Source of the DNA: a virus
Taxonomy: Duplodnaviria; Caudoviricetes
DNA: 64,000 nucleotides
Reading direction: 5' to 3' (one strand)
IMG/VR virus record: IMGVR_UViG_3300031949_000031
Location: 312 to 64,311 of that record
Part shown: one piece after another, positions 1 through 64,000 of the stretch
How positions within the stretch are numbered: the first letter of the stretch is position 1
How the letters are laid out: every line of letters begins with the position of its first letter
Notes under the pieces: generated by a model
Seen by the model: only the letters and a program-made list of their open reading frames with translations
What the model was told of the DNA's origin: nothing
Databases searched by the model: none
Position numbers and translations under genes: made by a program

Positions 1-114
1 ACGGCATAAAATGCCGCGTTGGTCCGGGTCGTAATGTATATAGTCATCTGTTTGTTCTGGATAAACTTGGCCGCAACTTTCACATCGTTTTTGCTCTTTC
101 GTTTCCATGTTCAT
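1..114 (-). CDS. Small early protein, truncated by window edge (MNMETKEQKRCESCG...)
   Basis: Manual translation; AGGAGA RBS; same METK start as the other cassette genes. Confidence 0.6.
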   Translation of the reverse strand, partial: MNMETKEQKRCESCGQVYPEQTDDYIHYDPDQRGILCR

Positions 115-202
115 TCTCCTTTCAAGCGGTTACGGATTGTAACCGATTCAAAAAGCCCCCAGGCACGCGCCAAGGGGCGGGGTTAAAAATGCTCAATCAT
201 CG

Positions 203-484
203 TCATAACGATAATCCGGCCGTCTGGAACATAGCAGATAGGCCAACGCAGCATTTCGGGAATGATCGAGCATCGTGCCAATCGTCATCGTCCAAAGAAA
301 TTTCCTCCGGATATGCTGGTGTGCGGGGGTGATTCAACAGGAGCTGACCATCGGCTGTTTGTACCAGTTTTGCGTTATACCAGCAACGCATACGGTCGCC
401 GCTAGCGCCGTAATATGTGGTAAATCGTTCGGCTAATACCGTAACGGCCACGGTGCTCCCATTGTATTTGATTTTCGTTTCCAT
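203..484 (-). CDS. Small early hypothetical protein (cassette array)
   Basis: 93-aa ORF, first gene behind the minus-strand promoter, METK start. Confidence 0.75.
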   Translation of the reverse strand: METKIKYNGSTVAVTVLAERFTTYYGASGDRMRCWYNAKLVQTADGQLLLNHPRTPAYPEEISLDDDDWHDARSFPKCCVGLSAMFQTAGLSL

Positions 485-720
485 TTTAACCCTTTCGATT
501 TGCCCTCGCGGGCGACCCTATTGAGTTGCTCAAACTACTAATCTATATATACGGTCATATTAGATTGTTGTCAACAGTTTTTTTGGAGATTTTGCAAAAA
601 TATCTGCAAAGCTCGGATTGCAGCGCAGATGTGTTAGCGTTTAAGTGATTTTGTCCTGATTGCCGATATTGGGGGCATGGCTAAAAAGAAACGTGAAACT
701 GAAACTGAGGACCTGACGGG
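477..720. repeat. Imperfect direct repeat, left copy (matches 63713-64000)
   Basis: Aligned by eye: near identical apart from several substitutions and a ~40-bp indel. Confidence 0.95.
546..574 (-). promoter_or_regulatory. Sigma70-type promoter with overlapping inverted repeat
   Basis: Minus strand TTGACA-N17-TATATA; AATCTA...TAGATT dyad. Confidence 0.7.
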
Positions 721-838
721 GAAACCTATGGGGGGGGATAATAGGGGGGGGAAGGGAAGGGGGAGTGTCAGAGAGAGAAAACTTACGAAACTTGCATACC
801 GTTCAAGTAAGTGATTGCCAAAAGTCGAAAACAGTCGC

Positions 839-1294
839 ATGAGTGAAACTGAACAGAACCGTACCGCGCAAGAGGAGCCACATCGAGGCCCAGGGAGGCC
901 GCTGAAATTCACGGACCCAGCCGAATTCGAGAGGAAAGTCGGGGAGTATTTCACTTGGGCGGCAGAGAACGACAAGCCGTTAACCATTGAGAGATTGTGT
1001 GTTTTCCTGGATTGCACAAAGCCCTGCCTGTACGACACAATGCGGCGAGGGGGCGGGTTTTCTGACTCGATTGAAAAAGCGGTGCAAAAGATCGAGGCAT
1101 CCAAAGCGGAACGCCTCCAGACTCAGGCGGCGGTAGCCGGCACAATCTTCGACCTCAAAAACAATCACGGATGGAAGGACCAGAAGGATATCGTATCCGA
1201 CGGCAAGCCGCTCCAGGGGTCAACCATCAACATCATCGCCCCTGCGGGGGCCAAGGAAGTCGTGAATGGCGTGGGACCTGAAGTTAACACCTAA
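839..1294 (+). CDS. terS: Terminase small subunit (P22 gp3-like)
   Basis: GRPLKF motif, GTIFDLKNNHGWKD motif, position upstream of terL. Confidence 0.9.
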   Translation: MSETEQNRTAQEEPHRGPGRPLKFTDPAEFERKVGEYFTWAAENDKPLTIERLCVFLDCTKPCLYDTMRRGGGFSDSIEKAVQKIEASKAERLQTQAAVAGTIFDLKNNHGWKDQKDIVSDGKPLQGSTINIIAPAGAKEVVNGVGPEVNT

Positions 1295-2660
1295 GCAATG
1301 GACGGCCTTGGGCGCCTTGGCAGACCCTACCGTGGTCGATGTGATGTACGGCGGGGCTAAGGGGGGCGGCAAGAGCTACTTCCTGTGCGCCTGGACCTTC
1401 ATGGCGGCCATTGCGATTGCCGACAAATACGGCCTTCAGCCCTGCGAACACCCCTTGCACGTAGGCTGGATGGGCCGAAAGCAGGCCACGGACTTCACCA
1501 TGACCACATTGCAGACGTGGTACAACGTCATTCCATCTGGCGATTACATCGTCCGGGGGGGCACAGAAAAGCATCCCAGGCACATCCTGATTCAGGGCCG
1601 AGTTGCCATCGACTTCGGGGGTCTGGACCGCACCGAGGATATCAACAAGTTCAATTCCGCCGAGTACGTGATTATCTGTCTGGACCAGGCCGAGGAGACT
1701 ACCCGCGACGAGGTATCGGTCTTGCGAGCATCTCGCCGGCTGACCATCAACGGGCAGGCGCCGAGGTACAAGGGCTTATTCACGGCCAATCCCGCGAACT
1801 GCTGGCTCAAGGACGATTTTATCAGCGACCCGGCGCCGTACAGACGATTCATCCAGGCCCTGCCGACAGATAACCCCCATCTTCCGGGTACTTATGTGGC
1901 GATGCTCAAGGATTCATTCGGCCACCGGCCAGAACTCCTCGAAGCCTATCTGCATGGCTCTTGGAACCTCGCCGACAGCGTGGATCAAGTCCTGCGGGCG
2001 ATCTGGTTGGAACAAGCAGCCAGTTTCCGGCGGATACCCTTCCAAGAAAAGACCCGCAAGTACATCACCTGCGACGTGGCGAGGTATGGGGATAACGAGA
2101 CCGTCTGCTACTACATGGAGGACACAGACGTCAAAGATGAGAAGATTTACGGGCAGCGGGGTATTGACTACACCGTCAATGTGTTGACGGCCTGGAGCCG
2201 TGAGAAACAGGGATGCCCGGTGATCGTTGACGAGGGCGGCGTGGGCGGCGGCGTGGTGGACTTGCTCGGGCCTAACGGCGTGAACGTCATTGCAGCCAAT
2301 TCCGCCGTCAAGCCGGAAGCGACCAACACGATGTATTCCTATGGCAACCGACGAGCAGAGGTATGGGACTACGCGGCACGGCAATTCTCTCGCGGGGAAG
2401 TAGAGCTGCACCACACCGACCCGATGCTCCGAAAGCAACTCTGCACGCCTCGGTATAAGTACCGCAATGGTCGAATCTACATCGAGAGCAAAGAGGAAAT
2501 CACCAAACGACTCGGCCAAGGCCAGAGTCCCGATAGGGCTGACGCCTACGTCAACGGTTTGTATTACGGTCGCCATATCAGTGCGACAGACAAGCTCGGC
2601 ATGATCGAGGCCGGCAGCAGTGCAGCGAAGCAGATGGTCCCGGACATGATAGGGATATAA
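1266..2660 (+). CDS. terL: Terminase large subunit
   Basis: Walker A YGGAKGGGKS, Walker B variant CLDQAEE, TANP motif, nuclease DVARYGDN and SPDRADA. Confidence 0.95.
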   Translation: MAWDLKLTPKQWTALGALADPTVVDVMYGGAKGGGKSYFLCAWTFMAAIAIADKYGLQPCEHPLHVGWMGRKQATDFTMTTLQTWYNVIPSGDYIVRGGTEKHPRHILIQGRVAIDFGGLDRTEDINKFNSAEYVIICLDQAEETTRDEVSVLRASRRLTINGQAPRYKGLFTANPANCWLKDDFISDPAPYRRFIQALPTDNPHLPGTYVAMLKDSFGHRPELLEAYLHGSWNLADSVDQVLRAIWLEQAASFRRIPFQEKTRKYITCDVARYGDNETVCYYMEDTDVKDEKIYGQRGIDYTVNVLTAWSREKQGCPVIVDEGGVGGGVVDLLGPNGVNVIAANSAVKPEATNTMYSYGNRRAEVWDYAARQFSRGEVELHHTDPMLRKQLCTPRYKYRNGRIYIESKEEITKRLGQGQSPDRADAYVNGLYYGRHISATDKLGMIEAGSSAAKQMVPDMIGI

Positions 2661-2704
2661 ATGGAGGCAAACACTAACCGAATACAATAGCCAAAAGAAA
2701 GTTC

Positions 2705-2796
2705 AGGCAGTAGGCGGAGTAGCTACCGCTTAGTGCTATACCACGAAACGCCTGTATAGAGGCCGTAAGGGTAAAACCTTGCGGCCTTTTTCTTTT
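2705..2796 (+). promoter_or_regulatory. Three-hairpin structured RNA element ending in an intrinsic terminator (copy 1)
   Basis: GGCGGAGTAGCTACCGC hairpin, CTATAC/GTATAG hairpin, AGGCCGTAAGG/CCTTGCGGCCT + T tract; second copy at 8516. Confidence 0.75.
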
Positions 2797-2813
2797 GGCT
2801 TGGAAAGATAGAC

Positions 2814-4856
2814 ATGGCAAAGCTCACAGACACCGAAATCACCACGAAATGCCTGAAATTTGTTCGAGATGCGCAGCAGCACACGGTACGCAGGGATCAG
2901 CGGGAGCGGGCCTTGACGTACCAGGACTATTTTCGGGGCGGCAAACATCAATGGACGCAGGAGGAGTACGATACCTACAAGAGTCGCGGCGTCGAACCCA
3001 TAACGATCAACCGTTGCAAGCCTGTGATGAAGGGCCTTCTCGGCATGTACTTGCAAGCCAAACAGGACGTCAGAGCCAGGCCGAGGCGCAATGGCAGCTC
3101 CACCGTGGCCCAGGTCTGGACAGAGGTGATGAAACATACGCAGGACGTGAGCTATGCCGACTACGTCTATGCCCAGGTGTTTCTGCGGGGCGGCGTCGAT
3201 ACCGAAGCCTACCTGAAACTTGAGATCGACCCCATAGCCAATGTCAACGGCCAGCCCGTCATCAAGCCGCTATCGCTGTGGGACGTGGAGGTGGACCGCA
3301 ACGCGATCGAGTACAACCTGAACGATTCGGCGGCCTACGTCATCGAGTCGCAGTGGAAGGACAAGGACGAGATCGACGCCATGTACCCCGACCGCGACCA
3401 GGAGATTGCTACCGCCGTCTCAGTCATGGACGATCTCGAAGGACAAAAGGGCTCGGACCGCCTGGTGACGTGGCTGACGCAGAGCGGCGATATCGCCGGC
3501 GACGATGCGGAGTTCGAGGATAACCAAATCCCCGACGTGGACCTCAAGCGCCAGTACCGCTACAAGGTCAAGCGCGTCTTTTGGAAAGAGACTGTGCCCG
3601 CAATGATCGTAGGGGACCGGCAGAGTCGCAGCATGGCTATCGTCAAGGATGAAAAGCTCATCGCCAAGCTCAAGCGAAAAGCCGGCAAATCCACGCGCTA
3701 CGCGATCACGCTATGGCCGACGAAGGTCTTACATGAGACCATCATGTTAGGCGAGTACATGTTGGAGGATAAGCCCGACCCACTGGGGCCGGGTATCTCG
3801 GATTACCCCATCGTTCGGTATTGCCCAATGTGGGACGAGGGCTACGCGGTCGGTGCCCTGGATGACATTACGTCGCTGAACAAAGAAGAGAATATCCATC
3901 GCACACAGACGATCAGGTTGCTCAATCAGACGGCCAACAGCGGATGGGTTGTCGGTTCGGCAGGCAATGAGGAATGGAACCGCGTGTTGAGGAATTTCGG
4001 GTCCGTGCCGGGTATTCTCATACCCAAAGACAAGTTCGGGAATTCCGTCGAACGTATCGTGCCCAACCAACTCTCGCAGGGTCACTTCATGCTGGGCCAG
4101 CAGTTCGAGTTGGATATCAAGCGGGTATCGGGCGTGGACGATGCCACGCAGGGCTACAGCACCAGCCAAACGGAATCCGGTCGCGCGATAGGCTTGAAGC
4201 AGCAAAACAACCGCAGCAGTGCCGAGTGCTTCTTCGATAACTTCTATCGCACGTTGGAAATCTTAGGCAACCTGCTCCTGGCGGTCAATATCGCCAACGA
4301 CTACTACAGTGACGAGGAGATTAGGGCGATTGTCGATGAGTCTTCGATGCTCGATAGCAAGCTCCTGGCACAAGCGAAAGCGAAGTTCACCGCGACGATA
4401 GGCTCGGACCTGCCGCAGCCGCAACCGTTGCCGCCGATGAATCCACAAATGATGTTGGGTATCAAGCCGGCGGACAGGGGCCGAGTCCTCCAGACGATGC
4501 AGAAGGGTGTTGAGGGGGCCACGCAGTACATGAAAGCCTACCCGCAGCTCGCCGCGTCCTATGAGGAGGTCATACGCGAGGAGGCCAAAGAGATGCTGCT
4601 GGTAGAGTTGAGGGCCGACAAGGGCATGTACGGCGTCAAGGTCACGGTCTCGCCTTCGGCGCCCACGGAACGCCTGACGCAGTTCCTGCAGATGGACGCC
4701 CTGATGTCGAAGTACGGCAATATCATTCCGCCCGAATTGTTCATCGACCTGACGGACTTGAAAAACAAGGATGAAATCAAGGCCGCAATCTCATCGAATC
4801 GGCAGGCGCAGATGCAGCCGCCGATGCAGGCCCGGCCGCAGGTGAGGGCGGCATGA
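2814..4856 (+). CDS. Portal protein (P22-like)
   Basis: 680 aa after terL; QWT..E, PITINRCKP and ESGRAI motifs. Confidence 0.9.
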   Translation: MAKLTDTEITTKCLKFVRDAQQHTVRRDQRERALTYQDYFRGGKHQWTQEEYDTYKSRGVEPITINRCKPVMKGLLGMYLQAKQDVRARPRRNGSSTVAQVWTEVMKHTQDVSYADYVYAQVFLRGGVDTEAYLKLEIDPIANVNGQPVIKPLSLWDVEVDRNAIEYNLNDSAAYVIESQWKDKDEIDAMYPDRDQEIATAVSVMDDLEGQKGSDRLVTWLTQSGDIAGDDAEFEDNQIPDVDLKRQYRYKVKRVFWKETVPAMIVGDRQSRSMAIVKDEKLIAKLKRKAGKSTRYAITLWPTKVLHETIMLGEYMLEDKPDPLGPGISDYPIVRYCPMWDEGYAVGALDDITSLNKEENIHRTQTIRLLNQTANSGWVVGSAGNEEWNRVLRNFGSVPGILIPKDKFGNSVERIVPNQLSQGHFMLGQQFELDIKRVSGVDDATQGYSTSQTESGRAIGLKQQNNRSSAECFFDNFYRTLEILGNLLLAVNIANDYYSDEEIRAIVDESSMLDSKLLAQAKAKFTATIGSDLPQPQPLPPMNPQMMLGIKPADRGRVLQTMQKGVEGATQYMKAYPQLAASYEEVIREEAKEMLLVELRADKGMYGVKVTVSPSAPTERLTQFLQMDALMSKYGNIIPPELFIDLTDLKNKDEIKAAISSNRQAQMQPPMQARPQVRAA

Positions 4857-5202
4857 CACTTGAAAAAGATTTGGACCATTTATGCAAAATGCGATGCTCA
4901 AAACCTGGAGCATTTGCTCGTCGCGCCATAAAAATACTTCGCAAACACAAATACAAACCATTGTTCAGGCCAAACAAATCCTGATACATATAAGCTCGAC
5001 CTTAAAGAAAGGAAGCTCATATGAACCAACCACAGACGCGATCAGAATTTCGACAGCATTGTCTTGCCAAATTCGGCCCACCTCCAGAGGCCAAATGTAT
5101 GGTGGACTCAAACGGCACATGGCGCATCAATACCAACACGCCTGAAGTGCAAACGTATTTTGCCGTGGTTCGCCGTGAACTTAACGAAAGGAAGCTCACA
5201 GA

Positions 5203-6081
5203 ATGAACCGCATCAAAGCAACCTGGATGCTAAATCCCAACATCGGCGACGCCTTGACGCCGTGGCTCATCGAGAAGATCACCGGCCAGATGCCGCTCTA
5301 CGTGCCGTTCGACGTGCCATATCCCAAGTTCATGGTTACAGGTTCAGTGCTCAATCACGCTTCGGATTACACGACGGTCTGGGGGGCGGGCTATGCCAAC
5401 TTCGAGGATTGCATGAACGCCAAACCTGTCATCAAGGCCGTGCGAGGGCCGGTAACAAAAGCGCGAGTTGAGTTTCAGGCGGGGATTCCCGTACCGTGCG
5501 TAGGCGATCCGGCACTGCTGATGCCGAGATTCTATGATCCACGGACAGCCGGCAGAGATCAGCACTACAAGGTTGGCTTCATCCCGCACTACGTTCACCA
5601 GCAGGAAACTTCAACATGGCTCAATGGCCGCGACGATATCAAGTTCATCAACGTATTGGATGCGCCGGAGCGATTCGTCTGGAATCTTCTGGAGTGCGAT
5701 GCAGTCTTTTCCTCGTCTCTGCACGGCTTGGTTATCGCCGACGCCTATGGTGTGCCGCGTGCCTGGTACAACGGGACGATCCAGTTAGGCGGCGACGGGG
5801 CGAAGTTCGCCGACTACTTCATGCTGGTTCACGGCCAAGAGAAGATGTCGCCGGCCCGTCCCCATATCGAGGAATTGCCGAAAGACGTGAACGATCTTTA
5901 CAAGCTGGCGATGCAGAATGAGCCGCCCGATGTCAAGGCGATCTGCGATGCCCTGTGGGACGCCTGCCCGTTCAAACCGCCCGTGCAGCAGGAACACAAG
6001 CTCGACAAGCCCTTGCCGCCGGTAGTTCCCGGCCAGCCGCTTGCCCAGGAAGATGATATCGAGGAGATCAAGCCGAAATGA
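5203..6081 (+). CDS. Polysaccharide pyruvyl transferase family protein (ExoV-like)
   Basis: NIGDAL, AVRGP, GDPALL, FIPHY, SSSLHGLVIADAYGVP motifs. Confidence 0.85.
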   Translation: MNRIKATWMLNPNIGDALTPWLIEKITGQMPLYVPFDVPYPKFMVTGSVLNHASDYTTVWGAGYANFEDCMNAKPVIKAVRGPVTKARVEFQAGIPVPCVGDPALLMPRFYDPRTAGRDQHYKVGFIPHYVHQQETSTWLNGRDDIKFINVLDAPERFVWNLLECDAVFSSSLHGLVIADAYGVPRAWYNGTIQLGGDGAKFADYFMLVHGQEKMSPARPHIEELPKDVNDLYKLAMQNEPPDVKAICDALWDACPFKPPVQQEHKLDKPLPPVVPGQPLAQEDDIEEIKPK

Positions 6082-6635
6082 GCGACGTGAAACTCTCCAT
6101 CCTGATACTGACGATACCGAGCCGTGCGGACAAACTCGAACGACTGATGAAGATTCTCAGACAGCAGATACCCGTCGATGGCTCCGTGGAGCTTATCACC
6201 AAAGAGAATCGTGCTATCCCCGAAGGCGGCCCGACGATAGGTGAGAACCGTAACGCGGCGCTCGCCGATGCCATAGGCGATTACGTATGCTTCATCGACG
6301 ATGACGACGTTGTATGTGATACGTACATCGCGGAGATTATCAAGGCGACGGCCAGTTGCCCCGACGTGGTCGGCCTCAAGGGTCACTATATTTTAGGCGG
6401 CAACAAACCGGAGCTTTTCGTCCACTCGATTCAGTACACCGAGTGGAAGACGGTCGATGGGGTGCATCAGCGATGCCCGAATCACCTCAATGCCGTCAAG
6501 CGCGAGCTGGCCTTGCAGGTCGGCTTCACGCCGAAGAACCACGGCGAGGACTGCGACTACTCGATGGCGCTGCGGCCGTTGCTCAAGACAGAAGTGATGC
6601 CAGAACCCATTCTATATTTCTATCTGAAGACCTAA
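6078..6635 (+). CDS. Glycosyltransferase family 2 (GT-A)
   Basis: LSILILT, RNAAL, YVCFIDDDD, GED motifs. Confidence 0.85.
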   Translation: MSDVKLSILILTIPSRADKLERLMKILRQQIPVDGSVELITKENRAIPEGGPTIGENRNAALADAIGDYVCFIDDDDVVCDTYIAEIIKATASCPDVVGLKGHYILGGNKPELFVHSIQYTEWKTVDGVHQRCPNHLNAVKRELALQVGFTPKNHGEDCDYSMALRPLLKTEVMPEPILYFYLKT

Positions 6636-6636
6636 A

Positions 6637-7473
6637 ATGAATAAAGTAACCGCTATGACAGTAACATACGATCAACTTATCGCTGCGTTAAATGAAGCAC
6701 AACACTTCACCGGCGATGTGATTTCATTCAAGATACCTGCGCAATATCTCGACGGCCCTATCGTTGAGTTGCATATCACCGAACTTCCAAAACCAAGCAC
6801 ATGCCAAACAGGAAAAGAAGAATTAGGTACTGTCATCAATATAAAGCGTTTCAATCCGTATGATGCGGTGTGGCCGAATGGTGTCATCTCGCCGGATAAC
6901 AAGTACGATCCCGCGAACGCTTGGATAGAAACAATCCGGGGGCGACAGCAAATCACTCCTGGGATGTGGATTCTCACGGATATATCAGGGAAACGCGACA
7001 TTATGCCCGACAGCGAGAATAGAAAGGATATAACAATGGGCCGGTGTTTTTGTGGTAGCATTTCTGGCGAAGATGGGCTTTGTTGGTATCATAGAGATGG
7101 AATCAAACTCAATAAGGATGAAAAACGAAAAAAAGAACTGACAGTACATTTCCTATATGATAATTTGCCTTGTGAGGCCCTTCAAATCACCCAGGAGATA
7201 TTAGCATTCAATGGTTGGGTATTGACTGATTGGTTTCATAATCAATTAACAGGAATTTTCTCGAATACGATCAATAAAGAATTCGTCGAAAAAACATATT
7301 CTGAATGGCGTGATAAGGACAAAGGAACAAAGCTATCCAAAAAACTTGGATACTGGATGGTTCGTCTTCCTGAATACAAAGCTATACTCTCCCAAGCAGA
7401 GTTTGATAATCTTTTGTCTCAGTCAAATGTTTCTATAGTACATAATGATTTGAAGACACAAGACAATGGCTGA
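6637..7473 (+). CDS. Hypothetical protein (AT-rich)
   Basis: 278-aa ORF abutting both neighbours. Confidence 0.65.
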   Translation: MNKVTAMTVTYDQLIAALNEAQHFTGDVISFKIPAQYLDGPIVELHITELPKPSTCQTGKEELGTVINIKRFNPYDAVWPNGVISPDNKYDPANAWIETIRGRQQITPGMWILTDISGKRDIMPDSENRKDITMGRCFCGSISGEDGLCWYHRDGIKLNKDEKRKKELTVHFLYDNLPCEALQITQEILAFNGWVLTDWFHNQLTGIFSNTINKEFVEKTYSEWRDKDKGTKLSKKLGYWMVRLPEYKAILSQAEFDNLLSQSNVSIVHNDLKTQDNG

Positions 7474-7699
7474 TTGCACGCACGACAACTGGACAGTGGT
7501 AGGCAATGAGTACATCGGAAATTGTACCTGCACCGATTGTGGCGTAGAATTCAATCTCGCCACCGCCTTCAACAGATTGCGAGAAAGGATGCTTGAGACT
7601 ATGGCTCAATACACCCCCAGCAACGTCCCGAAGGCGTACCCGAAGATCAAGGGCCAGCAGGCCAAGCGTAAGACACCCGACAAGAAGCGGCGCAAGTAG
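7466..7699 (+). CDS. Small Cys-rich hypothetical protein
   Basis: ORF overlapping the upstream stop; CxxC. Confidence 0.6.
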   Translation: MADCTHDNWTVVGNEYIGNCTCTDCGVEFNLATAFNRLRERMLETMAQYTPSNVPKAYPKIKGQQAKRKTPDKKRRK

Positions 7700-7883
7700 A
7701 AGGGAAAGTAATGCGATTATTCTGCAGGATACTTGGGCATTGTTTCGCCTTCGAGAAATATGAGTTACTTTTTCGATGCCCTGAACCACCCGGATATGGC
7801 GCCCTTATCTGGGTAGTCAAATGCCGACGATGCGGAATACAACGCAAAATGAGAAGGAGCGATAGATAGTAAAGGAGAATCCC

Positions 7884-8063
7884 ATGCCGAAAGGCTACGA
7901 GCACATGAGAGACAAATTCATGCAGGAAGGCATGAGCGAGGATGCAGCCCAGGCGAAAGCGGCACGCATCTGGAACGCCGAACACCCCGGTAATCCCGTG
8001 ACCGGCAAGCATCGCGGCAAGAAGAAGACGATGTCCAGCGGGAAGATGACCCGGACGAAATAG
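7884..8063 (+). CDS. Small basic protein (MPKGYEHMRDKF..., 59 aa, below ORF-track cutoff)
   Basis: Manual translation; strong AAAGGAGA RBS. Confidence 0.75.
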   Translation: MPKGYEHMRDKFMQEGMSEDAAQAKAARIWNAEHPGNPVTGKHRGKKKTMSSGKMTRTK

Positions 8064-8072
8064 GGTGACAAT

Positions 8073-8480
8073 ATGCTTAGACGCACGTTTCTACAATGGT
8101 TGAGTTCAAGCCCGCTGGGGCTCCTGGTGGGCAAGACTGAGACGCCGGCGGCGGTGATTGGGAACAAGACAGGTGCGCCGCTAACATGGCAGAACACCGG
8201 CCATAAGGTCGTCAGGATATGGTGGGATGGTCGATGGTGGCGTTCATTTGGTAGTCGAATCTCCTGGACGGAGCGTCGCGGTATCTGGTTGGAATTGCCC
8301 AACCGAACTGAGTTCACGGAATTCAATGTGCTGCCTACATTGGACTGGTGCGCTGATATGTGCATCTGGAAGGATAGCCTTGTCTGGATGGGCAGGTATG
8401 GAGCTATGTGGCGCATCGAGCGAGTCAATGATGCCTTGTTGTACCGGTTCACCAAGATAGATTTACGAGACATTGGATGA
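8073..8480 (+). CDS. Hypothetical protein with Tat-like RRTFL N-terminus
   Basis: GGTGA RBS; MLRRTFLQ. Confidence 0.55.
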   Translation: MLRRTFLQWLSSSPLGLLVGKTETPAAVIGNKTGAPLTWQNTGHKVVRIWWDGRWWRSFGSRISWTERRGIWLELPNRTEFTEFNVLPTLDWCADMCIWKDSLVWMGRYGAMWRIERVNDALLYRFTKIDLRDIG

Positions 8481-8515
8481 CGCGAACCAAGTAAGCGAAC
8501 AACGCCAGAAGACAT

Positions 8516-8608
8516 AGGCACAGGCGGAGTAGCTACCGCCGAGTGCTATCACCACGCAGCCTGTGATAGAGGCCGTAGGGTCGAAAGACTTTGCGGCCTC
8601 TTTCTTTT
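8516..8608 (+). promoter_or_regulatory. Three-hairpin structured RNA element with terminator (copy 2)
   Basis: Diverged copy of 2705-2796 with pairing preserved. Confidence 0.75.
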
Positions 8609-8629
8609 GGCAATGAAGGGGTCAGGAAA

Positions 8630-9883
8630 TTGAGATTCTTGTTCAAGTATCCTACGAGACAAAGGCCCGAATGGTTTCGCCAGACTTTAGCGGCCTACTA
8701 CAGCAGGCTCAGCGGCGTTCACGAGTACCGCTTCGTGATCACGATGGACATTGATGATGATACGATGATATTTAATCAAGGCATGGGTGCGTTTTTGAGT
8801 TCCCACCAAAATCTCTCATGGCATTATGGCAACCATAAGAGCAAGATCGAGGCGTGCAACGCCGGTGTGCCCGACGAGGACTGGGACATCCTCGTGCTGG
8901 TCTCGGATGATATGACGCCCATCGTGACGTGCTTCGACGACATCATCGCCCGCGATATGCAGCAGCACTTTCCTCAGTTCGACGGCGTCCTGCACTACAA
9001 CGATGGCAAGGTCGGCAACAAATTGATGACGCTCTCGGTCTTAGGCCGCGAGTTCTACAAGAAGGTCGGGTTCGTCTATTGGCCGGCGTATCGGGGGACC
9101 TGGTGCGACAACGATACGATGGAGACGGCCCAGCAGTGGGGCAAATACTGGTACAGCGATCAGACCATCATTCGCCACGACTGGCAACAGCACGAGAAAT
9201 ACAAGGGCGATGCGGTCTACCAGAAGGGCGAATCAAGTTATCCAGCCGACAAACTCATCTATGAATGGCGCAAGGGCCGCAAATTCCCCGTGTCCTTCTC
9301 ACAGAACGATGAGGACTGGCCTATCCGCCGCTACTTCAAAGACAATTTCCACGGCAGGTTCCTGGATATCGGGGCCGGGGACGGCGTGACCTTCAGCAAC
9401 ACCAAGATTCTCTACGACATGGGCTGGGACGGTGTGGCGATGGAGCCGTCACCGTCGCTCTTGGGCGCTCTTGAGCTAAACATGCACCCCGGCAGGGTCA
9501 AGACGATTCGCGGCGCGTTAGCTACGCATGGCGGCGGTATCGACTTCTACCACGCCAGGGGCGACTTCATCTCGACGACGAACACGGCCCACCGCGACAA
9601 GTGGGCAACTTGCGCCCACGTACCCTATGAGACTCTCAGCGTGACGGCTCTGACGTGGGACGATATTCTCGCTCAACATGGTTATGACTTCGATTTCCTC
9701 AACCTCGACGTGGAAGGCGAGAACATCGCGCTGTTCAAACTCATCCCGGCGGAGCTGCTCAACAGGCTCAAGATGGTCTGTGTGGAATACGACGGTAATC
9801 CGGGAGCCGTCAATGAGATATGCCAGCCTTACGGCTTTAGGCAGATACACAGCACGTCAGAGAATGTGATTCTTGCGAGGTGA
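8630..9883 (+). CDS. GT-A glycosyltransferase fused to FkbM-family methyltransferase
   Basis: N-terminal LVSDD and WCDN; C-terminal SQNDED, FLDIGAGDG..FSNT, LDVEGE. Confidence 0.85.
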   Translation: MRFLFKYPTRQRPEWFRQTLAAYYSRLSGVHEYRFVITMDIDDDTMIFNQGMGAFLSSHQNLSWHYGNHKSKIEACNAGVPDEDWDILVLVSDDMTPIVTCFDDIIARDMQQHFPQFDGVLHYNDGKVGNKLMTLSVLGREFYKKVGFVYWPAYRGTWCDNDTMETAQQWGKYWYSDQTIIRHDWQQHEKYKGDAVYQKGESSYPADKLIYEWRKGRKFPVSFSQNDEDWPIRRYFKDNFHGRFLDIGAGDGVTFSNTKILYDMGWDGVAMEPSPSLLGALELNMHPGRVKTIRGALATHGGGIDFYHARGDFISTTNTAHRDKWATCAHVPYETLSVTALTWDDILAQHGYDFDFLNLDVEGENIALFKLIPAELLNRLKMVCVEYDGNPGAVNEICQPYGFRQIHSTSENVILAR

Positions 9884-9886
9884 TAT

Positions 9887-10159
9887 ATGGAAGTTGAAGT
9901 CTTTGATAGGTCCAAATCGGGTGCGATGATGACCATGCAGTTACTTCGCGTCAGTTGTCCAAAGTGCCGCCAACCTGTTGAGTTTGTCTTGAGTGACGAA
10001 GACCGGCAATACAAGGCAGACGCGAATTACTACAAGGGACAATGCGAACAACTGCAAAACAAAGTGCGCCGCCTAAATGCGGTTATCTCAACTGTTTTTG
10101 CTCAAACTGATAGTCTTTCTAAAAAGGTTCGTGCTGCCGCGAGCATCCAAGAGGCATAA
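9887..10159 (+). CDS. Hypothetical protein (CxxC + coiled coil)
   Basis: GAGGTGAT RBS; operon packing. Confidence 0.65.
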   Translation: MEVEVFDRSKSGAMMTMQLLRVSCPKCRQPVEFVLSDEDRQYKADANYYKGQCEQLQNKVRRLNAVISTVFAQTDSLSKKVRAAASIQEA

Positions 10160-10363
10160 AATGATTCGAGACTGTTTTTGCTCAAACTGTTACTACTACC
10201 ACAAAGGTTCCTGTTGCCGAGAGCATCCAAAACCCATTGTGACTGAACACTTAGGCGACCAACGAGCCGGCAATACTCTGTGGCCTCACGTGGACCCGTC
10301 AGACTGGTGTGCAGACCATGAAAAGTTCCCTCAAGAGAAGATGGATCCGATCGCTGGACAAGA

Positions 10364-11875
10364 ATGACCCCTGACGAACAAACCCAACTCGACATCAACG
10401 GAATAGTCACCATAGTCTTCGGAGAAGAATACGACCGGATTGCCGCCGCGTGTATGAGGCACAGCCGCAAGTTCACGGGCCTGCCAATCCGGGTGTTGAC
10501 CAATCTCACACAGGACCAGCGGAGTGACGTGTGGAAAGAAGTATCCGGTGTCTATTTCACCTATATCGACAAACCCAATAACGCCAATAGGCTCGTCAAG
10601 ATTCTGCACGTCCAAGACCCGTTCTTCGACCGAACCATCTACCTTGACGCCGACGCACTGATTCAGCGCACAGGCATTGAAACCGTCTTGGGTATGCTGA
10701 ATTACACGGATTTTGTATTCAACAGCGTCTATCACTGGAAGCCCACCGACAAAATTCCGAACATTTACGCCAAGGCCCTCTTGGCAACGGGGGCCAAACT
10801 TCCTTTGCGAACCTACAGTGGGGGATTCTTCGCGTGGAAGAAGGGTCCTTTGGCGGAGGAATTATCGAAAGTCTGGCTGGACTATTGGCAGCGCACGGGC
10901 GGAGGCAGGGACATGCCCGCGCTGGCCTGCGCTGTTCAGCGAGTGCAACCGGCTATCTTCGATACGGGACTCTCGCCTATCTTCGCGGCCCAGCACAAAG
11001 ACCCTTCATGCCTGTTCCAGCATAACTACAACGGGACGTTCTTCACGGACTTCGCTCTTCCCTGGTTTCAGGAGAACAAGTGGTTCGACAGCGATCCCTC
11101 GGATTTCAGAATGACTGAATTCAAACGCACCGTAACCATCCAGAGCCACAACGGGATAGGCGACCTGCTCTTTGTGACGCCTGCGCTGCGAAGAATCAAG
11201 GAAGCCTATCCCGACTGCGAGGTCATCGTCAATACGAACAAGCCAACGCTGCTGATGGGCAATCCTTACGTCGATAAGGTCAATGCGGGAACCGACGGCG
11301 TCTTTTTGGGCTATACTGCCCCGGACAGCGGAAGACTGCCGGCCGAGCATCACATCCTCGAAGATTGGCGGATAATCTGCAAGGCGTACAATCTCATCAC
11401 CGAGCCGCCGGACCTGCGGCCCGAGCTTTACATCCCCAACCTGCCGCCGAAGCGGAACCTTATCGGCGTCCAGACCGTTCATAAGGGCAACTACCACAAC
11501 AAGCGGGTCTGGCTGGGTTTGGTGGAGTTATCTCGACGTGAAGGCTTCGAGGCCATCCCCGAGATCGTTGACGGCGATAAGATGATCGGGTTGGTGAGGA
11601 AACTGGCCGAATACCAGGCCGTCGTATGTCCCGAAGGAGGCGTCTCCCATATCGCCGCCGCCCTGCATCTGCCGGCGGTCGTGGTCTTCGGGGGCTTTTC
11701 AGACCCCCAATGGACGGGCTATCCCGACCACGTCAATATCACCAGCGACATCGAATGCCGCCATTGCTACAACAACAACCCGTGTGTGAATAAGGAGCCG
11801 TTCAAATGCGTCCAGAGTATCTCTGTTCAAAGTGTAGAAGAGGTTGCCAAGGCACTGATAAAGAAAAGTGTCTGA
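10364..11875 (+). CDS. Bifunctional glycosyltransferase: GT-A (GT8-like) + GT9 heptosyltransferase-like
   Basis: IYLDAD and RDMPAL; GIGDLLFVTPALRRIKEAYP and EGGVSHIAAALHLPAVVVFG. Confidence 0.85.
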   Translation: MTPDEQTQLDINGIVTIVFGEEYDRIAAACMRHSRKFTGLPIRVLTNLTQDQRSDVWKEVSGVYFTYIDKPNNANRLVKILHVQDPFFDRTIYLDADALIQRTGIETVLGMLNYTDFVFNSVYHWKPTDKIPNIYAKALLATGAKLPLRTYSGGFFAWKKGPLAEELSKVWLDYWQRTGGGRDMPALACAVQRVQPAIFDTGLSPIFAAQHKDPSCLFQHNYNGTFFTDFALPWFQENKWFDSDPSDFRMTEFKRTVTIQSHNGIGDLLFVTPALRRIKEAYPDCEVIVNTNKPTLLMGNPYVDKVNAGTDGVFLGYTAPDSGRLPAEHHILEDWRIICKAYNLITEPPDLRPELYIPNLPPKRNLIGVQTVHKGNYHNKRVWLGLVELSRREGFEAIPEIVDGDKMIGLVRKLAEYQAVVCPEGGVSHIAAALHLPAVVVFGGFSDPQWTGYPDHVNITSDIECRHCYNNNPCVNKEPFKCVQSISVQSVEEVAKALIKKSV

Positions 11876-12384
11876 CGGCGCCGGCCCTCAACTTGGGCAG
11901 CGGTTTCATGCTCAAGAAGGACCATATCAACTTCGACATTCTCGATATTCAGGTGGATACCGTGAAGACCGATATCGTCGGCGACGTTCGCACGGCAACC
12001 TCCGTTTTCCAACCCTGCACGTTCGCTTCGATTTTCTGCGCGCACGTCATCGAGCATTTCTACGCTGTCGAAGCGCAGCATCTTCTGGCGGACTGTTTTT
12101 TGCTATTGCGGCCCGGCGGACTGATGGTTCTTGAGGCGCCCGATATCGAGAAGATCATCCTGACCTACGAAGTGGGTCAGATTAACCAGGTTATCCAGGA
12201 AATCTACGGCGATCATCAATGGATGGCTAAGTACGGCGATAAGTGGATGCACAAATGGGGCTGGACGGGCAAGCGGGCCGCCGATGCCATGCAGGCGGCG
12301 GGTTTTAGGATTCGCATGATAGGCGACGGAATCTCGCATCACAAACCATTCAGAGACTTTCGGGTGGAAGGAGTTAAGCCATGA
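11806..12384 (+). CDS. Class I SAM-dependent methyltransferase (start uncertain)
   Basis: LNLGSG, HVIEHF, LRPGG. Confidence 0.85.
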   Translation: MRPEYLCSKCRRGCQGTDKEKCLTAPALNLGSGFMLKKDHINFDILDIQVDTVKTDIVGDVRTATSVFQPCTFASIFCAHVIEHFYAVEAQHLLADCFLLLRPGGLMVLEAPDIEKIILTYEVGQINQVIQEIYGDHQWMAKYGDKWMHKWGWTGKRAADAMQAAGFRIRMIGDGISHHKPFRDFRVEGVKP

Positions 12385-13376
12385 ATTATCTGATCACTGG
12401 CATTACGGGTTTTGCCGGGCCGCACTTAGCCCGGCTGTTGTTGGACGAAGGCCACGAAGTCTATGGTCTGATTCGCGGCTCGAACGGCAGAGAAACCGAC
12501 CTGCTGGACGTGATGACGGAGGCCGAACTCAAACGGATTCGCTGGTTAGTGGCCGACCTGGTGGACTTTCCGAGTCTCGAACAGGTCATCAGGCAGAATG
12601 CCCTTGACGGCATTTTTCACTTGGCGGCGCAGAGCCATCCGCCGACCAGCTTTTCGCAACCCGTTATGACGTTTCAGAACAACGTCATGGGTTCGGTGAA
12701 TCTCATCGAGGCCGTCGCGCAGCATCAGCCGCATTGCAAGCTGCATTTCTGCTCGTCGTCGGAGGTCTATGGGAACCAACAGGACTGCGAATGGACCGAG
12801 GACGCCCCAATCAAGCCCGCCAATCCCTATGGGGCCACCAAAGCGGCCATCGACATCTTCATGCAGGAACGGCTCAGAAACCAATATATTCGAGGATTTA
12901 TCACCAGGGCGCACTGCCATACGGGGCCGCGAAGGGGCTACCGATTCAGCATCTCCTCGGATGCCTACCAGATTGCCAAGATGATCCTCGATCTGCAGGA
13001 GCCGGTCCTGTTGATAGGCAATCTCGATACCACCCGGCAGGTCATGGACGTTCGGGACTGCGTGCGGGCCTATTACAGACTGATGCAGGCGGACCTCAAA
13101 CACCACGTCTATAACGTCTCGACCGACCGGAGTTACGCGATGCGGTTCTTCACCGAGACCCTGATAAAACTGTCGGGCCTCAAGGACGTGGTCCAGAAGA
13201 TTCACCCTCCTTTCTGGCGGCCCATTGACATTCAGGCCCAGCATTCGAGGACGGAGCGTTTGCGGTCGGAGATCGACTGGAAGCCGGAAATTCCCATCGA
13301 GCAGACGTTAGGGGATTTGCTGGCGTACTGGGTGGTGAAGTTGCGAAAGACCGTGGAGGAATACAAAAATGAGTGA
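12381..13376 (+). CDS. GDP-mannose 4,6-dehydratase / GDP-4-keto-6-deoxymannose reductase family SDR
   Basis: GITGFAG, HLAAQSH, SSSEVYG, YGATK, GNLD. Confidence 0.9.
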   Translation: MNYLITGITGFAGPHLARLLLDEGHEVYGLIRGSNGRETDLLDVMTEAELKRIRWLVADLVDFPSLEQVIRQNALDGIFHLAAQSHPPTSFSQPVMTFQNNVMGSVNLIEAVAQHQPHCKLHFCSSSEVYGNQQDCEWTEDAPIKPANPYGATKAAIDIFMQERLRNQYIRGFITRAHCHTGPRRGYRFSISSDAYQIAKMILDLQEPVLLIGNLDTTRQVMDVRDCVRAYYRLMQADLKHHVYNVSTDRSYAMRFFTETLIKLSGLKDVVQKIHPPFWRPIDIQAQHSRTERLRSEIDWKPEIPIEQTLGDLLAYWVVKLRKTVEEYKNE

Positions 13377-13576
13377 GAAATCCGAACAAGGAAATCCGAG
13401 CCGTCATTGTCCGCATTGCGGGCATGTACAAGAGAATTATTTGAGGGACAGACTGCGGACCATGTACGAAGGGGAGTACATTATAGAGTCAACTTGCAGT
13501 GAATGCGGCAAAGAATTTTTTATAGTGTATTCCTACAATAGAACCGAAAAAAACCGGCGGCAACCCCCTTTGTGTA

Positions 13577-13948
13577 ATGAATGTTGGTGATAGAGGAATA
13601 CAAACCATGAGTAAGATTTCATTGATTATCAGAATTTGCGTTATTATATCGGTTTTCTGGTTGGGTTCCTTGGTTGGACGACACTTGCAGGAGGACAAGA
13701 CTATCCAGGTCCCAGCCGGTTCCTGCAACATCCATCTGGGGTATCGGGCCGGAGAGGACATCACGACCGAGAGTTATCAATTCTGCTTCACGATTCCAGA
13801 GATGCCTGCTTTACTCTGTAGTCATGGTTACGGCGCATTTCGATTTGCCGAATATCGTGTCACGATGACCCCGGCGGAATATGCGGTGCTGATGAACGTC
13901 GTAGTACGGGCAAAAGATAGTTGGCGGTATTTGCCGGAGAAAGAATGA
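13577..13948 (+). CDS. Hypothetical membrane-anchored protein
   Basis: N-terminal hydrophobic segment; overlaps next start. Confidence 0.55.
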   Translation: MNVGDRGIQTMSKISLIIRICVIISVFWLGSLVGRHLQEDKTIQVPAGSCNIHLGYRAGEDITTESYQFCFTIPEMPALLCSHGYGAFRFAEYRVTMTPAEYAVLMNVVVRAKDSWRYLPEKE

Positions 13949-14619
13949 ACGTCGAATTTGAGATCACCCTGCGTTGTAATGCTACCTGCGACTCCTGCTC
14001 GCGGCACTGTCACTATGGGATGTATGATGAAGCATCGGACGTGACGATGGGCCAGGTCTCGCGGTTCATCGAGGAAGTCAAAGGTCATCCCGATATCGAC
14101 ATGATTCACGTCATGGGCGGCGAGCCTACGCTGCATCCCGAATTCAATACGATTGTCTCGATGCTCAAATGCACCTTGCTCGATACCGGCAAGATCAAAA
14201 GACTCCAGATCGTCAGCAACGGTTTGATCCCTATTGACCCGGCGCTCGGTGTCGGCGTGTGCCTGTCACCGCCGGAGAAGTCTGCGAGGCATCGCTGCAT
14301 GTTCGTAGCGCCGTGCGATACCGGCCAGGAATTGAAGGACTGCCCCGTCCCCCAGGATTGCGGCATCAGCTTCGGGGCCTACGGCTACTGGCCGTGCGGG
14401 GCCGGCGGCGCAATCGCCCGGCTCTTCGGTATGACGTACTACGGCCGCAGAGAACTTCCGGTCTGTGAAGATGAGTTCCACGACCGCACACAACTCTGCG
14501 TACTCTGCCAGGCGAAAGCGAAACACTACATGATGTGCCGGGACTTCGGAAACATTCGCAGCCGGAGTTTTCGTGAAGCCATGCGGCACTTCGATGCGAA
14601 GAAACTGAGGCGATACTGA
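13945..14619 (+). CDS. Radical SAM protein
   Basis: CNATCDSC (CxxxCxxC), GGEPTLHP, SNG, C-terminal Cys cluster. Confidence 0.85.
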   Translation: MNVEFEITLRCNATCDSCSRHCHYGMYDEASDVTMGQVSRFIEEVKGHPDIDMIHVMGGEPTLHPEFNTIVSMLKCTLLDTGKIKRLQIVSNGLIPIDPALGVGVCLSPPEKSARHRCMFVAPCDTGQELKDCPVPQDCGISFGAYGYWPCGAGGAIARLFGMTYYGRRELPVCEDEFHDRTQLCVLCQAKAKHYMMCRDFGNIRSRSFREAMRHFDAKKLRRY

Positions 14620-15299
14620 TGAATGATACCTGTGTCGTCAACTATTCCTCCGGCTGGTTCGTCAGGGGCCAGAGCAGACTCAAGCAAGCCTGCCTCGATG
14701 TGGGCTACAAAGGGGACTTTCTGCTGTTCAACGACGAGAATCCCTTGAAGTGCCCGCCGCATAGCCAAGTGCCCTACGGCTTCAAGCCCTACGCGATGAA
14801 AGAGGCGCAGAAGCGAGGTTATCGGTTCATCTTATGGTGCGATTCGAGCGTGTACCCGGAAAGGCCCCTGGACGCCGTGTGGCAAATCATCACCAATGTA
14901 GGCTATTATTTTCATCATAATGGCTGGAACTGTGGACAATGGACCACAGATAAGGCCCTGAAAACACTTGGTGTTAGCAGGGAAGAGGCTTTCAACATAC
15001 CGCAGATCATCGGAGGTTGCCAAGGATTGAATCTCGAAAACCCGAAGGCGAAAATATACTTGGATAAATGGTATAAATTGGCTGGAGACGGGATAACTTT
15101 TCATGGGGCCTGGACTAATGAGCACGGACAGGTTTCGTCTGACAAGCGAGTACTTGGTTCACGCCATGACCAAAGTGCCGGTAGTATTATTGCTTGGAAT
15201 CTCGGCATGAGAGAATGGCAAATAAATATGGTGATCTATGATGAAAAAGGCACTGTTACTCGTCGGCCAGAAATGGTCTTTGTTGTCAAATCGGCATAG
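14619..15299 (+). CDS. Putative GT-A glycosyltransferase
   Basis: FKPY, LWCDSS, RHDQS motifs. Confidence 0.7.
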   Translation: MNDTCVVNYSSGWFVRGQSRLKQACLDVGYKGDFLLFNDENPLKCPPHSQVPYGFKPYAMKEAQKRGYRFILWCDSSVYPERPLDAVWQIITNVGYYFHHNGWNCGQWTTDKALKTLGVSREEAFNIPQIIGGCQGLNLENPKAKIYLDKWYKLAGDGITFHGAWTNEHGQVSSDKRVLGSRHDQSAGSIIAWNLGMREWQINMVIYDEKGTVTRRPEMVFVVKSA

Positions 15300-15777
15300 T
15301 GAACTCGTTATGTACTTTATCATGGCATTGGCGACAAAGGGGAATGACATCTAAATAATGTTCAGGTGTGTAACCCAAATAGTGATGATGTGCTTCGGCT
15401 TGTTTTCCGCAACGGCACAACTCTTTGTGTGCAGGTGCCATTTTGCCTCGGCGGATAGCGTTTGCAACGGCCATCTTCGCTTTGATTCGTTCTGGATGAA
15501 GAGATTTGTAACGACCATCCCTCATTTTTGCCTTGGGTGTTTTCTTATAACGATTTTGAGTTTGGTGTCCTTTTTGTGTTTTTCGATATCGAGCATATGC
15601 CATCCGAAGAACTTTCTGTCCAGTGGGTGTCTGTTGGTATTGACGTGCATATTCAGCGTTACATATTTTGCAGCAAGACCAGTGGCCGTCTGTTGCTCGT
15701 TTATCCCTATAAAACTCAGACAGTGGTTTCTCGATCTTGCATTTGCTACAGGTCTTTGTTACGATGTTCTCAGACAT
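15286..15777 (-). CDS. Zn-finger + HNH endonuclease, free-standing, inverted
   Basis: KTCSKCK..K..SEFY, CKIC; C-terminal CRCG..AHHH....LCRQCH. Confidence 0.85.
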   Translation of the reverse strand: MSENIVTKTCSKCKIEKPLSEFYRDKRATDGHWSCCKICNAEYARQYQQTPTGQKVLRMAYARYRKTQKGHQTQNRYKKTPKAKMRDGRYKSLHPERIKAKMAVANAIRRGKMAPAHKELCRCGKQAEAHHHYLGYTPEHYLDVIPLCRQCHDKVHNEFTMPI

Positions 15778-15903
15778 GGCGATCTCCTTATTAGATTGTC
15801 GTGTTTAGAGCCGGTGTCAAGCACGCAACTTGCCATCGGCTCGCTTTATAATACTACTTCATCTAATCACGTCAAGAGGAAAAATTCAGCATGAGGAGAA
15901 TCC

Positions 15904-16230
15904 ATGAACCTACGTGAGGCACTGACTGAGACGGTGAATACGGCCAGATTAAAGGGCTTGTATATCAAGTCTATAGAGTTACGCGACGATACTTTCGCTG
16001 AATTACTCGATGATGCTGTTGTCAACACCGCATTGAATTGCGTCGCCCTAAAAAATGGCTTCGATACGAGAGCGTATGGTCACATTCAATGGGATGGCGT
16101 AAACATCATCAATGAGGAGTTTGCACAGCCAATCCAGATGCCGCGAGGCAATGAACAGCGAATCGCGGAATTGCAGGTCGTTATTGATGCGCTTGGCAGG
16201 ATTCAAAATAGTTTGATGAGCAAAGCATGA
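15904..16230 (+). CDS. Hypothetical protein
   Basis: GAGGAG RBS. Confidence 0.65.
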   Translation: MNLREALTETVNTARLKGLYIKSIELRDDTFAELLDDAVVNTALNCVALKNGFDTRAYGHIQWDGVNIINEEFAQPIQMPRGNEQRIAELQVVIDALGRIQNSLMSKA

Positions 16231-16712
16231 GCAACGTTGCCCGGAACAAAGAAAACGATCACAAAACGCCGTTGCAGACTGCATTCGAGAACGCAGCGCA
16301 AAAATATGACCCGACAAATTCGAGTATCGGAAACTCGAAAAAGTTGGCTCTCTATGCAAATTTGATTGCGATGGAGCAGGAAATACGAGAAAGAAAGAAA
16401 CCCCGCTCGATAGTCAATCGTCTAAAAATCCCTTTAGTTCGTTTTCTGAAACGGAAATCTTATGGATATTCAAAGAAGACGTGAAAACCTTACTTTCGAG
16501 GAATCCCTTGAGGAAAAAGGATTTCAGATTTTACTGAAGAAAGATAAAAGACTTCGGCGTCTCGGATTCTGTATTCGACGTGGCAGCGGAGTTTGGGGTT
16601 GTTCTACGATTCCTTGTATGCAAAACAAGATGCCATACCAGCGAGAACCTGATATTTGCTGTGTCATTATTCAGTCCGTATGCAGTAAAAGTCCCGTGGA
16701 GCAGATGTCAGT

Positions 16713-17504
16713 ATGAGTAGCGTTGCCCGCAAATTCCGCCGTCAGCATTTGTCTTCCACGCCTATCGGCAAGGAGCCGCCGGTCCTGATTGTCAGGCCGC
16801 ATAAACAGGAGGGCTTTACCTGCGAGGCCACGAGCCAGTTTCTATCCAAAGCCTTCAAGCGGGGCATCGCCGACTACAAGTGCATGGAAGCCCGGACGCC
16901 TGACGTCGCCCGGAATCTCGCCATCCTGGAGTTTCTCAGTAATCCCATACACGCCAAAAAGACGCACCTGTTCTTCCTGGATGACGATTCGACGCCCTGG
17001 AATGATTTTGTTATCGAAAGGCTCCTGAGCCTGGATAAGCCCGTCATTGCCGGCGTGACGCCTATCTTCAGGAAGAAAGACGCCATCGACTTCAAAAAGA
17101 TTCGGATGCTGATGCTCGGCGTTGTTCAAAATGAACCTGCCCAGATGGATTTGTATTGGTCGCCTATCCTGATGAAAGCCGGCCATTTGGAGCATATCGG
17201 TATCGACGAACTGCCCAAGACGCCGTTTGTGGCCCATCGCACGGGAGGTACGTGCCTGCTGATTCGCCGTGACGTTCTGGAAAAGCTCAAGCCGCCGTAT
17301 CAGAAATTCGAGTTCGACGAGCAGCAGATCAAGCTCCTGCGGTCAGAGGACATCTACTTCGCCGATCAGATACGGGAGGCTGGATTCCCTATCTGGATCG
17401 ACCCCGAGAGCATTTGTCATCACTTTCACGTCCTGGATATTTTGGACATGTTCGCCATAGCGATTCAGGCCAAAGAGATGGGCAAAACAGGGGGAAAAAG
17501 ATAA
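16713..17504 (+). CDS. GT2-like glycosyltransferase
   Basis: ARN, LFFLDDD, TGGTCLLIRRDV, SEDIYF. Confidence 0.8.
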   Translation: MSSVARKFRRQHLSSTPIGKEPPVLIVRPHKQEGFTCEATSQFLSKAFKRGIADYKCMEARTPDVARNLAILEFLSNPIHAKKTHLFFLDDDSTPWNDFVIERLLSLDKPVIAGVTPIFRKKDAIDFKKIRMLMLGVVQNEPAQMDLYWSPILMKAGHLEHIGIDELPKTPFVAHRTGGTCLLIRRDVLEKLKPPYQKFEFDEQQIKLLRSEDIYFADQIREAGFPIWIDPESICHHFHVLDILDMFAIAIQAKEMGKTGGKR

Positions 17505-17874
17505 TGGCTGATAGGAATTTTCAATCTTCAGGAAGCCCCAAACCAGAGACGCGAGAAAGTGTGATTCATCGTATCGGTCAAGAACTTGCTGCCAAAATGC
17601 CGAACTTATACGGCAGTATAAGATTCAATTTGCAGGGCGGTCACTATGCGAACGCCAACATTGAAGAAAGCGTGAAACCTGATGGAGTATCCGGCAATGG
17701 CAAAGCCGACAAAAGAACAGGCTGACCAAGAATGGAAATGGAAAGTCGAATCCGCCACGAATACCTTGATCGAAACTGAGAAGATCAAGAAGGACAAGAA
17801 ACTCCTGACGGCGGCGCGTGAGGAACTCAAGAAGCGATTGGCGGCGACGCAGTCGGCCGTGAGCAAGACATAAT

Positions 17875-17948
17875 CGCGGGTTAGAGTTCTGGCTGAACTC
17901 CGGGGTCTCATAAGCCTCGTGAGGCCGGTTCGATTCCGGCACCCGCTA
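17875..17948 (+). tRNA. tRNA with CAT anticodon (Met, possibly initiator: C1:U72 mismatch)
   Basis: Acceptor GCGGGT/ACCCGC, loop CTCATAA, T arm GCCGG-TTCGATT-CCGGC. Confidence 0.85.
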
Positions 17949-17990
17949 TTGACAACTGAATAACGTGTAACGAGACGATCTGAAAAACAG

Positions 17991-18032
17991 AAGCTCGTAT
18001 TTCGCCTGACGGCGAGATGCGGGCTTTTTTTA
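17991..18032 (+). terminator. Intrinsic terminator
   Basis: GCTCGTATTTCGCC/GGCGAGATGCGGGC hairpin + T tract. Confidence 0.75.
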
Positions 18033-18200
18033 TTGCGCTTACGCAACCTGCGGCGGTCAACGGCAGGGCGTTACGGCAACGCAACATTGTGCCGGGTCGT
18101 TCACGACGCTGCGAGGTACAGCAGCCCGCAATGGCGACGGATTCGCCGGGTAACAGATGGCCAGATGTAACCCAGGCCAGGAAAAAGAAAGGGTAGCTCT

Positions 18201-19172
18201 ATGACAACTGAAAATGAAGGTTTCGACGTGGAAAAGTTTGCTCAGGACGGACTGGATCAGGCCGGGATAAAGCCGGAAGAGACGACGGCAGACGATCAAG
18301 TGCAGCAGCAGCCCGCAGGCGTTGTGTCTAAAACCAACCAGGAACCGGCAGGGCCGGAACCCGATGGGGCCACGCCTCAAGAGGATGAACCTAAAGAGAC
18401 ACCAACCGATGCGGTCCAGGCAGCATTGAAGGCTACCGAAGAGCCTCCGAAAGCCAACGAACCCGAACCTGAAGTCGAATCGACGATTGCCGAACTGCTT
18501 CCCAAGGCTGAAGAATCAGCGGCCGGCAAGCCCGAACACCTTGTTCCTCTTGAAAAACACATCAAGCTGCGTGAACGGGCACAGCAGGCCGAACGCGAAC
18601 GCGACGAGGCCCTGCAAAGGCTGGCGGCCACGACCCAGCAACAGACCCAAGAGGTCGAGCCGCTGGAGAAGTGGACGACTGAGAATCCTGAAGATGCTCA
18701 GATAAGTCCTCCGCCGGCGTCAGTCATGCTGGCACAGAGGAAATTCGAGCAGGCTCAAGGGCGAACCAGGGCCGAGGCGCAGCGCAGGGCCGATGAGGCC
18801 GAAGCGGGCCGCCGGCAGGCAATGGCAGGCATTCAAGCCAAAGCCTCGAAAGCTAAGGAGTCGGAAAAGTCCTTTCGGGCTTCTCACCCGGACTATACCA
18901 AGGTAACTAAAGCGGCCCTCAAAGCCAATTTGCTCAGCAAAGAGGAAAGAGACGCCGTCCTGGACGCCGAGAATCCCGGTCAGGAGCTTTACGACCTGGC
19001 AAAGGCCAAACTGACCGCCATCCAGGAAGGACTGGGCATTACTACTCCCACAGCGGAACCGCAACCAAAACCAGCGGGCAACCAGACGCCGGCTACAGGG
19101 GCTCCCGGAGAAGAACCGGAATTGAGCGATGACGACATCTTCAATGAGGTCTTCAAAGACAAACCCCGATAG
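18201..19172 (+). CDS. Scaffolding protein
   Basis: Acidic Pro/Glu-rich N-terminus, VPL....LRER coiled coil, directly upstream of capsid gene. Confidence 0.8.
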   Translation: MTTENEGFDVEKFAQDGLDQAGIKPEETTADDQVQQQPAGVVSKTNQEPAGPEPDGATPQEDEPKETPTDAVQAALKATEEPPKANEPEPEVESTIAELLPKAEESAAGKPEHLVPLEKHIKLRERAQQAERERDEALQRLAATTQQQTQEVEPLEKWTTENPEDAQISPPPASVMLAQRKFEQAQGRTRAEAQRRADEAEAGRRQAMAGIQAKASKAKESEKSFRASHPDYTKVTKAALKANLLSKEERDAVLDAENPGQELYDLAKAKLTAIQEGLGITTPTAEPQPKPAGNQTPATGAPGEEPELSDDDIFNEVFKDKPR

Positions 19173-19211
19173 TCCGTGTTCTGAGTGCTTGCTGGGGGAG
19201 TAACGAAAACA

Positions 19212-20405
19212 ATGGCAAGTACAACCTTTCAGCGAGGCTCGACACATACGAACCTCGTTCCTCAGAAGTGGTCCGCACAGGACTACAAATTCGCATTTGA
19301 GGCCAATCCTCTGGCCCAGTACATCGGGCCTGGGGACGGCATGGTCGTTCAAGTCAATAAGGATTTCACCAAGGAAAAAGGCGACAGGCTCACCTTCGGA
19401 CTCCGCGCCTTGCTGTCCGGCGACGGTCAAACCGACGACGGAACTTACGCCAACAACTCCGAAGGCATGACGTTCTACGATATGAGCGTCGATCTCCATG
19501 AGCGAGGCCATTCCGTGGCGCTCTCGGGCAATATGACCGAGCAGGCGGCCTGGAAGAACCTGCGGCCCCAGGGGATGCAGGCCCTGCGAGAGTGGGACGG
19601 TATGGTACAGTGCGCCGACATTATCGCGGCCCTGTCCGGCCTGACCACCAAGAAGCACATCGCAGGCCGGATCACCGGTGCCAATGCCGTCAACGCGGCT
19701 TCGGCGCAGATCGGAACCGTCAACCAGGTCAGTCTGACCAAAGGTGCGACGGCGACGCGATGGTTCGGCGGGGGCCAGAACTCCAGCGGAACCATTGCCA
19801 GGGTCGCTACCGACTCGGCGATCAACTCGACCTCCAATCACCTGTTCGGCACGGACGTTATCGAGTACCTCTGCCGAATGGCGAAAAAGACGGTCGATGG
19901 CTCCGGCAACGCGGTCAATCCCATCCGGCCCATCATGGTCAATGGCGAGCCGTGGTATCTGATGCTCATCGACCTGCTGCAAAAGAAGCAGCTTCAGGCA
20001 GATACCAAGTGGAAGAACGCTCTACAGAACGCCCTTCCGCGAGGGACCAAAGACCACTGGCTGTTCAACGGCGCCGACGGTCTCTGGAACCAGGTGGTCA
20101 TCAAGAGCACCGACTGGCTGCATCGCCGGACGGGTGCGGGCGGCATTCTCGCTACGGAGTATTTCGACACCACCGGCGACGCCTGCGCCTCCGGCTTCAC
20201 CGTGGCGCGTGGCTTGTTCCTCGGCGCTCAGGCGGCCTGCCTGGCGTGGGGAAAGGCCCCGACCTGGAAGACGGGTTACAGCGACCCGCCTCACGACACC
20301 AAGTACACGGTCCATACGGATAAAATTTTTGGTTGCAAGAAATCTGTGTTCAATTCCGTGGAACTCGGCTGTATCTGCTGTGATAACGCTGTAATAGGCG
20401 ATTAA
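19212..20405 (+). CDS. Major capsid protein (N4-gp56/DUF4043-like)
   Basis: KGDRLTFGL..LL.G.G, IRPIMVNG, LFLGAQA...AWGK, FG.KK..FN. Confidence 0.9.
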   Translation: MASTTFQRGSTHTNLVPQKWSAQDYKFAFEANPLAQYIGPGDGMVVQVNKDFTKEKGDRLTFGLRALLSGDGQTDDGTYANNSEGMTFYDMSVDLHERGHSVALSGNMTEQAAWKNLRPQGMQALREWDGMVQCADIIAALSGLTTKKHIAGRITGANAVNAASAQIGTVNQVSLTKGATATRWFGGGQNSSGTIARVATDSAINSTSNHLFGTDVIEYLCRMAKKTVDGSGNAVNPIRPIMVNGEPWYLMLIDLLQKKQLQADTKWKNALQNALPRGTKDHWLFNGADGLWNQVVIKSTDWLHRRTGAGGILATEYFDTTGDACASGFTVARGLFLGAQAACLAWGKAPTWKTGYSDPPHDTKYTVHTDKIFGCKKSVFNSVELGCICCDNAVIGD

Positions 20406-20408
20406 CAG

Positions 20409-21221
20409 TTACCAATGTTTGGTGTTTGCTGAACATTGCGGAGTTAAAAGTAAATGCGTCCAGGATTTCATTTTGACAATATAGTAGATGGCTTGAATGC
20501 TGACTCCATATTCTTGAGCCAGTTTACTGTACGTCGGATGGTCCTGGACGTATTTACCCCTTATCTCTCTTACTTGTTGTTCCGTCAGTTTGTGCTGGCT
20601 GTTATTTTCTCCCCGGTAGAGTTCGGGGTACTTGCTTGGGCCAGCCCGTTTTCCGCGAGCGGTGCGTTCTGGTTTGGTATAGCGGCCATGCCGTTGATTC
20701 TTCTTGGATGCCATCAAACCTTTGCTGGCCGCATCCTGAAGATTATCCGTGTTCGTTCCAGGCCAGAGATGATTCGGATTGCAGCACTTGCGGTTATCGC
20801 ACGAATGGCAGACAAAAAGGTTGTTGGGTATCGCGCCTTTCGTAAGAATGTACGCGATACGGTTAGCTCGTCGGTATCGGCGACCATACCAGAAGGCGCC
20901 GTAGCCGTCATCAGAGCAGGAGGCTTGCCATTCCCAGCAATCATCGGCGCCACGGACATTCACTTTACTCCAAAACCGCTGAGAATCTCTGAGCGAAAGA
21001 CACGTGGGATATTCAGTCGTGTTTTGTTTGTACTGTTTGATATACCGACTGCGGCGGCTTTTGAACTGAAGTGTTTTGCTGGCAAGCCGATGTCGTTTGC
21101 CGGCGCATTCTTTGCACTCATTGCACAAGCCGTCACGCATGGCCTTATTCTTGGAAAACTCATCAGGGGATTTGTACTGCTTGCAAGTGGAGCAGCGTTT
21201 CGTTATGCTTTCCTCAGACAT
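20409..21221 (-). CDS. Zn-finger + HNH homing endonuclease with C-terminal HTH, inverted
   Basis: KRCSTCK, RFWSKV, CWEW, VCHSCDNRKCCNPNHLWPGT, KLTEQQVREIR. Confidence 0.9.
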   Translation of the reverse strand: MSEESITKRCSTCKQYKSPDEFSKNKAMRDGLCNECKECAGKRHRLASKTLQFKSRRSRYIKQYKQNTTEYPTCLSLRDSQRFWSKVNVRGADDCWEWQASCSDDGYGAFWYGRRYRRANRIAYILTKGAIPNNLFVCHSCDNRKCCNPNHLWPGTNTDNLQDAASKGLMASKKNQRHGRYTKPERTARGKRAGPSKYPELYRGENNSQHKLTEQQVREIRGKYVQDHPTYSKLAQEYGVSIQAIYYIVKMKSWTHLLLTPQCSANTKHW

Positions 21222-21433
21222 GATCGTTTCTCCAATAAACGGTTGTGTTTAGAGCCATCTTTGCCGTTTACGCGGCGGATGGCTCGTTTTATTTCGGGCA
21301 AGTCTAACAGAAGGCACTTCGCACGTCAAGTCAAAGATTTCGTTCTCTCGGGGCTTTGTGCCGTCGAGGGACGCTACCTTAGTAACCGGCAGGGGTGGAT
21401 AGGCTCGCCCCTGCCCATCTTTTCAGGTGGCTT

Positions 21434-22012
21434 ATGAGCATAACAGTTAGTGGCGTTCGCACACGGGTACGCCAGATTACACGGCGAGACAACACGACGG
21501 AACTGTCGAACGATGATCTCGATGTATTGATCCTCGAAGCCTGCCGCGAGATTTCCAAGCGAACCTTCTGCCTGAAGAGCAGTACGACGGGAACCCTGGC
21601 GGGTGACGGTACGACGATCAGCAAACCGTCTGACATGGTGGATTCGGAGTCGGCGATAGATGCGTTCTATCTCGATTCCAACCTCGAAGACCCGATTAGC
21701 TTTGACGAATGGCGGGCTGGCTATGTGGCCGGCTACGCCTACAGGGACCAGACTATCCACGTCAAACCGTCCTCAAGCAATACCCGATCCTATACGCTTT
21801 ATTATCGCACCATGCACGCGGCACTCAGTACGAATCTCGAATTCGAGGATGATCTCAAGATGGCCGTTGTGTGGCTCACTTCGAAGAGGGTCTATGAAAA
21901 TTACGAACTCAACGAGCAGGCAGTGAAGGCGGAGCGCGAGTACGAGCGAGAGTTGCTCGTGAACGCACCGGTCGAACCGACTATTTCCCGGATGAGAAAA
22001 ACCCGCGAATGA
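21434..22012 (+). CDS. Head-tail adaptor protein
   Basis: Position and size after capsid gene; helical N-terminus. Confidence 0.65.
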   Translation: MSITVSGVRTRVRQITRRDNTTELSNDDLDVLILEACREISKRTFCLKSSTTGTLAGDGTTISKPSDMVDSESAIDAFYLDSNLEDPISFDEWRAGYVAGYAYRDQTIHVKPSSSNTRSYTLYYRTMHAALSTNLEFEDDLKMAVVWLTSKRVYENYELNEQAVKAEREYERELLVNAPVEPTISRMRKTRE

Positions 22013-22023
22013 GGATATAACAC

Positions 22024-22944
22024 ATGAGTAAAAGCGACCCTATCGATCCCGCAGTTCCAGCCGGATCGGAAGACCCGAAGTTAGGCGATGACAGAATCCG
22101 TGAGTTGGCGGCCGCCGTCGCGGAAATCCTGGGCGTCGATCATTACATTGGCACCAATGGCGGAGCCGGGACGGGATACAACGAGGACGCGGCGGGCGAG
22201 CACGCTAAGGTAACGATCCGCAACGGTTCGGCCCCGACGGCAGCGGCGGGCAAAGGATTTCTGTACGTCGTCTCAGGGGAATTGTACTACAAGGACCCCA
22301 GCGGCAACGTCATTCAACTGACCAGCGGCGGCATTCTCAACAGCCTCAATCTGACCGGCAACCAGACGGCGGCGGGCAACAAGACGTTCAGCGGCGTCGT
22401 CGTATTAGGCAATACCTCGGCCTTAGCCTCAAGTGCCGCCCCGACTGCGGATGCACAGATCGCCAACAAGAAGTACGTGGATGACCGGAACAACATTGTC
22501 CAAGTGGTCAATACGCAAACCGGTGCGGTGGCAACTGGCACAACCGTCATGCCTGATGATGATACGATTCCACAGCTTTCAGAAGGCGTCCAGTTCATGT
22601 CCCTGTCGGTCACGCCGACCTCGGCGACGAACAAACTCAAAATTGACGTTGTGCTCTTCCTCAGTCACAGCTCCACGGGTGGAGAGGCCACACTGACGGC
22701 GGCTCTGTTTCAGGATAGTTCAGCCGACGCTTTGGCGGCGATGCAGCACACGGACCCTTACAACCGAGCCAGACCGATCTCATTCACCCATTACATGACG
22801 GCTGGAACGACGATTGCGACAACATTCAAGGTCAGAGCCGGTTGCGACGTCGCGGGTACGAGTACATTCAATGGAATGTCAGGCGGCAGAAGAATGGGCG
22901 GCATTATGGCCTCCAGCATCACCATCACAGAAATACGAGTCTAA
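22024..22944 (+). CDS. Tail fibre/collar-like structural protein
   Basis: GDDRIR N-terminus, QTAAGNKTFS, ANKKYVD, C-terminal SSITITEI. Confidence 0.7.
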   Translation: MSKSDPIDPAVPAGSEDPKLGDDRIRELAAAVAEILGVDHYIGTNGGAGTGYNEDAAGEHAKVTIRNGSAPTAAAGKGFLYVVSGELYYKDPSGNVIQLTSGGILNSLNLTGNQTAAGNKTFSGVVVLGNTSALASSAAPTADAQIANKKYVDDRNNIVQVVNTQTGAVATGTTVMPDDDTIPQLSEGVQFMSLSVTPTSATNKLKIDVVLFLSHSSTGGEATLTAALFQDSSADALAAMQHTDPYNRARPISFTHYMTAGTTIATTFKVRAGCDVAGTSTFNGMSGGRRMGGIMASSITITEIRV

Positions 22945-22946
22945 TC

Positions 22947-24779
22947 ATGAAGCGATTCGCCCTATACTCGCCGACTTTAGGCTTACGTGAGGACTACCCT
23001 GGAATCCTCTTGCAGAAGGCCCTCTTGCCCGACGCGAACTACGTACAGGTCCGTTGGGGTGAAATCTGGAAGGCCAAGATGCGGACTTCGGAACTGCTCA
23101 GGACGATTCACGCCGTGGCCTCCGTCGATACCTCGGCCAATACGGTGACCATCAGCGGCAACGTGGTTTCGATGTACCCCAACGGGGCCGGGATTACCCT
23201 CTACGATACCGACAACGACTACGAGACCAGCTTTACGCTTTCTACGACGGCGGCCTATAGCTCAACCTCAACGATTCTTACCGTGACCGGCGACATCACC
23301 AGTACGACGCCGGCGGACTTCGTATTCCGCAATGACGACGTGGCCTCCAGTGATCCCGCGAGTGTCGATTTCCGCAAGGTCGGCTTCCCGGACGGCAATC
23401 CTGTTCTGGACTACCAGACGTTGACGCTCTCGGACGGCACGGAGCGGTTGTGCGGCTTTACGAAGGACCATATTTACTACTGGAATACCACTCTAACCGA
23501 ATGGACCCTGCTCCATACCTGCGCCTCATCCTGCACGTTCTGGTCCACGGCCAAGTACGGCGACAATCTCTGCGCGACGAACAACGTCGATAGGCCCGTC
23601 TATTGGGACGGCAATACGGCCAATACCTTTGAGAACATCGATACGCAGTACACCTCCGCGAGCGCCGATTACGTCGCCAAGGCCAAGTTCATTGCCAGCT
23701 ATCATAACTACCTCTTTTTGGGCAACGTGGAGTTATCGAACGGCAGTCGGTATCAGAGCCACGTCTATTATTCCACTATCGGCGAGGGCCTGACGGCGGG
23801 CGGCTGGCAGCAACTTGCCACCAAAGACGCCGGCTCAGCCTACGTAGCCGGGGATGGCGAGATCACCGGCGGCTTCGGCCACTGGCAGGGCTATCTGTGC
23901 ATCTTCAAGAGGCGATCTATACGCAAATGGTGGTTCGTCGGCCTGTCCATTCCCTTCGAGCAATCGGAGCTCTCGCCGGACATCGGCTGCATTGCGCCGG
24001 GTTCCGTCGGCAACGACTGGGAAGGCGACCTGTACTTCTACGGCACGGACAAGAGCTTTCACGGCATGGCGGCAGGCAACGTCAGCCAGGCCATCGACAA
24101 GACGGCAAGGGACATCAATCCCTCCCTGCTCGAAGGCATAAGATTCCTCGCCGTCGATGAATACCGGGAGCTTCGATGGTCCGTACCCTACGGCAACTCG
24201 GCGACGGCCAATAACAAGATCGTCGTCTATCTGCCGGGCGAACGTCGGTGGGATTGTGATATGGACATCGCCGTGACGGCCTTCGGAACCTATACGCAGC
24301 AATCGAACTGGACGTGGGACACCCTGCCGTTCTCGTCCTGGGACGAATGGGGGTGGGACTCCTGGGACGCCATCGAGGCGTCGTCGGACTTCCCGGTGGA
24401 TATTGCCGGCGACGCCAACGGTTATACCTACGCCCTGCACGGTGGCTATCTCGACGATGGTTCAACCTACGAAAGCTCGTTCGTCCTGACGACGGACCTC
24501 GCCGACAAGCAGGCCTTGCCCTATTATAAGAGGGTGACGCAGTTGTTCGTCTATGCGAACAAAGAGGGTACGGGCACGCTGACGCTCGAAGTCAAACGCG
24601 ATAACGAGGCGAACTGGAAGTCGTTGGGCTCCGTCAATCTGACCGGGACGGAAGACGTGTTGCGCCAGCGCTTGGCCGTTGACTTCACCGGCCGGCATTT
24701 CCTCATCAGGATAACGGGGACCAGTGCCTTTCGTTTTATCGGGTTGGAAGCGGAATTTAACGTGGAGGGACATCGCTGA
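22947..24779 (+). CDS. Tail hub / packaged-DNA stabilisation protein (P22 gp10-like)
   Basis: 610-aa beta-rich protein, IGCIAPGSV, podovirus position. Confidence 0.75.
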   Translation: MKRFALYSPTLGLREDYPGILLQKALLPDANYVQVRWGEIWKAKMRTSELLRTIHAVASVDTSANTVTISGNVVSMYPNGAGITLYDTDNDYETSFTLSTTAAYSSTSTILTVTGDITSTTPADFVFRNDDVASSDPASVDFRKVGFPDGNPVLDYQTLTLSDGTERLCGFTKDHIYYWNTTLTEWTLLHTCASSCTFWSTAKYGDNLCATNNVDRPVYWDGNTANTFENIDTQYTSASADYVAKAKFIASYHNYLFLGNVELSNGSRYQSHVYYSTIGEGLTAGGWQQLATKDAGSAYVAGDGEITGGFGHWQGYLCIFKRRSIRKWWFVGLSIPFEQSELSPDIGCIAPGSVGNDWEGDLYFYGTDKSFHGMAAGNVSQAIDKTARDINPSLLEGIRFLAVDEYRELRWSVPYGNSATANNKIVVYLPGERRWDCDMDIAVTAFGTYTQQSNWTWDTLPFSSWDEWGWDSWDAIEASSDFPVDIAGDANGYTYALHGGYLDDGSTYESSFVLTTDLADKQALPYYKRVTQLFVYANKEGTGTLTLEVKRDNEANWKSLGSVNLTGTEDVLRQRLAVDFTGRHFLIRITGTSAFRFIGLEAEFNVEGHR

Positions 24780-25093
24780 TGCACGCTCCGGTTTCCATCC
24801 AGGTTCAGCCCGCGATTGTCCTGCCGGGAGATTCCGATCAGGTCCGCGACTTGAAGAACAAGCTCAACGAGGTCATTCGCAAGTTTGACGAGGTCTATCG
24901 GCTACTGAGGGCGGATGTCGCTATCCTCGACTACCGGGAACTGCCACCGCACGCGGGTATTGACCACGCCTCCTGGAAGTGGGTGGAGTCGTCCGAAAAT
25001 GGCGATTTGAAATTGTATCACAGAAGCGGTGACACCTGGTCGGATAGTGGATGGTCCGTGATAGGGGACAAAACGCGGAGACCGACGGTGTGA
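24779..25093 (+). CDS. Small tail protein
   Basis: Translationally coupled to the hub gene. Confidence 0.65.
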   Translation: MHAPVSIQVQPAIVLPGDSDQVRDLKNKLNEVIRKFDEVYRLLRADVAILDYRELPPHAGIDHASWKWVESSENGDLKLYHRSGDTWSDSGWSVIGDKTRRPTV

Positions 25094-25095
25094 AG

Positions 25096-28000
25096 ATGCT
25101 GAAAACCCGAACAATTCTCATTGTCTTCTCGCTGTTATTCGCAGGCATGGCCGTAGCGAATCTCGCTCCGCGACCTCACGTTGACCAAGACCTGATCGAC
25201 CAGCGCCTCCCGCGTCAATTAGTCATGGTCGGAGATGAGGGCAAGATCGTCTGGTACAACAAGGACGATGCCGGGGACTGGTGGTGGTGGTCCTTGCGGG
25301 CCTCCGGCTCGATGGTGACGGACGCTAACTACATCTGGCCCTGGGCAGGCGGGGATGTCAATGAGGCACTGGCCATCTACAGCATCAACGGAGACGAATA
25401 CGCCCTGTACTGGGGCGGGTTCGGCGACGCCAACGGGTTGCTGCCGGACAAGACGCCGTGGAACGTGATGTTCGTCGGGGCCGACGGCTATCCCCTGACC
25501 GAAGATCCGAACAACTTCACGTACTATCAGCCCGAGACGGCCTTTGGCTTGGGACTGGACAATATCGCCGAAGGCACATACGCCAACAACTACATCCAGG
25601 TCTATTCGCTGCTGGACTTCGAGCCGAACCTGTTCAACGTTACGATAGGCCGGGGCAGCGACGATACGGCCACCGGGCCGAACAACGTCACGATAGGTCG
25701 CGGGGCGGGCAACGTCTTGGATGAGGGCTACGAGAATACCCTGGGCGGCAAGGACGCGGGCCGCTATCTGATAGACTCGAATGACAACACTGGCTGGGGA
25801 TATAAGGTTATCGGGGGAGCAGGAGACGGTATCTTTATACCCGCGACTTATAAATACACCTACATCAGCGAAAATGGTAGCATTTGGGGCATCCCCGTTA
25901 CGGACCGGACGCTATTGTGCCTTGATAATGGAGGGGCAGCGGTCAACGTTGGTGGGGGCGTCGTGGGTCTGCCTTATACGGGCAATCCCTTTGTGACGGG
26001 CGAGAGGGTAATAATTACTGGGACAACGAATTACAACGGCGATTTTGTCTTGCAGTCAGGGACGACGAGCAGCCAACTGAATATTCTGGATGGTTACGTG
26101 GCCGAGACCTTCGACGGCACGGAAACCGTTGCCAAGATAATGGGTGGCCGTAATGGACCAGGTCTCGCCGTTATGGCCTCTGATGGTACGATTTACGCCG
26201 GTGGAGATCGAGGTGGCACGAGTTGGGTTTCGAAGATCACTTCGGACGGTACGATAGATACGACGTTCTTCGATGGCAGCGAACCAAATATACCTGGGAG
26301 TTCATTCTGCACCGGCTTAGCCCTCAGTCCGGATGAACAATATCTTTATGTTTCTATCTATGTGGCTTACATCACAGACTGGAGGTACGTGCAGAAATAC
26401 GATCTGACAACGGGCCAGCGGGCCTGGAACTGGTACTATCCGACCAACGTAAAAGCCTGGCCTGCATATGGCCCCGCAATGGACTGCGTTGATTCCGATG
26501 GTAATTATTATACAGCAGCATCGAGCACAGTGTGGAGAGTGTCCCCCGATGGGAATTTCACGAGCCTCGGTACGGGTTCGGCTGGCTCTTACTGTCTTGT
26601 GCTTAGTAACGACCTTAATGTGATCATCTCAGATATTTCAGGGAGTACAAGCATCGTTGCAACGAGTCTGGATGGGCCGAATACCGATACACTGTTTCTG
26701 GGTGGTGTCATAGCAGCGCATTGCGTTGAAGTGTATGACGGATACATCTATGCCGTGACGACAGCCGGAACTTTGTATAAGGTGTCTTGGGACGGCTCTG
26801 GATTGGCCGTTGTCGATTCCGTAGCCACTGGCTTCGAGAATAACGGCCTCTACGCCGATCTGTGGGGCAATATAGTCGTGATTCGGGCTGCACAGTCGGC
26901 TGGTGTGCTCAACTACTATGACACGGACTTGAATTCATTGGGCGCGGTTGAAATATATGATTCGATTGCTGGGCTTTATTACTGGAACCTGGGCGCAGCG
27001 GAGTTCTGGCACAAGGGCAATGCGATGTTCAACGGGGCCTTGGCCGTCGGGAGTGAACCTGATGTTCACCGCGTCACGGCTGTCGGAGCTTATGCGGCCG
27101 CCCGTGTAGTTGAAGGCGCCGACGACGGCCTGTACTTAGGCGCATTTTCCGGCGCGCACAATACGACAGACCCCAACCGATTCTTTCTGGACAATCTCGA
27201 CCGCACAACGTTAGCCAACGAGCAGACCAAAGGCATGATGTACGGCTACTTCGCCGCCGACCCGAACGACCAGTGGCTCACGATCAACGTCGGGGAATTG
27301 AATCTGCCGATAGGCCGGTTCGACGTGAACGATGTCAACGTGGCCGGGACGCTGACCTTGCAGGGGCAGACGGCTTCGCGGCTCTTGGCAACGGACGGCT
27401 CGAAGAACGTCGTCTCGACGGACTTGGTGAGCTGGGTAGCGGCTACGGCGGATGAGACGACGGTAGCCGATGACGGCGACGGAACGATAACGATAGGGAT
27501 TGCCGACCCGTTGATTGTGAGCAAGGGCGGAACGGGCGCAGCCACGCTTACGGATCATGGAATCCTCTTAGGCTCAGGGACGGATGCCGTAACGCCCCTG
27601 GGCGCAGCGACGAACGGGCAGATTCCCATAGGCTCGACGGGGGCCGACCCGGTTCTGGCGACTCTGACGGGCACGGCGAATCAGGTCAACGTGACAAACG
27701 AGGCGGGAACGATAGCGCTCTCGACGCCGCAGGATATCGACCCCAACGCCGATGTCAGTTTCAATAGTGTCGATGTCAATTCTATAGACGTATCAGGGAA
27801 TGTGACAACTGCGATTTCTGATACTCAGGTTGTCTATTCCAATTCCGGGGTGCTTGCCGGCCATGCCGATCTGGCGTGGGACGATACGAACAGGATTCTT
27901 GATGCCAACGCCGTCGATGTGAACGATGTGGCCGTTCTAAAGCCCAACTCCGCCGTTTTTCAACCTGCCGCAGATTCCACGACGTTCTTTCAGGTCAAAG

Positions 28001-29385
28001 ACAAAGATGCGAATGTCATAGCAACTGTTGACACAGTAGCGAATACCCTGATTGCAAATGGAGCCGTCATCGACGGCACTATCGCCACCGGGTTGGACAT
28101 GAGCGGGGGAACGTTTGCGACGGCGGTGCAGAACTGGCCCGCGACACCAGTGATAAATGTGGCTGGTACACGAGCTATAAAATTTGACGATGTATTATTC
28201 AATTTGTTTATGGGAAATGAAGCTTTTATCCTTAGTGATGGTTTGGGTAATGTCGGCATTGGTTATCAGGCGGGATATAACAATGATTCTACGGGAGCCT
28301 TCGGTGAAGGTGATGATGTTATATATATCGGATACAAATCAGGTTATGGAGTCACACCAGGAGTAACTAATACAGGATACATCAACGTTGGTTTGGGAAG
28401 CTATACTTTATACAGCAACACAACTGGTTATGGTAATATGGCTATTGGAGGAACTGCTCTTCGAGAGAATACTACGGGCAGTAGTTGTGTAGCCGTCGGA
28501 GCTGCGGCACTTCACGATAACTCGACAGGATATAGAAATGTTGGAATTGGAACAGAGAGCCTGTTCTATAATACTACGGGGTATTCTGATTTGGGGATTG
28601 GCTATGCTGCATTATATTCTAATACAGATGGCTTTTCCAATGTAGCCATTGGGACTCTTGCTCTTTATGCTAATGTGAGCGGGGATGAAAACACGGCAAT
28701 CGGATACTATGCTTCTTCTAAAAGTGTGGGGGATTATGGCATTTGTATCGGCTCAGCATCAGGGTCTAACGTAACATCTGGTGCAGCCAATACAATCATC
28801 GGAACGTATGGACATTTTTACAATCAAACAGGGACCGAGAATACGGTTATCGGATTCCTGGCTGATGGATTCGGAGCGGGCGGAGTTGCGAGCCACAGTT
28901 ATTCTACTGTTATAGGTTCAAGAGCTGGATATGGAGTAACAACTGGAGGCTTGAATGTTTACTTAGGTTACTCGGCGGGGAAGAATCAAACAACAAACTC
29001 TAATCTTCTTATCATCGACAATCAAGACAGAACGAGCGCTGCTCTTGAGATAACCAACAGTCTCATCTACGGAGTCTTCGCCGCCGCCCCTGCGAATCAA
29101 TCCCTGAGAATCAACGGTGAGATACTCGGCTCCGATGGGGCGAAGATAGGCGACGGGGGTACAACAAACTACTTACAGTTAGGAACGAATGGTGATTTGT
29201 CTTTTGTAGGTACAGCGGGATTCTATCCACGCTTCCTGACTCAGGCCGATGAACCAGCCGCAGGGACCGGGGCGACGCAATGCGATACAAGCGAATTGGT
29301 CGTCTGGAAAGACAGTGACGACAGCAAGGTCTATGTATCTTTCAACGATGGAGGTACGGTCAAATCTGTAGAGCTATCTTTATGA
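25096..29385 (+). CDS. Large tail fibre/adhesin with YadA-head-like repeats, beta-propeller-like insert and N-terminal signal peptide
   Basis: N.AIG..AL..NTTG repeats; VSKGGTGA motif; MLKTRTILIVFSLLFAGMAVA. Confidence 0.85.
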   Translation: MLKTRTILIVFSLLFAGMAVANLAPRPHVDQDLIDQRLPRQLVMVGDEGKIVWYNKDDAGDWWWWSLRASGSMVTDANYIWPWAGGDVNEALAIYSINGDEYALYWGGFGDANGLLPDKTPWNVMFVGADGYPLTEDPNNFTYYQPETAFGLGLDNIAEGTYANNYIQVYSLLDFEPNLFNVTIGRGSDDTATGPNNVTIGRGAGNVLDEGYENTLGGKDAGRYLIDSNDNTGWGYKVIGGAGDGIFIPATYKYTYISENGSIWGIPVTDRTLLCLDNGGAAVNVGGGVVGLPYTGNPFVTGERVIITGTTNYNGDFVLQSGTTSSQLNILDGYVAETFDGTETVAKIMGGRNGPGLAVMASDGTIYAGGDRGGTSWVSKITSDGTIDTTFFDGSEPNIPGSSFCTGLALSPDEQYLYVSIYVAYITDWRYVQKYDLTTGQRAWNWYYPTNVKAWPAYGPAMDCVDSDGNYYTAASSTVWRVSPDGNFTSLGTGSAGSYCLVLSNDLNVIISDISGSTSIVATSLDGPNTDTLFLGGVIAAHCVEVYDGYIYAVTTAGTLYKVSWDGSGLAVVDSVATGFENNGLYADLWGNIVVIRAAQSAGVLNYYDTDLNSLGAVEIYDSIAGLYYWNLGAAEFWHKGNAMFNGALAVGSEPDVHRVTAVGAYAAARVVEGADDGLYLGAFSGAHNTTDPNRFFLDNLDRTTLANEQTKGMMYGYFAADPNDQWLTINVGELNLPIGRFDVNDVNVAGTLTLQGQTASRLLATDGSKNVVSTDLVSWVAATADETTVADDGDGTITIGIADPLIVSKGGTGAATLTDHGILLGSGTDAVTPLGAATNGQIPIGSTGADPVLATLTGTANQVNVTNEAGTIALSTPQDIDPNADVSFNSVDVNSIDVSGNVTTAISDTQVVYSNSGVLAGHADLAWDDTNRILDANAVDVNDVAVLKPNSAVFQPAADSTTFFQVKDKDANVIATVDTVANTLIANGAVIDGTIATGLDMSGGTFATAVQNWPATPVINVAGTRAIKFDDVLFNLFMGNEAFILSDGLGNVGIGYQAGYNNDSTGAFGEGDDVIYIGYKSGYGVTPGVTNTGYINVGLGSYTLYSNTTGYGNMAIGGTALRENTTGSSCVAVGAAALHDNSTGYRNVGIGTESLFYNTTGYSDLGIGYAALYSNTDGFSNVAIGTLALYANVSGDENTAIGYYASSKSVGDYGICIGSASGSNVTSGAANTIIGTYGHFYNQTGTENTVIGFLADGFGAGGVASHSYSTVIGSRAGYGVTTGGLNVYLGYSAGKNQTTNSNLLIIDNQDRTSAALEITNSLIYGVFAAAPANQSLRINGEILGSDGAKIGDGGTTNYLQLGTNGDLSFVGTAGFYPRFLTQADEPAAGTGATQCDTSELVVWKDSDDSKVYVSFNDGGTVKSVELSL

Positions 29386-29639
29386 GAAAAGCCGCATACA
29401 TTTTCGTTGGGTTGATCCTGTTTGGTTCCCTGAGTCTGAATCTCTACCATTATGGCTATCGGCTCATCTACCAGAAGGGATTCAATGCAGGGGTCACTAT
29501 GATCTCGAACGCCGTGACGAAGGAGTACAAAGACACGGGCAGGATCACGGCGATGATGGACGGAAAGAGTATCGTCTTTGTTCCTGAGAAGCTCGTTGAA
29601 ATACCCAAATTGGACGAAGTTGAAAAAATGTTTCAATAA
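29382..29639 (+). CDS. Small membrane protein
   Basis: ATGA overlap; N-terminal TM segment. Confidence 0.65.
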   Translation: MRKAAYIFVGLILFGSLSLNLYHYGYRLIYQKGFNAGVTMISNAVTKEYKDTGRITAMMDGKSIVFVPEKLVEIPKLDEVEKMFQ

Positions 29640-29650
29640 GGAGTAAGGAC

Positions 29651-30034
29651 ATGAAAAAGGGAATAATGGTTTTGATTATCGCCACGGCCTGTTCGATTGC
29701 CTTTGCAGCAGTGACGGTGACTATTACTGTGCCGGATGCTTACACGGCTCAGGTTCTTTCTGCAATGAACACATTGGCGGGTACGCACATGACCCTGGAA
29801 GCACGCGGTTCAAGTCCCGACCCTGCGAACGATTTCGATGGGCGATGCGACTTTCGGATCGAGCCTAAAGCCCCAAGTGAAACGAACGTGCAATTTGCCA
29901 AGCGATTTACGCAGGAGCTTTTGATCGTTTCAGTGAAAGTCGTCAAGTCTCAGCAGGAGAATAAGCGGTATCGGGACGAAGTATCAAAAGTGGCTCCGCC
30001 TAATCCGGTTGTACCCAATGACGTAGTGCAGTAA
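29651..30034 (+). CDS. Signal-peptide-bearing protein, possible fibre assembly chaperone
   Basis: MKKGIMVLIIATACSIAFA; strong RBS. Confidence 0.65.
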   Translation: MKKGIMVLIIATACSIAFAAVTVTITVPDAYTAQVLSAMNTLAGTHMTLEARGSSPDPANDFDGRCDFRIEPKAPSETNVQFAKRFTQELLIVSVKVVKSQQENKRYRDEVSKVAPPNPVVPNDVVQ

Positions 30035-30054
30035 GACGAGTGTTCTTTGAAAAG

Positions 30055-30363
30055 TTAATGGCGTTTATTCTTCCCGATGCCGGGTGCGTGGCAGATGACT
30101 TTGTCCTCTGAGAGTTTAGAGGCATGACCGTATCGCTGCCGGACGTGGATGATGACTGAACCTGGATTGCAGTTTGCACTTGGATGGGCAATAGACTGGC
30201 CTAACTCAACATAGAGATCAGCGTCGAGCCACACGGCCAATTCGAGGGCCAATTCGTTCGCTCTACGGTATCGCTCGTCGTTGTCGAACTCGGTCAAGTG
30301 CGGAGCGATGGAGAGGTATTCAGCGACTTTAGAGACGAGTTGTTCAGCGTTCATTGGGATCAC
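30055..30363 (-). CDS. Hypothetical protein (inverted moron)
   Basis: Minus-strand ORF inside the late operon. Confidence 0.6.
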   Translation of the reverse strand: MIPMNAEQLVSKVAEYLSIAPHLTEFDNDERYRRANELALELAVWLDADLYVELGQSIAHPSANCNPGSVIIHVRQRYGHASKLSEDKVICHAPGIGKNKRH

Positions 30364-30583
30364 TCATACGGATTGGGTATGGACCAGATGGTATGTTTGT
30401 GCATATTCGGTCACCGATGAATATACCATTGGCGACCGCTCTTTGAACGACAACGGAGACCGCTTGTGGTGGGAAACTAATCGGTTTTGGCCGTTCTTTG
30501 AATAGGTCGGAAGTGAAAAAGAAATAGATAGCTGTCCCAATGAGAAAACCGAGACAGATTTTAATATATAGGTTTGTCTTCAT
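30344..30583 (-). CDS. Small membrane protein (inverted moron)
   Basis: AAAGGAG RBS; N-terminal TM segment. Confidence 0.6.
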   Translation of the reverse strand: MKTNLYIKICLGFLIGTAIYFFFTSDLFKERPKPISFPPQAVSVVVQRAVANGIFIGDRICTNIPSGPYPIRMSDPNER

Positions 30584-30806
30584 GGTTTACTCCTTTCGAT
30601 AAACGCCATTATAGACCCGTGAATGAAAAAGTAAAGTATGAAAAAAATATTTCTAATTTCTGTATTCTGTGCTCTCTGCGGTTCAATAGAAGCCGCCTCG
30701 GAGATCAACGCCTTCGCACCGGGCGTCGTCGGCAATCGGCAGGTAATCATCATCACTATGGAATAATCGCAGGCAGCGAATTTTAGATAGAAAGGCAAGG
30801 TGACTT

Positions 30807-31634
30807 ACGGGACTGTTCACGGAAGATGTCAAAACGAAGATTAGACCCGAGGTTTTGTACGGCGCTCAAACCCTGCAGAACCTTGCCGGACAGACGCCAA
30901 CGATCCCTCAGCAGGGCGTCGCCGAACTGACGCCGATGCAGCAGTTGATCCAGAGCCAGTTGGGGCCCATGCTGGATACGATCAATCAGAGCGGTCGGGA
31001 GGCGACGGACTACTACAGTGACGTGCTCGGCGGCGATTACGACCCTCGCACGAGCCCCTACTACGAAGGTCTGCGCCAGGAGTCCGAGCGTTTGCAGGGC
31101 CAGGGCGTAACAAGTCTTCGCCAGCGCGCGGAACTCGGCGGGATGCTCCAGAGCAGTAACGCCGCCGGGGTCGAAGGGCAATTCGTGAATCAGTCCAACG
31201 CGGCATTCCTGAAAGAACTCGGCGGACTCTATGAGACCGAACGCAACCGTCAGGGGCAGGCGGCGGAAGGGATACAACGGGCAGGCGCCCAGCAGGTCCA
31301 GAACGTCGCCGCGGTCGGGGGTATCGCCGACCAGCAAAGGGTCATCGAGCAGGCCCAGCAGGATGCCCTCTACCAGCAGCTCATCACACAGATTTTGTTC
31401 CCGTATGAACATCAAGCAGAATGGGCCGCGGCGCTGATGGGTATGCCCGGCGGCGTCCAGGTGACGGGCGGCGGATTTACGGACCTCTCGCAAGGCTTGA
31501 TCTTGGGCGGCGTCGTCGCGGGAAGCGTGCTGAATCCTTCCGGCGGGGCGGCGGCAATGACAGGCGGTGGCGGTGGCGGCGGTTACGCCTCCGGTACTTC
31601 CGCGACCGCCACACCAGGGGCAGGCAGATTCTAA
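30807..31634 (+). CDS. DNA ejection/pilot protein, probable ACG start
   Basis: Gln/Gly/Ala-rich, C-terminal hydrophobic Gly-rich segment; frame open to ACG-GGA-CTG-TTC behind an AGGTGA RBS. Confidence 0.7.
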   Translation, partial: TGLFTEDVKTKIRPEVLYGAQTLQNLAGQTPTIPQQGVAELTPMQQLIQSQLGPMLDTINQSGREATDYYSDVLGGDYDPRTSPYYEGLRQESERLQGQGVTSLRQRAELGGMLQSSNAAGVEGQFVNQSNAAFLKELGGLYETERNRQGQAAEGIQRAGAQQVQNVAAVGGIADQQRVIEQAQQDALYQQLITQILFPYEHQAEWAAALMGMPGGVQVTGGGFTDLSQGLILGGVVAGSVLNPSGGAAAMTGGGGGGGYASGTSATATPGAGRF

Positions 31635-31645
31635 GAGGCTCGACT

Positions 31646-32593
31646 ATGACAAGTGTACTTGACCTACGAGAAAATCCGGCACAGCAGATGCAGGTTGTAC
31701 AGGGCGTCGGCGGCGGCATCAGCGATATGCTCAACGCCTATCGTAACCGCAAGATGGAGCAGCGGGTCATCGGCGTCTTGAATGACCCCAATATGAAGGC
31801 CGAGCAGAAGCGGCTGCAACTCCTGAAAGATGCGGATTTCCTGCGCTCGCCGACGGGCCAGAAGATGATGTCCGATGAACTGTCGGGTCAGGCGGCCCTG
31901 CAGATGCAGGAACGGCAGGCGCGGCTGGCGAATCTCCAGGCGGGGACGCGGGCTACGCAGGCGAGAGCCGGTTACTACGAACAGGGCGGGGCAAGAAAAA
32001 CACCGGCCGCAAGCGATCTTACCGCCGACGAGAAAAACTACCTTGACCTGAGTGCAAAACTCGAAGCGGCGAATGATCCCAACGTGAAAAAGGTTATTGA
32101 AACAGCCTTGATACACAACCCCATCTATCAACAGAGGAAAGTTGAGTCGATAGCCGAAGAAGGCCGAAGTGTCTTGCCCACGCTGTTTCCCGATCTCGTC
32201 AAATCACAGACTCGAACCACTCGCCGGGCCGGTGTGTTCGGCGATAAAGTCTATGGTCAGGATGCTTATGCCAAGGCGCTTCAGGCGGCCATTGAAAAGG
32301 GCAATGAAGAATACGGACTTGACCCCGGTGAAACCCAGTCGATGTTCGATACCTGGTGGGACTCTCAATACCAAGCGGAGCAGGGGCAGAGATTCCAGGA
32401 GTTTGCGCCGAGACCTACAGAGGGGGCGCAGGGAATCGAAAATACAGCGGCACAACGGGAACTCGCACCCCTGACGGACGAGCAGGCCCGGCGCAACGCC
32501 AGACCCATAGCGAGCAAGGAAGAATACGACGCCCTGCCGCCGGGGTCGTATTTCATCGCCCCCAATGGAGAGCTGAGGCAGAAAAATGGCTAA
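31646..32593 (+). CDS. Internal virion/ejection protein
   Basis: Helical; C-terminal EEYDALPPGSYFIAPNGELRQK motif; GAGG RBS. Confidence 0.7.
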   Translation: MTSVLDLRENPAQQMQVVQGVGGGISDMLNAYRNRKMEQRVIGVLNDPNMKAEQKRLQLLKDADFLRSPTGQKMMSDELSGQAALQMQERQARLANLQAGTRATQARAGYYEQGGARKTPAASDLTADEKNYLDLSAKLEAANDPNVKKVIETALIHNPIYQQRKVESIAEEGRSVLPTLFPDLVKSQTRTTRRAGVFGDKVYGQDAYAKALQAAIEKGNEEYGLDPGETQSMFDTWWDSQYQAEQGQRFQEFAPRPTEGAQGIENTAAQRELAPLTDEQARRNARPIASKEEYDALPPGSYFIAPNGELRQKNG

Positions 32594-35500
32594 CTGGTGG
32601 GAAGAAGGTTCGACGGCTGTAGCGGTCCCGAAAACGCAGGAGAATTTCTGGGAGAAGGATTCCACGCTTATCGCCGCTGCCGCCCGGCCGGTTGAAACGG
32701 CTATGCCTGAAATTATGGGGCCTCGCTACGAGCGCCGACCTTCAGGGACGCAGATCATCGAGGACACGGCGTTCCCGGCGATTGACCCTGAGATTCTCAA
32801 GGTGGCGCAGGGACTCAAGGCCGGGACGGTGACGCCGCCGGCGGAACCTACGCAGACGGTACGCACAGCAATTCCATCCGGTCAGCCAGCCAAGGCGCCG
32901 TGGCTGATGAAAGCTATTGCCGGCGGCGAAGATGAAGCCCAGGCCCTGATGAAATCGAATCTCTTCCGCAAGCGACCGGATATCGCCGCCAAGTATCAGG
33001 GCGACTCCGCCATGAAGTATTTCATGGACAATCCCGATCAGTCCTTCATTCCGTCAATCTTCAATCTCAAATTGGGGACCGACCGCATCGAGGAGGTCAA
33101 TCAACTCTCGGCCATGACGCGAGAGCAGCGCAAAGAACACTTCACGAAAAAGGGCAAGGTGGATACATCGCAGTTCTTCGGCAAGGAAAAAGACTTGCGG
33201 GAGTATATGCTGTTTTCCGGCGTTCTGAAAGACCTTAAAAGCCGAGAGTTCAAAGAATCCCTTGAACGCTTACAGAAGAATGTTTATCCGCAGGGGGCTA
33301 TCTATGGCGGCGGACCCAGCCCGGACAAAATCAAAGATCAGCTCGTCGTCAGGGACAAACTTCTGAAACTGGAAGAAATGCAGGACCGCGGCGTTGGTCT
33401 GCCGGCCGAGATTCTTGATTCAATAGCCAATATGGGTAAGTACGCCGGCGAAATCTACCTGATGGGCGGCTTGATAGGCGGACCGGCTCCTGCGACACAG
33501 TTAGGCAAAGTGGGTCTGGCGGCGAAGATGGGCGTTACGAACGTCGGCGAATTACTCAATCTCGTCACGGAGCGCATGACGCCTAAAGGTTATCTCGGCG
33601 ATAAAGGCGAATTCGTTCAGACCGAGAAGGGCCAGTCAATAGTAATGGCCTTGCCGAAGTCGCTCCTGGAACAAACGGCAACATACTGGACAGAGCAACA
33701 GGGCGAGGCTATCGGCAAAGGAATCAATTCTGTTTGGGCCAAGAAGATCATGCCCAAACTACCGAAGGGCATAGCATCGCTTATCACGAAATCCGGCAAA
33801 CTGACGGCGCCGTTCTATGATGCCGTTCGCAAGGGCAAGCTCGACGGTATGCTTCCTGAAATGGTCGAGGAATATATTGATCGAGTCATCAAGCCCGTTC
33901 TCAAACTGGACGATCAGTACCGCGACAAGGACGATACGTATCTGACAAACGTAGCCAAGTCGCTAGTTCCTGACCCGCGAGAGCTTCTCATTCAGACGGC
34001 TACTTTTTCCCTGTTGCCCGTGGCGGGGCATGTGACTGGCCTTGTGGCTGGTAAACGAGAGGGAAAGCCCCCCGTCATGCCTGCTGTATCCGCCTTGAAA
34101 CCGCCGCAGGTTGCCCCCGAGGGGGTTACGCCACCGCCGCCCGCTATTGAAACCGGAAAAGCCCCCACAGCCGAAACGGGGGCCGTAGAGCCAGCAGCGG
34201 GAAAGCCATTAACCAGGATGTCTCCAAAGGAACGCAATACTTTCAAACTCGGTATGCGTGCTGCCTTCAAAATGAAAGATGGCCGGATTATCGAAACTGG
34301 TTACGTTCATACAATGCCCGAAGGCATGAAGACTGAGGATATTGCAGAGGTTGGATTCACCCGCCCTGATACCAAAGAATTTCTTACAAGAGAACAAGCA
34401 GGCGAATTGACAGGCATAGATGAAGGTGTCGAACTTGAACAGTTTTCAGAAGAAATCTCTGAAGCGCCACCAGAAGAATTACCAGATAGGGAGTTGGCGG
34501 AAGAATTGCTATCGGCCAGAGAAGACCGACGGCCCAAAGAGGTTGTACCGATTCAGCAGGCCCCTCCCGCTCCCGCCGAAGGCAAGGGTCAACCTGTGCC
34601 CCAGGTAGCGGGAAAGAAGGTGATACAGGCGTATGTAAAGGATGAACAGGGGAATATCTACACTGCAAATACACACGGCGAAGCCTATATGAAAATGGAG
34701 GATGCCGGGGGCACGGAAAAGGCTATCCGAGATTCTGGCTTTGTTGTGGACGGCAAACTGATACCAGATAGCGAAATCAACCGTGGTGAATTAGAGAAAC
34801 AAGGTTATATTTCGCAACCTCCCGCCCCCGCGCCAGCGGCGGGGCAACCTGTGCCCCAGGTAGCGGGAGAACACGTTGTGTATCACGGCGGTCCGGCCAG
34901 TATTGAGACGTTATCAGTAAGTGCTTCTGACTTGACTGACGTTCGGGGCGTTTATTTTAGTGACAACGCGGATACGGCGCAAAGCTACGCGGAGATGCAC
35001 GGCAAAGGTGAAGGCATTGTCCGCCAATACAAAATAACCTTGAAGAATCCCGCCAATAGTCAGATTGTCAATCAGGTCAAAGGTGAACTCGAAGAAGAGG
35101 GTCATCGTGAACCGCAATTATGGGATTTGGTGACGGAAGAATTGAAGGACCGGGGCTATGATGGCGTGATTCAGGAAACCGGAGAGGGAACGGAATATAT
35201 CGTTTTTGATGATGCCGCAATTCAACAGGCCCCCCCCGCCCCCGCCGAAGGCCAGGGGCAGAAGCAGGCGTGGGAAATCAGCGGCGTAGAGGTTACAAGC
35301 GCAGAGGCGGAGAAGACTTTCCCGATAGAAGGCAGCGTCGAAATTGTTAATGGCAAACCTGTTTATAAATACAGCACAACCATAAAGTACGGGGATGCAG
35401 ATAGGACATTTGAGGTCACAAGCAGAGGGTCGCTAAACGGAGTACAGTCCGCTTTGCGATTACATAAGAAGGTCGTCCAGCAAGCTCTCGCCGAAGGCAA

Positions 35501-38500
35501 GCCCGTCCCTCGCAATGTCCTCGAAGAGTACAAGTCCGAACCCTGGGCGCAAGAGGCCCTGCAGAAGGCCGAAGCCGCCCCCGCCGAAGGCCAGGCACAG
35601 AAGCAGGCGTGGGAAATGACGCTTGAGGAATATAGGCAATCTCTGCCCATCCCACCAAGGTCAAACAAGGTTGGCGGCACAAAAGAATTAGACAAGAGTT
35701 ATGCGATTCATAAAGCATCTATCAAAAATGCAATCGAACGTGGAGAAGTGATCCCAGATAGAGTTTTGTCTCCCCGTTATAATAATACAGAATTTAAGGT
35801 GAGACAAGCGGAAGTGCAAGCGGCAAAGAAATTATATGGGGACAGGGATGATGTTGTAAAAAATCAGTATGGAATGCCATTGGAAGTATATAGAGGAGGA
35901 CCCAAATCGGTTGCCGAACTTATACCCAATAAAATAGGTGTCATCTTTTTAACGTCAAATGAAAAAGTGGCGAGTTACTTCGCCAGCGTACATCATAAAA
36001 CATCGTCGGTAGTTTCAACTTACGTCGCCATGAAAAATCCATTGATAGTGGATGCTGGCAAAATAGAAGCCGGTTCCAATCCTGAGAGAATCGAAGGTTG
36101 GATTGAGCAAGCAAAGAAAAATGCAAACGATGGTGTGATAATCAGAAACATAAAAGAATCTGGTTTTCTCGTTGACGACTACATTGTTTTTAACCGTGAA
36201 CAAATTTTACGTAAACCGCAGGCCCCTCCCGCCCCCGCCGAAGGCAAGAAGGCCGAAGCCGCCCCGCCGACGGGGGAAGAAAAGGCTGAAGTCACTGAGC
36301 AGGAGGCCCCTGAACCTGTGCGCATCATGGCCCAGCGCCAGGCGAACAAGACGAACAAGCGGGTCGGCATCTACCTCGGCAAAGACAAGAAGTGGCACAC
36401 GTTCACGACGCTCAATCCGCCGAAGGGCGTCAAAGAATACGAAGCGGTGACACCGGAAACTCCCGAGATGGAACAGCAGAAGCAAGAGGCATTGAAGGTT
36501 GCAAGAAAGAACGTCAGGGAACATCTGACGGATACTGAGAAAAAGGCTCCCGCAGCGCCCGAGGCCGAGACGAAAAGGGGCCCCATCACCGCCGCCGAGA
36601 AGGACGCCCTCCGCGCCAAGGGCTACAGCGTCCAGGACATCCTCAAGATGACGCCGGCAGAGGCGAGGGGGAAGTTGGAAGGGCCTGAGAAGCCCAAAGG
36701 CGGCGGGGCAGGTGGTTCCTCTGTTGCCGCCGCATCTGCCGAAGCGACGGGATCAGGTTACGGCACGATTGCCGCCAGCGAAAAGAGTGCGTTCAGCGAG
36801 AAGACTGACCACAAACGTCTCAATGCGGAGATGCCGGCCAGACCATCGTTGCAGATCATCGACAACACGCTCAAGATCGCTGCACCCGCTATCCGTGGCG
36901 AACAAGCCAGGGCGACGGCTCGTGTTGTGCGAAAGAATCTCGGTCAACTGGCGCAGGAAACATCAGTGCTTCACGAGACACTGAAAAAGGCTCATCGTGC
37001 CTTTACGTTTATGAAGCGCGATGACGTTTACAGTTTCATCGACCGCATGGAGAACGGCCAAGCTCAATCGACGCCGAAGTTGGAAGAGATTTCCAGGAAG
37101 TTGCGAGAGCTTTTGGATGACCGCAGGGATCGTGTGCAGGGACTCGGCAAGGGATTGCTCGAACACTTTTATGAGAACTACTTCCCCCATATCTGGAAGA
37201 ATCCCAAAGGTGCCGAGGCCGTCATTCGTCAATTCTTCACCAAGCGGCGCCTTCAAGGCCCCAAATCGTTCCTCAAGAAGCGAACGATTATGACGGTGAA
37301 GGAAGGTCGAGAATTGGGTCTTGAATTGGTCAGTGAGAATCCCGTCGATCTGGTGCTGCTCAAGCTCCACGAGATGGATCGTTTCCTGATGGCGCATCGC
37401 ATCATTCAGGACATGAAGAGCCGAAGCCTTATCAAGTTCGTCTATTCGAGACTGAAGGCCCCCGATGGCTATATCAAAATTGACGACCGGGCATTCACCG
37501 TCTATATGCCGCCGGAGATCACCAAGAAGGAAGCCTACGATGCGCTACTGGTCGATCAACTTATGGATGTCGCCCGGAGTATGGGAATCGACACGCAACG
37601 GTTTGTCTCTATCGGCGGTAAACGATGGGGTTTTGCTCAATGGCCGCATGGTGCGCCCGGAAGTGGACCGTTCAAGGTCAGAACGAAATACGCCGGGCCG
37701 GAGTCTGTACTGGCCCATGAAATAGGACATATCCTCGGAGCCAAGTACAATCTCTACGATACATTGCGGCGCGTCAAAGAGGGTGGATTCAGAACCGTCA
37801 GTCGCGGCGAAAAGGCAGGCGAGCAGAAGTTCGTTCCCGCCCAAGAAGCCGTTGAGCATCGCAAGACGATTGACAAGGAGTGGAGAGCGTTAGCTGACGC
37901 CCGCTACAAAGGGCAGGACGTCGGGCCGGGGTTCAAGGGATACGTTCGTAAGGCCGAGGAAAAAGAGGCTGTCATGCTCGAAGCCCTGATTCATGCCCCC
38001 GATGAATTCAAGGCGATTGCCCCGACGCTGCATAACTTGTTCACGAAGTTTCTCAACAGTCACTCCGAACTGCGCCCCATCCTGGATATGAAACCATCTT
38101 TGGTTCTCGGCCAGTCCGATGCCCAGATCAAGATACCAGGCTTTACGGTCCTCGGTCATTACTATGCGCCCGAACCTGCTGCACGGTTGCTCAACAACTA
38201 CCTGTCACCGGGTCTGCGAAATAATGAAAATCTGCTCCTGAGCGGCGGTTACAATATGCTCCGCAAAGGCGGGAACATCCTGAATCAAGCGCAGCTTTCG
38301 CTGAGCCTCTGGCACGCACTAGATACGACCATTGACACGATGAACTCGACGATGGCGATGGGCATTCGGCGGCTGATGACGCCGGAACAAAGATTGGCGG
38401 GTCTCGGCAATATCCTCTCGGCGCCTTTGGCTCCAATTCTGCGTACCTGGGATGGCATAAGGTTGCGCAGGGCCTACCGAAACCAAATAGACACGATTGA

Positions 38501-39959
38501 AGACCCCAGATTGCGAAGTTTGGTAGAAGCCGTCGTTCTGGCCAATGGGAGAGATAAGCTCGATCCCTTCTACTATAACCATGCCACGAAGAATCTGACC
38601 AACACTCTCAGTCAGATTATCAGGGGTAGCGGACTCGAAAAACTTTCGGGGATACTTCGGTTGCCGGCGGACGCAGTCACTTCGACGTTGGAAGTCTTGG
38701 CTAAGCCGCTGATGGAATGGTATGTCCCCAGCGGCAAAATGGGCGTATTTTCAGTCATGGCCGAACATGAGATGAAACGCGCCATGACGGGCCAGATTAG
38801 CGATGAACAGTTGCATGAGCGCCTCGTCCGAAGTTGGGATAGTGTTGATAACCGAATGGGCGAACTTGTCTATGACAACCTCTTTTGGAACAAAACCCTC
38901 AAGGACATCCTGATGCTCTCAATGCGTTCTGTCGGTTGGAACTTAGGTTCATTCCGTGAATACGGCGGCGCGCCTATCGACATTCTGATGACCAAGCAGC
39001 GACTCAATCGCGGCGATTTGTGGCTGAGTCTCAAGATGTCCTATACCATAAGTTCGGTGTTGCTCTACGGGATGATCGGCGCGACCATCATGTATCTACT
39101 GACGGGCAAGGGACCCGATGACGACCGAGACTATTTCTTCCCGAAGACAGGCCGCAAGAATCCCGATGGTTCGGATGAACGGCTATCTCTTCCTACCTAC
39201 GCAAAGGACTGGTACGGCTTTGGGCTCCAACCTATTCAACAGACAAGAAACAAGGCGCATCCCTTCTGGAGCGTTCTGAATGATCTTGTTCAGAATAAAG
39301 ACTTTTTCAACGTCCAGATTCGAGACCCGAAAGACCCACTCTCGAAACAGATTCTCGCCGTAGCAAAACATTTGGGTGCTGAATTTCTGCCGCTCTCAGC
39401 GAAGAACTATCAGAAGATGCAGAAGGCCGAACCGGGCCAACAGGGCAAAAACTTGTGGGTATCGCTAACGGGAATCACATCGGCCCCGTCGTACATTACA
39501 CGCTCGCCAGCCCAGAAGTTGATGTACCGATACATCGTCGAGAAAATCCCTGACAAAACAGTCTCAACGGAGCAATATGAATTGCGGATGTATCGCAACA
39601 ATCTCAAAACACTTTTGCGCAAGGGCGCGCCTGTTGACCCAATTGAAGCCAAAAAGCGATTGGGTCTTACGGAATGGAATCGACTCAAGACCGAAGCGAA
39701 GAAGGACCCGTTTGCGGAATCGTTTTCTCGCCTGGGTTTGGAAGAAGCCCTAAACGTCTTTGCAATAGCAAGCCCGGAAGAGAAGGCAAAAGTCGGCACG
39801 ATCTTACGGACAAAATACACTAACGCAGAGAGCAAAACAAAGACGCCTGAGATCAAAGAGCTTTACAACCAACTTCAAGGCCAGCAACAGTCATCGTCTC
39901 AAGGTGGCCTGACTTCGGCAGAGATTCTCAGGCTTATTCAGGAGCAACAACAGAAATAG
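32586..39959 (+). CDS. Giant polyvalent ejection protein with two ADP-ribosyltransferase-like domains and an HExxH motif
   Basis: VYHG..GVYFS..LKNP..GYDGVI..YIVFD; VYRG..IFLTS..MKNPL..NDGVII..YIVFN; AHEIGH. Confidence 0.8.
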   Translation: MANWWEEGSTAVAVPKTQENFWEKDSTLIAAAARPVETAMPEIMGPRYERRPSGTQIIEDTAFPAIDPEILKVAQGLKAGTVTPPAEPTQTVRTAIPSGQPAKAPWLMKAIAGGEDEAQALMKSNLFRKRPDIAAKYQGDSAMKYFMDNPDQSFIPSIFNLKLGTDRIEEVNQLSAMTREQRKEHFTKKGKVDTSQFFGKEKDLREYMLFSGVLKDLKSREFKESLERLQKNVYPQGAIYGGGPSPDKIKDQLVVRDKLLKLEEMQDRGVGLPAEILDSIANMGKYAGEIYLMGGLIGGPAPATQLGKVGLAAKMGVTNVGELLNLVTERMTPKGYLGDKGEFVQTEKGQSIVMALPKSLLEQTATYWTEQQGEAIGKGINSVWAKKIMPKLPKGIASLITKSGKLTAPFYDAVRKGKLDGMLPEMVEEYIDRVIKPVLKLDDQYRDKDDTYLTNVAKSLVPDPRELLIQTATFSLLPVAGHVTGLVAGKREGKPPVMPAVSALKPPQVAPEGVTPPPPAIETGKAPTAETGAVEPAAGKPLTRMSPKERNTFKLGMRAAFKMKDGRIIETGYVHTMPEGMKTEDIAEVGFTRPDTKEFLTREQAGELTGIDEGVELEQFSEEISEAPPEELPDRELAEELLSAREDRRPKEVVPIQQAPPAPAEGKGQPVPQVAGKKVIQAYVKDEQGNIYTANTHGEAYMKMEDAGGTEKAIRDSGFVVDGKLIPDSEINRGELEKQGYISQPPAPAPAAGQPVPQVAGEHVVYHGGPASIETLSVSASDLTDVRGVYFSDNADTAQSYAEMHGKGEGIVRQYKITLKNPANSQIVNQVKGELEEEGHREPQLWDLVTEELKDRGYDGVIQETGEGTEYIVFDDAAIQQAPPAPAEGQGQKQAWEISGVEVTSAEAEKTFPIEGSVEIVNGKPVYKYSTTIKYGDADRTFEVTSRGSLNGVQSALRLHKKVVQQALAEGKPVPRNVLEEYKSEPWAQEALQKAEAAPAEGQAQKQAWEMTLEEYRQSLPIPPRSNKVGGTKELDKSYAIHKASIKNAIERGEVIPDRVLSPRYNNTEFKVRQAEVQAAKKLYGDRDDVVKNQYGMPLEVYRGGPKSVAELIPNKIGVIFLTSNEKVASYFASVHHKTSSVVSTYVAMKNPLIVDAGKIEAGSNPERIEGWIEQAKKNANDGVIIRNIKESGFLVDDYIVFNREQILRKPQAPPAPAEGKKAEAAPPTGEEKAEVTEQEAPEPVRIMAQRQANKTNKRVGIYLGKDKKWHTFTTLNPPKGVKEYEAVTPETPEMEQQKQEALKVARKNVREHLTDTEKKAPAAPEAETKRGPITAAEKDALRAKGYSVQDILKMTPAEARGKLEGPEKPKGGGAGGSSVAAASAEATGSGYGTIAASEKSAFSEKTDHKRLNAEMPARPSLQIIDNTLKIAAPAIRGEQARATARVVRKNLGQLAQETSVLHETLKKAHRAFTFMKRDDVYSFIDRMENGQAQSTPKLEEISRKLRELLDDRRDRVQGLGKGLLEHFYENYFPHIWKNPKGAEAVIRQFFTKRRLQGPKSFLKKRTIMTVKEGRELGLELVSENPVDLVLLKLHEMDRFLMAHRIIQDMKSRSLIKFVYSRLKAPDGYIKIDDRAFTVYMPPEITKKEAYDALLVDQLMDVARSMGIDTQRFVSIGGKRWGFAQWPHGAPGSGPFKVRTKYAGPESVLAHEIGHILGAKYNLYDTLRRVKEGGFRTVSRGEKAGEQKFVPAQEAVEHRKTIDKEWRALADARYKGQDVGPGFKGYVRKAEEKEAVMLEALIHAPDEFKAIAPTLHNLFTKFLNSHSELRPILDMKPSLVLGQSDAQIKIPGFTVLGHYYAPEPAARLLNNYLSPGLRNNENLLLSGGYNMLRKGGNILNQAQLSLSLWHALDTTIDTMNSTMAMGIRRLMTPEQRLAGLGNILSAPLAPILRTWDGIRLRRAYRNQIDTIEDPRLRSLVEAVVLANGRDKLDPFYYNHATKNLTNTLSQIIRGSGLEKLSGILRLPADAVTSTLEVLAKPLMEWYVPSGKMGVFSVMAEHEMKRAMTGQISDEQLHERLVRSWDSVDNRMGELVYDNLFWNKTLKDILMLSMRSVGWNLGSFREYGGAPIDILMTKQRLNRGDLWLSLKMSYTISSVLLYGMIGATIMYLLTGKGPDDDRDYFFPKTGRKNPDGSDERLSLPTYAKDWYGFGLQPIQQTRNKAHPFWSVLNDLVQNKDFFNVQIRDPKDPLSKQILAVAKHLGAEFLPLSAKNYQKMQKAEPGQQGKNLWVSLTGITSAPSYITRSPAQKLMYRYIVEKIPDKTVSTEQYELRMYRNNLKTLLRKGAPVDPIEAKKRLGLTEWNRLKTEAKKDPFAESFSRLGLEEALNVFAIASPEEKAKVGTILRTKYTNAESKTKTPEIKELYNQLQGQQQSSSQGGLTSAEILRLIQEQQQK

Positions 39960-39980
39960 ACACCACTGGAGTTTACGGCA

Positions 39981-40265
39981 ATGGCACCACGGAACGGCAA
40001 CATTGTGAAATGGGTAGCGATTTTCATTGGTCTGGCTATGGCAGCGGCGGGCTGGGTCTATTCGCTCGGCGTCCAGGGCGAAAAGCTCAAAAGCAACTGC
40101 GCCGATGACGCCAAGGTGCATCAGCAGGTCCCCGTCCTGGATACCCGCGTTACAAGGGTCGAGGAGAACGTCAAATCCATCAATCAGAACATTGCCGAAC
40201 AGAAGACGATGCAGCAGCAGATTCTCAACAAGCAGGACCAAATCCTCTGGGAACTCCAGCGATGA
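39981..40265 (+). CDS. TM + coiled-coil protein (holin/chaperone-like)
   Basis: Single TM segment followed by coiled coil; end of late operon. Confidence 0.6.
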   Translation: MAPRNGNIVKWVAIFIGLAMAAAGWVYSLGVQGEKLKSNCADDAKVHQQVPVLDTRVTRVEENVKSINQNIAEQKTMQQQILNKQDQILWELQR

Positions 40266-40659
40266 GCGACTGGAACCAGCATTGCGCTGTGATCCGCCGG
40301 GAGCTGACGGCCCTGGAAAAGGACGGCCATCTGGTCGAGGGGCCGGTGGCTGTCGCCCACGGCGATATGGAGTTGGACCTCTACGAACTTGAAAAGGGCT
40401 TTGCCGATATCGAATTCATGCACAGACGAACACAGACAGACCTCCTTTCGTAGGCGGCCTCATGTAGCCCCGAGCGCCCTCCTCCCGCTCCGCATGGGGC
40501 CGCTGTTTTAGTAGCACAAAATCACAAAACGTGCTACGCCCGCGAAGTGCTAAAAGAAAAAACATGAACGAACAGAAAAAGTTCTAACCGCAAGTCTTGT
40601 CGTATTCTATACTTAGCGTTATATGGTAAAAAAATGTACAAAAAATGCAAAGTAGGGCA

Positions 40660-40688
40660 TTGACAAATGCCGACAGGATTCGTAGGCT
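40660..40688 (+). promoter_or_regulatory. Sigma70-type early promoter
   Basis: TTGACA-N17-TAGGCT preceded by A tracts. Confidence 0.75.
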
Positions 40689-40694
40689 AAATAT

Positions 40695-40871
40695 ATGAAG
40701 ACGATTAGAAACAAACGATTTGTAGTTCAAGTGACGGAGACGGAACATCGCACGATTCAACGCTGTGCACGTTCCGGGGGTTTTAGGACAATGGCGGACT
40801 GGTTTATGACGGTGCTTGCAGATATCAGCGCGGGGCGACTCAAATATCGCAAACGCCTCTTGCGGAAATAG
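40695..40871 (+). CDS. Ribbon-helix-helix regulator, leaderless (58 aa, not in ORF track)
   Basis: Manual translation MKTIRNKRFVVQVTETEHRTIQRCARSGGFRTMADWF... Confidence 0.65.
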   Translation: MKTIRNKRFVVQVTETEHRTIQRCARSGGFRTMADWFMTVLADISAGRLKYRKRLLRK

Positions 40872-41185
40872 GCCCACCGACGCGGGCTGGCGAAATCGGG
40901 AAAAGGTTATACGGAGGTGTCACATGACCGGACCAGAAATGCTACACGAGATCGAGAGGCGGGAATATTACCGGCTACAGCACATCAAGAGTCTTCAACT
41001 GAACAAACTGTTCTGGAAGGTACTGGTGCCGGTTATGGTTATTGTGGGCTGCCTGCTATTGATTGCCGGGCACATCAGCGAACTATGGCAGGCGTTTAGG
41101 TGAAATAGGCACACTCAGACGTGGGGCGGCTCCGGGACCACTCCAAGCACTCCTCCGCCGGGGCCGCCCAGATTTTCGAGGCAAG

Positions 41186-41458
41186 ATGATGCACATACCA
41201 ACCGCACAACCCGTTAAAACGCGAAGCCGGACAGAGCAAATCGCCGAGCGGCTGGAGCAGATACCGGAAAGCCAGCAGGGAATCTACCGCAGGGCCATCG
41301 AGCGAAAGAGTATGGCGGCAGCCGTGAAAGCCTTCTGTTACGAGTGCATGGGATATTTGCGGGAGGAAGTGAAGGTCTGTACCGACCGTGCCTGCCCGCT
41401 ATGGATGTATCGACCGGGCCGCAGTACACAAAAAACAGTAGAGGTTCAGAATGTCTAA
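41186..41458 (+). CDS. Small Cys-rich protein
   Basis: AVKAFCYECMG...C....CPLW.YR. Confidence 0.7.
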   Translation: MMHIPTAQPVKTRSRTEQIAERLEQIPESQQGIYRRAIERKSMAAAVKAFCYECMGYLREEVKVCTDRACPLWMYRPGRSTQKTVEVQNV

Positions 41459-42017
41459 ACTAATATCCCTCACAAAAGGCCAATTTGCAATCGTTGATGA
41501 TGAAGATTATGACATCCTGAATCAGTGGAAGTGGCACGCATGTTGGAATAGGACAACTCAATCCTACACTGCAAGGCGTAGAAGACATAAGGAAGAAGAA
41601 GGGGGTTCTGTTCATGTGTTGATGCACCGTCAGATTTTGGATACTCCCGAAGATTCCCAGGTTGACCACGGGAATCATAATACCTTGGACAACCGAAGAT
41701 CCAACATTCATAACGCGACTGGTTCTGAAAATTGCCATAACCGGAGAAATATAAGGGGTTGTGTTTGGCATAAGCGAAAGAAGAAATGGATGGCAGCAAC
41801 AAAGATACATGGAAAATCCATTTTCTTGGGGTATTACGATACCGTGGTTGAAGCACAAAATGCCTATTGGGTGTTCAAATCAGCGAATGTAAGGCCCTTA
41901 TTTGTGTATCGTCCGGGCAGTGGCGCATCCAAGATGGCCAAAATAGGGCCGCCGTTGAGCGCAGAATCGACGAGCGGCCCCGTGAGCGGTAAATCCCCCA
42001 GCCAAAGCTTATTTTAA
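41451..42017 (+). CDS. HNH endonuclease with AP2-like domain
   Basis: LTKGQFAIVDDED, MHRQI, VDH.NHNTLDNRRSN, FLGYY. Confidence 0.9.
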   Translation: MSKLISLTKGQFAIVDDEDYDILNQWKWHACWNRTTQSYTARRRRHKEEEGGSVHVLMHRQILDTPEDSQVDHGNHNTLDNRRSNIHNATGSENCHNRRNIRGCVWHKRKKKWMAATKIHGKSIFLGYYDTVVEAQNAYWVFKSANVRPLFVYRPGSGASKMAKIGPPLSAESTSGPVSGKSPSQSLF

Positions 42018-42074
42018 GCCTAACTGTGGAATTGAGGCATATTGATAGTTCTTTGACAAGTGAACGGGAAACAT

Positions 42075-43100
42075 AACACTGCTTGCACACTTAACCGGCT
42101 GTTGCAAGCAGCCTTTTTCAGGGGCCTACGGGCCTCTGCAATCATGCCAGACGAGACGTGACTCAAACGGGACGTATGCCTTGCAGGAGAAAAAGCTAAG
42201 TCCCGCTTGTTTGATGAACCCTGCCCGTCTCTCTGGCTCCAAACTAATCTTCGGCGGCGGCGTGGTGACGCGATAGCGTTTGTTGAGTTTGCGGAAGGTA
42301 CTTGAAACAAAGTTAGAGTAGCAGGAAGAAAAGTTAACTACACTGCGAGGGTACGCTTTGTGGACAGGGGCAAACACACCCGATAAGCCCGTGCATGGGA
42401 CACTACTTATTCTGCCCGCCGAAGATTCCAAACTTGCTGGCGGCGGCGCCGATGGGTGCGAGGATTCACGACTCTGGGGGAAAGCGGAATAATGTGAACC
42501 GTCCCCCAAGCCGCCAGCATTGTCAACTTCTCAGGGCCGCCCTTGCTCCCTCCTCGGGCCGGATGTCTTCTCCTTAAGGTAATGCTAATGCCTCGCTACG
42601 GCATTCGCTCTCCATCAGACTCCGGCCCGTTTTGGCTCTCGTAGTTTAGTGGCAGAATATCGGGGTTTCGTCCCGATGGCCTGAGTTCGATTCTCAGCGA
42701 GAGTACGTGGCGTGGGCGGCAGCGTTTTACGGATGGCAGACGTGCCAAAGCGTAAGTTTATAAAGTTCTGCCCGCCCACATCTTTGAGAACAGCGGCGAA
42801 AGCCGTTCACAAAGCTCAAGAGTGCGCCTCGCTTTCCGTGAGCGGTAGAACGGCGTCCCCTGCCCCAGGGGGTGATCTGGGGCTGCTACGCACGGGAAAG
42901 GGTCGTGTGCCATACTCGACGGCAAAATTCGAGCGAGCCGGTGGAAGGCCGGAATACTTTGAAAACTGAATATCCCCGCTTGAAGGGGGCGTTTATGGGG
43001 CAATGGCGGAGATGTGGCAACGTCGCAGCAGGCGCCGCTCTTCCGTGCGCGACAGTGGCTACCACCGCGTAGTAAGGGGAATCCTGCCCGCCATTGCCCG
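42075..43100 (+). ncRNA. Non-coding region of tandem stem-closed RNA domains
   Basis: Several long inverted-repeat pairs; no credible ORF; contains a tRNA. Confidence 0.55.
42635..42705 (+). tRNA. tRNA-Glu(TTC)-like, atypical
   Basis: GCTCTCG/CGAGAGT acceptor, TAGTGG D loop, TCGGG-GTTTCGT-CCCGA, CTGAG-TTCGATT-CTCAG. Confidence 0.7.
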
Positions 43101-43155
43101 GCATTTTCACGACGAAAGGACGAGCTTATGAAAACACTTTTCAGAAAGGAAATTT

Positions 43156-44058
43156 ATGGGTAACTCAAATTGGAATTCAAGTAGTTATGGAAACTACTCC
43201 CGAAGTGTGGCCGGGAAAAGCCAGCAACAAATTTTCACACAGACCCAATGTCACCCGGATTTGGACCCCAGTAAGTTCAATATCCGAGAGTCCTTCGATT
43301 CGCCTGCGAATCCGGCATCCACTCCCGTCATTGTGGCTGTCGATGAGACGGGGTCAATGGGTATTCTCGCTGAGAACATTATCAAGCGAGGTCTCGGTGT
43401 GATTGTCGAGGGTATTATCAACCGCAAGCCCATTGCCGACCCACATATTTTGCTGGCGGCGGTTGGGGACGCCTATTGTGACAGTGCTCCGATTCAGGTC
43501 ACACAGTTCGAGTCAGACGTGGTCATTACCAAACAGATTGAGAATTTCTATCTTGAGGGCAATGGCGGCGGCAACGGCGGCGAATCCTATCCCCTCGTAT
43601 GGTGGTTCGCCTTGAACAAGACTCATTGCGACGCCATCAACATCAGGAACCGCAAAGGCTATCTGTTTACCATCGGCGACGAAGCTTACCATCCGGTTCT
43701 GGCACGAGATCATATCAAGCGGTTCCTCAACGGCGACGTAGAAGCCGATGTGCCAGTAGCAGAGTTGTTGGTCGATCTTCAAGAGAAGTGGGAAGTCTTT
43801 CACCTGATTACGCCGACAGGGGCCACGGAAGGCCAGAACGCCAAGACCAAGTGGCGTGAAATTCTCGGCGAGCGAGTTGTCGTCATCGATGATTGGGAAC
43901 GGCTTGGCGAAGTCATTGTCTCGGCCATGCAAATCAATGAAGGCCAGGACGCCAATCAGGTCCTCAATTCATGGGACGGCAAGACAAATATCGTCGTGCG
44001 GAACGCACTGGGGAGCATGGCGCCTGCAAAGCAGGCTTTGGAGATTCAGGAGATATGA
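43156..44058 (+). CDS. vWA domain protein
   Basis: MIDAS-like DETGSMG, GNGGGNGGESY, FTIGDE. Confidence 0.85.
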   Translation: MGNSNWNSSSYGNYSRSVAGKSQQQIFTQTQCHPDLDPSKFNIRESFDSPANPASTPVIVAVDETGSMGILAENIIKRGLGVIVEGIINRKPIADPHILLAAVGDAYCDSAPIQVTQFESDVVITKQIENFYLEGNGGGNGGESYPLVWWFALNKTHCDAINIRNRKGYLFTIGDEAYHPVLARDHIKRFLNGDVEADVPVAELLVDLQEKWEVFHLITPTGATEGQNAKTKWREILGERVVVIDDWERLGEVIVSAMQINEGQDANQVLNSWDGKTNIVVRNALGSMAPAKQALEIQEI

Positions 44059-45221
44059 GAGCGGTTGCGGTCATAGGCGCAAACTTTGGCGATGAAGGCA
44101 AAGGCCGGATAACCGACCAAATCGCGGCGACAGCCGAAAGCCCCGTTGTTGTGGTTCGCTACAATGGCGGGGCTCAGGCTGGGCATACGGTCGTTACGCC
44201 GGAAGGTCTTGAGCATATCTTCGCACATTTCGGCAGCGGAACGCTTGCGGGTGCGGCGACATACTTGAGCGATTTCTTCATCGGCAATCCTTTTTTGTGG
44301 GCGATTGAGCAAAAGACGCTTATCGAAAAAGGCATTGCTCCGCGATTAGTTATCCACCCGTGTATGCCATTGAGCACGCCCTATGACATGCTCATCAATC
44401 GGGAAGCGGAAACATGGCGGGGCCAAGGCCGTCATGGTTCTTGCGGCTACGGAGTAGCAGAAACAGTTGAGAGATTGTGCAAGACACCTTACAGAACACT
44501 CGTCAAGGATGCCAAGTCAAAAGAGTATCGGGAACTCATTCTGACTATTCGGGACAAATACGCGACGAAACGCTTGAGTGATTTAGGCATAAAACAACCG
44601 TCCGACTGGTTCAAAGAATCGTTGGTTTCCGATGGATTGCTGTCTCAATATTTTGACGAACTTGCCTTGCTCTTAAAGACTACCACACAAAAAAGAACTG
44701 CCTCACTGGCCGATTACAAGACAGTTATCTTTGAAGGTTCTCAGGGTTTGTGTCTTGATGAGCGACACAAATTCTTTCCACATGTTACCCGCAGCAAAAC
44801 CGGCTTATCGAACGTGACACATATCTGTACAAAGCTTGGCATTGGAACGATTGAAGTTATCTATATTACACGGGCTTATCTCACTCGTCACGGTGCGGGG
44901 CCATTGCCAACAGAAGACCCCAACTTGACTTATGAGGACAAAACAAACGCGGAGAATGAATGGCAAGGAAAACTCCGATTTGGTCATCTGGATATAGATT
45001 TGTTGGCGGAAAGCATCAAAAGTGACCTTGCCTCAACGACACTGAAAAAACAACCCAGCATAGCGATTACTTGTTTCGACCAGGTGCCGGACACGATGAA
45101 AGTGAAATGCCGCAATCAGATCAAAGAGATAGACAAAAATGCTTTGCCTGCCCTTGTTTCAAAAATCACAGGGATTAGCAAGATTATCATCAGCAAGAGT
45201 CGGCAACGGAAAGGAACCTGA
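44055..45221 (+). CDS. Adenylosuccinate synthetase-like protein (PurA family, not PurZ)
   Basis: GANFGDEGKG, RYNGGAQAGHTV, FEGSQG..LD, YLTRHGAGP, WQGKLRFG. Confidence 0.9.
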   Translation: MRAVAVIGANFGDEGKGRITDQIAATAESPVVVVRYNGGAQAGHTVVTPEGLEHIFAHFGSGTLAGAATYLSDFFIGNPFLWAIEQKTLIEKGIAPRLVIHPCMPLSTPYDMLINREAETWRGQGRHGSCGYGVAETVERLCKTPYRTLVKDAKSKEYRELILTIRDKYATKRLSDLGIKQPSDWFKESLVSDGLLSQYFDELALLLKTTTQKRTASLADYKTVIFEGSQGLCLDERHKFFPHVTRSKTGLSNVTHICTKLGIGTIEVIYITRAYLTRHGAGPLPTEDPNLTYEDKTNAENEWQGKLRFGHLDIDLLAESIKSDLASTTLKKQPSIAITCFDQVPDTMKVKCRNQIKEIDKNALPALVSKITGISKIIISKSRQRKGT

Positions 45222-45223
45222 CC

Positions 45224-45691
45224 ATGAAGACATTGACTCAAACTGTAAACCTGATGGGCCTGATGGTCTCGGCCTTTGCCATCGGCTACATCGTCGGGCT
45301 GAATCCGGCCCTGCCGCCGGCATCGTCAGAAGTGGCAGAAGTGACACAACAGGCACAGGGTGAATCGTTTATTGCCACGGTTAGCGCCTATTGTGCCGGG
45401 GAGTGCTGCTGCGCTGGCTCCGCCGACGGGATTACCGCCAACGGGCACCGCATCAAGCCCGGCGAGAAATTCGTTGCCGCCGACAAGCGGTTCGCGTTCG
45501 GCACGATGCTTGAGATTCCCGACTACGGGACCGTGCCGGTGATCGACCGCGGCGGGAAAATCAAGGGTGATAAAATCGACGTGTTTTTCGATGATGACCC
45601 ACAAAATGGCTTGACAGGCCATCAAAGAGCACTCGAATGGGGCGTGAAGCATCTTGTGGTAGAAATCGAAAGGAGAAATCCGTGCCGATAG
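45224..45691 (+). CDS. 3D-domain lytic transglycosylase-like protein with N-terminal TM segment
   Basis: VSAY, DGITANG, VAAD, DRGGKIKGDKIDVFF, ALEWG. Confidence 0.85.
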   Translation: MKTLTQTVNLMGLMVSAFAIGYIVGLNPALPPASSEVAEVTQQAQGESFIATVSAYCAGECCCAGSADGITANGHRIKPGEKFVAADKRFAFGTMLEIPDYGTVPVIDRGGKIKGDKIDVFFDDDPQNGLTGHQRALEWGVKHLVVEIERRNPCR

Positions 45692-47397
45692 CATGTCTCA
45701 AAACAGTACGGTCTTATGGCTGCAAGTATAAATGCGGACATCTGCATTACAAGCATCCCGACCCGATGGCAAAGCATGAAAAGTCATGCTGGCTAAACCC
45801 TGAAAATAAATGCTGTCAGACCTGCGAACATGAAGGCATTGAATACGATGACTGGCAATATCGTGTTTGTCACCATAAAGAAGGTGAAAAATTATTGGAT
45901 GCCGAAGTGGAAAAAAGCAAAAACCCAAGAGCATGGATAAAACACTGCCCATTTTGGACCCAAAAGGGCGTGAAAAATCTAAACGTAGGGATTTGCAGGT
46001 AAAGGAGAAACGAACAATGAATATGAACATATTGGAAAAAATTGGGCTTGGAATAATTTTGACAATCGGCGTAATTGGCTTTCTTGCATCGCTCACGGTA
46101 CTGTTGGCGTTTCCTATCAAATGGATTTGGAACGCAATCATGCCTTACTTGTTCGGCTGGAAATAAGAATGACTACGCCAGGCCAGTGATCGGGGACCGA
46201 GCCGCAGCAAAATAAGTGAGTACGGGTGCGGCGGGGGCAAGGAGGCCACCTGGCGATTAGGAGAAATGAATGAGACTTCTGAAAACACTAATCGAAATGC
46301 TCAAGGCCCTATGGATGCCGAGCGCATTCAGTGGCTTCGGTGCCGAGAAAAAGACGTTACCTCTGCAAACTGAGCCGGACTTCGTCACGGATGGGACTGA
46401 GAGAAGGGGGCAGGGAAGCCCTTTCCGGCCTAACAAAAGGAGTTAATGATGAAACCATTAAGTAAATCTCAACCCATTAAAGAGCGATTGCAAAGACTGG
46501 AAGTCCATACTCGCAAACTGGAACAACAAGTCCACAAACTTCTTACGGAAACGAGAATGTTGGCCATTAACTTAACCCGGAGAATCGACAACATCCACGA
46601 CGAGGAGGCCCAGCCATGACGGCGAATCTTAACCGATTCAATTGCGGCGTCACGCCGTCGGCGTTTGACGGATTCGGAGGTGAAAAATGAGACGCAACAC
46701 AGACCCAACCTGCGAACATTGCGGCAATGACTTTGGGCTGAGCTTTGACGTGCATTGCGCCGCCGGCCAGGGCCTGCCGCATTGCCAGGACCATCGCGGC
46801 CAGTGCGCCATCTGTCTCGACCTGTTCTGCACGGAGAGCCTGACCGAGATCGAGACAGGCGAAATGGTCTGCGAGGAGTGCAAAGAGATTGCCATAACGC
46901 CGTTGCACGTCGCAGCCAAGAAAGCGGCAAGGACGGGAACGCAGAGAGACTTGAAGGCATATCTCAAAGCTAAAAGGGACGTAGCATGAGCAGTTGTGAA
47001 AAATGTTGGTCCGATGCTTATCGCTTGGAACTTGCCGGCGAAGGCGACCAACCGAGAATTTATGCACGGCTTATAAGAGAACGCAAAGACAATCCCTGTA
47101 CGCCGAAAGAACAGGCCGGACCGGATGCCCGAATCTGCCCGGATTGTAAACGCAAAACCGTGCACCAAAACACGGGTGAATGTATGGTTTGTCACAAGAG
47201 ATATTCAGAATAGAAAGAAGGTGAAACATGGAGAAGCAGATTGTTGACCAGATCAAGAAATTCATTGGCGAGAGCAGGGCCGACGAGACCATGAAGGACC
47301 TGCGAAAGACCAGCTATGTGCGTGGCTATCAGGCCGCCATCAGCGACATCGACAGACTCATCCAGTTCGCCGAATCGCTCAAGAAGGGGGCTTGACG

Positions 47398-48351
47398 ATG
47401 GTTCTGACGCCCGAACCCGGTATTTACCCAGGTGTTCCGTCTTCGGAATACCAGCAATGGTGCGCCGTGAACGACTCATTCTTGAGCATCCTCATCAATC
47501 GCTCCCCGGCCCACGCCAAGGCGTACAAGGAGCAACCGCAGGAGCCCACAGAGGCCCTGATTGTCGGTAACGCCCTGCACACGCGGGTATTGGAGCCTTC
47601 GCTGTTTCCCTCTCGCTATGCCGTGCGGCCCGTCTGTGACCGGAGAACTAAAGAGGGCAAGGCGATGTATGAAGGCTTTGCCGAAACGCTGGACGACCGG
47701 CAGGAATTGACGGATGAGCAAGTCGCCAAGATCAATCGTATGGCCCTGTCGCTCGAACAGCACAGCTTCCATCGGTACATCGAGCAGGGCCAGTTTGAGG
47801 TCTGTATCGTTTGGCGGGACCGCAAGACAGACTTGCTGTGCAAGGCCCGGCTGGACTACTGGCAGGAGGCCCTCAGCGTGATCGTGGACCTCAAAACCTG
47901 CCGGGACGCCTCATTTGACGCCTTCGGGCTTGCCGTGTATCGCTATCAGTACTACCAGAAGGCGGCCTGGTATTGCGACGGCCTAAAGACGTTGACGAAG
48001 GGCTCTCCATCCTTTGTCTTTATGGCCCTGGAGAAAGAGCCTCCGTATGCCTGCGCCGCCTATCAACTCGCCGACGATGCGATTGTCGGCGGGCGCAAGG
48101 CGTACCGCAGGGCATTGAGCATCTATCAGGAATGTGTAGCAACGAATTACTGGCCCGGATACTCCGACCGCATTGAAATACTCACGTTGCCCGAATGGGC
48201 GATGAACCGGTTAGGGGTCGGCCAATACAATCTAATCCGGGAGGACGAACAAAATGAGCAAAACGATGAACCCCAAGACAAACAATTCAGCAGTGGAACC
48301 ATCGACACCGATTGGGACGAGCTTGAGCGTGACGCGCGCCAGTCCGACTGA
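47398..48351 (+). CDS. RecE/exonuclease VIII-like PD-(D/E)xK nuclease
   Basis: GNALHTRVLEP, CKARLD, IVDLKT, Y..KAAWY, EKEPPY. Confidence 0.9.
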   Translation: MVLTPEPGIYPGVPSSEYQQWCAVNDSFLSILINRSPAHAKAYKEQPQEPTEALIVGNALHTRVLEPSLFPSRYAVRPVCDRRTKEGKAMYEGFAETLDDRQELTDEQVAKINRMALSLEQHSFHRYIEQGQFEVCIVWRDRKTDLLCKARLDYWQEALSVIVDLKTCRDASFDAFGLAVYRYQYYQKAAWYCDGLKTLTKGSPSFVFMALEKEPPYACAAYQLADDAIVGGRKAYRRALSIYQECVATNYWPGYSDRIEILTLPEWAMNRLGVGQYNLIREDEQNEQNDEPQDKQFSSGTIDTDWDELERDARQSD

Positions 48352-49147
48352 GCCGGTGACGCCAAACCAGCTTTTGGTTTTGGCGGTCGAGGCCAAGGCG
48401 GACCCCGCTCAGCTCGAAAAGCTCATGGAATTGCAGTTTCGGTGGGAGGCCAATCAGGCCAAGAAGGCTTACGTCGAAGCCATGTCGAAGTTCCGTTCTC
48501 AGTGTCCTGAGATCGACAAGGGCAAGCAGGTCGATTTTACGACGAGCAAGGGGCGAACCAATTACAAATACCCCGGTCTGTCGGAGTCCATCAACGCGAT
48601 TAAGATGCTGCTTAGCGAGTGCGGCCTGTCCCATTCGTGGAAGACCCGCCAAACGGAGGCGGCTATCCACGTGACCTGCATCGTGACGCATATCCTGGGA
48701 CACAGCGAGGAAACCACGTTGAGCGCACCATCGGACACGACCGGCAACAAAAACATGATCCAGGCCATCGGCTCGACCGTGTCCTATCTGGAACGCTATA
48801 CCCTATTTGCCCTGCTGGGCCTGGCACCGAAGGATATGGACAACGACGGAGGCAACGGCAACGGCGACAACACGGCGAAAACACAGAAGCAGCTCATTGA
48901 AACCCTGATTGACGACGCTTGGAAACTCTACGCCGTTAGACACCAAGCGGTACTATCGCCGGGTTTTAGCGTCGATCCCGCGAAGTTCAAAAATGAGCTG
49001 CGCGCGCAATACAAGACCCTTCCCGAGAACGAACGTAATCTCTTTCGCTGGACAAAAGAACACGTTGAAAAGCTCGCCGGACAAATCAACGTCAATACGG
49101 TGATAACCAAGGAGGGGCGCAATGGCACACGAACAGAGGGACAATAG
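48254..49147 (+). CDS. ERF-family single-strand annealing protein
   Basis: QAIGSTVSYLERYTL..LLGL...D.DG. Confidence 0.9.
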   Translation: MSKTMNPKTNNSAVEPSTPIGTSLSVTRASPTEPVTPNQLLVLAVEAKADPAQLEKLMELQFRWEANQAKKAYVEAMSKFRSQCPEIDKGKQVDFTTSKGRTNYKYPGLSESINAIKMLLSECGLSHSWKTRQTEAAIHVTCIVTHILGHSEETTLSAPSDTTGNKNMIQAIGSTVSYLERYTLFALLGLAPKDMDNDGGNGNGDNTAKTQKQLIETLIDDAWKLYAVRHQAVLSPGFSVDPAKFKNELRAQYKTLPENERNLFRWTKEHVEKLAGQINVNTVITKEGRNGTRTEGQ

Positions 49148-49367
49148 CGGCGTTCTGTTCCAGAACCGTAAGCGCACCAGCGACAAGGCCCCGTCGATGC
49201 GCGGTCATGGCCAGCCAGTCTGCCCGCATTGCGGAGCCGTCGCAGAGTTGTGGATTTCGGCCTGGACAAAGGACGGCGAAGGCGGCAAGTTCCTGTCGCT
49301 GAGTTTCCAACCGAAAGAAAAAAAGACCGTGCAACAGAAAATTGACCAAGCGAACGATCCGTTTTGA
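49122..49367 (+). CDS. Small ssDNA-binding protein-like
   Basis: GVLF.N, WISAW, GKFLSLS, terminal DPF. Confidence 0.7.
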   Translation: MAHEQRDNSGVLFQNRKRTSDKAPSMRGHGQPVCPHCGAVAELWISAWTKDGEGGKFLSLSFQPKEKKTVQQKIDQANDPF

Positions 49368-49834
49368 CGCCCTTGGACCGGCGGCGGTAAAGTTTGCGGT
49401 GCGCTCGCGTGACAGAAGCCGCTATAGGTAATAGCGAGACCGTCGCCGGTCTTTTTGAAACGAAAGGAGAAAAATCAGATGAGTGAGTTAGACAGGTACA
49501 AAGAAGCACAACGCGGGCATGAACAGATGTGCGAGATCATCAATGAATGCAAGCCACTAATTGCGAGTGTTTCGACGCACCGCGCGGGACATCACGTCGA
49601 GTTTCAATTTCGCTTCGAGGGCGGTACGCCATACCATTCGCGCCTTGGCGAAATGCTCGGCAAGGCGTGCGGAGTCAAGCTCCAGGAATTGGTCGAGACG
49701 GCACGGCTGATAAGCGCAGCCGATCTCGCCGCTCTGGCCCAGGCCGCCCAGGATGAGGCCGTCGAGACGCTGAAAACCATCACAGTAGAGAAGGACTAAC
49801 CGCTTGCCCGCCTTTTGACAAGTTAGGAGCAACC

Positions 49835-50851
49835 ATGAATGAGAAGATAGAACAGGCGATTGAACAACTGCGAATACGCAAGGAAATCAAGAGCCAACTA
49901 TGTCAAGAGGATTGTGTTGAAGAGGCTCTTGCCCTTCTGGAATCCTGCAAGGCCGAGCCTGCCGCCGAGCCGACACTTACATGGGACAAGCCTCTAAGCT
50001 CAGATCAAGCAGTTAAGTACTTCCTCACAAATGGTTTTGTCGCTGTGGAATTGTATCGGGCACAGATCAAACGCCTCGACGCCCAGCAGAAGGAAAACGA
50101 GAGGCTGACCTCCGAAATCAAGGAACTCAAAGAGCGTAACGCAAATCTTTGGTCGGTCAATAACATATTCCAGAAAGCAAGAAATGATGCTGAAAGTGCC
50201 CTGGAAACCGAAAAAGAACACAGTGGAACTATCGGTAGAGCAAATGAAGCGTTAACGAAAGAGATTGACCGCCTGACCGCCGAGAACAAGGCCCAGGCCG
50301 AGCGGATTGCAGAATTGGTAACTGAAAACGAAATGCGGATAAACGACCAAGTGAAATCACTGAAGGAGGCGAAACGGGATTGTGAGCAATGGTCTGATAT
50401 ATCCGACAAGAAAGATAAGCGGATTGAGAAGCTGGAAAACTTCATTCTCGATGAACCAGAGGCGACAAATGTTAAAGGGATAGCAGCCATGAATGAGAAG
50501 ATAGAACAGGCGATTGAACAACTGCGAATACGCAAGGAAATCAAGAGCCAACTATGTCAAGAGGATTGTGTTGAAGAGGCTCTTGCCCTTCTGGAATCCT
50601 GCAAGGCCGAGCCTGCCGCCGAGCCGGGGGAATTTACAAAGCATATTCGGGATATTCTAAACTCTCACGCCCTCTATGAAGCCTGTTGCCGTAAGCAGAT
50701 TGACCGCCTGACCGCCGAGAACACTAAGCTGAAAGAGCGGATTGAGAAGCTGGAGATCGCTTTGGAAGAGATCAAGCAGATTGCTCGAACGGCATCCCGC
50801 CACGAGATATTCGGGATTGCAAACGAGGCCCTCGGCAAGGAGAAAACATGA
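49835..50851 (+). CDS. Coiled-coil protein with internal duplication
   Basis: 46-aa N-terminus repeated exactly. Confidence 0.7.
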   Translation: MNEKIEQAIEQLRIRKEIKSQLCQEDCVEEALALLESCKAEPAAEPTLTWDKPLSSDQAVKYFLTNGFVAVELYRAQIKRLDAQQKENERLTSEIKELKERNANLWSVNNIFQKARNDAESALETEKEHSGTIGRANEALTKEIDRLTAENKAQAERIAELVTENEMRINDQVKSLKEAKRDCEQWSDISDKKDKRIEKLENFILDEPEATNVKGIAAMNEKIEQAIEQLRIRKEIKSQLCQEDCVEEALALLESCKAEPAAEPGEFTKHIRDILNSHALYEACCRKQIDRLTAENTKLKERIEKLEIALEEIKQIARTASRHEIFGIANEALGKEKT

Positions 50852-52847
50852 GCAAATACCATCAAAGCACAGATTACAAGCAGGTCATTTACGACGAAGA
50901 GGGCTTGATAATATGCAGTTGCCGAGACAATAAGCGGGCGGCTGAGGTCTGCCAAATTCTGAATGCCCACGACGCATTGAAAGAGCAGGTCGAGAAGCTC
51001 AAGCGGGAGCTTCTGGAACGGGGTGGACATGGTTCGGGTTGCGCGAAAGAATCTGCGCATTCCCACGAAGAGCAGCAAACTCCTTGTACCTGCGGCTGGC
51101 AGGCCCGGCGGGAGAAGCTGGAAGAGGAACTCAAGAAAGGGGAATAACTATGGGCTACAAGACAAGAAAAGACCAAGTAGATGATTTCATTCGACGGGCC
51201 AAGTTGCCTCTCAAAACGAAAGCCGAGAAAGCCCGATTTCAAGAGGCCATGCGAGACGCTTGCATGGTCGGCGCGTGCGAAGAGCGCCATCGAAATCTCA
51301 AAATCATTTGCGAGTATATCCCCGTCCCAATGCGGACCAAAACGATAGATGAGATTACCAAGAAGTCCGTGCTTAAAGTGCTCGGCTTCGAGGATGGCGG
51401 CGATTGATGGCAAAGGAACAAGACAAATTATTCCCGTACTGGCACGAACTAATGCGATACATTTATGGCGAGCGTGACCGGACAAAAAAGCTTCAGCGAA
51501 AACTTCTCGTTGCGGCCAAACGGTTCCTGCCGGAATATACTTTCACATGGTGGGGTGGTATTCCCTTCTTCAAAGCTCCCTATGGTGATTATGTATGGCA
51601 TTTTTGCGTTTGTATGAAGCAGGAGCAAATCTGGAATTATCCTGAATTCAAGCAAGGTTATCGGTTCGGGTTACATCCTAAAGAGCCATACCGTGACGCG
51701 AATCCTTACGAGGAGCCGTCCAGGGCCGCAAGTTGGGATTATGGATATATCTGGGGTCTTTACAAAGGGAAAAGCTGCAAAGCCCAAAAAAGATTCCGAG
51801 AAGATAAAGGGCTGAAATGATGGCACGAGGACGCGCCTTTGTCTGCTGGTTGGACCATGACAGCAAGCCTAACGAGATTGCACTGCATCAGGGTGACACA
51901 GTATGGTTCCGTCTCAAAAAGCACTGGTGGAAGGCTGTATTCCGCTGTCTCAAAGGCAAGTACGTAGCCGAGACACATGGACGCAGGTTTTGTGTGTACT
52001 TTTGCTGGGATTTGAAACCGTTTATTGAAGGGCCGAAATGATGGCGACGAAAAACACAGCAACCAAACCGTGCCGACACAAAAAAGGCCTGGTCTTTATG
52101 CACGCCGATGACGTGACTTTCACGCCGGACCAGGAACCTTACGAATCCGGTAAAATCGAAAGTAGCGGCCTCGAATCCGTGTGGGCCGGTTTTGTAACGG
52201 CCTTTTACTGCAAAAAGTGTAAGCGGCTTGTGGGCATCGACGTGGACCCCTCTGATATTTCTGAAAGTGTAATCTGATGGCAACAAAAATCCCTTACGTC
52301 TTAGAGATTGAACGTCTCAGGGCCGAAATACGGGCCGTCAGAGGGATGAGTGTGTGGCAATATGAGCCAAGAAGATGAATTACGAGAGGCTTTGAAGTCC
52401 ATGTGCCGCCAGTTCGCGTTTTGGCGCGACGGTTGCGGATTGTGGACGGGCGGTCTATCTGCGTTAGAGGACGCATTTAGCGTATTGGGATGGTCTGACC
52501 CGTATCCCTGCCCTGGAGTACAGTGTGATGAGCCGGGTTGTGGTAAGCAAGGGACGTGTGGATTTCCCGCACCAAAGACAGAGGTGCATCCGAAAGGTTA
52601 TCGCCGAACGTGCAGCGAACATTATAAGTCTGAGGGCAAGCCAAACGGCTGACCATTTTGTCCGCGCGCGCAAAATGGTCCGTGTAAGGAGCAAGGAGTA
52701 TGGAGGCACTATGGCTGGATATACACCGCTGTTTAGCAGCACAGGTAAAAGGAATTTTTTGAAAATAAGCCTTGACGGGCCGCCAGCGGAAGGGCAGATT
52801 GTGAGTTATGGTGATTGAGCAAGTACATTCAACTTGACCGTGATACC

Positions 52848-52906
52848 GGCTGCCGGGAGAACACGCCGCGTGCTCGCTCCTCACCAGACCCGGCAGCCCT
52901 TTTTTG
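52848..52906 (+). terminator. Hairpin + T tract upstream of replication initiator
   Basis: GGCTGCCGGG/CCCGGCAGCC + T tract. Confidence 0.6.
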
Positions 52907-52929
52907 CTTTTGAAGCACGGAGGCTTGCT

Positions 52930-53919
52930 ATGGCAGGGTTTACGAAGCTCTTTTCAAGCATCATAACCTCAAGCATTTGGTCTGAAGATGACAAAACAAG
53001 AATCATGTGGATCACAATGCTCGCAATATCAGACGCCAATGGGCATGTTTCCGGGGCCGTTCCGGGGATGGCGGCGATAGCTCGAATGAGCCTTAAAGAG
53101 GCCGAAAAAGCCATTATTAACCTTTGCAAGGCCGATCCATATTCCCGCAGCAAAGATAAGCAAGGTACTCGGCTTATTGTGGCTGACGGCGGCTGGGACA
53201 TTGTGAATTATCGCAAATACCGAGCCACACGAGACCCTGAAATCAGACGTGAACAGAACCGAAAAGCTCAGGAAAAGTACCGAAGTAAGCAAAAAGTAAG
53301 CCAAAATAAGCCACAATCAGCCCAGGCAGAGGCAGAAGCAGAAGCAGAAGCAATAGAAGAAGAAGTAAAAGAAGAAGAAACGACAACAACACCCCCCGAT
53401 GGGCAACGGACAACGGACAATGGGGATGGGGATGGGGATGGGGAACCAGGATGTCAACACACCGTCAACGTACCGTCAACGGGGGGTCAGACTAAACTAC
53501 AAGAAGTGTCAACGTCAACATCATCTTCGCCCAAAGAAACCAAATCCCACAAAGGCAGTCCAGCCGACAGAATCCTTTCCGCTTGGCAGAAGCTCCCCCT
53601 GCCGCCCGAGAAGAAACAATTCGCCGCCGCCGACATCCTCGCCATCGAGCGGGCCATCTCGATTTTGGCCGGCGATTCTCAGGAACCCGTCCACTATGGT
53701 ATGATTTTGGAGGCCATCAAGAACTACCACCAAGCCCTTTCCCTCTCTGACAGCCAGACCTACAAGCACAAGCTTCACCCCTGGCTGATGGAGCATGTTC
53801 GCAAGTATGTCTCGTACAATTTCGATATAGATCACCACCGGGGCAGTAAATACCAGAAGACAGGCAAGACCGATACGATGGCCGAAATGGAGCGATTGAA
53901 AGCGAAAGGCGAGTTATGA
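52930..53919 (+). CDS. Phage replication initiator / replisome organiser
   Basis: FTKLFSSI..SSIW, GGWDIVNY.KYR, AEAEAEAEA linker encoded by GCAGAA repeats. Confidence 0.8.
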   Translation: MAGFTKLFSSIITSSIWSEDDKTRIMWITMLAISDANGHVSGAVPGMAAIARMSLKEAEKAIINLCKADPYSRSKDKQGTRLIVADGGWDIVNYRKYRATRDPEIRREQNRKAQEKYRSKQKVSQNKPQSAQAEAEAEAEAIEEEVKEEETTTTPPDGQRTTDNGDGDGDGEPGCQHTVNVPSTGGQTKLQEVSTSTSSSPKETKSHKGSPADRILSAWQKLPLPPEKKQFAAADILAIERAISILAGDSQEPVHYGMILEAIKNYHQALSLSDSQTYKHKLHPWLMEHVRKYVSYNFDIDHHRGSKYQKTGKTDTMAEMERLKAKGEL

Positions 53920-54344
53920 CCGATCTGCAAGCCCACGAAATCATCGATGACTGCATCAAAGCCCATTGGCCGGCCTGGGACTTCAAAGGGCGGGAGTTGG
54001 CTGTTTGGGTCGAAGAGCTCCGCAAGTTCGACTTCCACGCCGCCCGGGACGGCATAGATGCGTGCTACCGCGACTGGGACGGCAAGCAGTACCCACGCAT
54101 GAAGAGCATCTTGCGCTACATCCGCACGAGGGCCAAGAGCCGAGTCCAGGCGTCAGGCATCCGCGAACATTACAAAATTTGTCGGGCGGATGGCCGTTTG
54201 CGATGGCGACCGTTCTGGGGGTTGTCCAACGTGCCCCAGCAAGACATCGAGGAAGACGCAATGGCGAAATTGGAGCGGGCCAATATCATCGAACCCGGTC
54301 ATTATATCGTTTGGCCGACGCGAGAAGCCAATGTGCCGTTCTGA
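53916..54344 (+). CDS. Helicase loader/inhibitor-like protein
   Basis: Coupled to the initiator; W...L....F......YP pattern. Confidence 0.55.
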   Translation: MTDLQAHEIIDDCIKAHWPAWDFKGRELAVWVEELRKFDFHAARDGIDACYRDWDGKQYPRMKSILRYIRTRAKSRVQASGIREHYKICRADGRLRWRPFWGLSNVPQQDIEEDAMAKLERANIIEPGHYIVWPTREANVPF

Positions 54345-54468
54345 GATTTGTAGCACGATGAAGCCAAACGAAACTACGCACTCGCACGCGCGCGAGGGGC
54401 CCACGCAGGGCACAGGCGGACAAAACGAAATGAGACTTTTGGGACACAGTAAAAAAGGCGGTGACAAC

Positions 54469-55308
54469 ATGAGCGATATTATCCGCGTCTTTGTGAGGCG
54501 GACCAGTATGACGCCGACGGACGATCTGGTGGTCGTGGGTGAGCCGCCCCTATTCGTCTTGCCGGACTTGCCCATTCATGTATCCGTTGTCTTCAGTTGG
54601 GATATCGACCGTGCAGATGAGTTAGCTACGGTGTGGGCGGCGGTCTATGGAGTTGATCGGGTATCGCTCGGGGGGCCTGCCCTGAGCGACTTGAGACAGA
54701 CGGGCGATCCGGATGGCCCTTTCGTCCCAGGCCGCTATATCAAGGCCGGTGTGACGTTTACTTCGCGCGGCTGTGCTAAGAACTGCCCGTGGTGTTCAGT
54801 ACAAAAGCGAGAAGGCGCATTACGAGAGATCAACATCGCCCCAGGCTGGATCGTCCAAGACAACAACCTCTTGGCGTGCTCACGCGGGCACGTTGAGCGA
54901 GTCTTCGATATGCTTCGTCAGCAGAAGAAAGGGATCATCTTTTCGGGCGGATTGGACATCGACTATCTGCAACCCTGGCACATGGAGCTGCTCAAGAGTA
55001 TCAAGGTCGATGCGTTGTGGGTGGCCTGCGACTGCGAGCAAGATTTAGAGCGGCTCGATAAGGCGAAGGATCTGCTGGGCGATTTCCCCATCGAGAAGAA
55101 ACGTTGCTACGTGATGATCGGTTTCGGCGGAGAGACATTCGATGAAGCTGAGCGGAGATGTGAAGCAGTCTATGCCAAAGGATTCCTGCCCTTCGCGCAA
55201 CTTTATCGAGGTATCCACGCCGAGCCGTGGGGTCCATGCTGGCGGGCGTTGCATCGCAAGTGGTCTCGCCCGGCAGCGTACCGAGCCAGAAAGGAGTTGA
55301 TGAAGTGA
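54469..55308 (+). CDS. Radical SAM protein
   Basis: TSRGCAKNCPWC, DNNLLA, GGP. Confidence 0.8.
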   Translation: MSDIIRVFVRRTSMTPTDDLVVVGEPPLFVLPDLPIHVSVVFSWDIDRADELATVWAAVYGVDRVSLGGPALSDLRQTGDPDGPFVPGRYIKAGVTFTSRGCAKNCPWCSVQKREGALREINIAPGWIVQDNNLLACSRGHVERVFDMLRQQKKGIIFSGGLDIDYLQPWHMELLKSIKVDALWVACDCEQDLERLDKAKDLLGDFPIEKKRCYVMIGFGGETFDEAERRCEAVYAKGFLPFAQLYRGIHAEPWGPCWRALHRKWSRPAAYRARKELMK

Positions 55309-55745
55309 GAATCATAGGAATTGACCCAGGGCAATCGGGCGGAGCGGCGATGATAGGCGATGATGGTGAGGTGTTGGGCGTCGAGGTGTTCAAAAATGCC
55401 ACCGAGCACGATCTGGCCGAACTATTGCGGGAGTGGCGGGATTACGGCGAGGACAAGCCGTTCGCCTACATTGAGAGCGTTCACGCCATGCCGAAGCAGG
55501 GGGTATCGAGCACCTTCAAATTCGGCCAGCATTACGGCTCGCTGCTGATGGGCCTGGCGTGCCTTGAGATTCCCTACGAGCGAGTGGCCCCGGGGGTGTG
55601 GCAGCGGGCGATGGGTTGCCTGACGGGCGGCGAAAAGAACATCTCGAAGGCCAAGGCGCAGCAGTTGTTCCCGGCACTGAAGATCACACATGCAATCGCC
55701 GACGCACTGCTGATAGCAGAATATGGTCGGCGCATGAGAAAATGA
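55305..55745 (+). CDS. RuvC-like Holliday junction resolvase
   Basis: IIGIDPG, IESV, STFKFG, ADALLIA. Confidence 0.9.
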   Translation: MRIIGIDPGQSGGAAMIGDDGEVLGVEVFKNATEHDLAELLREWRDYGEDKPFAYIESVHAMPKQGVSSTFKFGQHYGSLLMGLACLEIPYERVAPGVWQRAMGCLTGGEKNISKAKAQQLFPALKITHAIADALLIAEYGRRMRK

Positions 55746-55774
55746 AACTCTAAATGAACGAAAGGACGTGACAC

Positions 55775-56161
55775 ATGGCAACAAAGACCAAAGAACAACC
55801 AGCAATCAAGACGACGCACGAAACCCGGACGCTCAAATGCAAACTGACGGACGAGGAAATTAGGGAGGCCTCGGACTGTTTGGCGCGGACGCTCGATGAG
55901 CTCGAAATGCTCGAAGATGAGCAGCAGAAGATCAAGAGCGACTTCAAAGCGCAGATCGAGGCCAAAGAAGCGGCGACCCGCGTGCAGAAAAACCTCGTGC
56001 GTGACAAGTACGCCCATAGGCAGGTGCGGTGCACAATGACGATGAACTACAGCACGCTCAAGGTCATCGTGGCGCGAGATGACACCGGCGAGATCATCAC
56101 TGAGAGAGCCATGAACGAGGATGAGAAGCAATTGAAGATCGACTTCGACTCGGAGGAATAG
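55775..56161 (+). CDS. Hypothetical coiled-coil protein
   Basis: Good RBS; operon packing. Confidence 0.7.
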   Translation: MATKTKEQPAIKTTHETRTLKCKLTDEEIREASDCLARTLDELEMLEDEQQKIKSDFKAQIEAKEAATRVQKNLVRDKYAHRQVRCTMTMNYSTLKVIVARDDTGEIITERAMNEDEKQLKIDFDSEE

Positions 56162-56166
56162 CATCT

Positions 56167-56403
56167 ATGCCCAAGATAAAAACAAATGTCACCAAGTGGC
56201 TGCCGGCCAAGGGCCAATGGTTCCATGTGCGCCTCAAGCGCAACAATCACCTGCATACAGCGGGGCCGTTCAAGTGCAGCGAGGCAGTCTCTTACGGCGA
56301 CTACGTGCAACAGATCGAGGCCGTGGATAGTGAGGGCGACCGCTGGCACTTTCCGCTGTCGGAGTTTCGATTCGAGTTGGCAGAAACGCAGAAAAAGACA
56401 TGA
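56167..56403 (+). CDS. Hypothetical protein
   Basis: GGAGG RBS. Confidence 0.65.
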   Translation: MPKIKTNVTKWLPAKGQWFHVRLKRNNHLHTAGPFKCSEAVSYGDYVQQIEAVDSEGDRWHFPLSEFRFELAETQKKT

Positions 56404-56444
56404 CTCGACTCGACAAGATAAGCCTTTTTTGAAAGGAGCACAAG

Positions 56445-57023
56445 ATGTATGAAATCAACGCAACGTACAAAGGTTTAGTACCGATGATGATGGACCGATT
56501 TGCCGACCCTTCCCAAACGGAGAGACCATCGAAGAAAAAGGCAAAAGGGCGCAATGAAGCGGAGATTCTCGCCAAACTGCACATGGACAAAAAAGGGGTT
56601 TTTGTTCCTTCCGACAATATCCGCATGATGCTAATTGGCAACAAGCATCGTCGCGGGGCAGCACAGATTTTAGGTTCAGACATGGAAGCGGCCAAAGGGA
56701 CGAAATATCTATCGATTTGCAAGGGGTTGATTTGGGTTTTGGGGACCGACGACCCGATGAAAGTTTATATCGAGCCTCGTCGGAAAACGTATGACGACGT
56801 GGATGAGCGGTCGTTCCTCAACGCTACAGGCTCACGTTCTATGGCGTATCGGCCTATCATCAAGTTGCCCTGGTCGGTGTCTTTCATTATCCAGGTCACG
56901 GACGACAATATCGACCAGAGCTTCGTCCGGCAGTTGTTCGACGTGGCGGGCCTGCGGTGCGGAGTCTGCGCCTACGGCCCGACGTTTGGCCGGTGCATTA
57001 TCTCGGAGTGGAAACAACGCTAA
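56445..57023 (+). CDS. Stand-alone RAMP/Cas7-like RNA-binding protein
   Basis: N-terminal strand + G..P (TYKGLVP), VFVPSDNIR (cf. IPGSSLKG), C-terminal Gly loop AGLRCGVCAYGPTFGR. Confidence 0.65.
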   Translation: MYEINATYKGLVPMMMDRFADPSQTERPSKKKAKGRNEAEILAKLHMDKKGVFVPSDNIRMMLIGNKHRRGAAQILGSDMEAAKGTKYLSICKGLIWVLGTDDPMKVYIEPRRKTYDDVDERSFLNATGSRSMAYRPIIKLPWSVSFIIQVTDDNIDQSFVRQLFDVAGLRCGVCAYGPTFGRCIISEWKQR

Positions 57024-57025
57024 TC

Positions 57026-57627
57026 GAAACGAGCAGATATGAGCTGAACAGAGCCGACCAGAGCAGAGCAGAACGCCATCGGAGCCGATGGGAACGGAAT
57101 CGATTTGAGCAGAGCAGAACCGAGCAGAGCACCAACAGAGGAAACATGAGACGAAGGGAACAGAGTGGACCCGAGACGATATGAGACGATTCGAACAGAA
57201 TCGAACGGAACGCCACTGGAGCGGACGAGATACGAGGTGAGGCGATTCGAACAGAGCCGAACAGAACACAAGGGGACGGGACCAGAAAAGACCAGAACCG
57301 AACAGAACGCTATTTGATTTGAAGGGAAGTGACCCGAAAAGACAAGATGTGATGGGAATTGACTTGACCAGAGAAGAACACAAGGAGAAAAGAAAAGATC
57401 AGAGTCGAGTTGAGCGGGAAAGAATAGAGAAAAATAGAACGCAAGAGGAATCAAGAAGAGCCGATTGGAAAGGAGGGGAGCTGAGGTGACATGAGCAGAA
57501 TAGAACGCGAATCACCAGAAGAACTGAGCAGAAGTGAGCAGAACTGAGTAGGAAAGAAGCGATCAGAACCGAACGCCAAGGGATCGGAATAGAGCGGAAA
57601 CAAAAAGACCAAAACAGAAAGGAACAC
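57026..57627 (+). repeat. GA-NNN pentamer array, 10 units, putative guide RNAs
   Basis: Parsed by hand: GA recurs every 5 nt; units end in GAACGC, GAACAC or GAGCAC. Confidence 0.9.
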
Positions 57628-57630
57628 AAG

Positions 57631-57909
57631 ATGAACATGGAAATCACAGAAGCCAGAGCAGCACAATTTGACAAACTCGAAAATCAGGCATGCGTATTGT
57701 TGCAGGAGTACCTTGAGGGCAAGCGGACGGGCGGGGACGATATTGTAACCGCCCGCTGCGTGCTCAATGTCATCCGGGGCAACCGCCAGACGACTACAGC
57801 ACGGGATGCCCTGAGATATGCGATGGTCAGCGACTTGGGCGACCCGAAGGTGCGTGAAAGATATGTGAAGGCGACCGAGCCTGAAATCAAAAAACTGCTC
57901 AAAGCATAG
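57631..57909 (+). CDS. Small protein abutting the pentamer array
   Basis: RBS AAAGGA lies inside the last array unit. Confidence 0.75.
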   Translation: MNMEITEARAAQFDKLENQACVLLQEYLEGKRTGGDDIVTARCVLNVIRGNRQTTTARDALRYAMVSDLGDPKVRERYVKATEPEIKKLLKA

Positions 57910-58038
57910 GGCCGGGCCTATCCAAGAGACAGACCGACCGCTTAGTGCCGACAGAAGGCAACGGCGGCCGTTAGCCGATGAATAGGACATGGGCGAATGG
58001 CCCTGAACAACAAGTTCAGACAGAAAGGAGAACCGAGC

Positions 58039-58230
58039 ATGGACTGGATTATTGAAAACTATGATGAGATCGTTAAGGCCATCGGGCTGATTATCGCGGC
58101 GGCCAGCATCATCGTGAGACTAACGCCTACTCAGCGCGACGATGCTTTTTGGCTGCCTGTCATAAAATTCATCGGGAAGTATATTGCTTTGAATAAATAT
58201 GGTCCTTCCAAAGATGAGCGACCTAAATAA
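58039..58230 (+). CDS. Holin-like protein
   Basis: TM segment + ASIIVRLTPT..DD motif; AAAGGAG RBS. Confidence 0.7.
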   Translation: MDWIIENYDEIVKAIGLIIAAASIIVRLTPTQRDDAFWLPVIKFIGKYIALNKYGPSKDERPK

Positions 58231-58237
58231 AATTTGG

Positions 58238-58265
58238 TTGACCATACACTAAAAGATGATATACT
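58238..58265 (+). promoter_or_regulatory. Promoter of inserted HNH gene
   Basis: TTGACC-N16-TATACT. Confidence 0.65.
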
Positions 58266-58287
58266 TACTTCAAAAAAAGGAGCAAGT

Positions 58288-58725
58288 ATGACATCAGAAT
58301 CGCGAAAAAGAGCATGGACAAAATACAACCGTTCAGAGAAAAAAAGGCGTGCGAGTAAAAAGTACTATGAAGCACACAAAGAAGCATGTCTTAGATATTC
58401 AATTGAGTGGCAAAAGAGAAATCGAGAACATGTCAGAGCATTGGAGCGAAAAAGAAATCATACTGCAAAAGGAAGGCAAATTCGCAGAGCCATAGAAAAA
58501 CGTTATTGTGAGAAAAATCGCATCAAAAGATTAGCTAAGGATGCTGTTCATAATGCGATTAGGGCAGGAAAACTCAAAAAGTTACCTTGCGTTATCTGTG
58601 GATGCAAGACTGTTGAAGCACACCATCCTGACTATACAAAACCATTAAAGGTTATGTGGGTGTGTAAAAAGGATCATAAGATTATCCACAAATACGGGAC
58701 CAACGAAGTCGAGAGGCCGAAATGA
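58288..58725 (+). CDS. HNH endonuclease (AT-rich insert)
   Basis: AIRAGKL...PCVICG....AHHPDY..PL.V.WVC..DH...H. Confidence 0.85.
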   Translation: MTSESRKRAWTKYNRSEKKRRASKKYYEAHKEACLRYSIEWQKRNREHVRALERKRNHTAKGRQIRRAIEKRYCEKNRIKRLAKDAVHNAIRAGKLKKLPCVICGCKTVEAHHPDYTKPLKVMWVCKKDHKIIHKYGTNEVERPK

Positions 58726-58873
58726 TCTGCGACAAGTGCGGAAAGCCGATGCGCGTGTATTTGGTCCGGCATAACTTCCCGTGGGAAAAGCGCAAGACAG
58801 AAAAATGGTGCTGCCGGTGTGCGGGATTGGGTGCACTTTTCGCGCGGCGAGAAGAAAAAAAGAAGGTGGTCGA

Positions 58874-59206
58874 ATGAACCTGGGCGTCTGGGCGACAATC
58901 ACAACGTTGCTTCTGAAGTTCCTATGCTTGTTCCGGGGCCGGGGCTACCGGGCCGATGTGACTATCAAGAGCGAGGCGGCTATCGAGGCCGACCGCAAGA
59001 GGCTCGACGCCTTATTCACCAAACTCAAGGAGAAACGCGATGCGATCAAGACCAAAACCAAGCAGGATTGCAAGGCTCGCAAGAACAAGCTGTATCGCTA
59101 TGCTGATGAGTCTATTCTGCCTGAGCTTCTACGGTTGCAACGCGAGTATCGAGACCTCCGACGGGACTTCGTCGCCGCAGGGGGACATCTCCCTCCAGGC
59201 TGGTGA
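58874..59206 (+). CDS. i-spanin-like protein
   Basis: N-terminal TM segment + coiled coil, downstream of holin. Confidence 0.55.
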   Translation: MNLGVWATITTLLLKFLCLFRGRGYRADVTIKSEAAIEADRKRLDALFTKLKEKRDAIKTKTKQDCKARKNKLYRYADESILPELLRLQREYRDLRRDFVAAGGHLPPGW

Positions 59207-59288
59207 AGCGTCGCCGATAGACGGGATGGTAGTTCCGTTCGAGCATTATCAACACATGCGAATCTGTGAGGCATTGTGCGATGACTGA
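59040..59288 (+). CDS. o-spanin-like lipoprotein overlapping the i-spanin
   Basis: Hydrophobic stretch ending in lipobox-like SFYGC, shifted frame. Confidence 0.55.
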   Translation: MRSRPKPSRIARLARTSCIAMLMSLFCLSFYGCNASIETSDGTSSPQGDISLQAGEASPIDGMVVPFEHYQHMRICEALCDD

Positions 59289-59464
59289 GTTGAGAGGGCC
59301 GAGACATGACTGATGATTAACTGGCTCCGAGAATGCTGGGAGCGGGTGCCGAACGGCTGGAAGATGATTCAAGCTTTCCTCATCTTTGTCTTAGCGATAA
59401 TCTATGTGGATTTTCGGTGGGGGCAAAGGAAAAACAGGAAACCCTAATTTTGAAAGGAACCAAG

Positions 59465-60004
59465 ATGAACACAAAATGGGTACAACTGATGGCCTGCGTG
59501 CTGGTGCTGTGTGGCTCAGCGTTCGCGGGCGAACCGAACGAGCCGGTCATTCCGGCGGAACAGGGCCTGACGATCTGGGGCCTGACCGAAGGCGATTCGT
59601 CGAGCACGCTCGAAGCGCGTATCGGCTTGGAACTGGAGAACAGCTTCGAGCCGGGTATCGGGGTCAAGTATTTTACGGGCGATCCTGAGTGGGGGCCTGA
59701 GCCTGACGCTGTCTCGGCGTACCTGGCCTACCACGTCCGCGAGATTGGTCTGATTACCGACGACACCCCGGACAACGCATGGGAAGAGATTCTGCACAGC
59801 CTCAAGACGCGGCCCTATGCCTTGCTGGAAGTGGCCGTTCCTGTGGACGGGGAGCAGCGAAGGCCCAAATTGAACTACGCTATCGGCACCCTGTTCGGGA
59901 ACGACCCGTCGTTCAAGACGGCTTTCGTGGTCGAGTGGATTGTGGGCGATCTGGCAGGTGAGTATGACCACGCCATCCGAATCGGCGGACGGTTCAGGTT
60001 TTGA
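59465..60004 (+). CDS. Outer-membrane beta-barrel-like protein
   Basis: Signal peptide (..GSAFA), amphipathic strands, C-terminal IRIGGRFRF. Confidence 0.65.
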   Translation: MNTKWVQLMACVLVLCGSAFAGEPNEPVIPAEQGLTIWGLTEGDSSSTLEARIGLELENSFEPGIGVKYFTGDPEWGPEPDAVSAYLAYHVREIGLITDDTPDNAWEEILHSLKTRPYALLEVAVPVDGEQRRPKLNYAIGTLFGNDPSFKTAFVVEWIVGDLAGEYDHAIRIGGRFRF

Positions 60005-60251
60005 GAAACAGATGAGTGAAGAAGAACGTATCCGGCGCAAAATCCGTCGCCGCCTCAACAAATTGTGGCTGGACGGCTATCTGAGTTGCGGTCTGAACCG
60101 TCAGCTTAGCAACATTGAAGAGGCTATGTGGCAGATATGGCCGAAACGGAAACGGGCGAGGTAAGCCTGAGTCCTCCTCCGGAGTCCCCTCACCCTGGAA
60201 TGGAGTCTGGGGCGGGGGCTGTTTTGAAACCTTTAGAGAAAGGAAATCAAA

Positions 60252-60536
60252 ATGACTATGACAGGAAACATCGGTGCAAAAGCTGAACAGCCGTATTACA
60301 GTGAAGCCCTGGAGAAACTCTCTGTTTTGGCGGACGAGATTGGCAAACAACTGGGCGAACTGGAGAATAGAATCAGTGTAGTTTCGTCCCCCGATGGGGC
60401 TGTCCCTCAGTCAGAAGCCCAAAAAGAAACACGCGGTCCTATCTCCTCGTTGGACGAAAGGCTGTCTTGTCTGGTTGGGCAATTCACTGTTCGTCGAAAC
60501 GACTTAGGCATGATTCTACGCCGGATTCAACTGTAA
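60252..60536 (+). CDS. Hypothetical coiled-coil protein
   Basis: AAAGGA RBS. Confidence 0.6.
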   Translation: MTMTGNIGAKAEQPYYSEALEKLSVLADEIGKQLGELENRISVVSSPDGAVPQSEAQKETRGPISSLDERLSCLVGQFTVRRNDLGMILRRIQL

Positions 60537-60794
60537 CTTTGAAGGGACTCCCCCGGTCCCGGGCATGGACGCTTGTGTAGAACGGGGCCGGGGATTTTGA
60601 ACTATGGCCTCATCGTACCTATGGACGGGAACGAGGTTTGTGGCAACGTGGCACTACCGCGTCGATACGTATCGTCAGGACATCGACATTGCCAAAGACC
60701 CGCAAGTGCTCGCCGAGCGAGTGGCCTATGAGGCACGCCGGCACAATGGGTTGCCGGTGGAACGCGAGAGGGTTTGGTTTGAGGATAACTGAGC

Positions 60795-61061
60795 ATGAGG
60801 ACATCGAAAGCATATTTCAATCGCTTCAAGAAAGAGTTTGTGCGATGGCAGCAGTTGCTCGGGCTGACGCAGTATCGGATTGATTTCTTCCACGAGAAAC
60901 TCGAACATAGCTATGCGCAAATTACTGTTCGACAACTTGAAAAAGCGGCTCGTGTAAGTCTCAGTACTGAAATCAGCGAGGATTCAGCGGCCGTGGATGA
61001 AGGGCCGGAATCGAGCGCTCGCCATGAGGTTCTACACCTGTTGCTCGACCGCTTATGGTAG
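60795..61061 (+). CDS. Small HExxH metallopeptidase-like protein, possibly prematurely terminated
   Basis: WQQLLGL, ARHEVLHLLL. Confidence 0.55.
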   Translation: MRTSKAYFNRFKKEFVRWQQLLGLTQYRIDFFHEKLEHSYAQITVRQLEKAARVSLSTEISEDSAAVDEGPESSARHEVLHLLLDRLW

Positions 61062-61144
61062 CTGGGAGTTTCACGGTATATCGAGGGGAACGATCTTCAG
61101 GAAGAAGTTGAAGCCATTGTGGTTCGCTTGGAAAAGGTATTGAA

Positions 61145-61513
61145 ATGATTGTGATTGTTGACGACATACGAGAGCGAGTGACTATACTCGGTTTTACCTC
61201 GACGCAATTCCTGCAACTGTCGGCGATCATTCGGCTGGCGAGGATTCGCGGCAGTGCCCAGGTGCGTCGAGTGGCGGCGGGGTTGAACCTCTTCGTGCCG
61301 CGCATCTACGACAGCGAGACCGGCATGGCGGCGGTTATGCAGTTGACGTGGGAAGACGTGTTCGGCCTCAACTATGTGATGATGTGGCTGCTGGACCTGC
61401 TGTCGCAACCGCACGAACGCCTTATCGCCGACGAGATTGTCGAGACTATCGACGCGGCGATTGAGAGCGTGATTCATTTGGACCAGCTCCGGGACAGATA
61501 CTTGCCGGGATGA
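61145..61513 (+). CDS. Hypothetical protein
   Basis: ORF in operon. Confidence 0.55.
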   Translation: MIVIVDDIRERVTILGFTSTQFLQLSAIIRLARIRGSAQVRRVAAGLNLFVPRIYDSETGMAAVMQLTWEDVFGLNYVMMWLLDLLSQPHERLIADEIVETIDAAIESVIHLDQLRDRYLPG

Positions 61514-61519
61514 ACACCT

Positions 61520-62203
61520 ATGAATCAGGAAGACTTTGAAAAGGAGTTCGTAGGCAAAATCCATTGCGCAGATTGTTTGGAGCTTATGAGGGACTGGCCC
61601 GACGGCTGCGTGGATTTAGTGCTGACCGACCCGCCGTATGGGATAGACTTTGGAAAAGCCGGAGGCTTTTGCGCGTCTCACGGTTGGGGGCCGTGGAGAG
61701 AGAATGTCGAGTGGGACATTGAGCGGCCACCAAAAGCCGCGTTTGACTTGATGTTACGTCTTGGCAAGCACCAGATCATCTGGGGCGGCAATTATTTCAC
61801 CGATTATCTTCCACGAACAATGCGATGGCTTGTTTGGGATAAGGGACAAAGAGAGTTTTCGTTGGCGGACTGTGAGTTTGCTTGGAATGATGAATGGAAA
61901 GCGTCCAGAATTTTCAATTATCCACGCGGTTGCGCTCTCAAGGATGGCAAGCAACATCCAACGCAAAAACCTTTGGCTTTAATGGAATGGTGTTTGGATT
62001 TTTACCCGGATGCTGCAGTAATTCTTGACTGCTATTCTGGCGTAGGCACAACCTGCGTCGCCGCCAAGAAGTTAGGCCGTCGGTTCATCGGGATAGACAT
62101 TTCGCCGGAGTATTGCAAGATTGCCCGCGAGCGCCTTGAGGCTTGTGATACAGGTGTGCCGGTCAAAGAGGCAAGAAAAGGACAAGGAGCGTTATTCGTC
62201 TAA
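61520..62203 (+). CDS. DNA N6-adenine/N4-cytosine methyltransferase (beta class)
   Basis: TDPPYG, HPTQKP, D.YSGVGTT. Confidence 0.93.
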   Translation: MNQEDFEKEFVGKIHCADCLELMRDWPDGCVDLVLTDPPYGIDFGKAGGFCASHGWGPWRENVEWDIERPPKAAFDLMLRLGKHQIIWGGNYFTDYLPRTMRWLVWDKGQREFSLADCEFAWNDEWKASRIFNYPRGCALKDGKQHPTQKPLALMEWCLDFYPDAAVILDCYSGVGTTCVAAKKLGRRFIGIDISPEYCKIARERLEACDTGVPVKEARKGQGALFV

Positions 62204-62550
62204 TGCCAATTCTTACGAAGTCCGAACTCGAACGCATCAAGCGCCAGGCCCGCTGCGAGGGCAGGCGCGAGGGCCGGCGCCGCTCCCAGAAGCTCATCAA
62301 CCAGCTCAGTGGGGCGATGGCCGAGGTCAACAGTCTGCTCGGCGAGATCGACTTCGAGTGGCCGCGCACCGGTGTCACCATCAGCTTTGCGATGGCGGAC
62401 AGGATTATCGCGGCGCTCAAGCCCTCGGCGACGCAAAAGGCCCGCACGCGGCTGGCCGGTGAGCTGCGGCGCATGGTCATGGATTCGACCTGCGAGCTGG
62501 GCATGGACCTGGCCCGCGTCGAGAATGAGATGAGAGAATTGATAGGGTAA
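62203..62550 (+). CDS. Hypothetical protein
   Basis: TAATG coupling to the methyltransferase. Confidence 0.6.
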   Translation: MPILTKSELERIKRQARCEGRREGRRRSQKLINQLSGAMAEVNSLLGEIDFEWPRTGVTISFAMADRIIAALKPSATQKARTRLAGELRRMVMDSTCELGMDLARVENEMRELIG

Positions 62551-62571
62551 GGTCGTGGCCATTCAAGTCTT

Positions 62572-62790
62572 TCACCCCTGTGCGGAGGGCGATTGAGAAT
62601 GGGTGAATTCGATCTTGCCGTTCAATTCGACGAGCAGGCATTGCAGGTAATCCGCCGTGAGCGCCCGCTTGCCGGCGAAATAGTCGTAGAGCGTTTGAGG
62701 GTGACATTCGATTCGACGAGCCATCGCCGGGGTGCTGATCTTGCGGCGGGCCATCTCTTTTTTGATCTGTTTGCGTAAATCAACTTTCAC
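62572..62790 (-). CDS. XRE/Cro-like HTH protein, last gene of the minus-strand operon
   Basis: ISTPAMARRIECHPQTLYDYFAGK. Confidence 0.85.
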   Translation of the reverse strand: MKVDLRKQIKKEMARRKISTPAMARRIECHPQTLYDYFAGKRALTADYLQCLLVELNGKIEFTHSQSPSAQG

Positions 62791-62861
62791 GGATTAAGTT
62801 CCTTTCAAAATCCCGCCCCCGGCACGCGCCAAGGGGCGGGGTTAAAAATGCTCAGTATGGT

Positions 62862-63185
62862 TTACGGCTCGGCCAGGGCGATAGCGGCCTTTACAATTTC
62901 TGCACACTCGTCTAACGCTTTTTTCCGAGCCTCCAATTTCGGGGCTTCGTCACGCACCCATTTTTTGGTCGGTGGACCTTGATACGCACAGGCTTCGAGA
63001 GGCCCGGCACACATAAACGCCATCGACGATATTTTTTTGCACGCTTCCAGCAGGGCGTCGTGAGATTTGATCGCTCGGATGATATACGCATAATCAATTT
63101 CACGGTCAGGCAAATCGCTTGCCTCGATACTTAACAGCATAAGGCCAAAATGGGGAGGCCATTTGACGGGTGTTTCCATGTTCAT
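62862..63185 (-). CDS. Small early protein (cassette array)
   Basis: METP start; HDALLEACK and AIALAEP. Confidence 0.75.
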   Translation of the reverse strand: MNMETPVKWPPHFGLMLLSIEASDLPDREIDYAYIIRAIKSHDALLEACKKISSMAFMCAGPLEACAYQGPPTKKWVRDEAPKLEARKKALDECAEIVKAAIALAEP

Positions 63186-63463
63186 TCTCCTTTGGGCTCG
63201 GCCAGGGCGATAGCTTGCTGCACCATGACGTTGAGTTCGTCCGAGCCACCCTTCACGTTTTGTAATTCGATATCTTGATAAACAGCCTTCAATGCTTTGA
63301 GTTGCATAGATTCTTCGTTAATATTCCCCGCTATCGCGGTCGCTAAAGCCTCATGGGCCTCTTGGTCTTTATTCGTCCAGCGTCCCCGCGTTAAGGCTCG
63401 CCGTTGAGAATTAGCGTAGGCCAGTTTGCACGCGGTAAGCAAATTTATCTGTTTCGTTTCCAT
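63182..63463 (-). CDS. Small early protein (cassette array)
   Basis: METK start; LLTACK and AIALAEP. Confidence 0.75.
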   Translation of the reverse strand: METKQINLLTACKLAYANSQRRALTRGRWTNKDQEAHEALATAIAGNINEESMQLKALKAVYQDIELQNVKGGSDELNVMVQQAIALAEPKGE

Positions 63464-63510
63464 GTCATTCTCCTTTTAAGCGGTTACGGATTGTAACCGA
63501 TTCAAAAAGC

Positions 63511-63720
63511 TCAATCATCGTCAAATTCATCCATCGCGTCCGTCACGGCCATATCCCTGAGTACCTGGTCAGTGGCCTCTTCTGAGTCGTCATGTGCGAC
63601 CGGGCGGGTGTCGGCGTATCGTTCCGCCAAGCATTTGGGGCACTTCCAGCCCAAGCCTGTCCGCCATTGCATATCGACCTTGTGAGTTTCGCACGTCGGA
63701 ACGATTCGTTCAGTTTCCAT
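63511..63720 (-). CDS. Small acidic Zn-finger-like early protein (cassette array)
   Basis: METE start; CxxH...CxxC; acidic tail. Confidence 0.75.
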   Translation of the reverse strand: METERIVPTCETHKVDMQWRTGLGWKCPKCLAERYADTRPVAHDDSEEATDQVLRDMAVTDAMDEFDDD

Positions 63721-64000
63721 TTTTAACCCTTTCGATTTGCCCTCGCGGGCGACCCTATTGAGTTGTTCAAACTACTAATCTATATATACGGTTATATTAG
63801 ATTGTTGTCAACAGCTTTTTTGGAGATTTCGTAAAAATATCTGCAAAGCTCGGATTCCAACTCAGAAACGCGGATTTCAGCGAAAGATTTCTTGTAAGAT
63901 TTTTTACGCTGTGTTAGCGTTTAAGTGATTTTGTCCTGATTGCCGATATTGGGGGCATGGCTAAAAAGAAATGTGAAACTGAAACTGAGGACCTGACGGG
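63713..64000. repeat. Imperfect direct repeat, right copy (matches 477-720); contains minus-strand promoter 63783-63811
   Basis: Direct alignment by eye. Confidence 0.95.

What the first reader, a model, noticed from the sequence alone, without database searches (positions are those of the whole stretch)
56445..57909. Candidate RNA-guided system: solo RAMP/Cas7-like gene plus a GA-NNN pentamer array (non-contiguous guide code)
SEEN: two nt after the stop codon of a 192-aa gene, a 600-nt purine-rich non-coding tract begins in which GA recurs every 5 nt and the other three bases vary, e.g. 57316: GATTT GAAGG GAAGT GACCC GAAAA GACAA GATGT GATGG GAATT GACTT GACCA GAGAA GAACA C. About 100 pentamers (hand count) fall into 10 units. 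No two units share their variable positions, so this is not a slippage microsatellite. KNOWN: RAMP/Cas7 proteins have a first strand followed by a Gly/Pro, an IPxSxx(K/R) motif and a C-terminal Gly-rich loop, and they polymerise on RNA with a fixed nucleotide step. This protein shows TYKGLVP, VFVPSDNIR and AGLRCGVCAYGPTFGR. No cas1, cas3, cas5 or cas6 is present. INFERENCE: each unit is a guide RNA coated by one subunit per pentamer. GA would be the protein-bound scaffold, and the variable bases would spell a gapped target, probably in competing phages or host genes, silenced by binding. I recall phage 'VIPR' systems being described with GGY/NN pentamers (from memory, needs checking). A GA-anchored array would be a different scaffold code.
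Basis: partly seen in the sequence, partly recalled or inferred. Interest (0 to 1): 0.97.

Follow-up and report, generated by a model that had tools for sequence, protein, structure and literature searches.

The report
Phage VIPR locus with GA-NNN guides
An uncultured 64-kb phage carries a VIPR system, the CRISPR-related RNA-guided DNA silencer first described in 2026, whose five-base guide repeats are anchored by G-A instead of the published G-G-pyrimidine; this makes it a variant of a known kind, not a new kind.

Summary
Window 57026-57627 holds 116 in-phase pentamers in 10 units (G at position 1 in 103/116, A at position 2 in 114/116, the other three positions near-random).

The 192-aa gene is a Vipr-family RAMP. 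A profile of its relatives hits PDB 'SUSP1 Vipr protein' at E 2.3e-7. hhalign gives E 2.8e-15 to a Pseudomonas phage Vipr that sits beside GGC-NN repeats. The AlphaFold model (pLDDT 91) matches Csm3/Cmr4/Cas7.

Gene and array travel together. 79 of 80 metagenome relatives carry GA-pentamer runs next to the gene, none on the opposite strand. Guides turn over far faster than the gene.

The locus is therefore a VIPR system (bioRxiv 10.64898/2026.04.26.720920). It differs from the characterised type II in four ways: a GA scaffold, no structured tail, one-nucleotide 'C' punctuation, and a different 92-aa accessory gene.

No target was found, and I could not determine which variable bases are read. 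Non-canonical VIPR repeats are already in print, and this scan has noted the GA-NNN form before on other DNA (e1-6043872). Interest is moderate to low.

The parts
56397..56421 (+). Mini-run of five in-phase GA-NNN pentamers overlapping the end of the upstream 78-aa ORF, about 10 nt before the vipr ribosome-binding site
   Evidence: Upstream runs also occur in 13 of 80 metagenome relatives. A low-depth contig of run X4 carries more GA pentamers just upstream (table 7). Function is not tested.
56431..56447 (+). Ribosome-binding site and start of vipr. It is 16/17 identical to the last-unit junction before the 92-aa gene (57617-57633).
56445..57023 (+). vipr: a 192-aa Vipr-family RAMP (RRM core, thumb Arg136, G-loop C172-R183)
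   Evidence: phmmer E 1.2e-4 and profile E 2.3e-7 to PDB 36pp_D 'SUSP1 Vipr protein'. hhalign E 4.2e-10 to a Felixounavirus Vipr and E 2.8e-15 to LESphi2 P21_9. AF2 pLDDT 91.3. Foldseek top hits are Csm3/Cmr4/type VII Cas7. phrog_4652, unknown function.
57026..57076 (+). vrRNA unit 1: 10 pentamers plus a terminal C
57077..57132 (+). vrRNA unit 2: 11 pentamers (the first is CA-NNN) plus C
57133..57213 (+). vrRNA unit 3: 16 pentamers (two lack the G) plus C
57214..57269 (+). vrRNA unit 4: 11 pentamers plus C
57270..57310 (+). vrRNA unit 5: 8 pentamers plus C
57311..57381 (+). vrRNA unit 6: 14 pentamers plus C
57382..57442 (+). vrRNA unit 7: 12 pentamers plus C
57443..57508 (+). vrRNA unit 8: 13 pentamers plus C
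57509..57520 (+). Irregular 12-nt stretch between units 8 and 9; the only junction that is not 5n+1
57521..57576 (+). vrRNA unit 9: 11 pentamers plus C
57577..57627 (+). vrRNA unit 10: 10 pentamers plus C. It holds the ribosome-binding site of the next gene.
57631..57909 (+). Candidate accessory gene (vap-like): 92 aa, predicted four helices, no known family
   Evidence: A tblastn homologue lies in 70 of 94 related loci: 66 downstream on the same strand and 4 upstream. It is present in 44 of 48 loci with at least 1300 nt of downstream flank. AF2 pLDDT 85.9, all-helical. No Pfam, PHROG or PADLOC hit. No informative fold match. No detectable relation to the genes that follow vipr in phage bumzen or LESphi2.

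Best explanation
This is a VIPR (Viral Interference Programmable Repeat) system of an uncultured phage. The operon is vipr (56445-57023), an array of 10 guide units (57026-57627) and a conserved 92-aa accessory gene (57631-57909).

Shown here:
- The protein is a homologue of the solved SUSP1 Vipr and has a Cas7-like fold.
- The array has a strict 5-nt period with G-A fixed and three free positions.
- The array is co-oriented with vipr and adjacent to it in nearly every relative.
- Its units are replaced much faster than the gene changes.

Inferred from the published family mechanism:
- The + strand is transcribed with vipr.
- The transcript is cut or delimited at the C / (non-G)A junctions into 41-81-nt vrRNAs.
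- One Vipr protomer binds each pentamer. The protomers hold the G-A scaffold and expose variable bases.
- The exposed bases pair with a gapped site in double-stranded DNA of competing phages or other mobile elements and block transcription.

Each unit is polar. It has a variable 5' part and 2-4 clade-specific 3' 'handle' pentamers (here GAGCA/GAACA/GAACG types), then a C. The extra nucleotide shifts the next unit out of register, which would end each filament (inference).

My best guess is that the G corresponds to the published G2 and the A sits where the pyrimidine Y3 sits. On that reading, the two bases after GA are the read bases and the fifth is the former G1 position, now free. I put this at about 55%.
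For: Protein.
- phmmer E 1.2e-4 and family-profile E 2.3e-7 to PDB 36pp_D 'SUSP1 Vipr protein'.
- hhalign E 4.2e-10 (57 C-terminal columns) to the Vipr of Felixounavirus bumzen, and E 2.8e-15 (171 columns, full length) to Pseudomonas phage LESphi2 P21_9.
- Both comparators, plus phages Medea1 and vB_E436, have GG(Y/M)-NN arrays beside the gene on the gene's strand.
- AF2 pLDDT 91.3, pTM 0.86. Foldseek gives 69 PDB matches at E <= 1e-3, led by Csm3, Cmr4 and type VII Cas7.

Array.

Linkage of gene and array.
- 15 of 16 first loci carry a GA period-5 region by the gene. The 16th, L010, has a degenerate xA-NNN array.
- 79 of 80 metagenome loci have at least one run of 5 or more GA pentamers next to the gene. 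This holds for 73 of 74 loci with at least 200 nt downstream. There are 0 runs on the opposite strand, 380 runs near the gene and 2 far from it.
- In 515 kb of this phage and its relatives' DNA, all 88 runs of 6 or more pentamers lie in the piece that holds vipr, on its strand.

Constraint and turnover.
- Against a phage with a 99.1% identical vipr gene (L001), the array differs by whole units near vipr and by one 5-nt indel. In the shared units every substitution falls at a free position.
- Run X4 holds that same variant.
- Over 15 pairs with vipr 97-99.8% identical, 24 of 89 units are shared. Some of these comparisons are limited by short flanks.

Grammar across the family.
- 231 six-nt linkers read C (230/231), A (184/231), A (231/231), N, N, N. 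Gaps between runs are 1 mod 5 in 353 of 507 cases.

Base-contact residues, named in section 5 of 10.64898/2026.04.26.720927.
- R138 is kept as R136.
- W178 becomes Y177.
- D177 becomes A176.
- R179 becomes G178.
- H17 falls in a 2-residue gap.
- Most of the roughly 130 Vipr relatives whose G-loop could be parsed keep the Arg (motifs such as GDYR, GDWR, GSWR). The nearest relatives of this clade have Gly there.

Transcription.
- No sigma-70-like promoter or terminator-like site lies on the + strand between 56445 and 57909. This is compatible with one transcript.

Context.
- No Cas1, Cas5, Cas6 or Pfam RAMP match in the genome.
- G000 is a virus record, 100% complete by CheckV.
Against: Expression, processing, protein-RNA binding and DNA targeting are not shown for this clade.

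No target was found. Under 9 read/skip rules, the window's guides, 88 guides and 245 guides matched 0.5-0.77 Mb of this phage's and its relatives' DNA no better than column-shuffled guides.

The scaffold is not the published GGY, so the published 1-nt-skip rule may not carry over.

The register assignment is weak. Burkholderia phage vB_E436 also lacks the His and has Thr for D177, yet it keeps GG. Loss of these residues therefore does not by itself predict loss of G1.

A (98%) is better conserved than G (89%). That fits the rival register, in which A sits at the G2 position.

The array RNA has no predicted structure (z -0.89), unlike the pseudoknot tail of type II.
Confidence: 0.85

Rival explanations
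1. The same Vipr-RNA filament forms, but it acts on RNA or on its own operon rather than on foreign DNA. For example, it could autoregulate translation of vipr and the 92-aa gene through the pentamer-like leaders. Alternatively the array could be a sponge or decoy for a competitor's Vipr.
For: Five GA pentamers lie in the vipr leader (56397-56421). The start regions of vipr and of the 92-aa gene are 16/17 identical and look like a unit junction. The nearest solved folds (Csm3, Cmr4) belong to RNA-targeting complexes. Decoy and orphan vrRNAs are described for SUSP1 satellites (passages of 10.64898/2026.10.15.759431).
Against: Hypervariable unit content among near-identical phages fits guides aimed at changing outside targets, not a fixed self-regulatory site. 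The characterised family members bind double-stranded DNA (Results of 10.64898/2026.04.26.720920).
Confidence: 0.1
2. The tract acts as DNA, not RNA. It could be an iteron-like or curved-DNA array bound by a phage replication or partition protein in the replication module.
For: The locus sits among replication and recombination genes: a replication initiator, a RuvC-like resolvase and an HNH endonuclease. Period 5 is half a helical turn.
Against: Strand asymmetry is absolute: 0 runs on the opposite strand in 80 loci, always co-oriented with vipr. The free positions are hypervariable. The partner gene is an RNA-binding RAMP homologous to Vipr.
Confidence: 0.03
3. The tract is a chance or slippage-derived purine-rich low-complexity region, or a decayed coding region.
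For: Mechanical ORFs of 50-183 aa overlap the tract.
Against: GA at +5 occurs 84 times against 9.9 +/- 3.1 in shuffles. A period of 5 is incompatible with a reading frame. TRF finds no tandem repeat. The pattern recurs in 79 of 80 relatives with different free bases.
Confidence: 0.01

Closest known systems
Type II VIPR of Escherichia phage SUSP1 and the Pseudomonas fulva prophage clade (bioRxiv 10.64898/2026.04.26.720920; structures in 10.64898/2026.04.26.720927; PDB 36pp)
   Same: A lone Vipr RAMP of about 190-200 aa. 5-nt repeat arrays on the gene's strand with fixed and hypervariable positions. A phage-encoded minimal locus without cas genes. Conserved thumb Arg and G-loop ...GxxFGR. An accessory gene in the operon.
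   Different: The scaffold is G-A with three free positions, not GGY with two. D177, R179 and H17 are not conserved. Units are 41-81 nt with a pentamer-format 3' handle and no predicted structured or pseudoknot tail. The 10 units are packed head to tail with 1 extra nucleotide. The order is vipr-array-accessory rather than vrRNA-vipr-vap1-vrRNAs. The accessory protein shows no detectable relation to the gene that follows vipr in bumzen or LESphi2.
VIPR types with alternative repeats (NNNGG, YNNNG, NNNNG) and 'staggered' vrRNA arrays (Methods section 20 and the legends of figs S17-S18 of 10.64898/2026.04.26.720920)
   Same: A relaxed scaffold with only one or two fixed bases. [quoted passage not shown] Written from the base after the G, this repeat is A-NNN-G, one letter away from YNNNG.
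   Different: A purine (A, 114/116) sits where Y or N is listed. I could not see the logos or data S4 because supplements are closed. This clade may therefore already be one of the seven types. NCBI holds contigs of the clade above the paper's 20-kb cut-off (65,591 and 52,105 bases).
Non-canonical VIPR-like clusters found by entropy periodicity (GAC/NN, CAC/NN, WGT/NN, TGH/NN; 21 clusters, 6,318 sequences; bioRxiv 10.64898/2026.10.21.760802, passages and section 4.22 read)
   Same: 5-nt period arrays with a non-GGY core beside a Vipr-like fold. One named core starts with GA.
   Different: Here the third position is free (C in only 14 of 116), so the core is GA-N, not GAC. Fig. S10, which lists all cores, was not visible.
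Class 1 CRISPR backbone RAMPs (Csm3, Cmr4, type VII Cas7)
   Same: RRM core, thumb and glycine-rich loop. These are the best solved fold matches. They polymerise on guide RNA with a fixed step.
   Different: No CRISPR repeats, no other cas genes, and a 5-nt rather than 6-nt step. The protein falls below the Pfam RAMP model.

Membership tests
VIPR systems (broad sense, all types) | Vipr protein: a minimal RAMP (RRM core, thumb, G-loop) homologous to the described Vipr proteins | tested here: met
   sequence and profile; fold
VIPR systems (broad sense, all types) | Tandem 5-nt repeats with fixed scaffold bases alternating with hypervariable bases, next to vipr on its strand | tested here: met
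   Hypervariability.
VIPR systems (broad sense, all types) | Minimal, mostly viral locus without a CRISPR array or other cas genes | tested here: met
   Virus record of 64,311 bases. No Cas1, Cas5d, Cas6 or Pfam RAMP match. TRF finds no CRISPR-like repeat. Cas3 was not searched.
VIPR systems (broad sense, all types) | vrRNAs are expressed and co-purify with Vipr | not testable with these tools
   Needs small-RNA sequencing and a pull-down
VIPR systems (broad sense, all types) | Variable bases specify a gapped DNA target (published rule: two read, one skipped) | tested here: inconclusive
   9 rules were tested on 0.5-0.77 Mb of this phage's and its relatives' DNA. Real guides scored the same as shuffled guides. 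Public collections were not scanned.
VIPR systems (broad sense, all types) | An accessory (vap) gene in the operon | tested here: inconclusive
   A 92-aa gene is conserved beside the array in 44 of 48 loci with enough flank. Identity with any of vap1-6 could not be checked. It is not related to the vap1-position genes of bumzen or LESphi2.
Type II VIPR (SUSP1 / P. fulva clade) | GGY/NN repeat | tested here: not met
   GA/NNN: G 103/116, A 114/116, third position free
Type II VIPR (SUSP1 / P. fulva clade) | Invariable structured 3' tail (a pseudoknot in the SUSP1 clade) | tested here: not met
   The array folds no better than shuffles (z -0.89). The 3' handle consists of 2-4 conserved pentamers. 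No Rfam match.
Type II VIPR (SUSP1 / P. fulva clade) | Base-contact residues H17, D177, W178, R179, R138 | tested here: not met
   Only R138 is kept (as R136). W becomes Y, D becomes A, R becomes G, and H17 falls in a gap.
CRISPR-Cas class 1 effector | A CRISPR repeat-spacer array plus Cas5, Cas6 and large-subunit genes | tested here: not met

The most novel reading that the evidence does not exclude
The GA clade uses a recognition code of its own. With the G1 and Y3 pockets remodelled (D177 to A, R179 to G, His lost), three bases per repeat are free. Either all three, or a different pair than in GGY/NN systems, would be read, giving a different target spacing. The wholesale replacement of units between phages whose vipr genes are 97-99.8% identical would reflect an active way of gaining new guides. 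No acquisition mechanism is described in the parts of the VIPR papers that I read.
Probability: 0.2. Interest if true: 0.65.

Novelty: new variant of a known kind. Interest (0 to 1): 0.35.

Why it matters
VIPR is a months-old class whose mechanism has been worked out only for GGY/NN guides.

A clade with a two-base G-A anchor and three free bases is a natural experiment on how the protein pockets set the scaffold and how many bases are read. Its base-holding residues are replaced, it has no structured tail, and it has compact one-nucleotide punctuation. Its short 41-81-nt units would be convenient to reprogram if the code were solved.

The family is common in sediment and soil viromes: 118 proteins and 120 metagenome stretches. 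Its guides turn over quickly, so it is also a good data set for asking how vrRNA arrays gain new units.

It does not open a new kind of system.

Tried and rejected
Codon-register test. In 85 guides, stop triplets looked depleted only in the N3N4N5 frame on both strands (z -3.7 and -3.4). That would have meant one codon per pentamer with all three bases tracking the target. With 274 independent guides (1539 variable pentamers), the effect proved to be avoidance of TAG and CTA in other frames too, while TGA was not depleted (22 observed against 19.6 expected). I rejected it as evidence for a reading rule.

Substitutions between homologous guides of different loci. The 26 unique single changes split 10/8/8 over the three free positions, so no position stands out.

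Target search in held DNA. I tested 9 read/skip rules against the phage's own genome, 10 related phage records and 85 further loci. Arrays were masked but not, which therefore also returned each guide's own site under the rules that keep the 5-nt spacing. No other score exceeded the column-shuffled guides. The few top scores are within control range.

Scan of public collections with decoded guides. I did not do this.

Rfam: no match in 55500-58500 at E <= 1, so no hammerhead-type spacers.

RNA evidence: no RNA holder is listed among 7 runs. The laid runs are DNA contigs only.

Vipr with the 92-aa protein in complex prediction: no verdict (score 0.00 in two runs). This is no evidence either way.

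Fold of the 92-aa protein. Foldseek gives nothing at E <= 0.001. VIA-align's best Z is 7.7 to generic helical hairpins, within the background for helical models.

Bridging clades. Three viral-contig scans then found no locus.

UniProt seed. I could not confirm whether the paper's seed A0A0F9A1L0 belongs to this clade. A clade member, KKL92749.1, comes from a marine sediment metagenome, but no UniProt accession was shown.

'GA-NNN not named in print'. This rests on the paper search, on find passages, and on the sections listed in the full report. Figures and supplementary data (fig. S17, data S4, Fig. S10) were not visible and may show it.
Full report
OBSERVATION

The 192-aa ORF (56445-57023) ends in TAA. 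Two bases later, at 57026, a purine-rich tract begins and runs to 57627, four bases before the ATG of a 92-aa ORF at 57631.

Identity at lag 5 is 0.52, against 0.22-0.30 at lags 1-4. Of 115 successive GA-GA distances, 79 are exactly 5. Strict runs hold 97 GA-NNN pentamers.

Read in phase, the tract is 10 units of 8-16 pentamers, 116 in all. G sits at position 1 in 103/116 and A at position 2 in 114/116. The other three positions carry less than 0.2 bits each. Every unit is followed by a single C.

GA recurs 5 nt after GA 84 times, against 9.9 +/- 3.1 (maximum 21) in 2000 shuffles. No two units share more than two consecutive pentamers. Tandem Repeats Finder does not call the array.

THE PROTEIN

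Pfam, PADLOC and names from the sources give nothing. PHROGs gives only phrog_4652, of unknown function.

Against the sequences of PDB chains, the single protein hits 36pp_D, 'SUSP1 Vipr protein', at E 1.2e-4. A profile of 36 relatives hits the same chain at E 2.3e-7.

tblastn against deposited phages finds 122 records. Full-length matches are Pseudomonas phage LESphi2 (31% identity, E 1e-7), Medea1 and Burkholderia phage vB_E436. Felixounaviruses, the genus named on the phage bumzen record, match only over the C-terminal 59 residues.

hhalign of the family profile gives E 2.8e-15 over 171 columns to LESphi2 P21_9, and E 4.2e-10 over 57 columns to the bumzen protein.

All four comparators have arrays beside the gene on its strand. 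bumzen, LESphi2 and Medea1 have GGY-NN repeats. vB_E436 has GG(C/A)-NN.

The AlphaFold model is confident (pLDDT 91.3, pTM 0.86). Its best solved matches are Csm3, Cmr4 and type VII Cas7 subunits (E from 1.6e-5, TM 0.41-0.56). The fold library ends on 2026-04-08 and returned no Vipr chain.

The protein is therefore a Vipr-family RAMP.

LINKAGE OF GENE AND ARRAY

Of the first 16 loci (14 viral contigs and 2 MAG contigs), 15 show a GA period-5 region by the gene. The exception, L010, has a degenerate xA-NNN array.

Of 80 metagenome loci (the best 80 of 120 confirmed stretches):
- 79 have at least one run of 5 or more GA pentamers next to the gene;
- 73 of the 74 with at least 200 nt downstream have a downstream run;
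- none has a run on the opposite strand;
- 380 runs lie near the gene and 2 lie far from it.

The single miss, L086, has short degenerate runs.

In 515 kb comprising this phage, ten related phage records and five further loci, all 88 runs of 6 or more pentamers lie in the piece that holds vipr, on vipr's strand.

GRAMMAR

Each unit is polar. The 5' part is variable. The last 2-4 pentamers are conserved within a clade: here GAGCA, GAACA and GAACG types, and in other clades GACCC-GAACC-GAACG or GACCA-GACCA-GAACT.

Across the family, 231 six-nt linkers read C (230/231), A (184/231), A (231/231), N, N, N. Gaps between runs are 1 mod 5 in 353 of 507 cases and 0 mod 5 in 139.

A unit is therefore (non-G)A-NNN, then (GA-NNN)n, then C. 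The first pentamer keeps the A but avoids the G, and each unit adds one nucleotide that shifts the register.

The array RNA has no predicted structure beyond shuffles (z -0.89). It has no Rfam match. No sigma-70-like promoter or terminator-like site lies on the + strand between vipr and the 92-aa gene.

TURNOVER

A phage with a 99.1% identical vipr gene (L001/G001) has different units next to vipr, extra units there and one 5-nt indel. In the shared units the substitutions fall only at free positions. Contigs of run X4 hold the same variant.

Over 15 non-duplicate pairs with vipr 97-99.8% identical, 24 of 89 units are shared. Two pairs at 97% share none of 6-7 units. Some pairs have short flanks, which lowers the count.

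Shared units tend to lie at the end far from vipr, but there are exceptions (L077/L082), so I claim no polarity.

THE ACCESSORY GENE

A homologue of the 92-aa protein lies in 70 of 94 related loci: 66 downstream on the same strand and 4 upstream. It is present in 44 of the 48 loci with at least 1300 nt of downstream flank.

It is predicted to be four helices (pLDDT 85.9). It has no informative fold match. It shows no detectable relation to the genes that follow vipr in bumzen or LESphi2.

WHAT IS KNOWN

bioRxiv 10.64898/2026.04.26.720920. I read the Results, Methods sections 18 and 20, and passages including the legends of figs S16-S22.
- It defines VIPR as Vipr plus vrRNAs of 9-16 YNNGG repeats with a 3' tail.
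- It shows recognition of double-stranded DNA by the NN bases with one skipped target base.
- It shows silencing of competing phages and satellites.
- It describes seven types, alternative repeats (NNNGG, YNNNG, NNNNG), staggered arrays and six vap genes.

bioRxiv 10.64898/2026.04.26.720927. I read the abstract and sections 5 and 6.
- It shows one protomer per repeat.
- G1 is held by H17 and D177.
- G2 is held by R138 and W178.
- Y3 sits in a purine-excluding pocket that includes R179 of the next protomer.

bioRxiv 10.64898/2026.10.21.760802. I read passages and section 4.22. It reports 21 clusters of Vipr-linked arrays with non-canonical cores such as GAC/NN, CAC/NN, WGT/NN and TGH/NN.

bioRxiv 10.64898/2026.10.15.759431. 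I read passages only. It shows the SUSP1 system arming the phage against a satellite, and it describes orphan and decoy vrRNAs.

This scan's notes record the GA-NNN form in another genome (e1-6043872).

HOW THIS LOCUS DIFFERS

- The scaffold is G-A with three free bases.
- In the alignments, R138 is kept (R136), W178 is Tyr, D177 is Ala, R179 is Gly and H17 falls in a gap.
- Most of the best 150 Vipr relatives whose G-loop could be parsed keep the Arg. The Gly marks this clade. The clade has 11 representatives at E <= 1e-30, out of 1227 at E <= 1e-3.
- There is no structured tail.
- The array lies between vipr and the accessory gene.

WHICH BASES ARE READ

Two registers are possible.
- (a) G = G1, A = G2, and the last two bases are read.
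- (b) G = G2, A = the Y3 position, the first two free bases are read, and the fifth is the former G1 position.

In favour of (b):
- Every repeat variant named in the paper keeps the last G.
- The residues lost here are the G1 contacts and the Arg of the Y3 pocket.
- The first pentamer of a unit keeps A but drops G. That is expected if G is held by an upstream protomer, which is absent at the 5' end.

Against (b):
- vB_E436 lacks the same His and Asp yet keeps GG.
- A is better conserved than G.

I put (b) at about 55%. Neither the stop-triplet statistics nor the positions of substitutions decide between them. No target was found in the DNA I could hold.

VERDICT

The locus is a VIPR system of an uncultured phage with a non-canonical G-A scaffold. 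It is a variant of a known kind. It may already be catalogued in figures and supplementary data that I could not see.

Noticed in passing
window 56431-56447 and 57617-57633: The ribosome-binding site and start regions of vipr and of the 92-aa gene are 16/17 identical. Each reads like an array unit junction: two GA pentamers, a C, then an AA-type pentamer that holds the ATG. The cassette is thus bracketed by the same junction.
   Followed up: partly
window 57026-57160 versus L001 4577-4865: Between two phages with 99.1% identical vipr genes, the units nearest vipr are replaced or added while the far units are kept. Across 15 such pairs only 24 of 89 units are shared. How new units arise is unknown.
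   Followed up: partly
274 guides from L002-L124 and the window: TAG and its complement CTA are under-represented among the free triplets in more than one frame (for example 5 observed against 21.9 expected, and 16 against 35.1), while TGA is not.
   Followed up: partly
window 56397-56421: Five GA pentamers overlap the end of the upstream 78-aa ORF. A low-depth contig of run X4 carries further GA pentamers just upstream of this point, so some variants may have a longer upstream array.
   Followed up: no
window 52834-62203: The VIPR operon sits in the replication and recombination module: a replication initiator or DnaD-like loader, a radical SAM protein, a RuvC-like resolvase, then (after VIPR) an HNH-type endonuclease and a DNA methyltransferase.
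   Followed up: partly
L015 and L016 (genome contigs): Relatives of this phage locus are binned in MAGs labelled Sedimentisphaerales and Acholeplasmataceae. These are probably phage contigs, so they give no firm host assignment.
   Followed up: no

What the first reader, a model, noticed from the sequence alone, without database searches (positions are those of the whole stretch)
57026..57627. Pentamer array is punctuated into 10 polar units by a GARCRC end motif
SEEN: approximate units are 57026-57077, 57078-57133, 57134-57214, 57215-57269, 57270-57310, 57311-57381, 57382-57442, 57443-57508, 57509-57577 and 57578-57627 (41-81 nt, about 7-13 GA pentamers each). Every unit ends GAACGC(C), GAACAC or GAGCAC(C), after which the 5-nt phase resets. 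In most units the last 2-4 pentamers are stereotyped (GAGCA, GAACA, GAACC, GACCA, GAATA) while the 5' pentamers are diverse. INFERENCE: the end motif is a processing site or filament cap, analogous to a CRISPR repeat handle, and the 5' part carries the specificity.
Basis: partly seen in the sequence, partly recalled or inferred. Interest (0 to 1): 0.85.

Follow-up and report, generated by a model that had tools for sequence, protein, structure and literature searches.

The report
Phage VIPR guide array, GA-NNN type
The pentamer array is a set of about ten guide-RNA genes of a VIPR system, a CRISPR-like phage system first described in 2026, so it is a tidy, somewhat unusual example of a known class rather than a new kind of element.

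Summary
Window 57026-57626 has 10 in-phase runs of GA-NNN pentamers (7-15 each). All 10 end in GARCR followed by C, and 8 of 9 internal junctions are exactly 6 nt.

The upstream 192-aa ORF is a minimal Cas7-like RAMP. It is homologous to the published Vipr of phage SUSP1. The locus is therefore a VIPR system (bioRxiv 10.64898/2026.04.26.720920).

In 81 related records, 291 of 301 distinct junctions shift the register by +1. The junction reads C-(A/C)-A-NNN. Only the last 3-4 pentamers of each unit are stereotyped. A 92-aa gene follows the array in 58 of 89 records.

This clade differs from the canonical type in three ways:
- the scaffold is GA/NNN, not GGY/NN;
- there is no structured tail;
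- the G-loop contact residues are changed.

It probably matches the paper's "staggered arrays". That figure is in a supplement I could not open.

No RNA data and no targets were found. Processing and the pairing rule are therefore inferred.

This scan has noted VIPR-type loci before: 687 notes in at least 466 genomes.

The parts
56398..56422 (+). Short run of 5 in-phase GA pentamers in the leader of the vipr gene. Relatives carry full units here.
   Evidence: Sequence read. Upstream units are present in L002, L005, L006 and L009.
56445..57023 (+). vipr: 192-aa single-RRM RAMP (Cas7-like), P0001
   Evidence: AF2 mean pLDDT 91.6. Foldseek against PDB: top hits are Cmr4, Csm3 and type VII Cas7, E 1.5e-5 and up. 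VIA: Z 11.7, rmsd 3.7, 156 aligned, to 6s6b_I. hhalign against SUSP1 Vipr: probability 96.7%, E 3.8e-10. phrog_4652, no Pfam family.
57026..57075 (+). Unit 1: 10 GA pentamers, ends GAACG + C. The vipr stop codon lies inside a junction-like CAACG-C-TAATC.
57082..57131 (+). Unit 2: 10 pentamers, ends GAGCA + C; preceded by junction CCATCG
57138..57212 (+). Unit 3: 15 pentamers, ends GAACG + C. Probably a chimera: its last 10 pentamers equal one whole unit of the relative L001, and its first 5 have no counterpart there.
57219..57268 (+). Unit 4: 10 pentamers, ends GAACA + C
57275..57309 (+). Unit 5: 7 pentamers, ends GAACG + C
57316..57380 (+). Unit 6: 13 pentamers, ends GAACA + C
57387..57441 (+). 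Unit 7: 11 pentamers (two degenerate), ends GAACG + C
57448..57507 (+). Unit 8: 12 pentamers, ends GAACG + C; followed by the one irregular 8-nt junction (57508-57515)
57516..57575 (+). Unit 9: 12 pentamers with an internal 10-nt periodicity, ends GAACG + C
57582..57627 (+). Unit 10: 9 pentamers (three degenerate), ends GAACA + C. It overlaps the ribosome-binding site of the next gene.
57631..57909 (+). Conserved 92-aa all-helical gene (candidate vap accessory gene). It has no family and no detectable similarity to SUSP1 vap1.
   Evidence: tblastn hit next to the array in 58 of 89 records with a vipr hit. Alignment A3. AF2 pLDDT 82.5, four helices. No Pfam, PADLOC or NCBIfam family. hhalign against SUSP1 vap1: probability 0.1%.

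Best explanation
The array is the guide-RNA (vrRNA) array of a VIPR system carried by an uncultivated soil or sediment phage.

Expression (inferred). The vipr gene, the array and the 92-aa gene lie on one strand with no terminator between them, so they are probably transcribed together.

Guide units. Each of the 10 units would be one guide. By analogy with the solved SUSP1 complex, one Vipr protomer binds one pentamer. It holds the fixed G-A and presents the variable bases to a DNA target. A unit of about 10 pentamers then gives a filament of about 10 protomers.

Polarity (shown by comparison). The 5' two thirds of a unit are hypervariable and would be the specificity part. The last 3-4 pentamers are lineage-specific and stereotyped, so they would be the handle.

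Punctuation (shown by comparison). Units are separated by one extra C, followed by a first pentamer that reads A/C-A-NNN instead of G-A-NNN.

How punctuation would work (inferred). In SUSP1 each fixed motif is gripped jointly by two neighbouring protomers. A 6-nt step therefore cannot be bridged. The filament ends there, and the exposed junction is cut by a host RNase or by Vipr itself.

Function (inferred from the published systems). The RNPs bind DNA of competing mobile elements and repress it. The pairing rule for this GA/NNN scaffold (published x-N-N, or all three N) is not determined.
For: Protein.
- P0001 folds with high confidence (pLDDT 91.6) as a RAMP. It has a beta-hairpin thumb (118-139) and a glycine-rich loop (173-183).
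- 31 PDB chains score Z>=8, and 26 of the 27 shown at that level are CRISPR RAMP chains.
- It is 31% identical over 95% of its length (E 1e-7) to a LESphi2 protein. That gene is preceded by textbook GGC-NN pentamers with hairpin tails. The LESphi2 protein is 37.6% identical (E 1e-41) to the SUSP1 protein.
- The family profile matches SUSP1 Vipr at 96.7% probability.

Array in the family.
- In 88 related loci, 79 have at least 2 runs on the gene strand. There are 436 runs in all, and 0 on the other strand.
- After removing duplicates, 261 of 301 junctions are 6 nt, and 291 of 301 are congruent to 1 mod 5.
- 351 of 389 distinct run ends are followed by C-N-A.
- G and A are 93-100% conserved, while N3-N5 carry 0-0.11 bit in the 5' (body) pentamers.
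- Unit length peaks at 10 pentamers (range 7-16, 180 distinct complete units). The paper gives 9-16.
- There is a graded 3' handle.

Module. Only vipr, the array and the 92-aa gene travel together. The other flanking genes recur in 0-7 records.

Published model.. [quoted passage not shown]

Turnover. A phage with a 100% identical Vipr has 13 units, of which 7 are shared with the window's 10.
Against: - There are no RNA data: no listed run is RNA. Transcription, unit-length RNAs and RNP formation are therefore unproven for this clade.
- The paper says staggered arrays were not among the architectures confirmed by sRNA-seq.
- The defining GGY motif is not met; the scaffold is GA-N. There is also no ~40-nt structured tail. 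The whole array folds no better than shuffles (z -1.54).
- SUSP1 residues that contact G1, G2 and Y3 are not conserved: H17 falls in a gap, D177 becomes A, W178 becomes Y and R179 becomes G. Binding details therefore cannot simply be transferred.
- No target was found:
  - 383 guides were searched against 620 kb of related phage DNA under 6 informative pairing rules. They scored the same as reversed-guide controls.
  - 3 guide-derived patterns gave 0 exact hits in IMG/VR.
Confidence: 0.8

Rival explanations
1. The array is one long scaffold RNA that is never cut into units. Vipr coats a ~600-nt transcript in segments. The RNA then acts as a multi-guide polymer, as a store or sponge for Vipr, or as a translational brake on the 92-aa gene.
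For: There is no ribozyme, hairpin or known RNase site at the junctions. The last unit overlaps the ribosome-binding site of the 92-aa gene, and both genes start in the same ...GAAAG GARCA CAAG ATG context. The published text says natural vrRNAs can reach up to 30 repeats.
Against: Unit length is tightly distributed around 10 pentamers. The polar handle recurs in every unit. The paper describes processed vrRNAs from abutting 'staggered' arrays (legend only).
Confidence: 0.1
2. It is a DNA-level element, such as iterons of a replication origin or a binding array for a DNA-binding protein, and not an RNA gene.
For: It sits in the replication module: initiator-like 52834-53919, RuvC-like 55227-55745, endonuclease 58234-58725. 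A 5-bp period is half a helical turn.
Against: The array always accompanies the RAMP gene. It is always on that gene's strand (436 runs against 0), although the flanking genes differ. It shares the pentamer logic of proven vrRNAs.
Confidence: 0.03
3. It is low-complexity or coding sequence, for example the long minus-strand ORFs 56832-57383 and 57020-57454, or a chance purine-rich tract.
For: One search lists minus-strand ORFs of 144-183 aa across the array.
Against: A pyrimidine-rich strand lacks stop codons by composition alone. A fixed dinucleotide every 5 nt with +1 shifts cannot keep a reading frame. Shuffles give 0.05 runs against 10 observed. The pattern recurs in 81 records.
Confidence: 0.01

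Closest known systems
VIPR systems, reference type II of Escherichia phage SUSP1 and the Pseudomonas fulva prophage (bioRxiv 10.64898/2026.04.26.720920 and .720927)
   Same: A phage-borne, lone ~20-kDa single-RRM RAMP with thumb and G-loop. Co-oriented arrays of tandem pentamers with fixed and hypervariable positions. About 9-16 pentamers per guide. A conserved 3' part. One small accessory gene. Sequence-level homology of the protein.
   Different: The fixed part is G-A with a free, purine-biased third base, not G-G-Y. There is no ~40-nt pseudoknot tail; instead there are 3-4 in-register stereotyped pentamers. Units abut, separated by C plus a G-less first pentamer. The G-loop triad D177/W178/R179 reads A/Y/G, and H17 falls in a gap. 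The accessory protein is unrelated to vap1.
'Staggered vrRNA arrays' of the same paper (fig. S18; I read the legend only)
   Same: The legend says individual vrRNAs derive from positions overlapping by 1 nt, and the end of one marks the start of the next. That fits units which abut with a 1-nt register step.
   Different: I could not see the figure, the VIPR type it belongs to or its repeat consensus. The main text says this architecture was not among those confirmed by sRNA-seq.
Non-canonical VIPR-like repeat clusters in bioRxiv 10.64898/2026.10.21.760802 (e.g. GAC/NN, CAC/NN, WGT/NN, TGH/NN; passages read)
   Same: 5-nt periodic arrays next to Vipr-like folds, about 10 repeats, with some motifs starting G-A.
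   Different: Those are described as a fixed or one-position-degenerate trinucleotide plus NN. Here the third base carries about 0.1 bit. Whether this clade is among the 21 clusters cannot be told from the text I read.
Class 1 CRISPR crRNA with Cas7 backbone
   Same: A RAMP filament on a guide. A thumb that periodically flips bases. Polarity of a variable part plus a handle. Arrays of many guides.
   Different: The period is 5 nt rather than 6. There are no repeat-spacer units of 60-79 nt, no Cas6, Cas5 or Cas1-2, and no acquisition machinery. Unit turnover here is not polar.

Membership tests
VIPR system | Vipr protein: a minimal single-RRM RAMP with thumb and glycine-rich loop, homologous to published Viprs | tested here: met
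   AF2 pLDDT 91.6. Cas7-family top hits by Foldseek and VIA, Z 11.7. hhalign against SUSP1 Vipr 96.7%, E 3.8e-10. tblastn chain P0001 to LESphi2 to SUSP1.
VIPR system | Tandem pentanucleotide repeats that alternate conserved and hypervariable positions, on the vipr strand | tested here: met
   G and A 93-100% conserved; N3-N5 0-0.11 bit in the 5' (body) pentamers. 436 runs on the gene strand and 0 opposite.
VIPR system | Canonical GGY/NN consensus | tested here: not met
   The consensus is GA-N/NN. The papers allow 'a related consensus' (NNNGG, YNNNG, NNNNG; GAC/NN and others). None of those in the text I read is GA-NNN.
VIPR system | 9-16 repeats per vrRNA | tested here: met
   Window: 7-15. 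Family mode 10, range 7-16, from 180 distinct complete units.
VIPR system | Invariant structured 3' tail (type II: ~40 nt, pseudoknot) | tested here: not met
   No spacer longer than 6-8 nt between units. Array folding z -1.54. A sequence handle of 3-4 pentamers is present instead.
VIPR system | Adjacent accessory (vap) gene; two-gene minimal locus; mostly viral | tested here: met
   The 92-aa gene is conserved next to the array in 58 of 89 records, while other neighbours are not. The window is a virus record rated 100% complete.
VIPR system | vrRNAs expressed, bound by Vipr, and guiding binding to dsDNA by the 1-nt-skip rule | not testable with these tools
   No RNA run is listed. Target searches were blank.
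CRISPR-Cas | Repeat-spacer array with cas genes for processing and adaptation | tested here: not met
   There is no long direct repeat. None of the 10 ORFs scanned (52834-58725) has a Pfam or PHROG cas match. P0001 and the 92-aa protein match no PADLOC or NCBIfam model.

The most novel reading that the evidence does not exclude
This clade may be a tail-less VIPR variant with a 2+3 code, meaning two fixed and three free bases per pentamer.
- All three free bases might pair, so that the target is read without a skipped base. The basis is that the third base is unconstrained. It also shows natural-DNA-like neighbour statistics with its own pentamer, and weakly across the GA gap (N5 to next N3: chi-square p 0.039; TA 0.82, TT 1.25).
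- Guide boundaries are written purely as a +1 register slip, one extra C, instead of a structured tail or a ribozyme.
- The conserved 92-aa helical protein might act as a separate small subunit or cap. That would be a step towards multi-subunit class 1 effectors.
Probability: 0.12. Interest if true: 0.75.

Novelty: new member of a known kind. Interest (0 to 1): 0.38.

Why it matters
It extends the VIPR class, known only from 2026 preprints, to a well-sampled environmental clade: 81 records with arrays and about 400 distinct guides.

In this clade the guide scaffold letters (GA rather than GGY) and the protein's base-contact residues have changed together. Guides are packed head to tail and separated by a single-base register slip.

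If this is confirmed by RNA mapping, it would offer three things:
- a very compact natural format for multiplexed guides;
- a Vipr/vrRNA pair that may be orthogonal to the SUSP1 type;
- a direct test of how filament length is set.

Tried and rejected
Target search, local. I scanned 383 guides of at least 9 pentamers against 620 kb, both strands. The database was the window, 8 whole related virus records and the other loci. The rules were NNN, xNN and NNx at period 3, NN at periods 2 and 4, and NNN at period 4. Real guides and reversed-guide controls gave the same score distributions. The period-5 rules only find the arrays themselves.

Target search, IMG/VR. Three guide-derived x-N-N patterns, from units 6, 8 and 4, with 18-20 specified bases, gave 0 exact matches. 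Exact matching is strict, so this says little.

Codon-frame tests. TAG, CTA and TAA are depleted in the N3N4N5 frame, but TGA and TCA are not. TAG and CTA are rare in many bacterial genomes (my recollection, not a call). No coding-frame model beat a composition-only model. This is inconclusive.

Substitutions in 14 near-identical unit pairs. Counts were G 2, A 0, N3 6, N4 10, N5 12. These are too few to decide whether N3 pairs.

RNA evidence. No RNA holder is listed. The DNA contigs laid on the region only showed that one coded sediment-labelled run carries the L001-like array variant.

Complex prediction of two Vipr copies with the 92-aa protein. The verdict was 'no answer' (score 0.00). This is not evidence either way.

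The 92-aa protein. It has no Pfam, PADLOC or NCBIfam family and no Foldseek match at E<=0.001. VIA gave only generic helical hairpins, Z<=7.2. The Atlas gave no usable hit.

Other blanks.
- Rfam: no match.
- Promoter and terminator scans: nothing on the + strand within the array.
- Polar, CRISPR-like unit addition: rejected. The pairs G000/G001 and L022/L091 share distal units, but L016/L046, L021/L090 and L038/L039 share first, middle or last units.
- Isolated GA runs far from vipr in G004 and G006 are interrupted and look like chance.
- Cluster look-up gave no accession linking this clade to the paper's seed proteins.
Figs S17 and S18 and the locus tables of 10.64898/2026.04.26.720920 may already show this clade.

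Full report
THE OBSERVATION

Window 57026-57627 is purine-rich: 41% A, 31% G, 9.5% T. It is built of GA-NNN pentamers.

Of the 114 distances between successive GA dinucleotides, 79 are exactly 5 nt and 6 are 11 nt. Laid out in register, the tract falls into 10 in-phase runs of 10, 10, 15, 10, 7, 13, 11, 12, 12 and 9 pentamers.

Eight of the 9 internal junctions are 6 nt, a +1 phase shift. The junction at 57508-57515 is 8 nt.

GARCRC occurs exactly 10 times in the tract, always at a run end. The 20 internal GARCR pentamers are never followed by C.

The same parser finds no run anywhere else in the 64-kb window on either strand. In 2000 shuffles of the tract it found on average 0.05 runs. Tandem Repeats Finder sees only fragments, and Rfam sees nothing.

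THE NEIGHBOURING PROTEIN

The ORF directly upstream (56445-57023, 192 aa, P0001) has no Pfam family and matches only an unnamed PHROG.

With an alignment of 40 relatives it folds at mean pLDDT 91.6. Foldseek against the PDB returns Cmr4, Csm3 and type VII Cas7 chains, with 75 matches at E<=0.001. An independent aligner gives Z 11.7 (rmsd 3.7, 156 residues) to Cmr4 of 6s6b. It finds 31 chains with Z>=8, and 26 of the 27 shown at that level are CRISPR RAMP chains.

P0001 is thus a minimal Cas7-like RAMP. It has a beta-hairpin thumb (118-139) and a glycine-rich loop (173-183) before the last strand.

THE PUBLISHED CLASS

A literature search led to bioRxiv 10.64898/2026.04.26.720920. I read its Results, Discussion, two Methods sections and passages that include the supplementary figure legends. 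It describes VIPR systems as follows:
- a lone phage-encoded RAMP (Vipr), a small accessory gene (vap) and vrRNAs;
- each vrRNA has 9-16 pentamers in which GGY alternates with hypervariable NN, followed by a conserved 3' tail;
- the NN dinucleotides pair with dsDNA, skipping every third target base.

The companion structure paper is 10.64898/2026.04.26.720927; I read sections 5, 6 and 9. It shows one protomer per pentamer, and two neighbouring protomers jointly holding each GGY.

Two later preprints add further points. One describes satellite competition (10.64898/2026.10.15.759431; abstract and passages). The other reports 21 clusters with non-canonical pentamers such as GAC/NN (10.64898/2026.10.21.760802; passages).

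IS THIS LOCUS A MEMBER?

The protein is homologous at sequence level.
- P0001 matches a LESphi2 protein at 31% identity over 95% of its length, E 1e-7.
- That gene is preceded by textbook GGC-NN pentamers with hairpin tails.
- The LESphi2 protein is 37.6% identical, E 1e-41, to the phiSUSP1 protein. The flanks of the SUSP1 gene carry the published GGT-NN vrRNAs.
- The P0001 family profile aligns to SUSP1 Vipr with 96.7% probability, E 3.8e-10, over the thumb and G-loop.

The window is a virus record rated 100% complete. It has a phage replication module around the locus.

I therefore file the locus as a VIPR system. Two defining details of the reference type are not met: the GGY consensus and the structured tail.

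THE FAMILY

P0001 has 118 cluster-level relatives. I fetched 10 related loci from viral contigs, 2 from MAGs and 76 from metagenome contigs.

Occurrence and strand.
- Of these 88 loci, 79 carry at least 2 GA runs on the gene's strand.
- There are 436 runs in all, and none on the opposite strand.
- Six of the nine remaining loci have no run at all; in each the vipr match lies at or near a contig end.

Junctions, after removing duplicate contexts.
- 81 records give 301 distinct junctions.
- 261 are 6 nt, 18 are 11 nt and 3 are 1 nt (a lone C).
- 291 of 301 are congruent to 1 mod 5.
- 351 of 389 distinct run ends are followed by C-N-A.

The logo of 266 distinct 6-nt junctions reads ...GA-A-C-A GA-A-C-N | C (100%), A/C (75/21%), A (100%), N N N | GA-NNN... 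The punctuation is therefore one extra C, followed by a first pentamer that has A or C where the others have G.

In the 5' (body) pentamers, G and A are 94-100% conserved. The three other positions carry 0-0.11 bit. The third base is mildly purine-biased (A 0.38, G 0.30).

Complete units have 7-16 GA pentamers, with the mode at 10 (180 distinct units).

POLARITY

Within 49 loci that have at least 5 distinct units, the mean entropy of the three free positions is:
- 0.4-0.9 bit in the last pentamer;
- 0.6-0.8 bit in the second-last;
- 0.8-1.1 bit in the third-last;
- about 1.2 bit in the fourth-last;
- about 1.45-1.6 bit from the fifth-last onward and in the first six pentamers counted from the 5' end.

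The stereotyped end differs between lineages. Examples are GAACA GAACG, GAAAA GAAAA, GATTT GAGAA and GAACT GAAAG. This resembles the way CRISPR repeats differ between Cas lineages.

The handle here is made of in-register pentamers, not a folded tail. The whole array folds no better than shuffles (z -1.54).

MODULE AND TURNOVER

The 92-aa gene that starts 4 nt after unit 10 recurs beside the array in 58 of 89 records with a vipr hit. The other eight neighbours I tested recur in 0-7 records (duplicates between collections were not removed).

The 92-aa protein is a four-helix protein (pLDDT 82.5). It has an invariant N-R-Q-T motif, no family and no informative fold match. It shows no similarity to SUSP1 vap1 or to the LESphi2 neighbour.

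A sister phage (L001/G001) is 91-97% identical in DNA and 100% identical in Vipr. It has 13 units.
- The 7 units nearest the 92-aa gene are shared, with a few changes at free positions.
- The units nearest vipr are replaced.
- The window's 15-pentamer unit 3 looks like a fusion.

Other pairs share first, middle or last units. Turnover is therefore cassette-like and not polar. One array holds two units with identical bodies (G005).

HOW IT PROBABLY WORKS

Shown: the RAMP fold and homology, the strand-specific co-occurrence, the code-like conservation pattern, the register-slip punctuation and the polar handle.

Inferred from the SUSP1 structures:
- Vipr coats each unit with one protomer per pentamer.
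- Each fixed motif is held by two adjacent protomers. A 6-nt step should therefore end the filament and expose the junction to cleavage.

In the alignment, the SUSP1 residues that read G1, G2 and Y3 behave as follows:
- H17 falls in a gap;
- D177 is replaced by A176;
- W178 is replaced by Y177;
- R179 is replaced by G178;
- the thumb residue R138 is kept, as R136.

Loss of the Arg that stacks on Y3 fits the freed third base. This is an inference from an alignment at 22% identity.

WHAT I COULD NOT SETTLE

Targets and pairing rule.
- A local search with 383 guides under six informative rules matched reversed-guide controls.
- Three strict pattern scans of IMG/VR were blank.
- Neighbour statistics give a weak hint that the three free bases, and perhaps the next unit's first free base, are contiguous in their source. 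The chi-square p values are 0.003 for N3-N4, 0.0002 for N4-N5, 0.039 for N5 to the next N3, and above 0.1 for all others.
- Adjacency within the array DNA itself explains the first two of those correlations.
- Codon-frame tests were inconclusive.

RNA and binding.
- No RNA run holds the locus.
- The complex prediction gave no answer.

NOVELTY

The class is in print (four 2026 preprints). The paper's 'staggered arrays' legend fits this architecture, and GA-initial motifs are mentioned elsewhere.

The exact GA-NNN consensus, the C-slip rule, the pentamer handle and the 92-aa partner are not in the text I could read. The supplements were closed, so they may be there.

This scan has noted VIPR-type loci many times before: 687 notes in at least 466 genomes.

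I rate this as a new member of a known kind with some variant features, interest 0.38.

Noticed in passing
window 56398-56444 and 57612-57633: Both vipr and the 92-aa gene start in the same context, ...GAAAG GA(G/A)CA CAAG ATG. This is a unit-end motif plus junction that doubles as the ribosome-binding site and spacer. Vipr bound there could occlude both start sites (autoregulation), or junction cleavage could create the mRNA 5' ends.
   Followed up: partly
L001 4577-5345 (sister phage, whole record G001) against window 57024-57627: The Vipr protein is 100% identical, but the array has 13 units instead of 10. The 7 units nearest the 92-aa gene are shared and the vipr-proximal ones are replaced. 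A contig of one coded sediment-labelled run carries the L001-like form.
   Followed up: yes
window 57520-57548 (unit 9): There is an internal 10-nt periodicity (GAACT GAGCA GAAGT GAGCA GAACT GAGTA). A guide with a repeated pattern might address a repeated target such as iterons.
   Followed up: no
L009 / G005 36367-38352: This is the largest array seen: 2 units upstream and 18 downstream of vipr. Its handle is GAAAA GAAAA, and it has one pair of units with identical variable parts (a recent duplication).
   Followed up: partly
L012 2060-2420 (Pseudomonas phage vB_Pae_LESphi2, OQ594955.1): A canonical VIPR locus (GGC-NN vrRNAs with hairpin tails, then a Vipr annotated as hypothetical) sits next to the cI repressor, cro and a sigma-factor gene of this Liverpool-epidemic-strain prophage.
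   Followed up: partly
L074 4037-4768, L073 1576-1620, L072 2306-2355, L059 1637-1666: In some relatives, further GA-pentamer units lie after the 92-aa gene, so that gene can be embedded in the array. In L002, L038 and L039 the 92-aa homologue lies upstream of an upstream array.
   Followed up: no
window 57900-58010: The segment after the 92-aa gene folds somewhat better than shuffles (-37 kcal/mol, z -2.32). It may be a terminator-like or structured end of the operon.
   Followed up: partly
window 54190-55308: A 372-aa ORF matches a PHROG annotated as radical SAM domain protein (E 6e-20). It is the only other neighbour that recurs near vipr in several relatives (7 records).
   Followed up: no

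Follow-up and report, generated by a model that had tools for sequence, protein, structure and literature searches.

The source sequence is a 64,311-base virus record of an uncultured soil phage (IMG/VR, metagenomic), and the window analysed here is the 64,000-nucleotide stretch corresponding to its bases 312-64311. At the right end of the window lies an operon of ~1.25 kb (63811-62572, minus strand) that comprises a promoter, three ORFan genes (69, 93, and 105 aa; here called cassettes), a hairpin, and a gene coding for a helix-turn-helix (HTH) protein. The operon is oriented in the opposite direction to the rest of the genome, and is placed between the genes for replication and DNA modification on one side and those for packaging on the other. 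An orphan N6/N4 DNA methyltransferase gene (61520-62203) is positioned beside the cassettes, and a PDDEXK exonuclease of the RecE/exonuclease VIII type is encoded at 47392-48351. A second allele of the same locus is present at the left end of the window. The features are as follows.

63806..63811, minus strand: -35 hexamer TTGACA, inside the 11-bp palindrome TGTTGACAACA (63803-63813); position kept in 6/6 aligned promoters
63783..63788, minus strand: -10 hexamer TATATA, 17 nt from the -35 and part of a CGTATA core
63777..63803, unstranded: dyad AATCTA-N15-TAGATT flanking the -10, candidate operator
63721..63782, minus strand: 5′ leader with a GCCC-GCGA-GGGC hairpin (63739-63750) and Shine-Dalgarno sequence (SD) AAAGGG (63727-63732)
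63511..63720, minus strand: ORF1, 69 aa, a CxxH...CxxC zinc ribbon and an acidic tail ending EFDDD; pI 4.4
63464..63510, minus strand: linker H, with a stop codon, UUUUUGAA, a hairpin with a 7-bp stem (63481-63499), SD AAGGAG, and a start codon
63182..63463, minus strand: ORF2, 93 aa, with the C-terminus AIALAEPKGE; the SD of ORF3 lies within its final codons
62862..63179, minus strand: ORF3, 105 aa when begun at MET, or 107 aa when begun at 63185
62791..62861, minus strand: linker T, with a stop codon, GAGCAUUUUUAA, a G+C hairpin (62812-62841), AUUUUGAAAGGAAC, and the GTG start of the HTH gene
62572..62790, minus strand: Cro/XRE-type HTH gene, 72 aa, pI 9.7, Pfam HTH_26
1..720, minus strand: second (left) allele of this locus; its letters and joints recur in contigs of run X2
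474-629, minus strand: promoter and leader of the left allele
203-484, minus strand: cassette A of the left allele, 93 aa
111-202, minus strand: linkers T and H of the left allele
start at 108, minus strand: cassette B of the left allele, 127 aa, which runs on into contig bases 36-419 of L002

The original prediction, made from the letters of the window, described a promoter overlapped by a dyad, three small ORFs driven by it, and an HTH gene at the end, and each of these was found in place. Comparison of 62200-64000 with 50,697 isolated phage records (blastn) gives no match. An Rfam scan of 62000-64000 returned RT-6 at 19.9 bits against a gathering score of 46.7, which was taken as chance.

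Promoter, dyad, and leader

All 6/6 aligned loci have the same -35, CGTATA core, and SD. The -10 hexamer TATATA is without the usual final T, and the same position reads TATAAT in L011 and TATACT in L023. The promoter is sigma-70-like, on the assumption that sigma-70 rules apply in the host; a simple promoter scan did not call it.

Inverted repeats overlap the core promoter: AATCTA-N15-TAGATT encloses the -10, and TGTTGACAACA covers the -35. When one mismatch is allowed the dyad pattern has two sites in the 64 kb, both at the promoters of the two alleles, as compared to 0.04 in shuffled sequences. L011 and L023 have dyads with other letters at the same position, with arms of 8 bp and 5 bp, respectively; in L015 just a 4-bp dyad is kept there, and the palindromes TATACGTATA and TTGACAATTGTCAA are better candidates. 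The dyad arms are perfect over 6 bp and their centres are 21 bp apart, a distance that is long for a dimer of a 72-aa HTH protein and counts against the operator reading.

The promoter and leader (63709-63866) correspond to 474-629 of the left allele at 93.7% identity, and L015 has a GCCC-GAAA-GGGC hairpin at the same place in its leader. The fold of the leader as a whole is no better than that of shuffles (z -0.65). An exact search of IMG/VR with a 35-base leader sequence gave no match, the relative differing by one inserted A.

Cassette genes

The cassette products are very small, mostly acidic ORFans with very few homologues overall. An SD followed by ATGGAAAC occurs five times in the window and all five are cassette starts, in agreement with the proposal that all five cassette ORFs share a MET N-terminus. 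Only 1 nt separates the SD from an in-frame MN extension, and with this spacing the MET codon is the likelier real start.

ORF1 finds one homologue cluster among 5.8 billion. Its copy in L010 has 83% identity, with all 12 differing residues (of 69) lying within the first 21, and its predicted structure is a zinc ribbon (pLDDT 71) with a best PDB match at E 0.97. Similarity of ORF1 to the zinc-ribbon C-terminus of a 163-aa endonuclease (58234-58725) was considered and is not significant (E 0.71). No family was found for ORF2 in Pfam, PHROGs, PADLOC, or NCBIfam; its Atlas model has a pLDDT of 0.53 and the first Atlas match scored 0.86 (PF27050 cluster), which is a lead only. ORF3 is a member of a mosaic family with LLEACKKI and AIALAE motifs, and its AF2 model is a helical hairpin (pLDDT 62) for which there was no fold match, the best viral fold having an E of 0.23. 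Cassette A had no usable Atlas match. A search of IMG/VR with protein P0006 recovered only an unrelated phage.

None of 13 cassette proteins is above the Pfam cut-off, and among the five cassettes of the window contig PHROGs gave one family of unknown function (phrog_1273). PADLOC and NCBIfam scans of 14 cassettes (excluding L010_c2 and both L037 cassettes; the PADLOC set contained 17 proteins) gave no family of known function and one weak PADLOC match (E 0.0056). No validated anti-CRISPR or homologue of one was recognized among the cassettes with these general family databases, which distant Acr relatives may escape.

Linkers and reused DNA blocks

The cassette ORFs at the two ends of the window had been proposed to be joined by reused DNA blocks, and blastn located all of the blocks. 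A 60-nt segment at 63452-63510 matches 97-156 at 96.7% identity and spans the ribosome-binding-site (RBS) block and a CGGTTAC..GTAACCG hairpin (at 63481 and 127), a pattern with two occurrences in the window as compared to 0.07 expected. A segment of 41 nt (62815-62854 with 155-195) is 97.6% identical, and there are shorter exact matches between 63172-63193 and 101-122 (22/22 bases) and between 62866-62885 and 63195-63214 (20/20 bases).

These blocks are standard cassette linkers, consisting of a stop codon with a terminator-like hairpin, a second hairpin with a 7-bp stem, and an SD with an ATGGAAAC start; linker H at 63464..63510 is without the terminator-like hairpin. The linker T module is found elsewhere in winL, L010 (three times), L015, L023, L037, and L011. 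The linkers reach into coding sequence at both sides, such that the first three codons are MET and the last codons are DDD or AIALAE-KG. None of the linkers contains a readable -35/-10 pair, and a scan of the operon strand found none but also missed the main promoter.

The hairpins are structurally conserved and stable relative to shuffles, at -14.1 kcal/mol (z -3.6) for linker H and -29 kcal/mol (z -3.4) for linker T, with an overall range of -14 to -39 kcal/mol (z -3.1 to -3.95). Three sequence versions are present and all fold. Double changes occur in 2/10 consensus pairs of a MAFFT alignment; this covariation is weak because indels misalign the stems, and we relied on the separate folds. 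The U-runs following the hairpins are 4–5 long, with just 4 U behind the hairpin between ORF3 and the HTH gene and no U-run in the L015 copy, and a terminator scan called none of them.

The terminal HTH gene

The HTH protein matches PF13443 (HTH_26) at 9.5e-5 with 23.0 bits, just above the cut-off of 22. Homologues close the operon in L010 (94%), L011 (53%), L015 (31%), L037, and L023, and the HTH gene is the last gene in 6/6 haplotypes with the 3′ end on record; in L015 it is followed by a gene with a PAPS-reductase domain. The HTH start follows the hairpin after only 20 nt, which leaves no room for a promoter of its own, and the gene is presumably co-transcribed with the cassettes. A homodimer model scored 0.24 (mark 0.42). 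A tRNA beside the HTH gene of L011 was suspected on reading, and ARAGORN finds none. A search of 185,579 species genomes with the HTH profile gave nine weak loci, among them L025, which is the C-terminal HTH of a 205-aa ORF; as this ORF was judged by eye, without a family scan, to be resolvase-like, no host was assigned from it.

Solved structures have been reported for Aca1, Aca2, and Aca10. Neither phmmer nor a four-sequence HTH profile matched any Aca protein among all PDB chains at E up to 10, a comparison that covers the Aca families with solved structures. The proposed likeness to an acr-aca operon holds for the layout and does not extend to membership of the HTH protein in these Aca families.

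The best profile matches are to HipB (E 0.018), Ner (0.1), and HigA (about 1), and the presence of two antitoxins in this list, at E 0.018 to 1.7 only, together with the order of a small gene first and an HTH gene second, raises the question of a higBA-type module, in which an HTH antitoxin gene follows a small toxin gene and its product represses the promoter. We regard this as highly improbable, since two or three unrelated genes lie upstream and differ between haplotypes, no RelE/HigB or other toxin family was found in the cassettes (Pfam, NCBIfam), and a hairpin with a U-run before the HTH gene fits poorly with tight stoichiometric coupling.

A different possibility is that the HTH protein is a general early regulator or immunity protein of the Cro/CI kind and that the small genes form an ordinary mosaic early operon. 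The domain is of the Cro/C1 type, there are PHROG matches to repressor families (E 5.5e-4 to 0.09), and in L015, L023, and L037 the HTH gene is surrounded by lineage-specific arrays of heptamers that could be the true operators. Moreover, L023 encodes a tyrosine integrase 560 nt past the HTH gene, and part of the lineage is thus temperate. Several observations weigh against such a regulator: there is no integrase family among the 79 window ORFs scanned, neither the dyad nor the hairpin motif recurs elsewhere in the 64 kb and no second operator set for a genome-wide switch is visible, and the HTH gene lies last, behind a hairpin, rather than at a divergent promoter pair. We thus consider this reading unlikely as compared to a regulator dedicated to the cassette operon.

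Two alleles of one locus

The five cassette ORFs were initially thought to form two arrays in one genome, and this is incorrect; they represent two population alleles of a single array. The first 1,031 bases of the record imperfectly repeat its right end, and the contig is one turn around a circular or permuted genome, over-extended across two haplotypes, so that the window ends are two population variants of one locus. The genome is ~63 kb and circular or circularly permuted. In the relative G001 the locus is single, internal, and contiguous.

Contigs from four of six sequencing runs were compared, with depths being rough. Those of run X2 contain the letters and joints of the left allele and none of the parts specific to the right allele, with 63096-63431 and 63516-63683 uncovered, and those of X3 have the L010 arrangement. 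Run X1 is not independent, as it may be the source sample of the contig itself. In three runs, contigs break off or branch at the linkers (62508-62550, 62850, and 63465-63510).

It is very unlikely that the genome is instead linear, with ends that form a genuine terminal repeat, diverged to a small degree, and with two arrays per virion. The contig itself bears both ends and IMG/VR classes the record as linear; however, the shared parts of the ends differ by 1–6% and their gene content differs (blastn), whereas terminal repeats copied at packaging are normally identical. Run X2 has only the left allele, the locus is single and internal in G001, and the contig begins within a repeated linker and stops just short of a G-run, both typical assembly break points. 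Over-extension across two haplotypes might also suggest that the repeated blocks and chimeric ORFs are artefacts of misjoined reads from different phages. This is extremely improbable, as the same linkers and arrangements are present in independent records of other samples (G001/L010, L015, L023, L037, and L011) and in the X2 and X3 contigs.

Cassette turnover among relatives

Comparison of the locus across relatives could have revealed invariant content, at odds with a shuffled array. Instead, the content is variable, with seven haplotypes containing 17 cassette slots filled by 13 unrelated protein families (BLASTP), and each haplotype having two or three ORFan cassettes. The promoter core, linkers, and terminal HTH gene persist, and the flanks of the haplotypes are 94–99% identical while the cassette content differs. 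The breakpoints lie within the linkers (blastn), as expected from the recombination at reused blocks that had been proposed. L023 and L037, for example, have cassette 1 (97%) and the HTH gene in common and differ in cassette 2. Mosaicism extends within genes, and members of the ORF3 family combine differing N-terminal, middle, and C-terminal parts. From this comparison we conclude that homologous recombination through the linkers is the probable route of cassette exchange, in the manner of the PeSL elements of T4.

A search of metagenome contigs with the linker pattern yielded three loci, one of which duplicates L015 and one of which is the new relative L023; the linker-pattern match L024 is either chance or unrelated. 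The RBS-plus-start pattern has four loci in IMG/VR, of which L020 and L021 are unrelated phages sharing just the ribosome-site string.

A model for the operon

The locus looks like an acr-aca operon in having small genes that vary and, behind them, a regulator gene that is conserved. We favor, with a probability of about 60%, a single accessory operon in which the promoter, linkers, and HTH gene are fixed, cassettes are exchanged through the linkers, repression is Aca-like, and the cargo is directed at the host or at rivals. Host RNA polymerase would fire the promoter at phage entry, and the G+C hairpins with their short U-runs may act as leaky terminators or 3′ stabilisers, such that cassette messages are abundant and the HTH protein is made by read-through at a lower level than the cassettes. 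The HTH protein would then bind the dyad around the -10 and shut the operon down, as Aca proteins do. The linkers, at 20–60 bp, could provide homology for general recombination and permit cassettes to be swapped among co-infecting relatives in a PeSL-like manner, to which the PDDEXK exonuclease of the RecE/exonuclease VIII type may contribute.

The cargo presumably acts on the host or on rival elements. Anti-defence is the leading guess. The cassettes are mostly acidic ORFans, turn over rapidly, and lie beside an orphan DNA methyltransferase gene. Of the proposal of a recombination-shuffled array for anti-defence or host takeover, the shuffling is supported and the function is not, with no cassette belonging to a family of known function (Pfam, PHROGs, PADLOC, NCBIfam). 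Rather than counter-defence, the cassettes could provide protection against other phages (superinfection exclusion, moron-type defence) or take over host metabolism. The turnover and the integrase neighbourhood of L023 fit morons equally, and no similarity to any anti-defence protein was found in the four databases. There is no PADLOC defence family either (one weak match in 17 proteins), and the window phage shows no lysogeny genes (79 ORFs scanned). The proteins are also very small and mostly acidic, and such proteins are commoner among inhibitors than among defence effectors. Morons or metabolic takeover are thus rather improbable, somewhat more so than the general early regulator discussed above.

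More speculatively, the linkers of the favored accessory operon might work as a "plug-and-play" system for expression that needs no recombinase. With a uniform 5′ end (SD and MET codons) and a uniform 3′ end (last codons and terminator hairpin), any ORF could pass between phages by short-homology recombination and would arrive ready for expression and regulation. The HTH protein could in addition exert control twice, binding the dyad as DNA and the intercistronic CGGTTAC/GTAACCG hairpin as RNA; this hairpin and the promoter spacer share the word TAACCG, and Aca2 acts on both DNA and RNA. We consider this extension doubtful.

If the model is correct, the operon is a compact natural example of a fixed expression-and-control frame in which the payload alone is exchanged, with exchange points resolved to a few tens of bases and polymorphism visible inside single environmental samples. 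The 13 families of small proteins of unknown function, from soil and sediment phages, provide a screening list for counter-defence and host takeover, and the conserved HTH and linker signature can be used to fish further arrays from metagenomes. The two ends of the contig also offer a caution for genome scans, as an over-extended metagenomic contig can show two alleles as two loci.

Comparison with known systems

The arrangement of one promoter, promoterless cassettes, and folded repeats between them is reminiscent of integrons. However, no integron integrase is present among the 79 window ORFs scanned, the XerC/D-like integrase of L023 reaches 66 bits with the integron integrase model, whose cut-off is 265, and the junctions are terminator-like rather than attC sites. 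Start-associated sequences of the Cluster K mycobacteriophages, reportedly a conserved RBS-containing motif before a subset of genes, are similar in that a repeated motif including a ribosome-binding site lies ahead of genes, but are said to be genome-wide, untied to cassette exchange, and without a hairpin/terminator module. A 2023 bioRxiv study of phage accessory regions reportedly describes variable gene sets between conserved flanks; the locus here likewise has variable ORFans between conserved anchors in related phages, but its anchoring parts, regulatory DNA and a regulator gene, belong to a single operon, and its exchange points are defined to within tens of bases.

Aca proteins, in the account given in PMC13551039, repress acr promoters via inverted repeats, and RNA motifs are located between genes of such operons. 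The operon here resembles these in its strong promoter with an inverted repeat over core elements, in having one to a few small, fast-changing genes with a conserved small HTH gene last, and in a hairpin motif between genes, as in some of the Aca-regulated operons described there. It differs in that no cassette is a known Acr, the HTH protein is in no Aca family tested (solved structures), and a terminator-like hairpin precedes the regulator gene, with repression here being a proposal.

PeSLs of T4-type phages, as described in PMC2839356 (Arbiol 2010), are repeated intergenic elements with a stop codon, a tract rich in A+T, a poly-C/poly-G stem-loop, and an SD with a start codon; they sit at the boundaries of ORFan insertions and replacements between close relatives, and homologous recombination between copies has been proposed (PMC2839356; PMC4122927, Comeau 2014). 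Each PeSL has its own sigma-70 early promoter, whereas none is readable in the linkers here, and the cassettes all hang on one promoter in an array that ends with a regulator. The linkers also run into coding sequence, and the phage is not T4-like. The common features are nonetheless extensive: the linkers contain a stop codon, an A+T tract, a G/C stem-loop, and an SD with a start codon, and they lie at gene-replacement boundaries between close relatives (blastn blocks and contig joints).

Organization of the cassette operon

The right end of the record holds a minus-strand operon of three small ORFs and a terminal helix-turn-helix (HTH) gene, with these features:

63811-63806, minus strand: -35 TTGACA, read from the sequence
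63788-63783, minus strand: -10 TATATA, 17 nt after the -35
63803-63777: dyad AATCTA-N15-TAGATT, bracketing the -10
Between promoter and ORF1, minus strand: leader with a small GCCC-GCGA-GGGC hairpin and ribosome site AAAGGG
63720-63511, minus strand: ORF1, 69 aa
Between ORF1 and ORF2, minus strand: linker with a 7-bp-stem hairpin
63463-63182, minus strand: ORF2, 93 aa
63179-62862, minus strand: ORF3, 105 aa counted from the MET codon
62841-62812, minus strand, 3' of ORF3: G+C hairpin, then AUUUUGAAAGGAAC
62790-62572, minus strand: HTH gene, 72 aa, GTG start, 20 nt past the G+C hairpin module

The ORF3 ribosome site sits inside the final ORF2 codons, and the HTH protein has a Cro/C1-type HTH_26 match in Pfam barely over the cut-off (23 bits versus 22). 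Every one of the reused DNA blocks named in the original prediction was recovered at its place by blastn comparison. The RBS/start block is shared at 22/22 bases and the block coding the common C-terminus AIALAE at 20/20, and copies of the hairpin-bearing block (60 nt) and the G+C hairpin block (41 nt) are 96.7% and 97.6% identical. The dyad and linker hairpin patterns each occur twice in 64 kb, the former only at cassette-array promoters and the latter only in the cassette array, beyond chance in both cases (0.04 and 0.07 expected); the ribosome site with ATGGAAAC occurs five times, always at a cassette start. Contrary to the original wording, consensus scans call neither the promoter nor the hairpins as terminators; the -10 ends without the usual T, and each U-run has just 4-5 U.

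One locus, two haplotypes

The source record (64,311 bases, IMG/VR, rated complete), whose bases 312-64311 form the window, begins within a linker and ends immediately before a G-run, and its first 1,031 bases are an imperfect repeat of its right end. Between the ends, identity is 94-99% over promoter, leader and linkers, and the genes differ: the left end encodes cassette A (93 aa) and cassette B (127 aa), which matches ORF3 at 89% identity over its C-terminal 71 residues. The genome is circular or permuted, and its two ends in the record are two haplotypes of a single locus (a left allele at 1-720 and a right allele at 63811-62572) that the assembler joined. This follows because in the closely related virus genome G001 (64,140 bases; 28 pieces matching window 44000-63900 at 80-100% identity) the locus, L010, occurs once, lies internally and runs on unbroken into the packaging genes; because contigs of the public sequencing run X2 have left-allele letters at 62954, 62973, 62988 and 63023 and include the left-allele joints and the cassette A start, with no coverage of the right-allele-specific 63096-63431 or 63516-63683; and because contigs of runs X1-X3 stop or fork at 62508-62550, 62850 and 63465-63510, all of them linkers. 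In X1, possibly the source sample, mean word depth, a rough measure for contigs, is 56 for a short HTH-gene contig versus 6.9 for the ORF2/ORF3 contig, which fits a minority allele.

Runs of 8 G and more G-rich words lie at window 727-765, between the operon promoter region and the small-terminase gene; this stretch, whose matching place is the contig's right-end stop, may be a packaging site or merely an assembly break.

Cassette turnover at the linkers

Searches with the HTH protein, linker and leader found five more versions of the locus in relatives: L010, L011 and L015, whose HTH proteins are 94%, 53% and 31% identical to that of the window, and L023 and L037. All five have the same -35, an invariant core CGTATA and then the same ribosome site, after which come two to three short ORFs and, last, the HTH gene. 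Variable content among relatives had been predicted and is borne out, with the 17 cassette slots over seven haplotypes falling into 13 families (BLASTP, E 1e-3). Only three families recur: ORF3 with cassette B and the third L010 cassette, ORF1 with the second L010 cassette, and the first cassettes of L023 and L037. The last two loci have in common the HTH gene and a first cassette at 97%, and their second cassettes are unrelated. Mosaicism extends into the genes; between ORF1 and its counterpart in L010 the final 48 residues match throughout and 12 of the initial 21 are different, and ORF3-family members have differing combinations of N-terminal, middle and C-terminal parts.

Three kinds of linker are found:

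Linker T: stop codon (often after codons for DDD), GAGCAUUUUUAA, poly-C/poly-G hairpin, UUUU(U)GAA
Linker H: 7-bp-stem hairpin immediately 5' of AAGGAG and the start
Linker C: coupled junction, with the ribosome site of the next gene lying inside the C-terminal codons AIALAE(P)KG(E)

Exchange points fall in these linkers, and the frame of promoter, leader, linkers and terminal HTH gene is conserved whereas the payload is not. In the window, the ORF1-ORF2 junction cleanly lacks the T hairpin and keeps the sequences on either side of it. Linker hairpin stabilities are -14 to -39 kcal/mol (z-scores -3.1 to -3.95), and all three sequence versions (window, L010, L011) fold; double changes are present in only 2 of 10 consensus pairs in a plain alignment. 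No -35/-10 pair is readable in any linker.

A 9-codon ORF (MRKSKAYQD) at L010 4907-4936, flanked by cassette 3 and the terminator linker of that cassette, may be what is left of a cassette start that was lost. The interval separating the HTH gene from the 115-aa gene (window 62508-62572; L010 5322-5996) is a second variable spot, where L010 has an additional 224-aa ORF that matched no known family, and one X1 contig departs after 62550 into a different gene start.

A model for expression and exchange

We propose that the host polymerase reads the operon promoter and that the linker hairpins attenuate transcription, so that the HTH regulator, whose gene has no space for a separate promoter, would be made via read-through. 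The regulator would repress the promoter through the dyad. In favour of the dyad as a candidate operator, it is unique in the genome, and L011 and L023 have dyads of other letters, with 8-bp and 5-bp arms respectively, in the equivalent position. Against it, the arm centres are 21 bp apart, long for a 72-aa HTH protein, and L015 retains just 4 bp of the dyad and has better palindromes elsewhere. The 20-60-bp linkers would be a substrate for general recombination, and the phage encodes an exonuclease VIII-type PDDEXK exonuclease at 47392-48351.

An A/T-rich stretch ~20-45 nt upstream of the -35 (window 63840-63870 and 600-629) could be a UP-like element or a second operator; the left allele, L015 and L023 have the palindrome TTTTGCAAAA within it, and the right allele and L010 lack this palindrome. 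Relatives carry lineage-specific 7-nt repeat arrays flanking the operon and HTH gene: TTGTCAA/TTGACAA in L015 (2385-2412 and 3541-3578), CACGAA/TTCGTG in L023 (about 2700-2670, 1845-1815 and 1600-1570) and L037 (2245-2275 and 2958-2985), and CTCGTAT in L011 (3240-3300). The L015 and L037 HTH proteins are 78% identical despite different flanking repeats.

Cassette payload

Pfam gave no family over cut-off for 13 cassette proteins (window, its contig locus L002, L010, L015, L023 and L011). PHROGs was applied only to the five cassettes of the window contig, and PADLOC and NCBIfam to 14; the second L010 cassette and two L037 cassettes lie outside all library scans. Within the cassettes scanned against each of the four libraries, no family with a known function came up, the nearest matches being cassette B to phrog_1273, a family of unknown function (2e-5), a sub-threshold SWIM finger in the first L015 cassette and one weak PADLOC match. 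Homologue searches returned 4, 1 and 1 clusters among 5.8 billion. ORF1 is modelled as a zinc ribbon with an acidic tail and ORF3, at low confidence, as a helical hairpin; fold matches sought for both models gave none. Acidic proteins (pI 4.3-6.3) make up 12 of the 15 computed, a set without the two L037 cassettes. DNA-modification neighbours are an N6/N4 methyltransferase at 61520-62203 and, counted likewise, a PAPS-reductase-domain gene 3' of the L015 HTH gene. The case for a counter-defence role of the cassettes is circumstantial.

Other features of the genome

A PurZ-type adenylosuccinate-synthetase homologue is encoded at window 43971-45221 on the plus strand (phrog_1211, 1.2e-60; Pfam Adenylsucc_synt, 1.4e-42), and the phage DNA may contain 2-aminoadenine in place of adenine. 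Short GAGCAGAGC/GAACAGAAC-type repeat arrays with a period of ~10 nt (families D1 and D2) in the replication region (57026-57518) look like iterons. Where window 815-2660 is set against L010 1275-3298, the small-terminase ORFs have only the first ~20 residues in common, and a large 501-aa L010 ORF in the terminase position was unmatched in a search with the window's TerL; the packaging module seems to have been exchanged at a joint within the small-terminase gene. A 2,457-aa plus-strand ORF at 32586-39959 has proline/alanine-rich repeats (families D5-D8) and no PHROG family at 1e-5.

Comparison with known systems

An integron is ruled out, since no integrase family was found among 79 scanned window ORFs and the integrase adjoining L023 is XerC/D-like. 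A nearer comparison is with acr-aca operons. According to PMC13551039, the promoters of such operons contain DNA to which HTH Aca proteins bind, and RNA motifs sit between the genes of Aca-regulated operons. The layout of acr-aca operons is the same as that of the cassette operon, but here no cassette is a known Acr in the libraries scanned, and among solved structures the HTH protein matched no Aca protein (best HipB 0.018 and Ner 0.1). PeSL elements of T4-type phages, as described in PMC2839356 and PMC4122927, resemble the linkers in composition and in position at gene-replacement boundaries, but the linkers lack a promoter, the defining PeSL feature. The array is a candidate member of the acr-aca class and may function like an acr-aca operon with payload swapped at PeSL-like promoterless linkers. 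The cassette array is real, well delimited and polymorphic at the population level.
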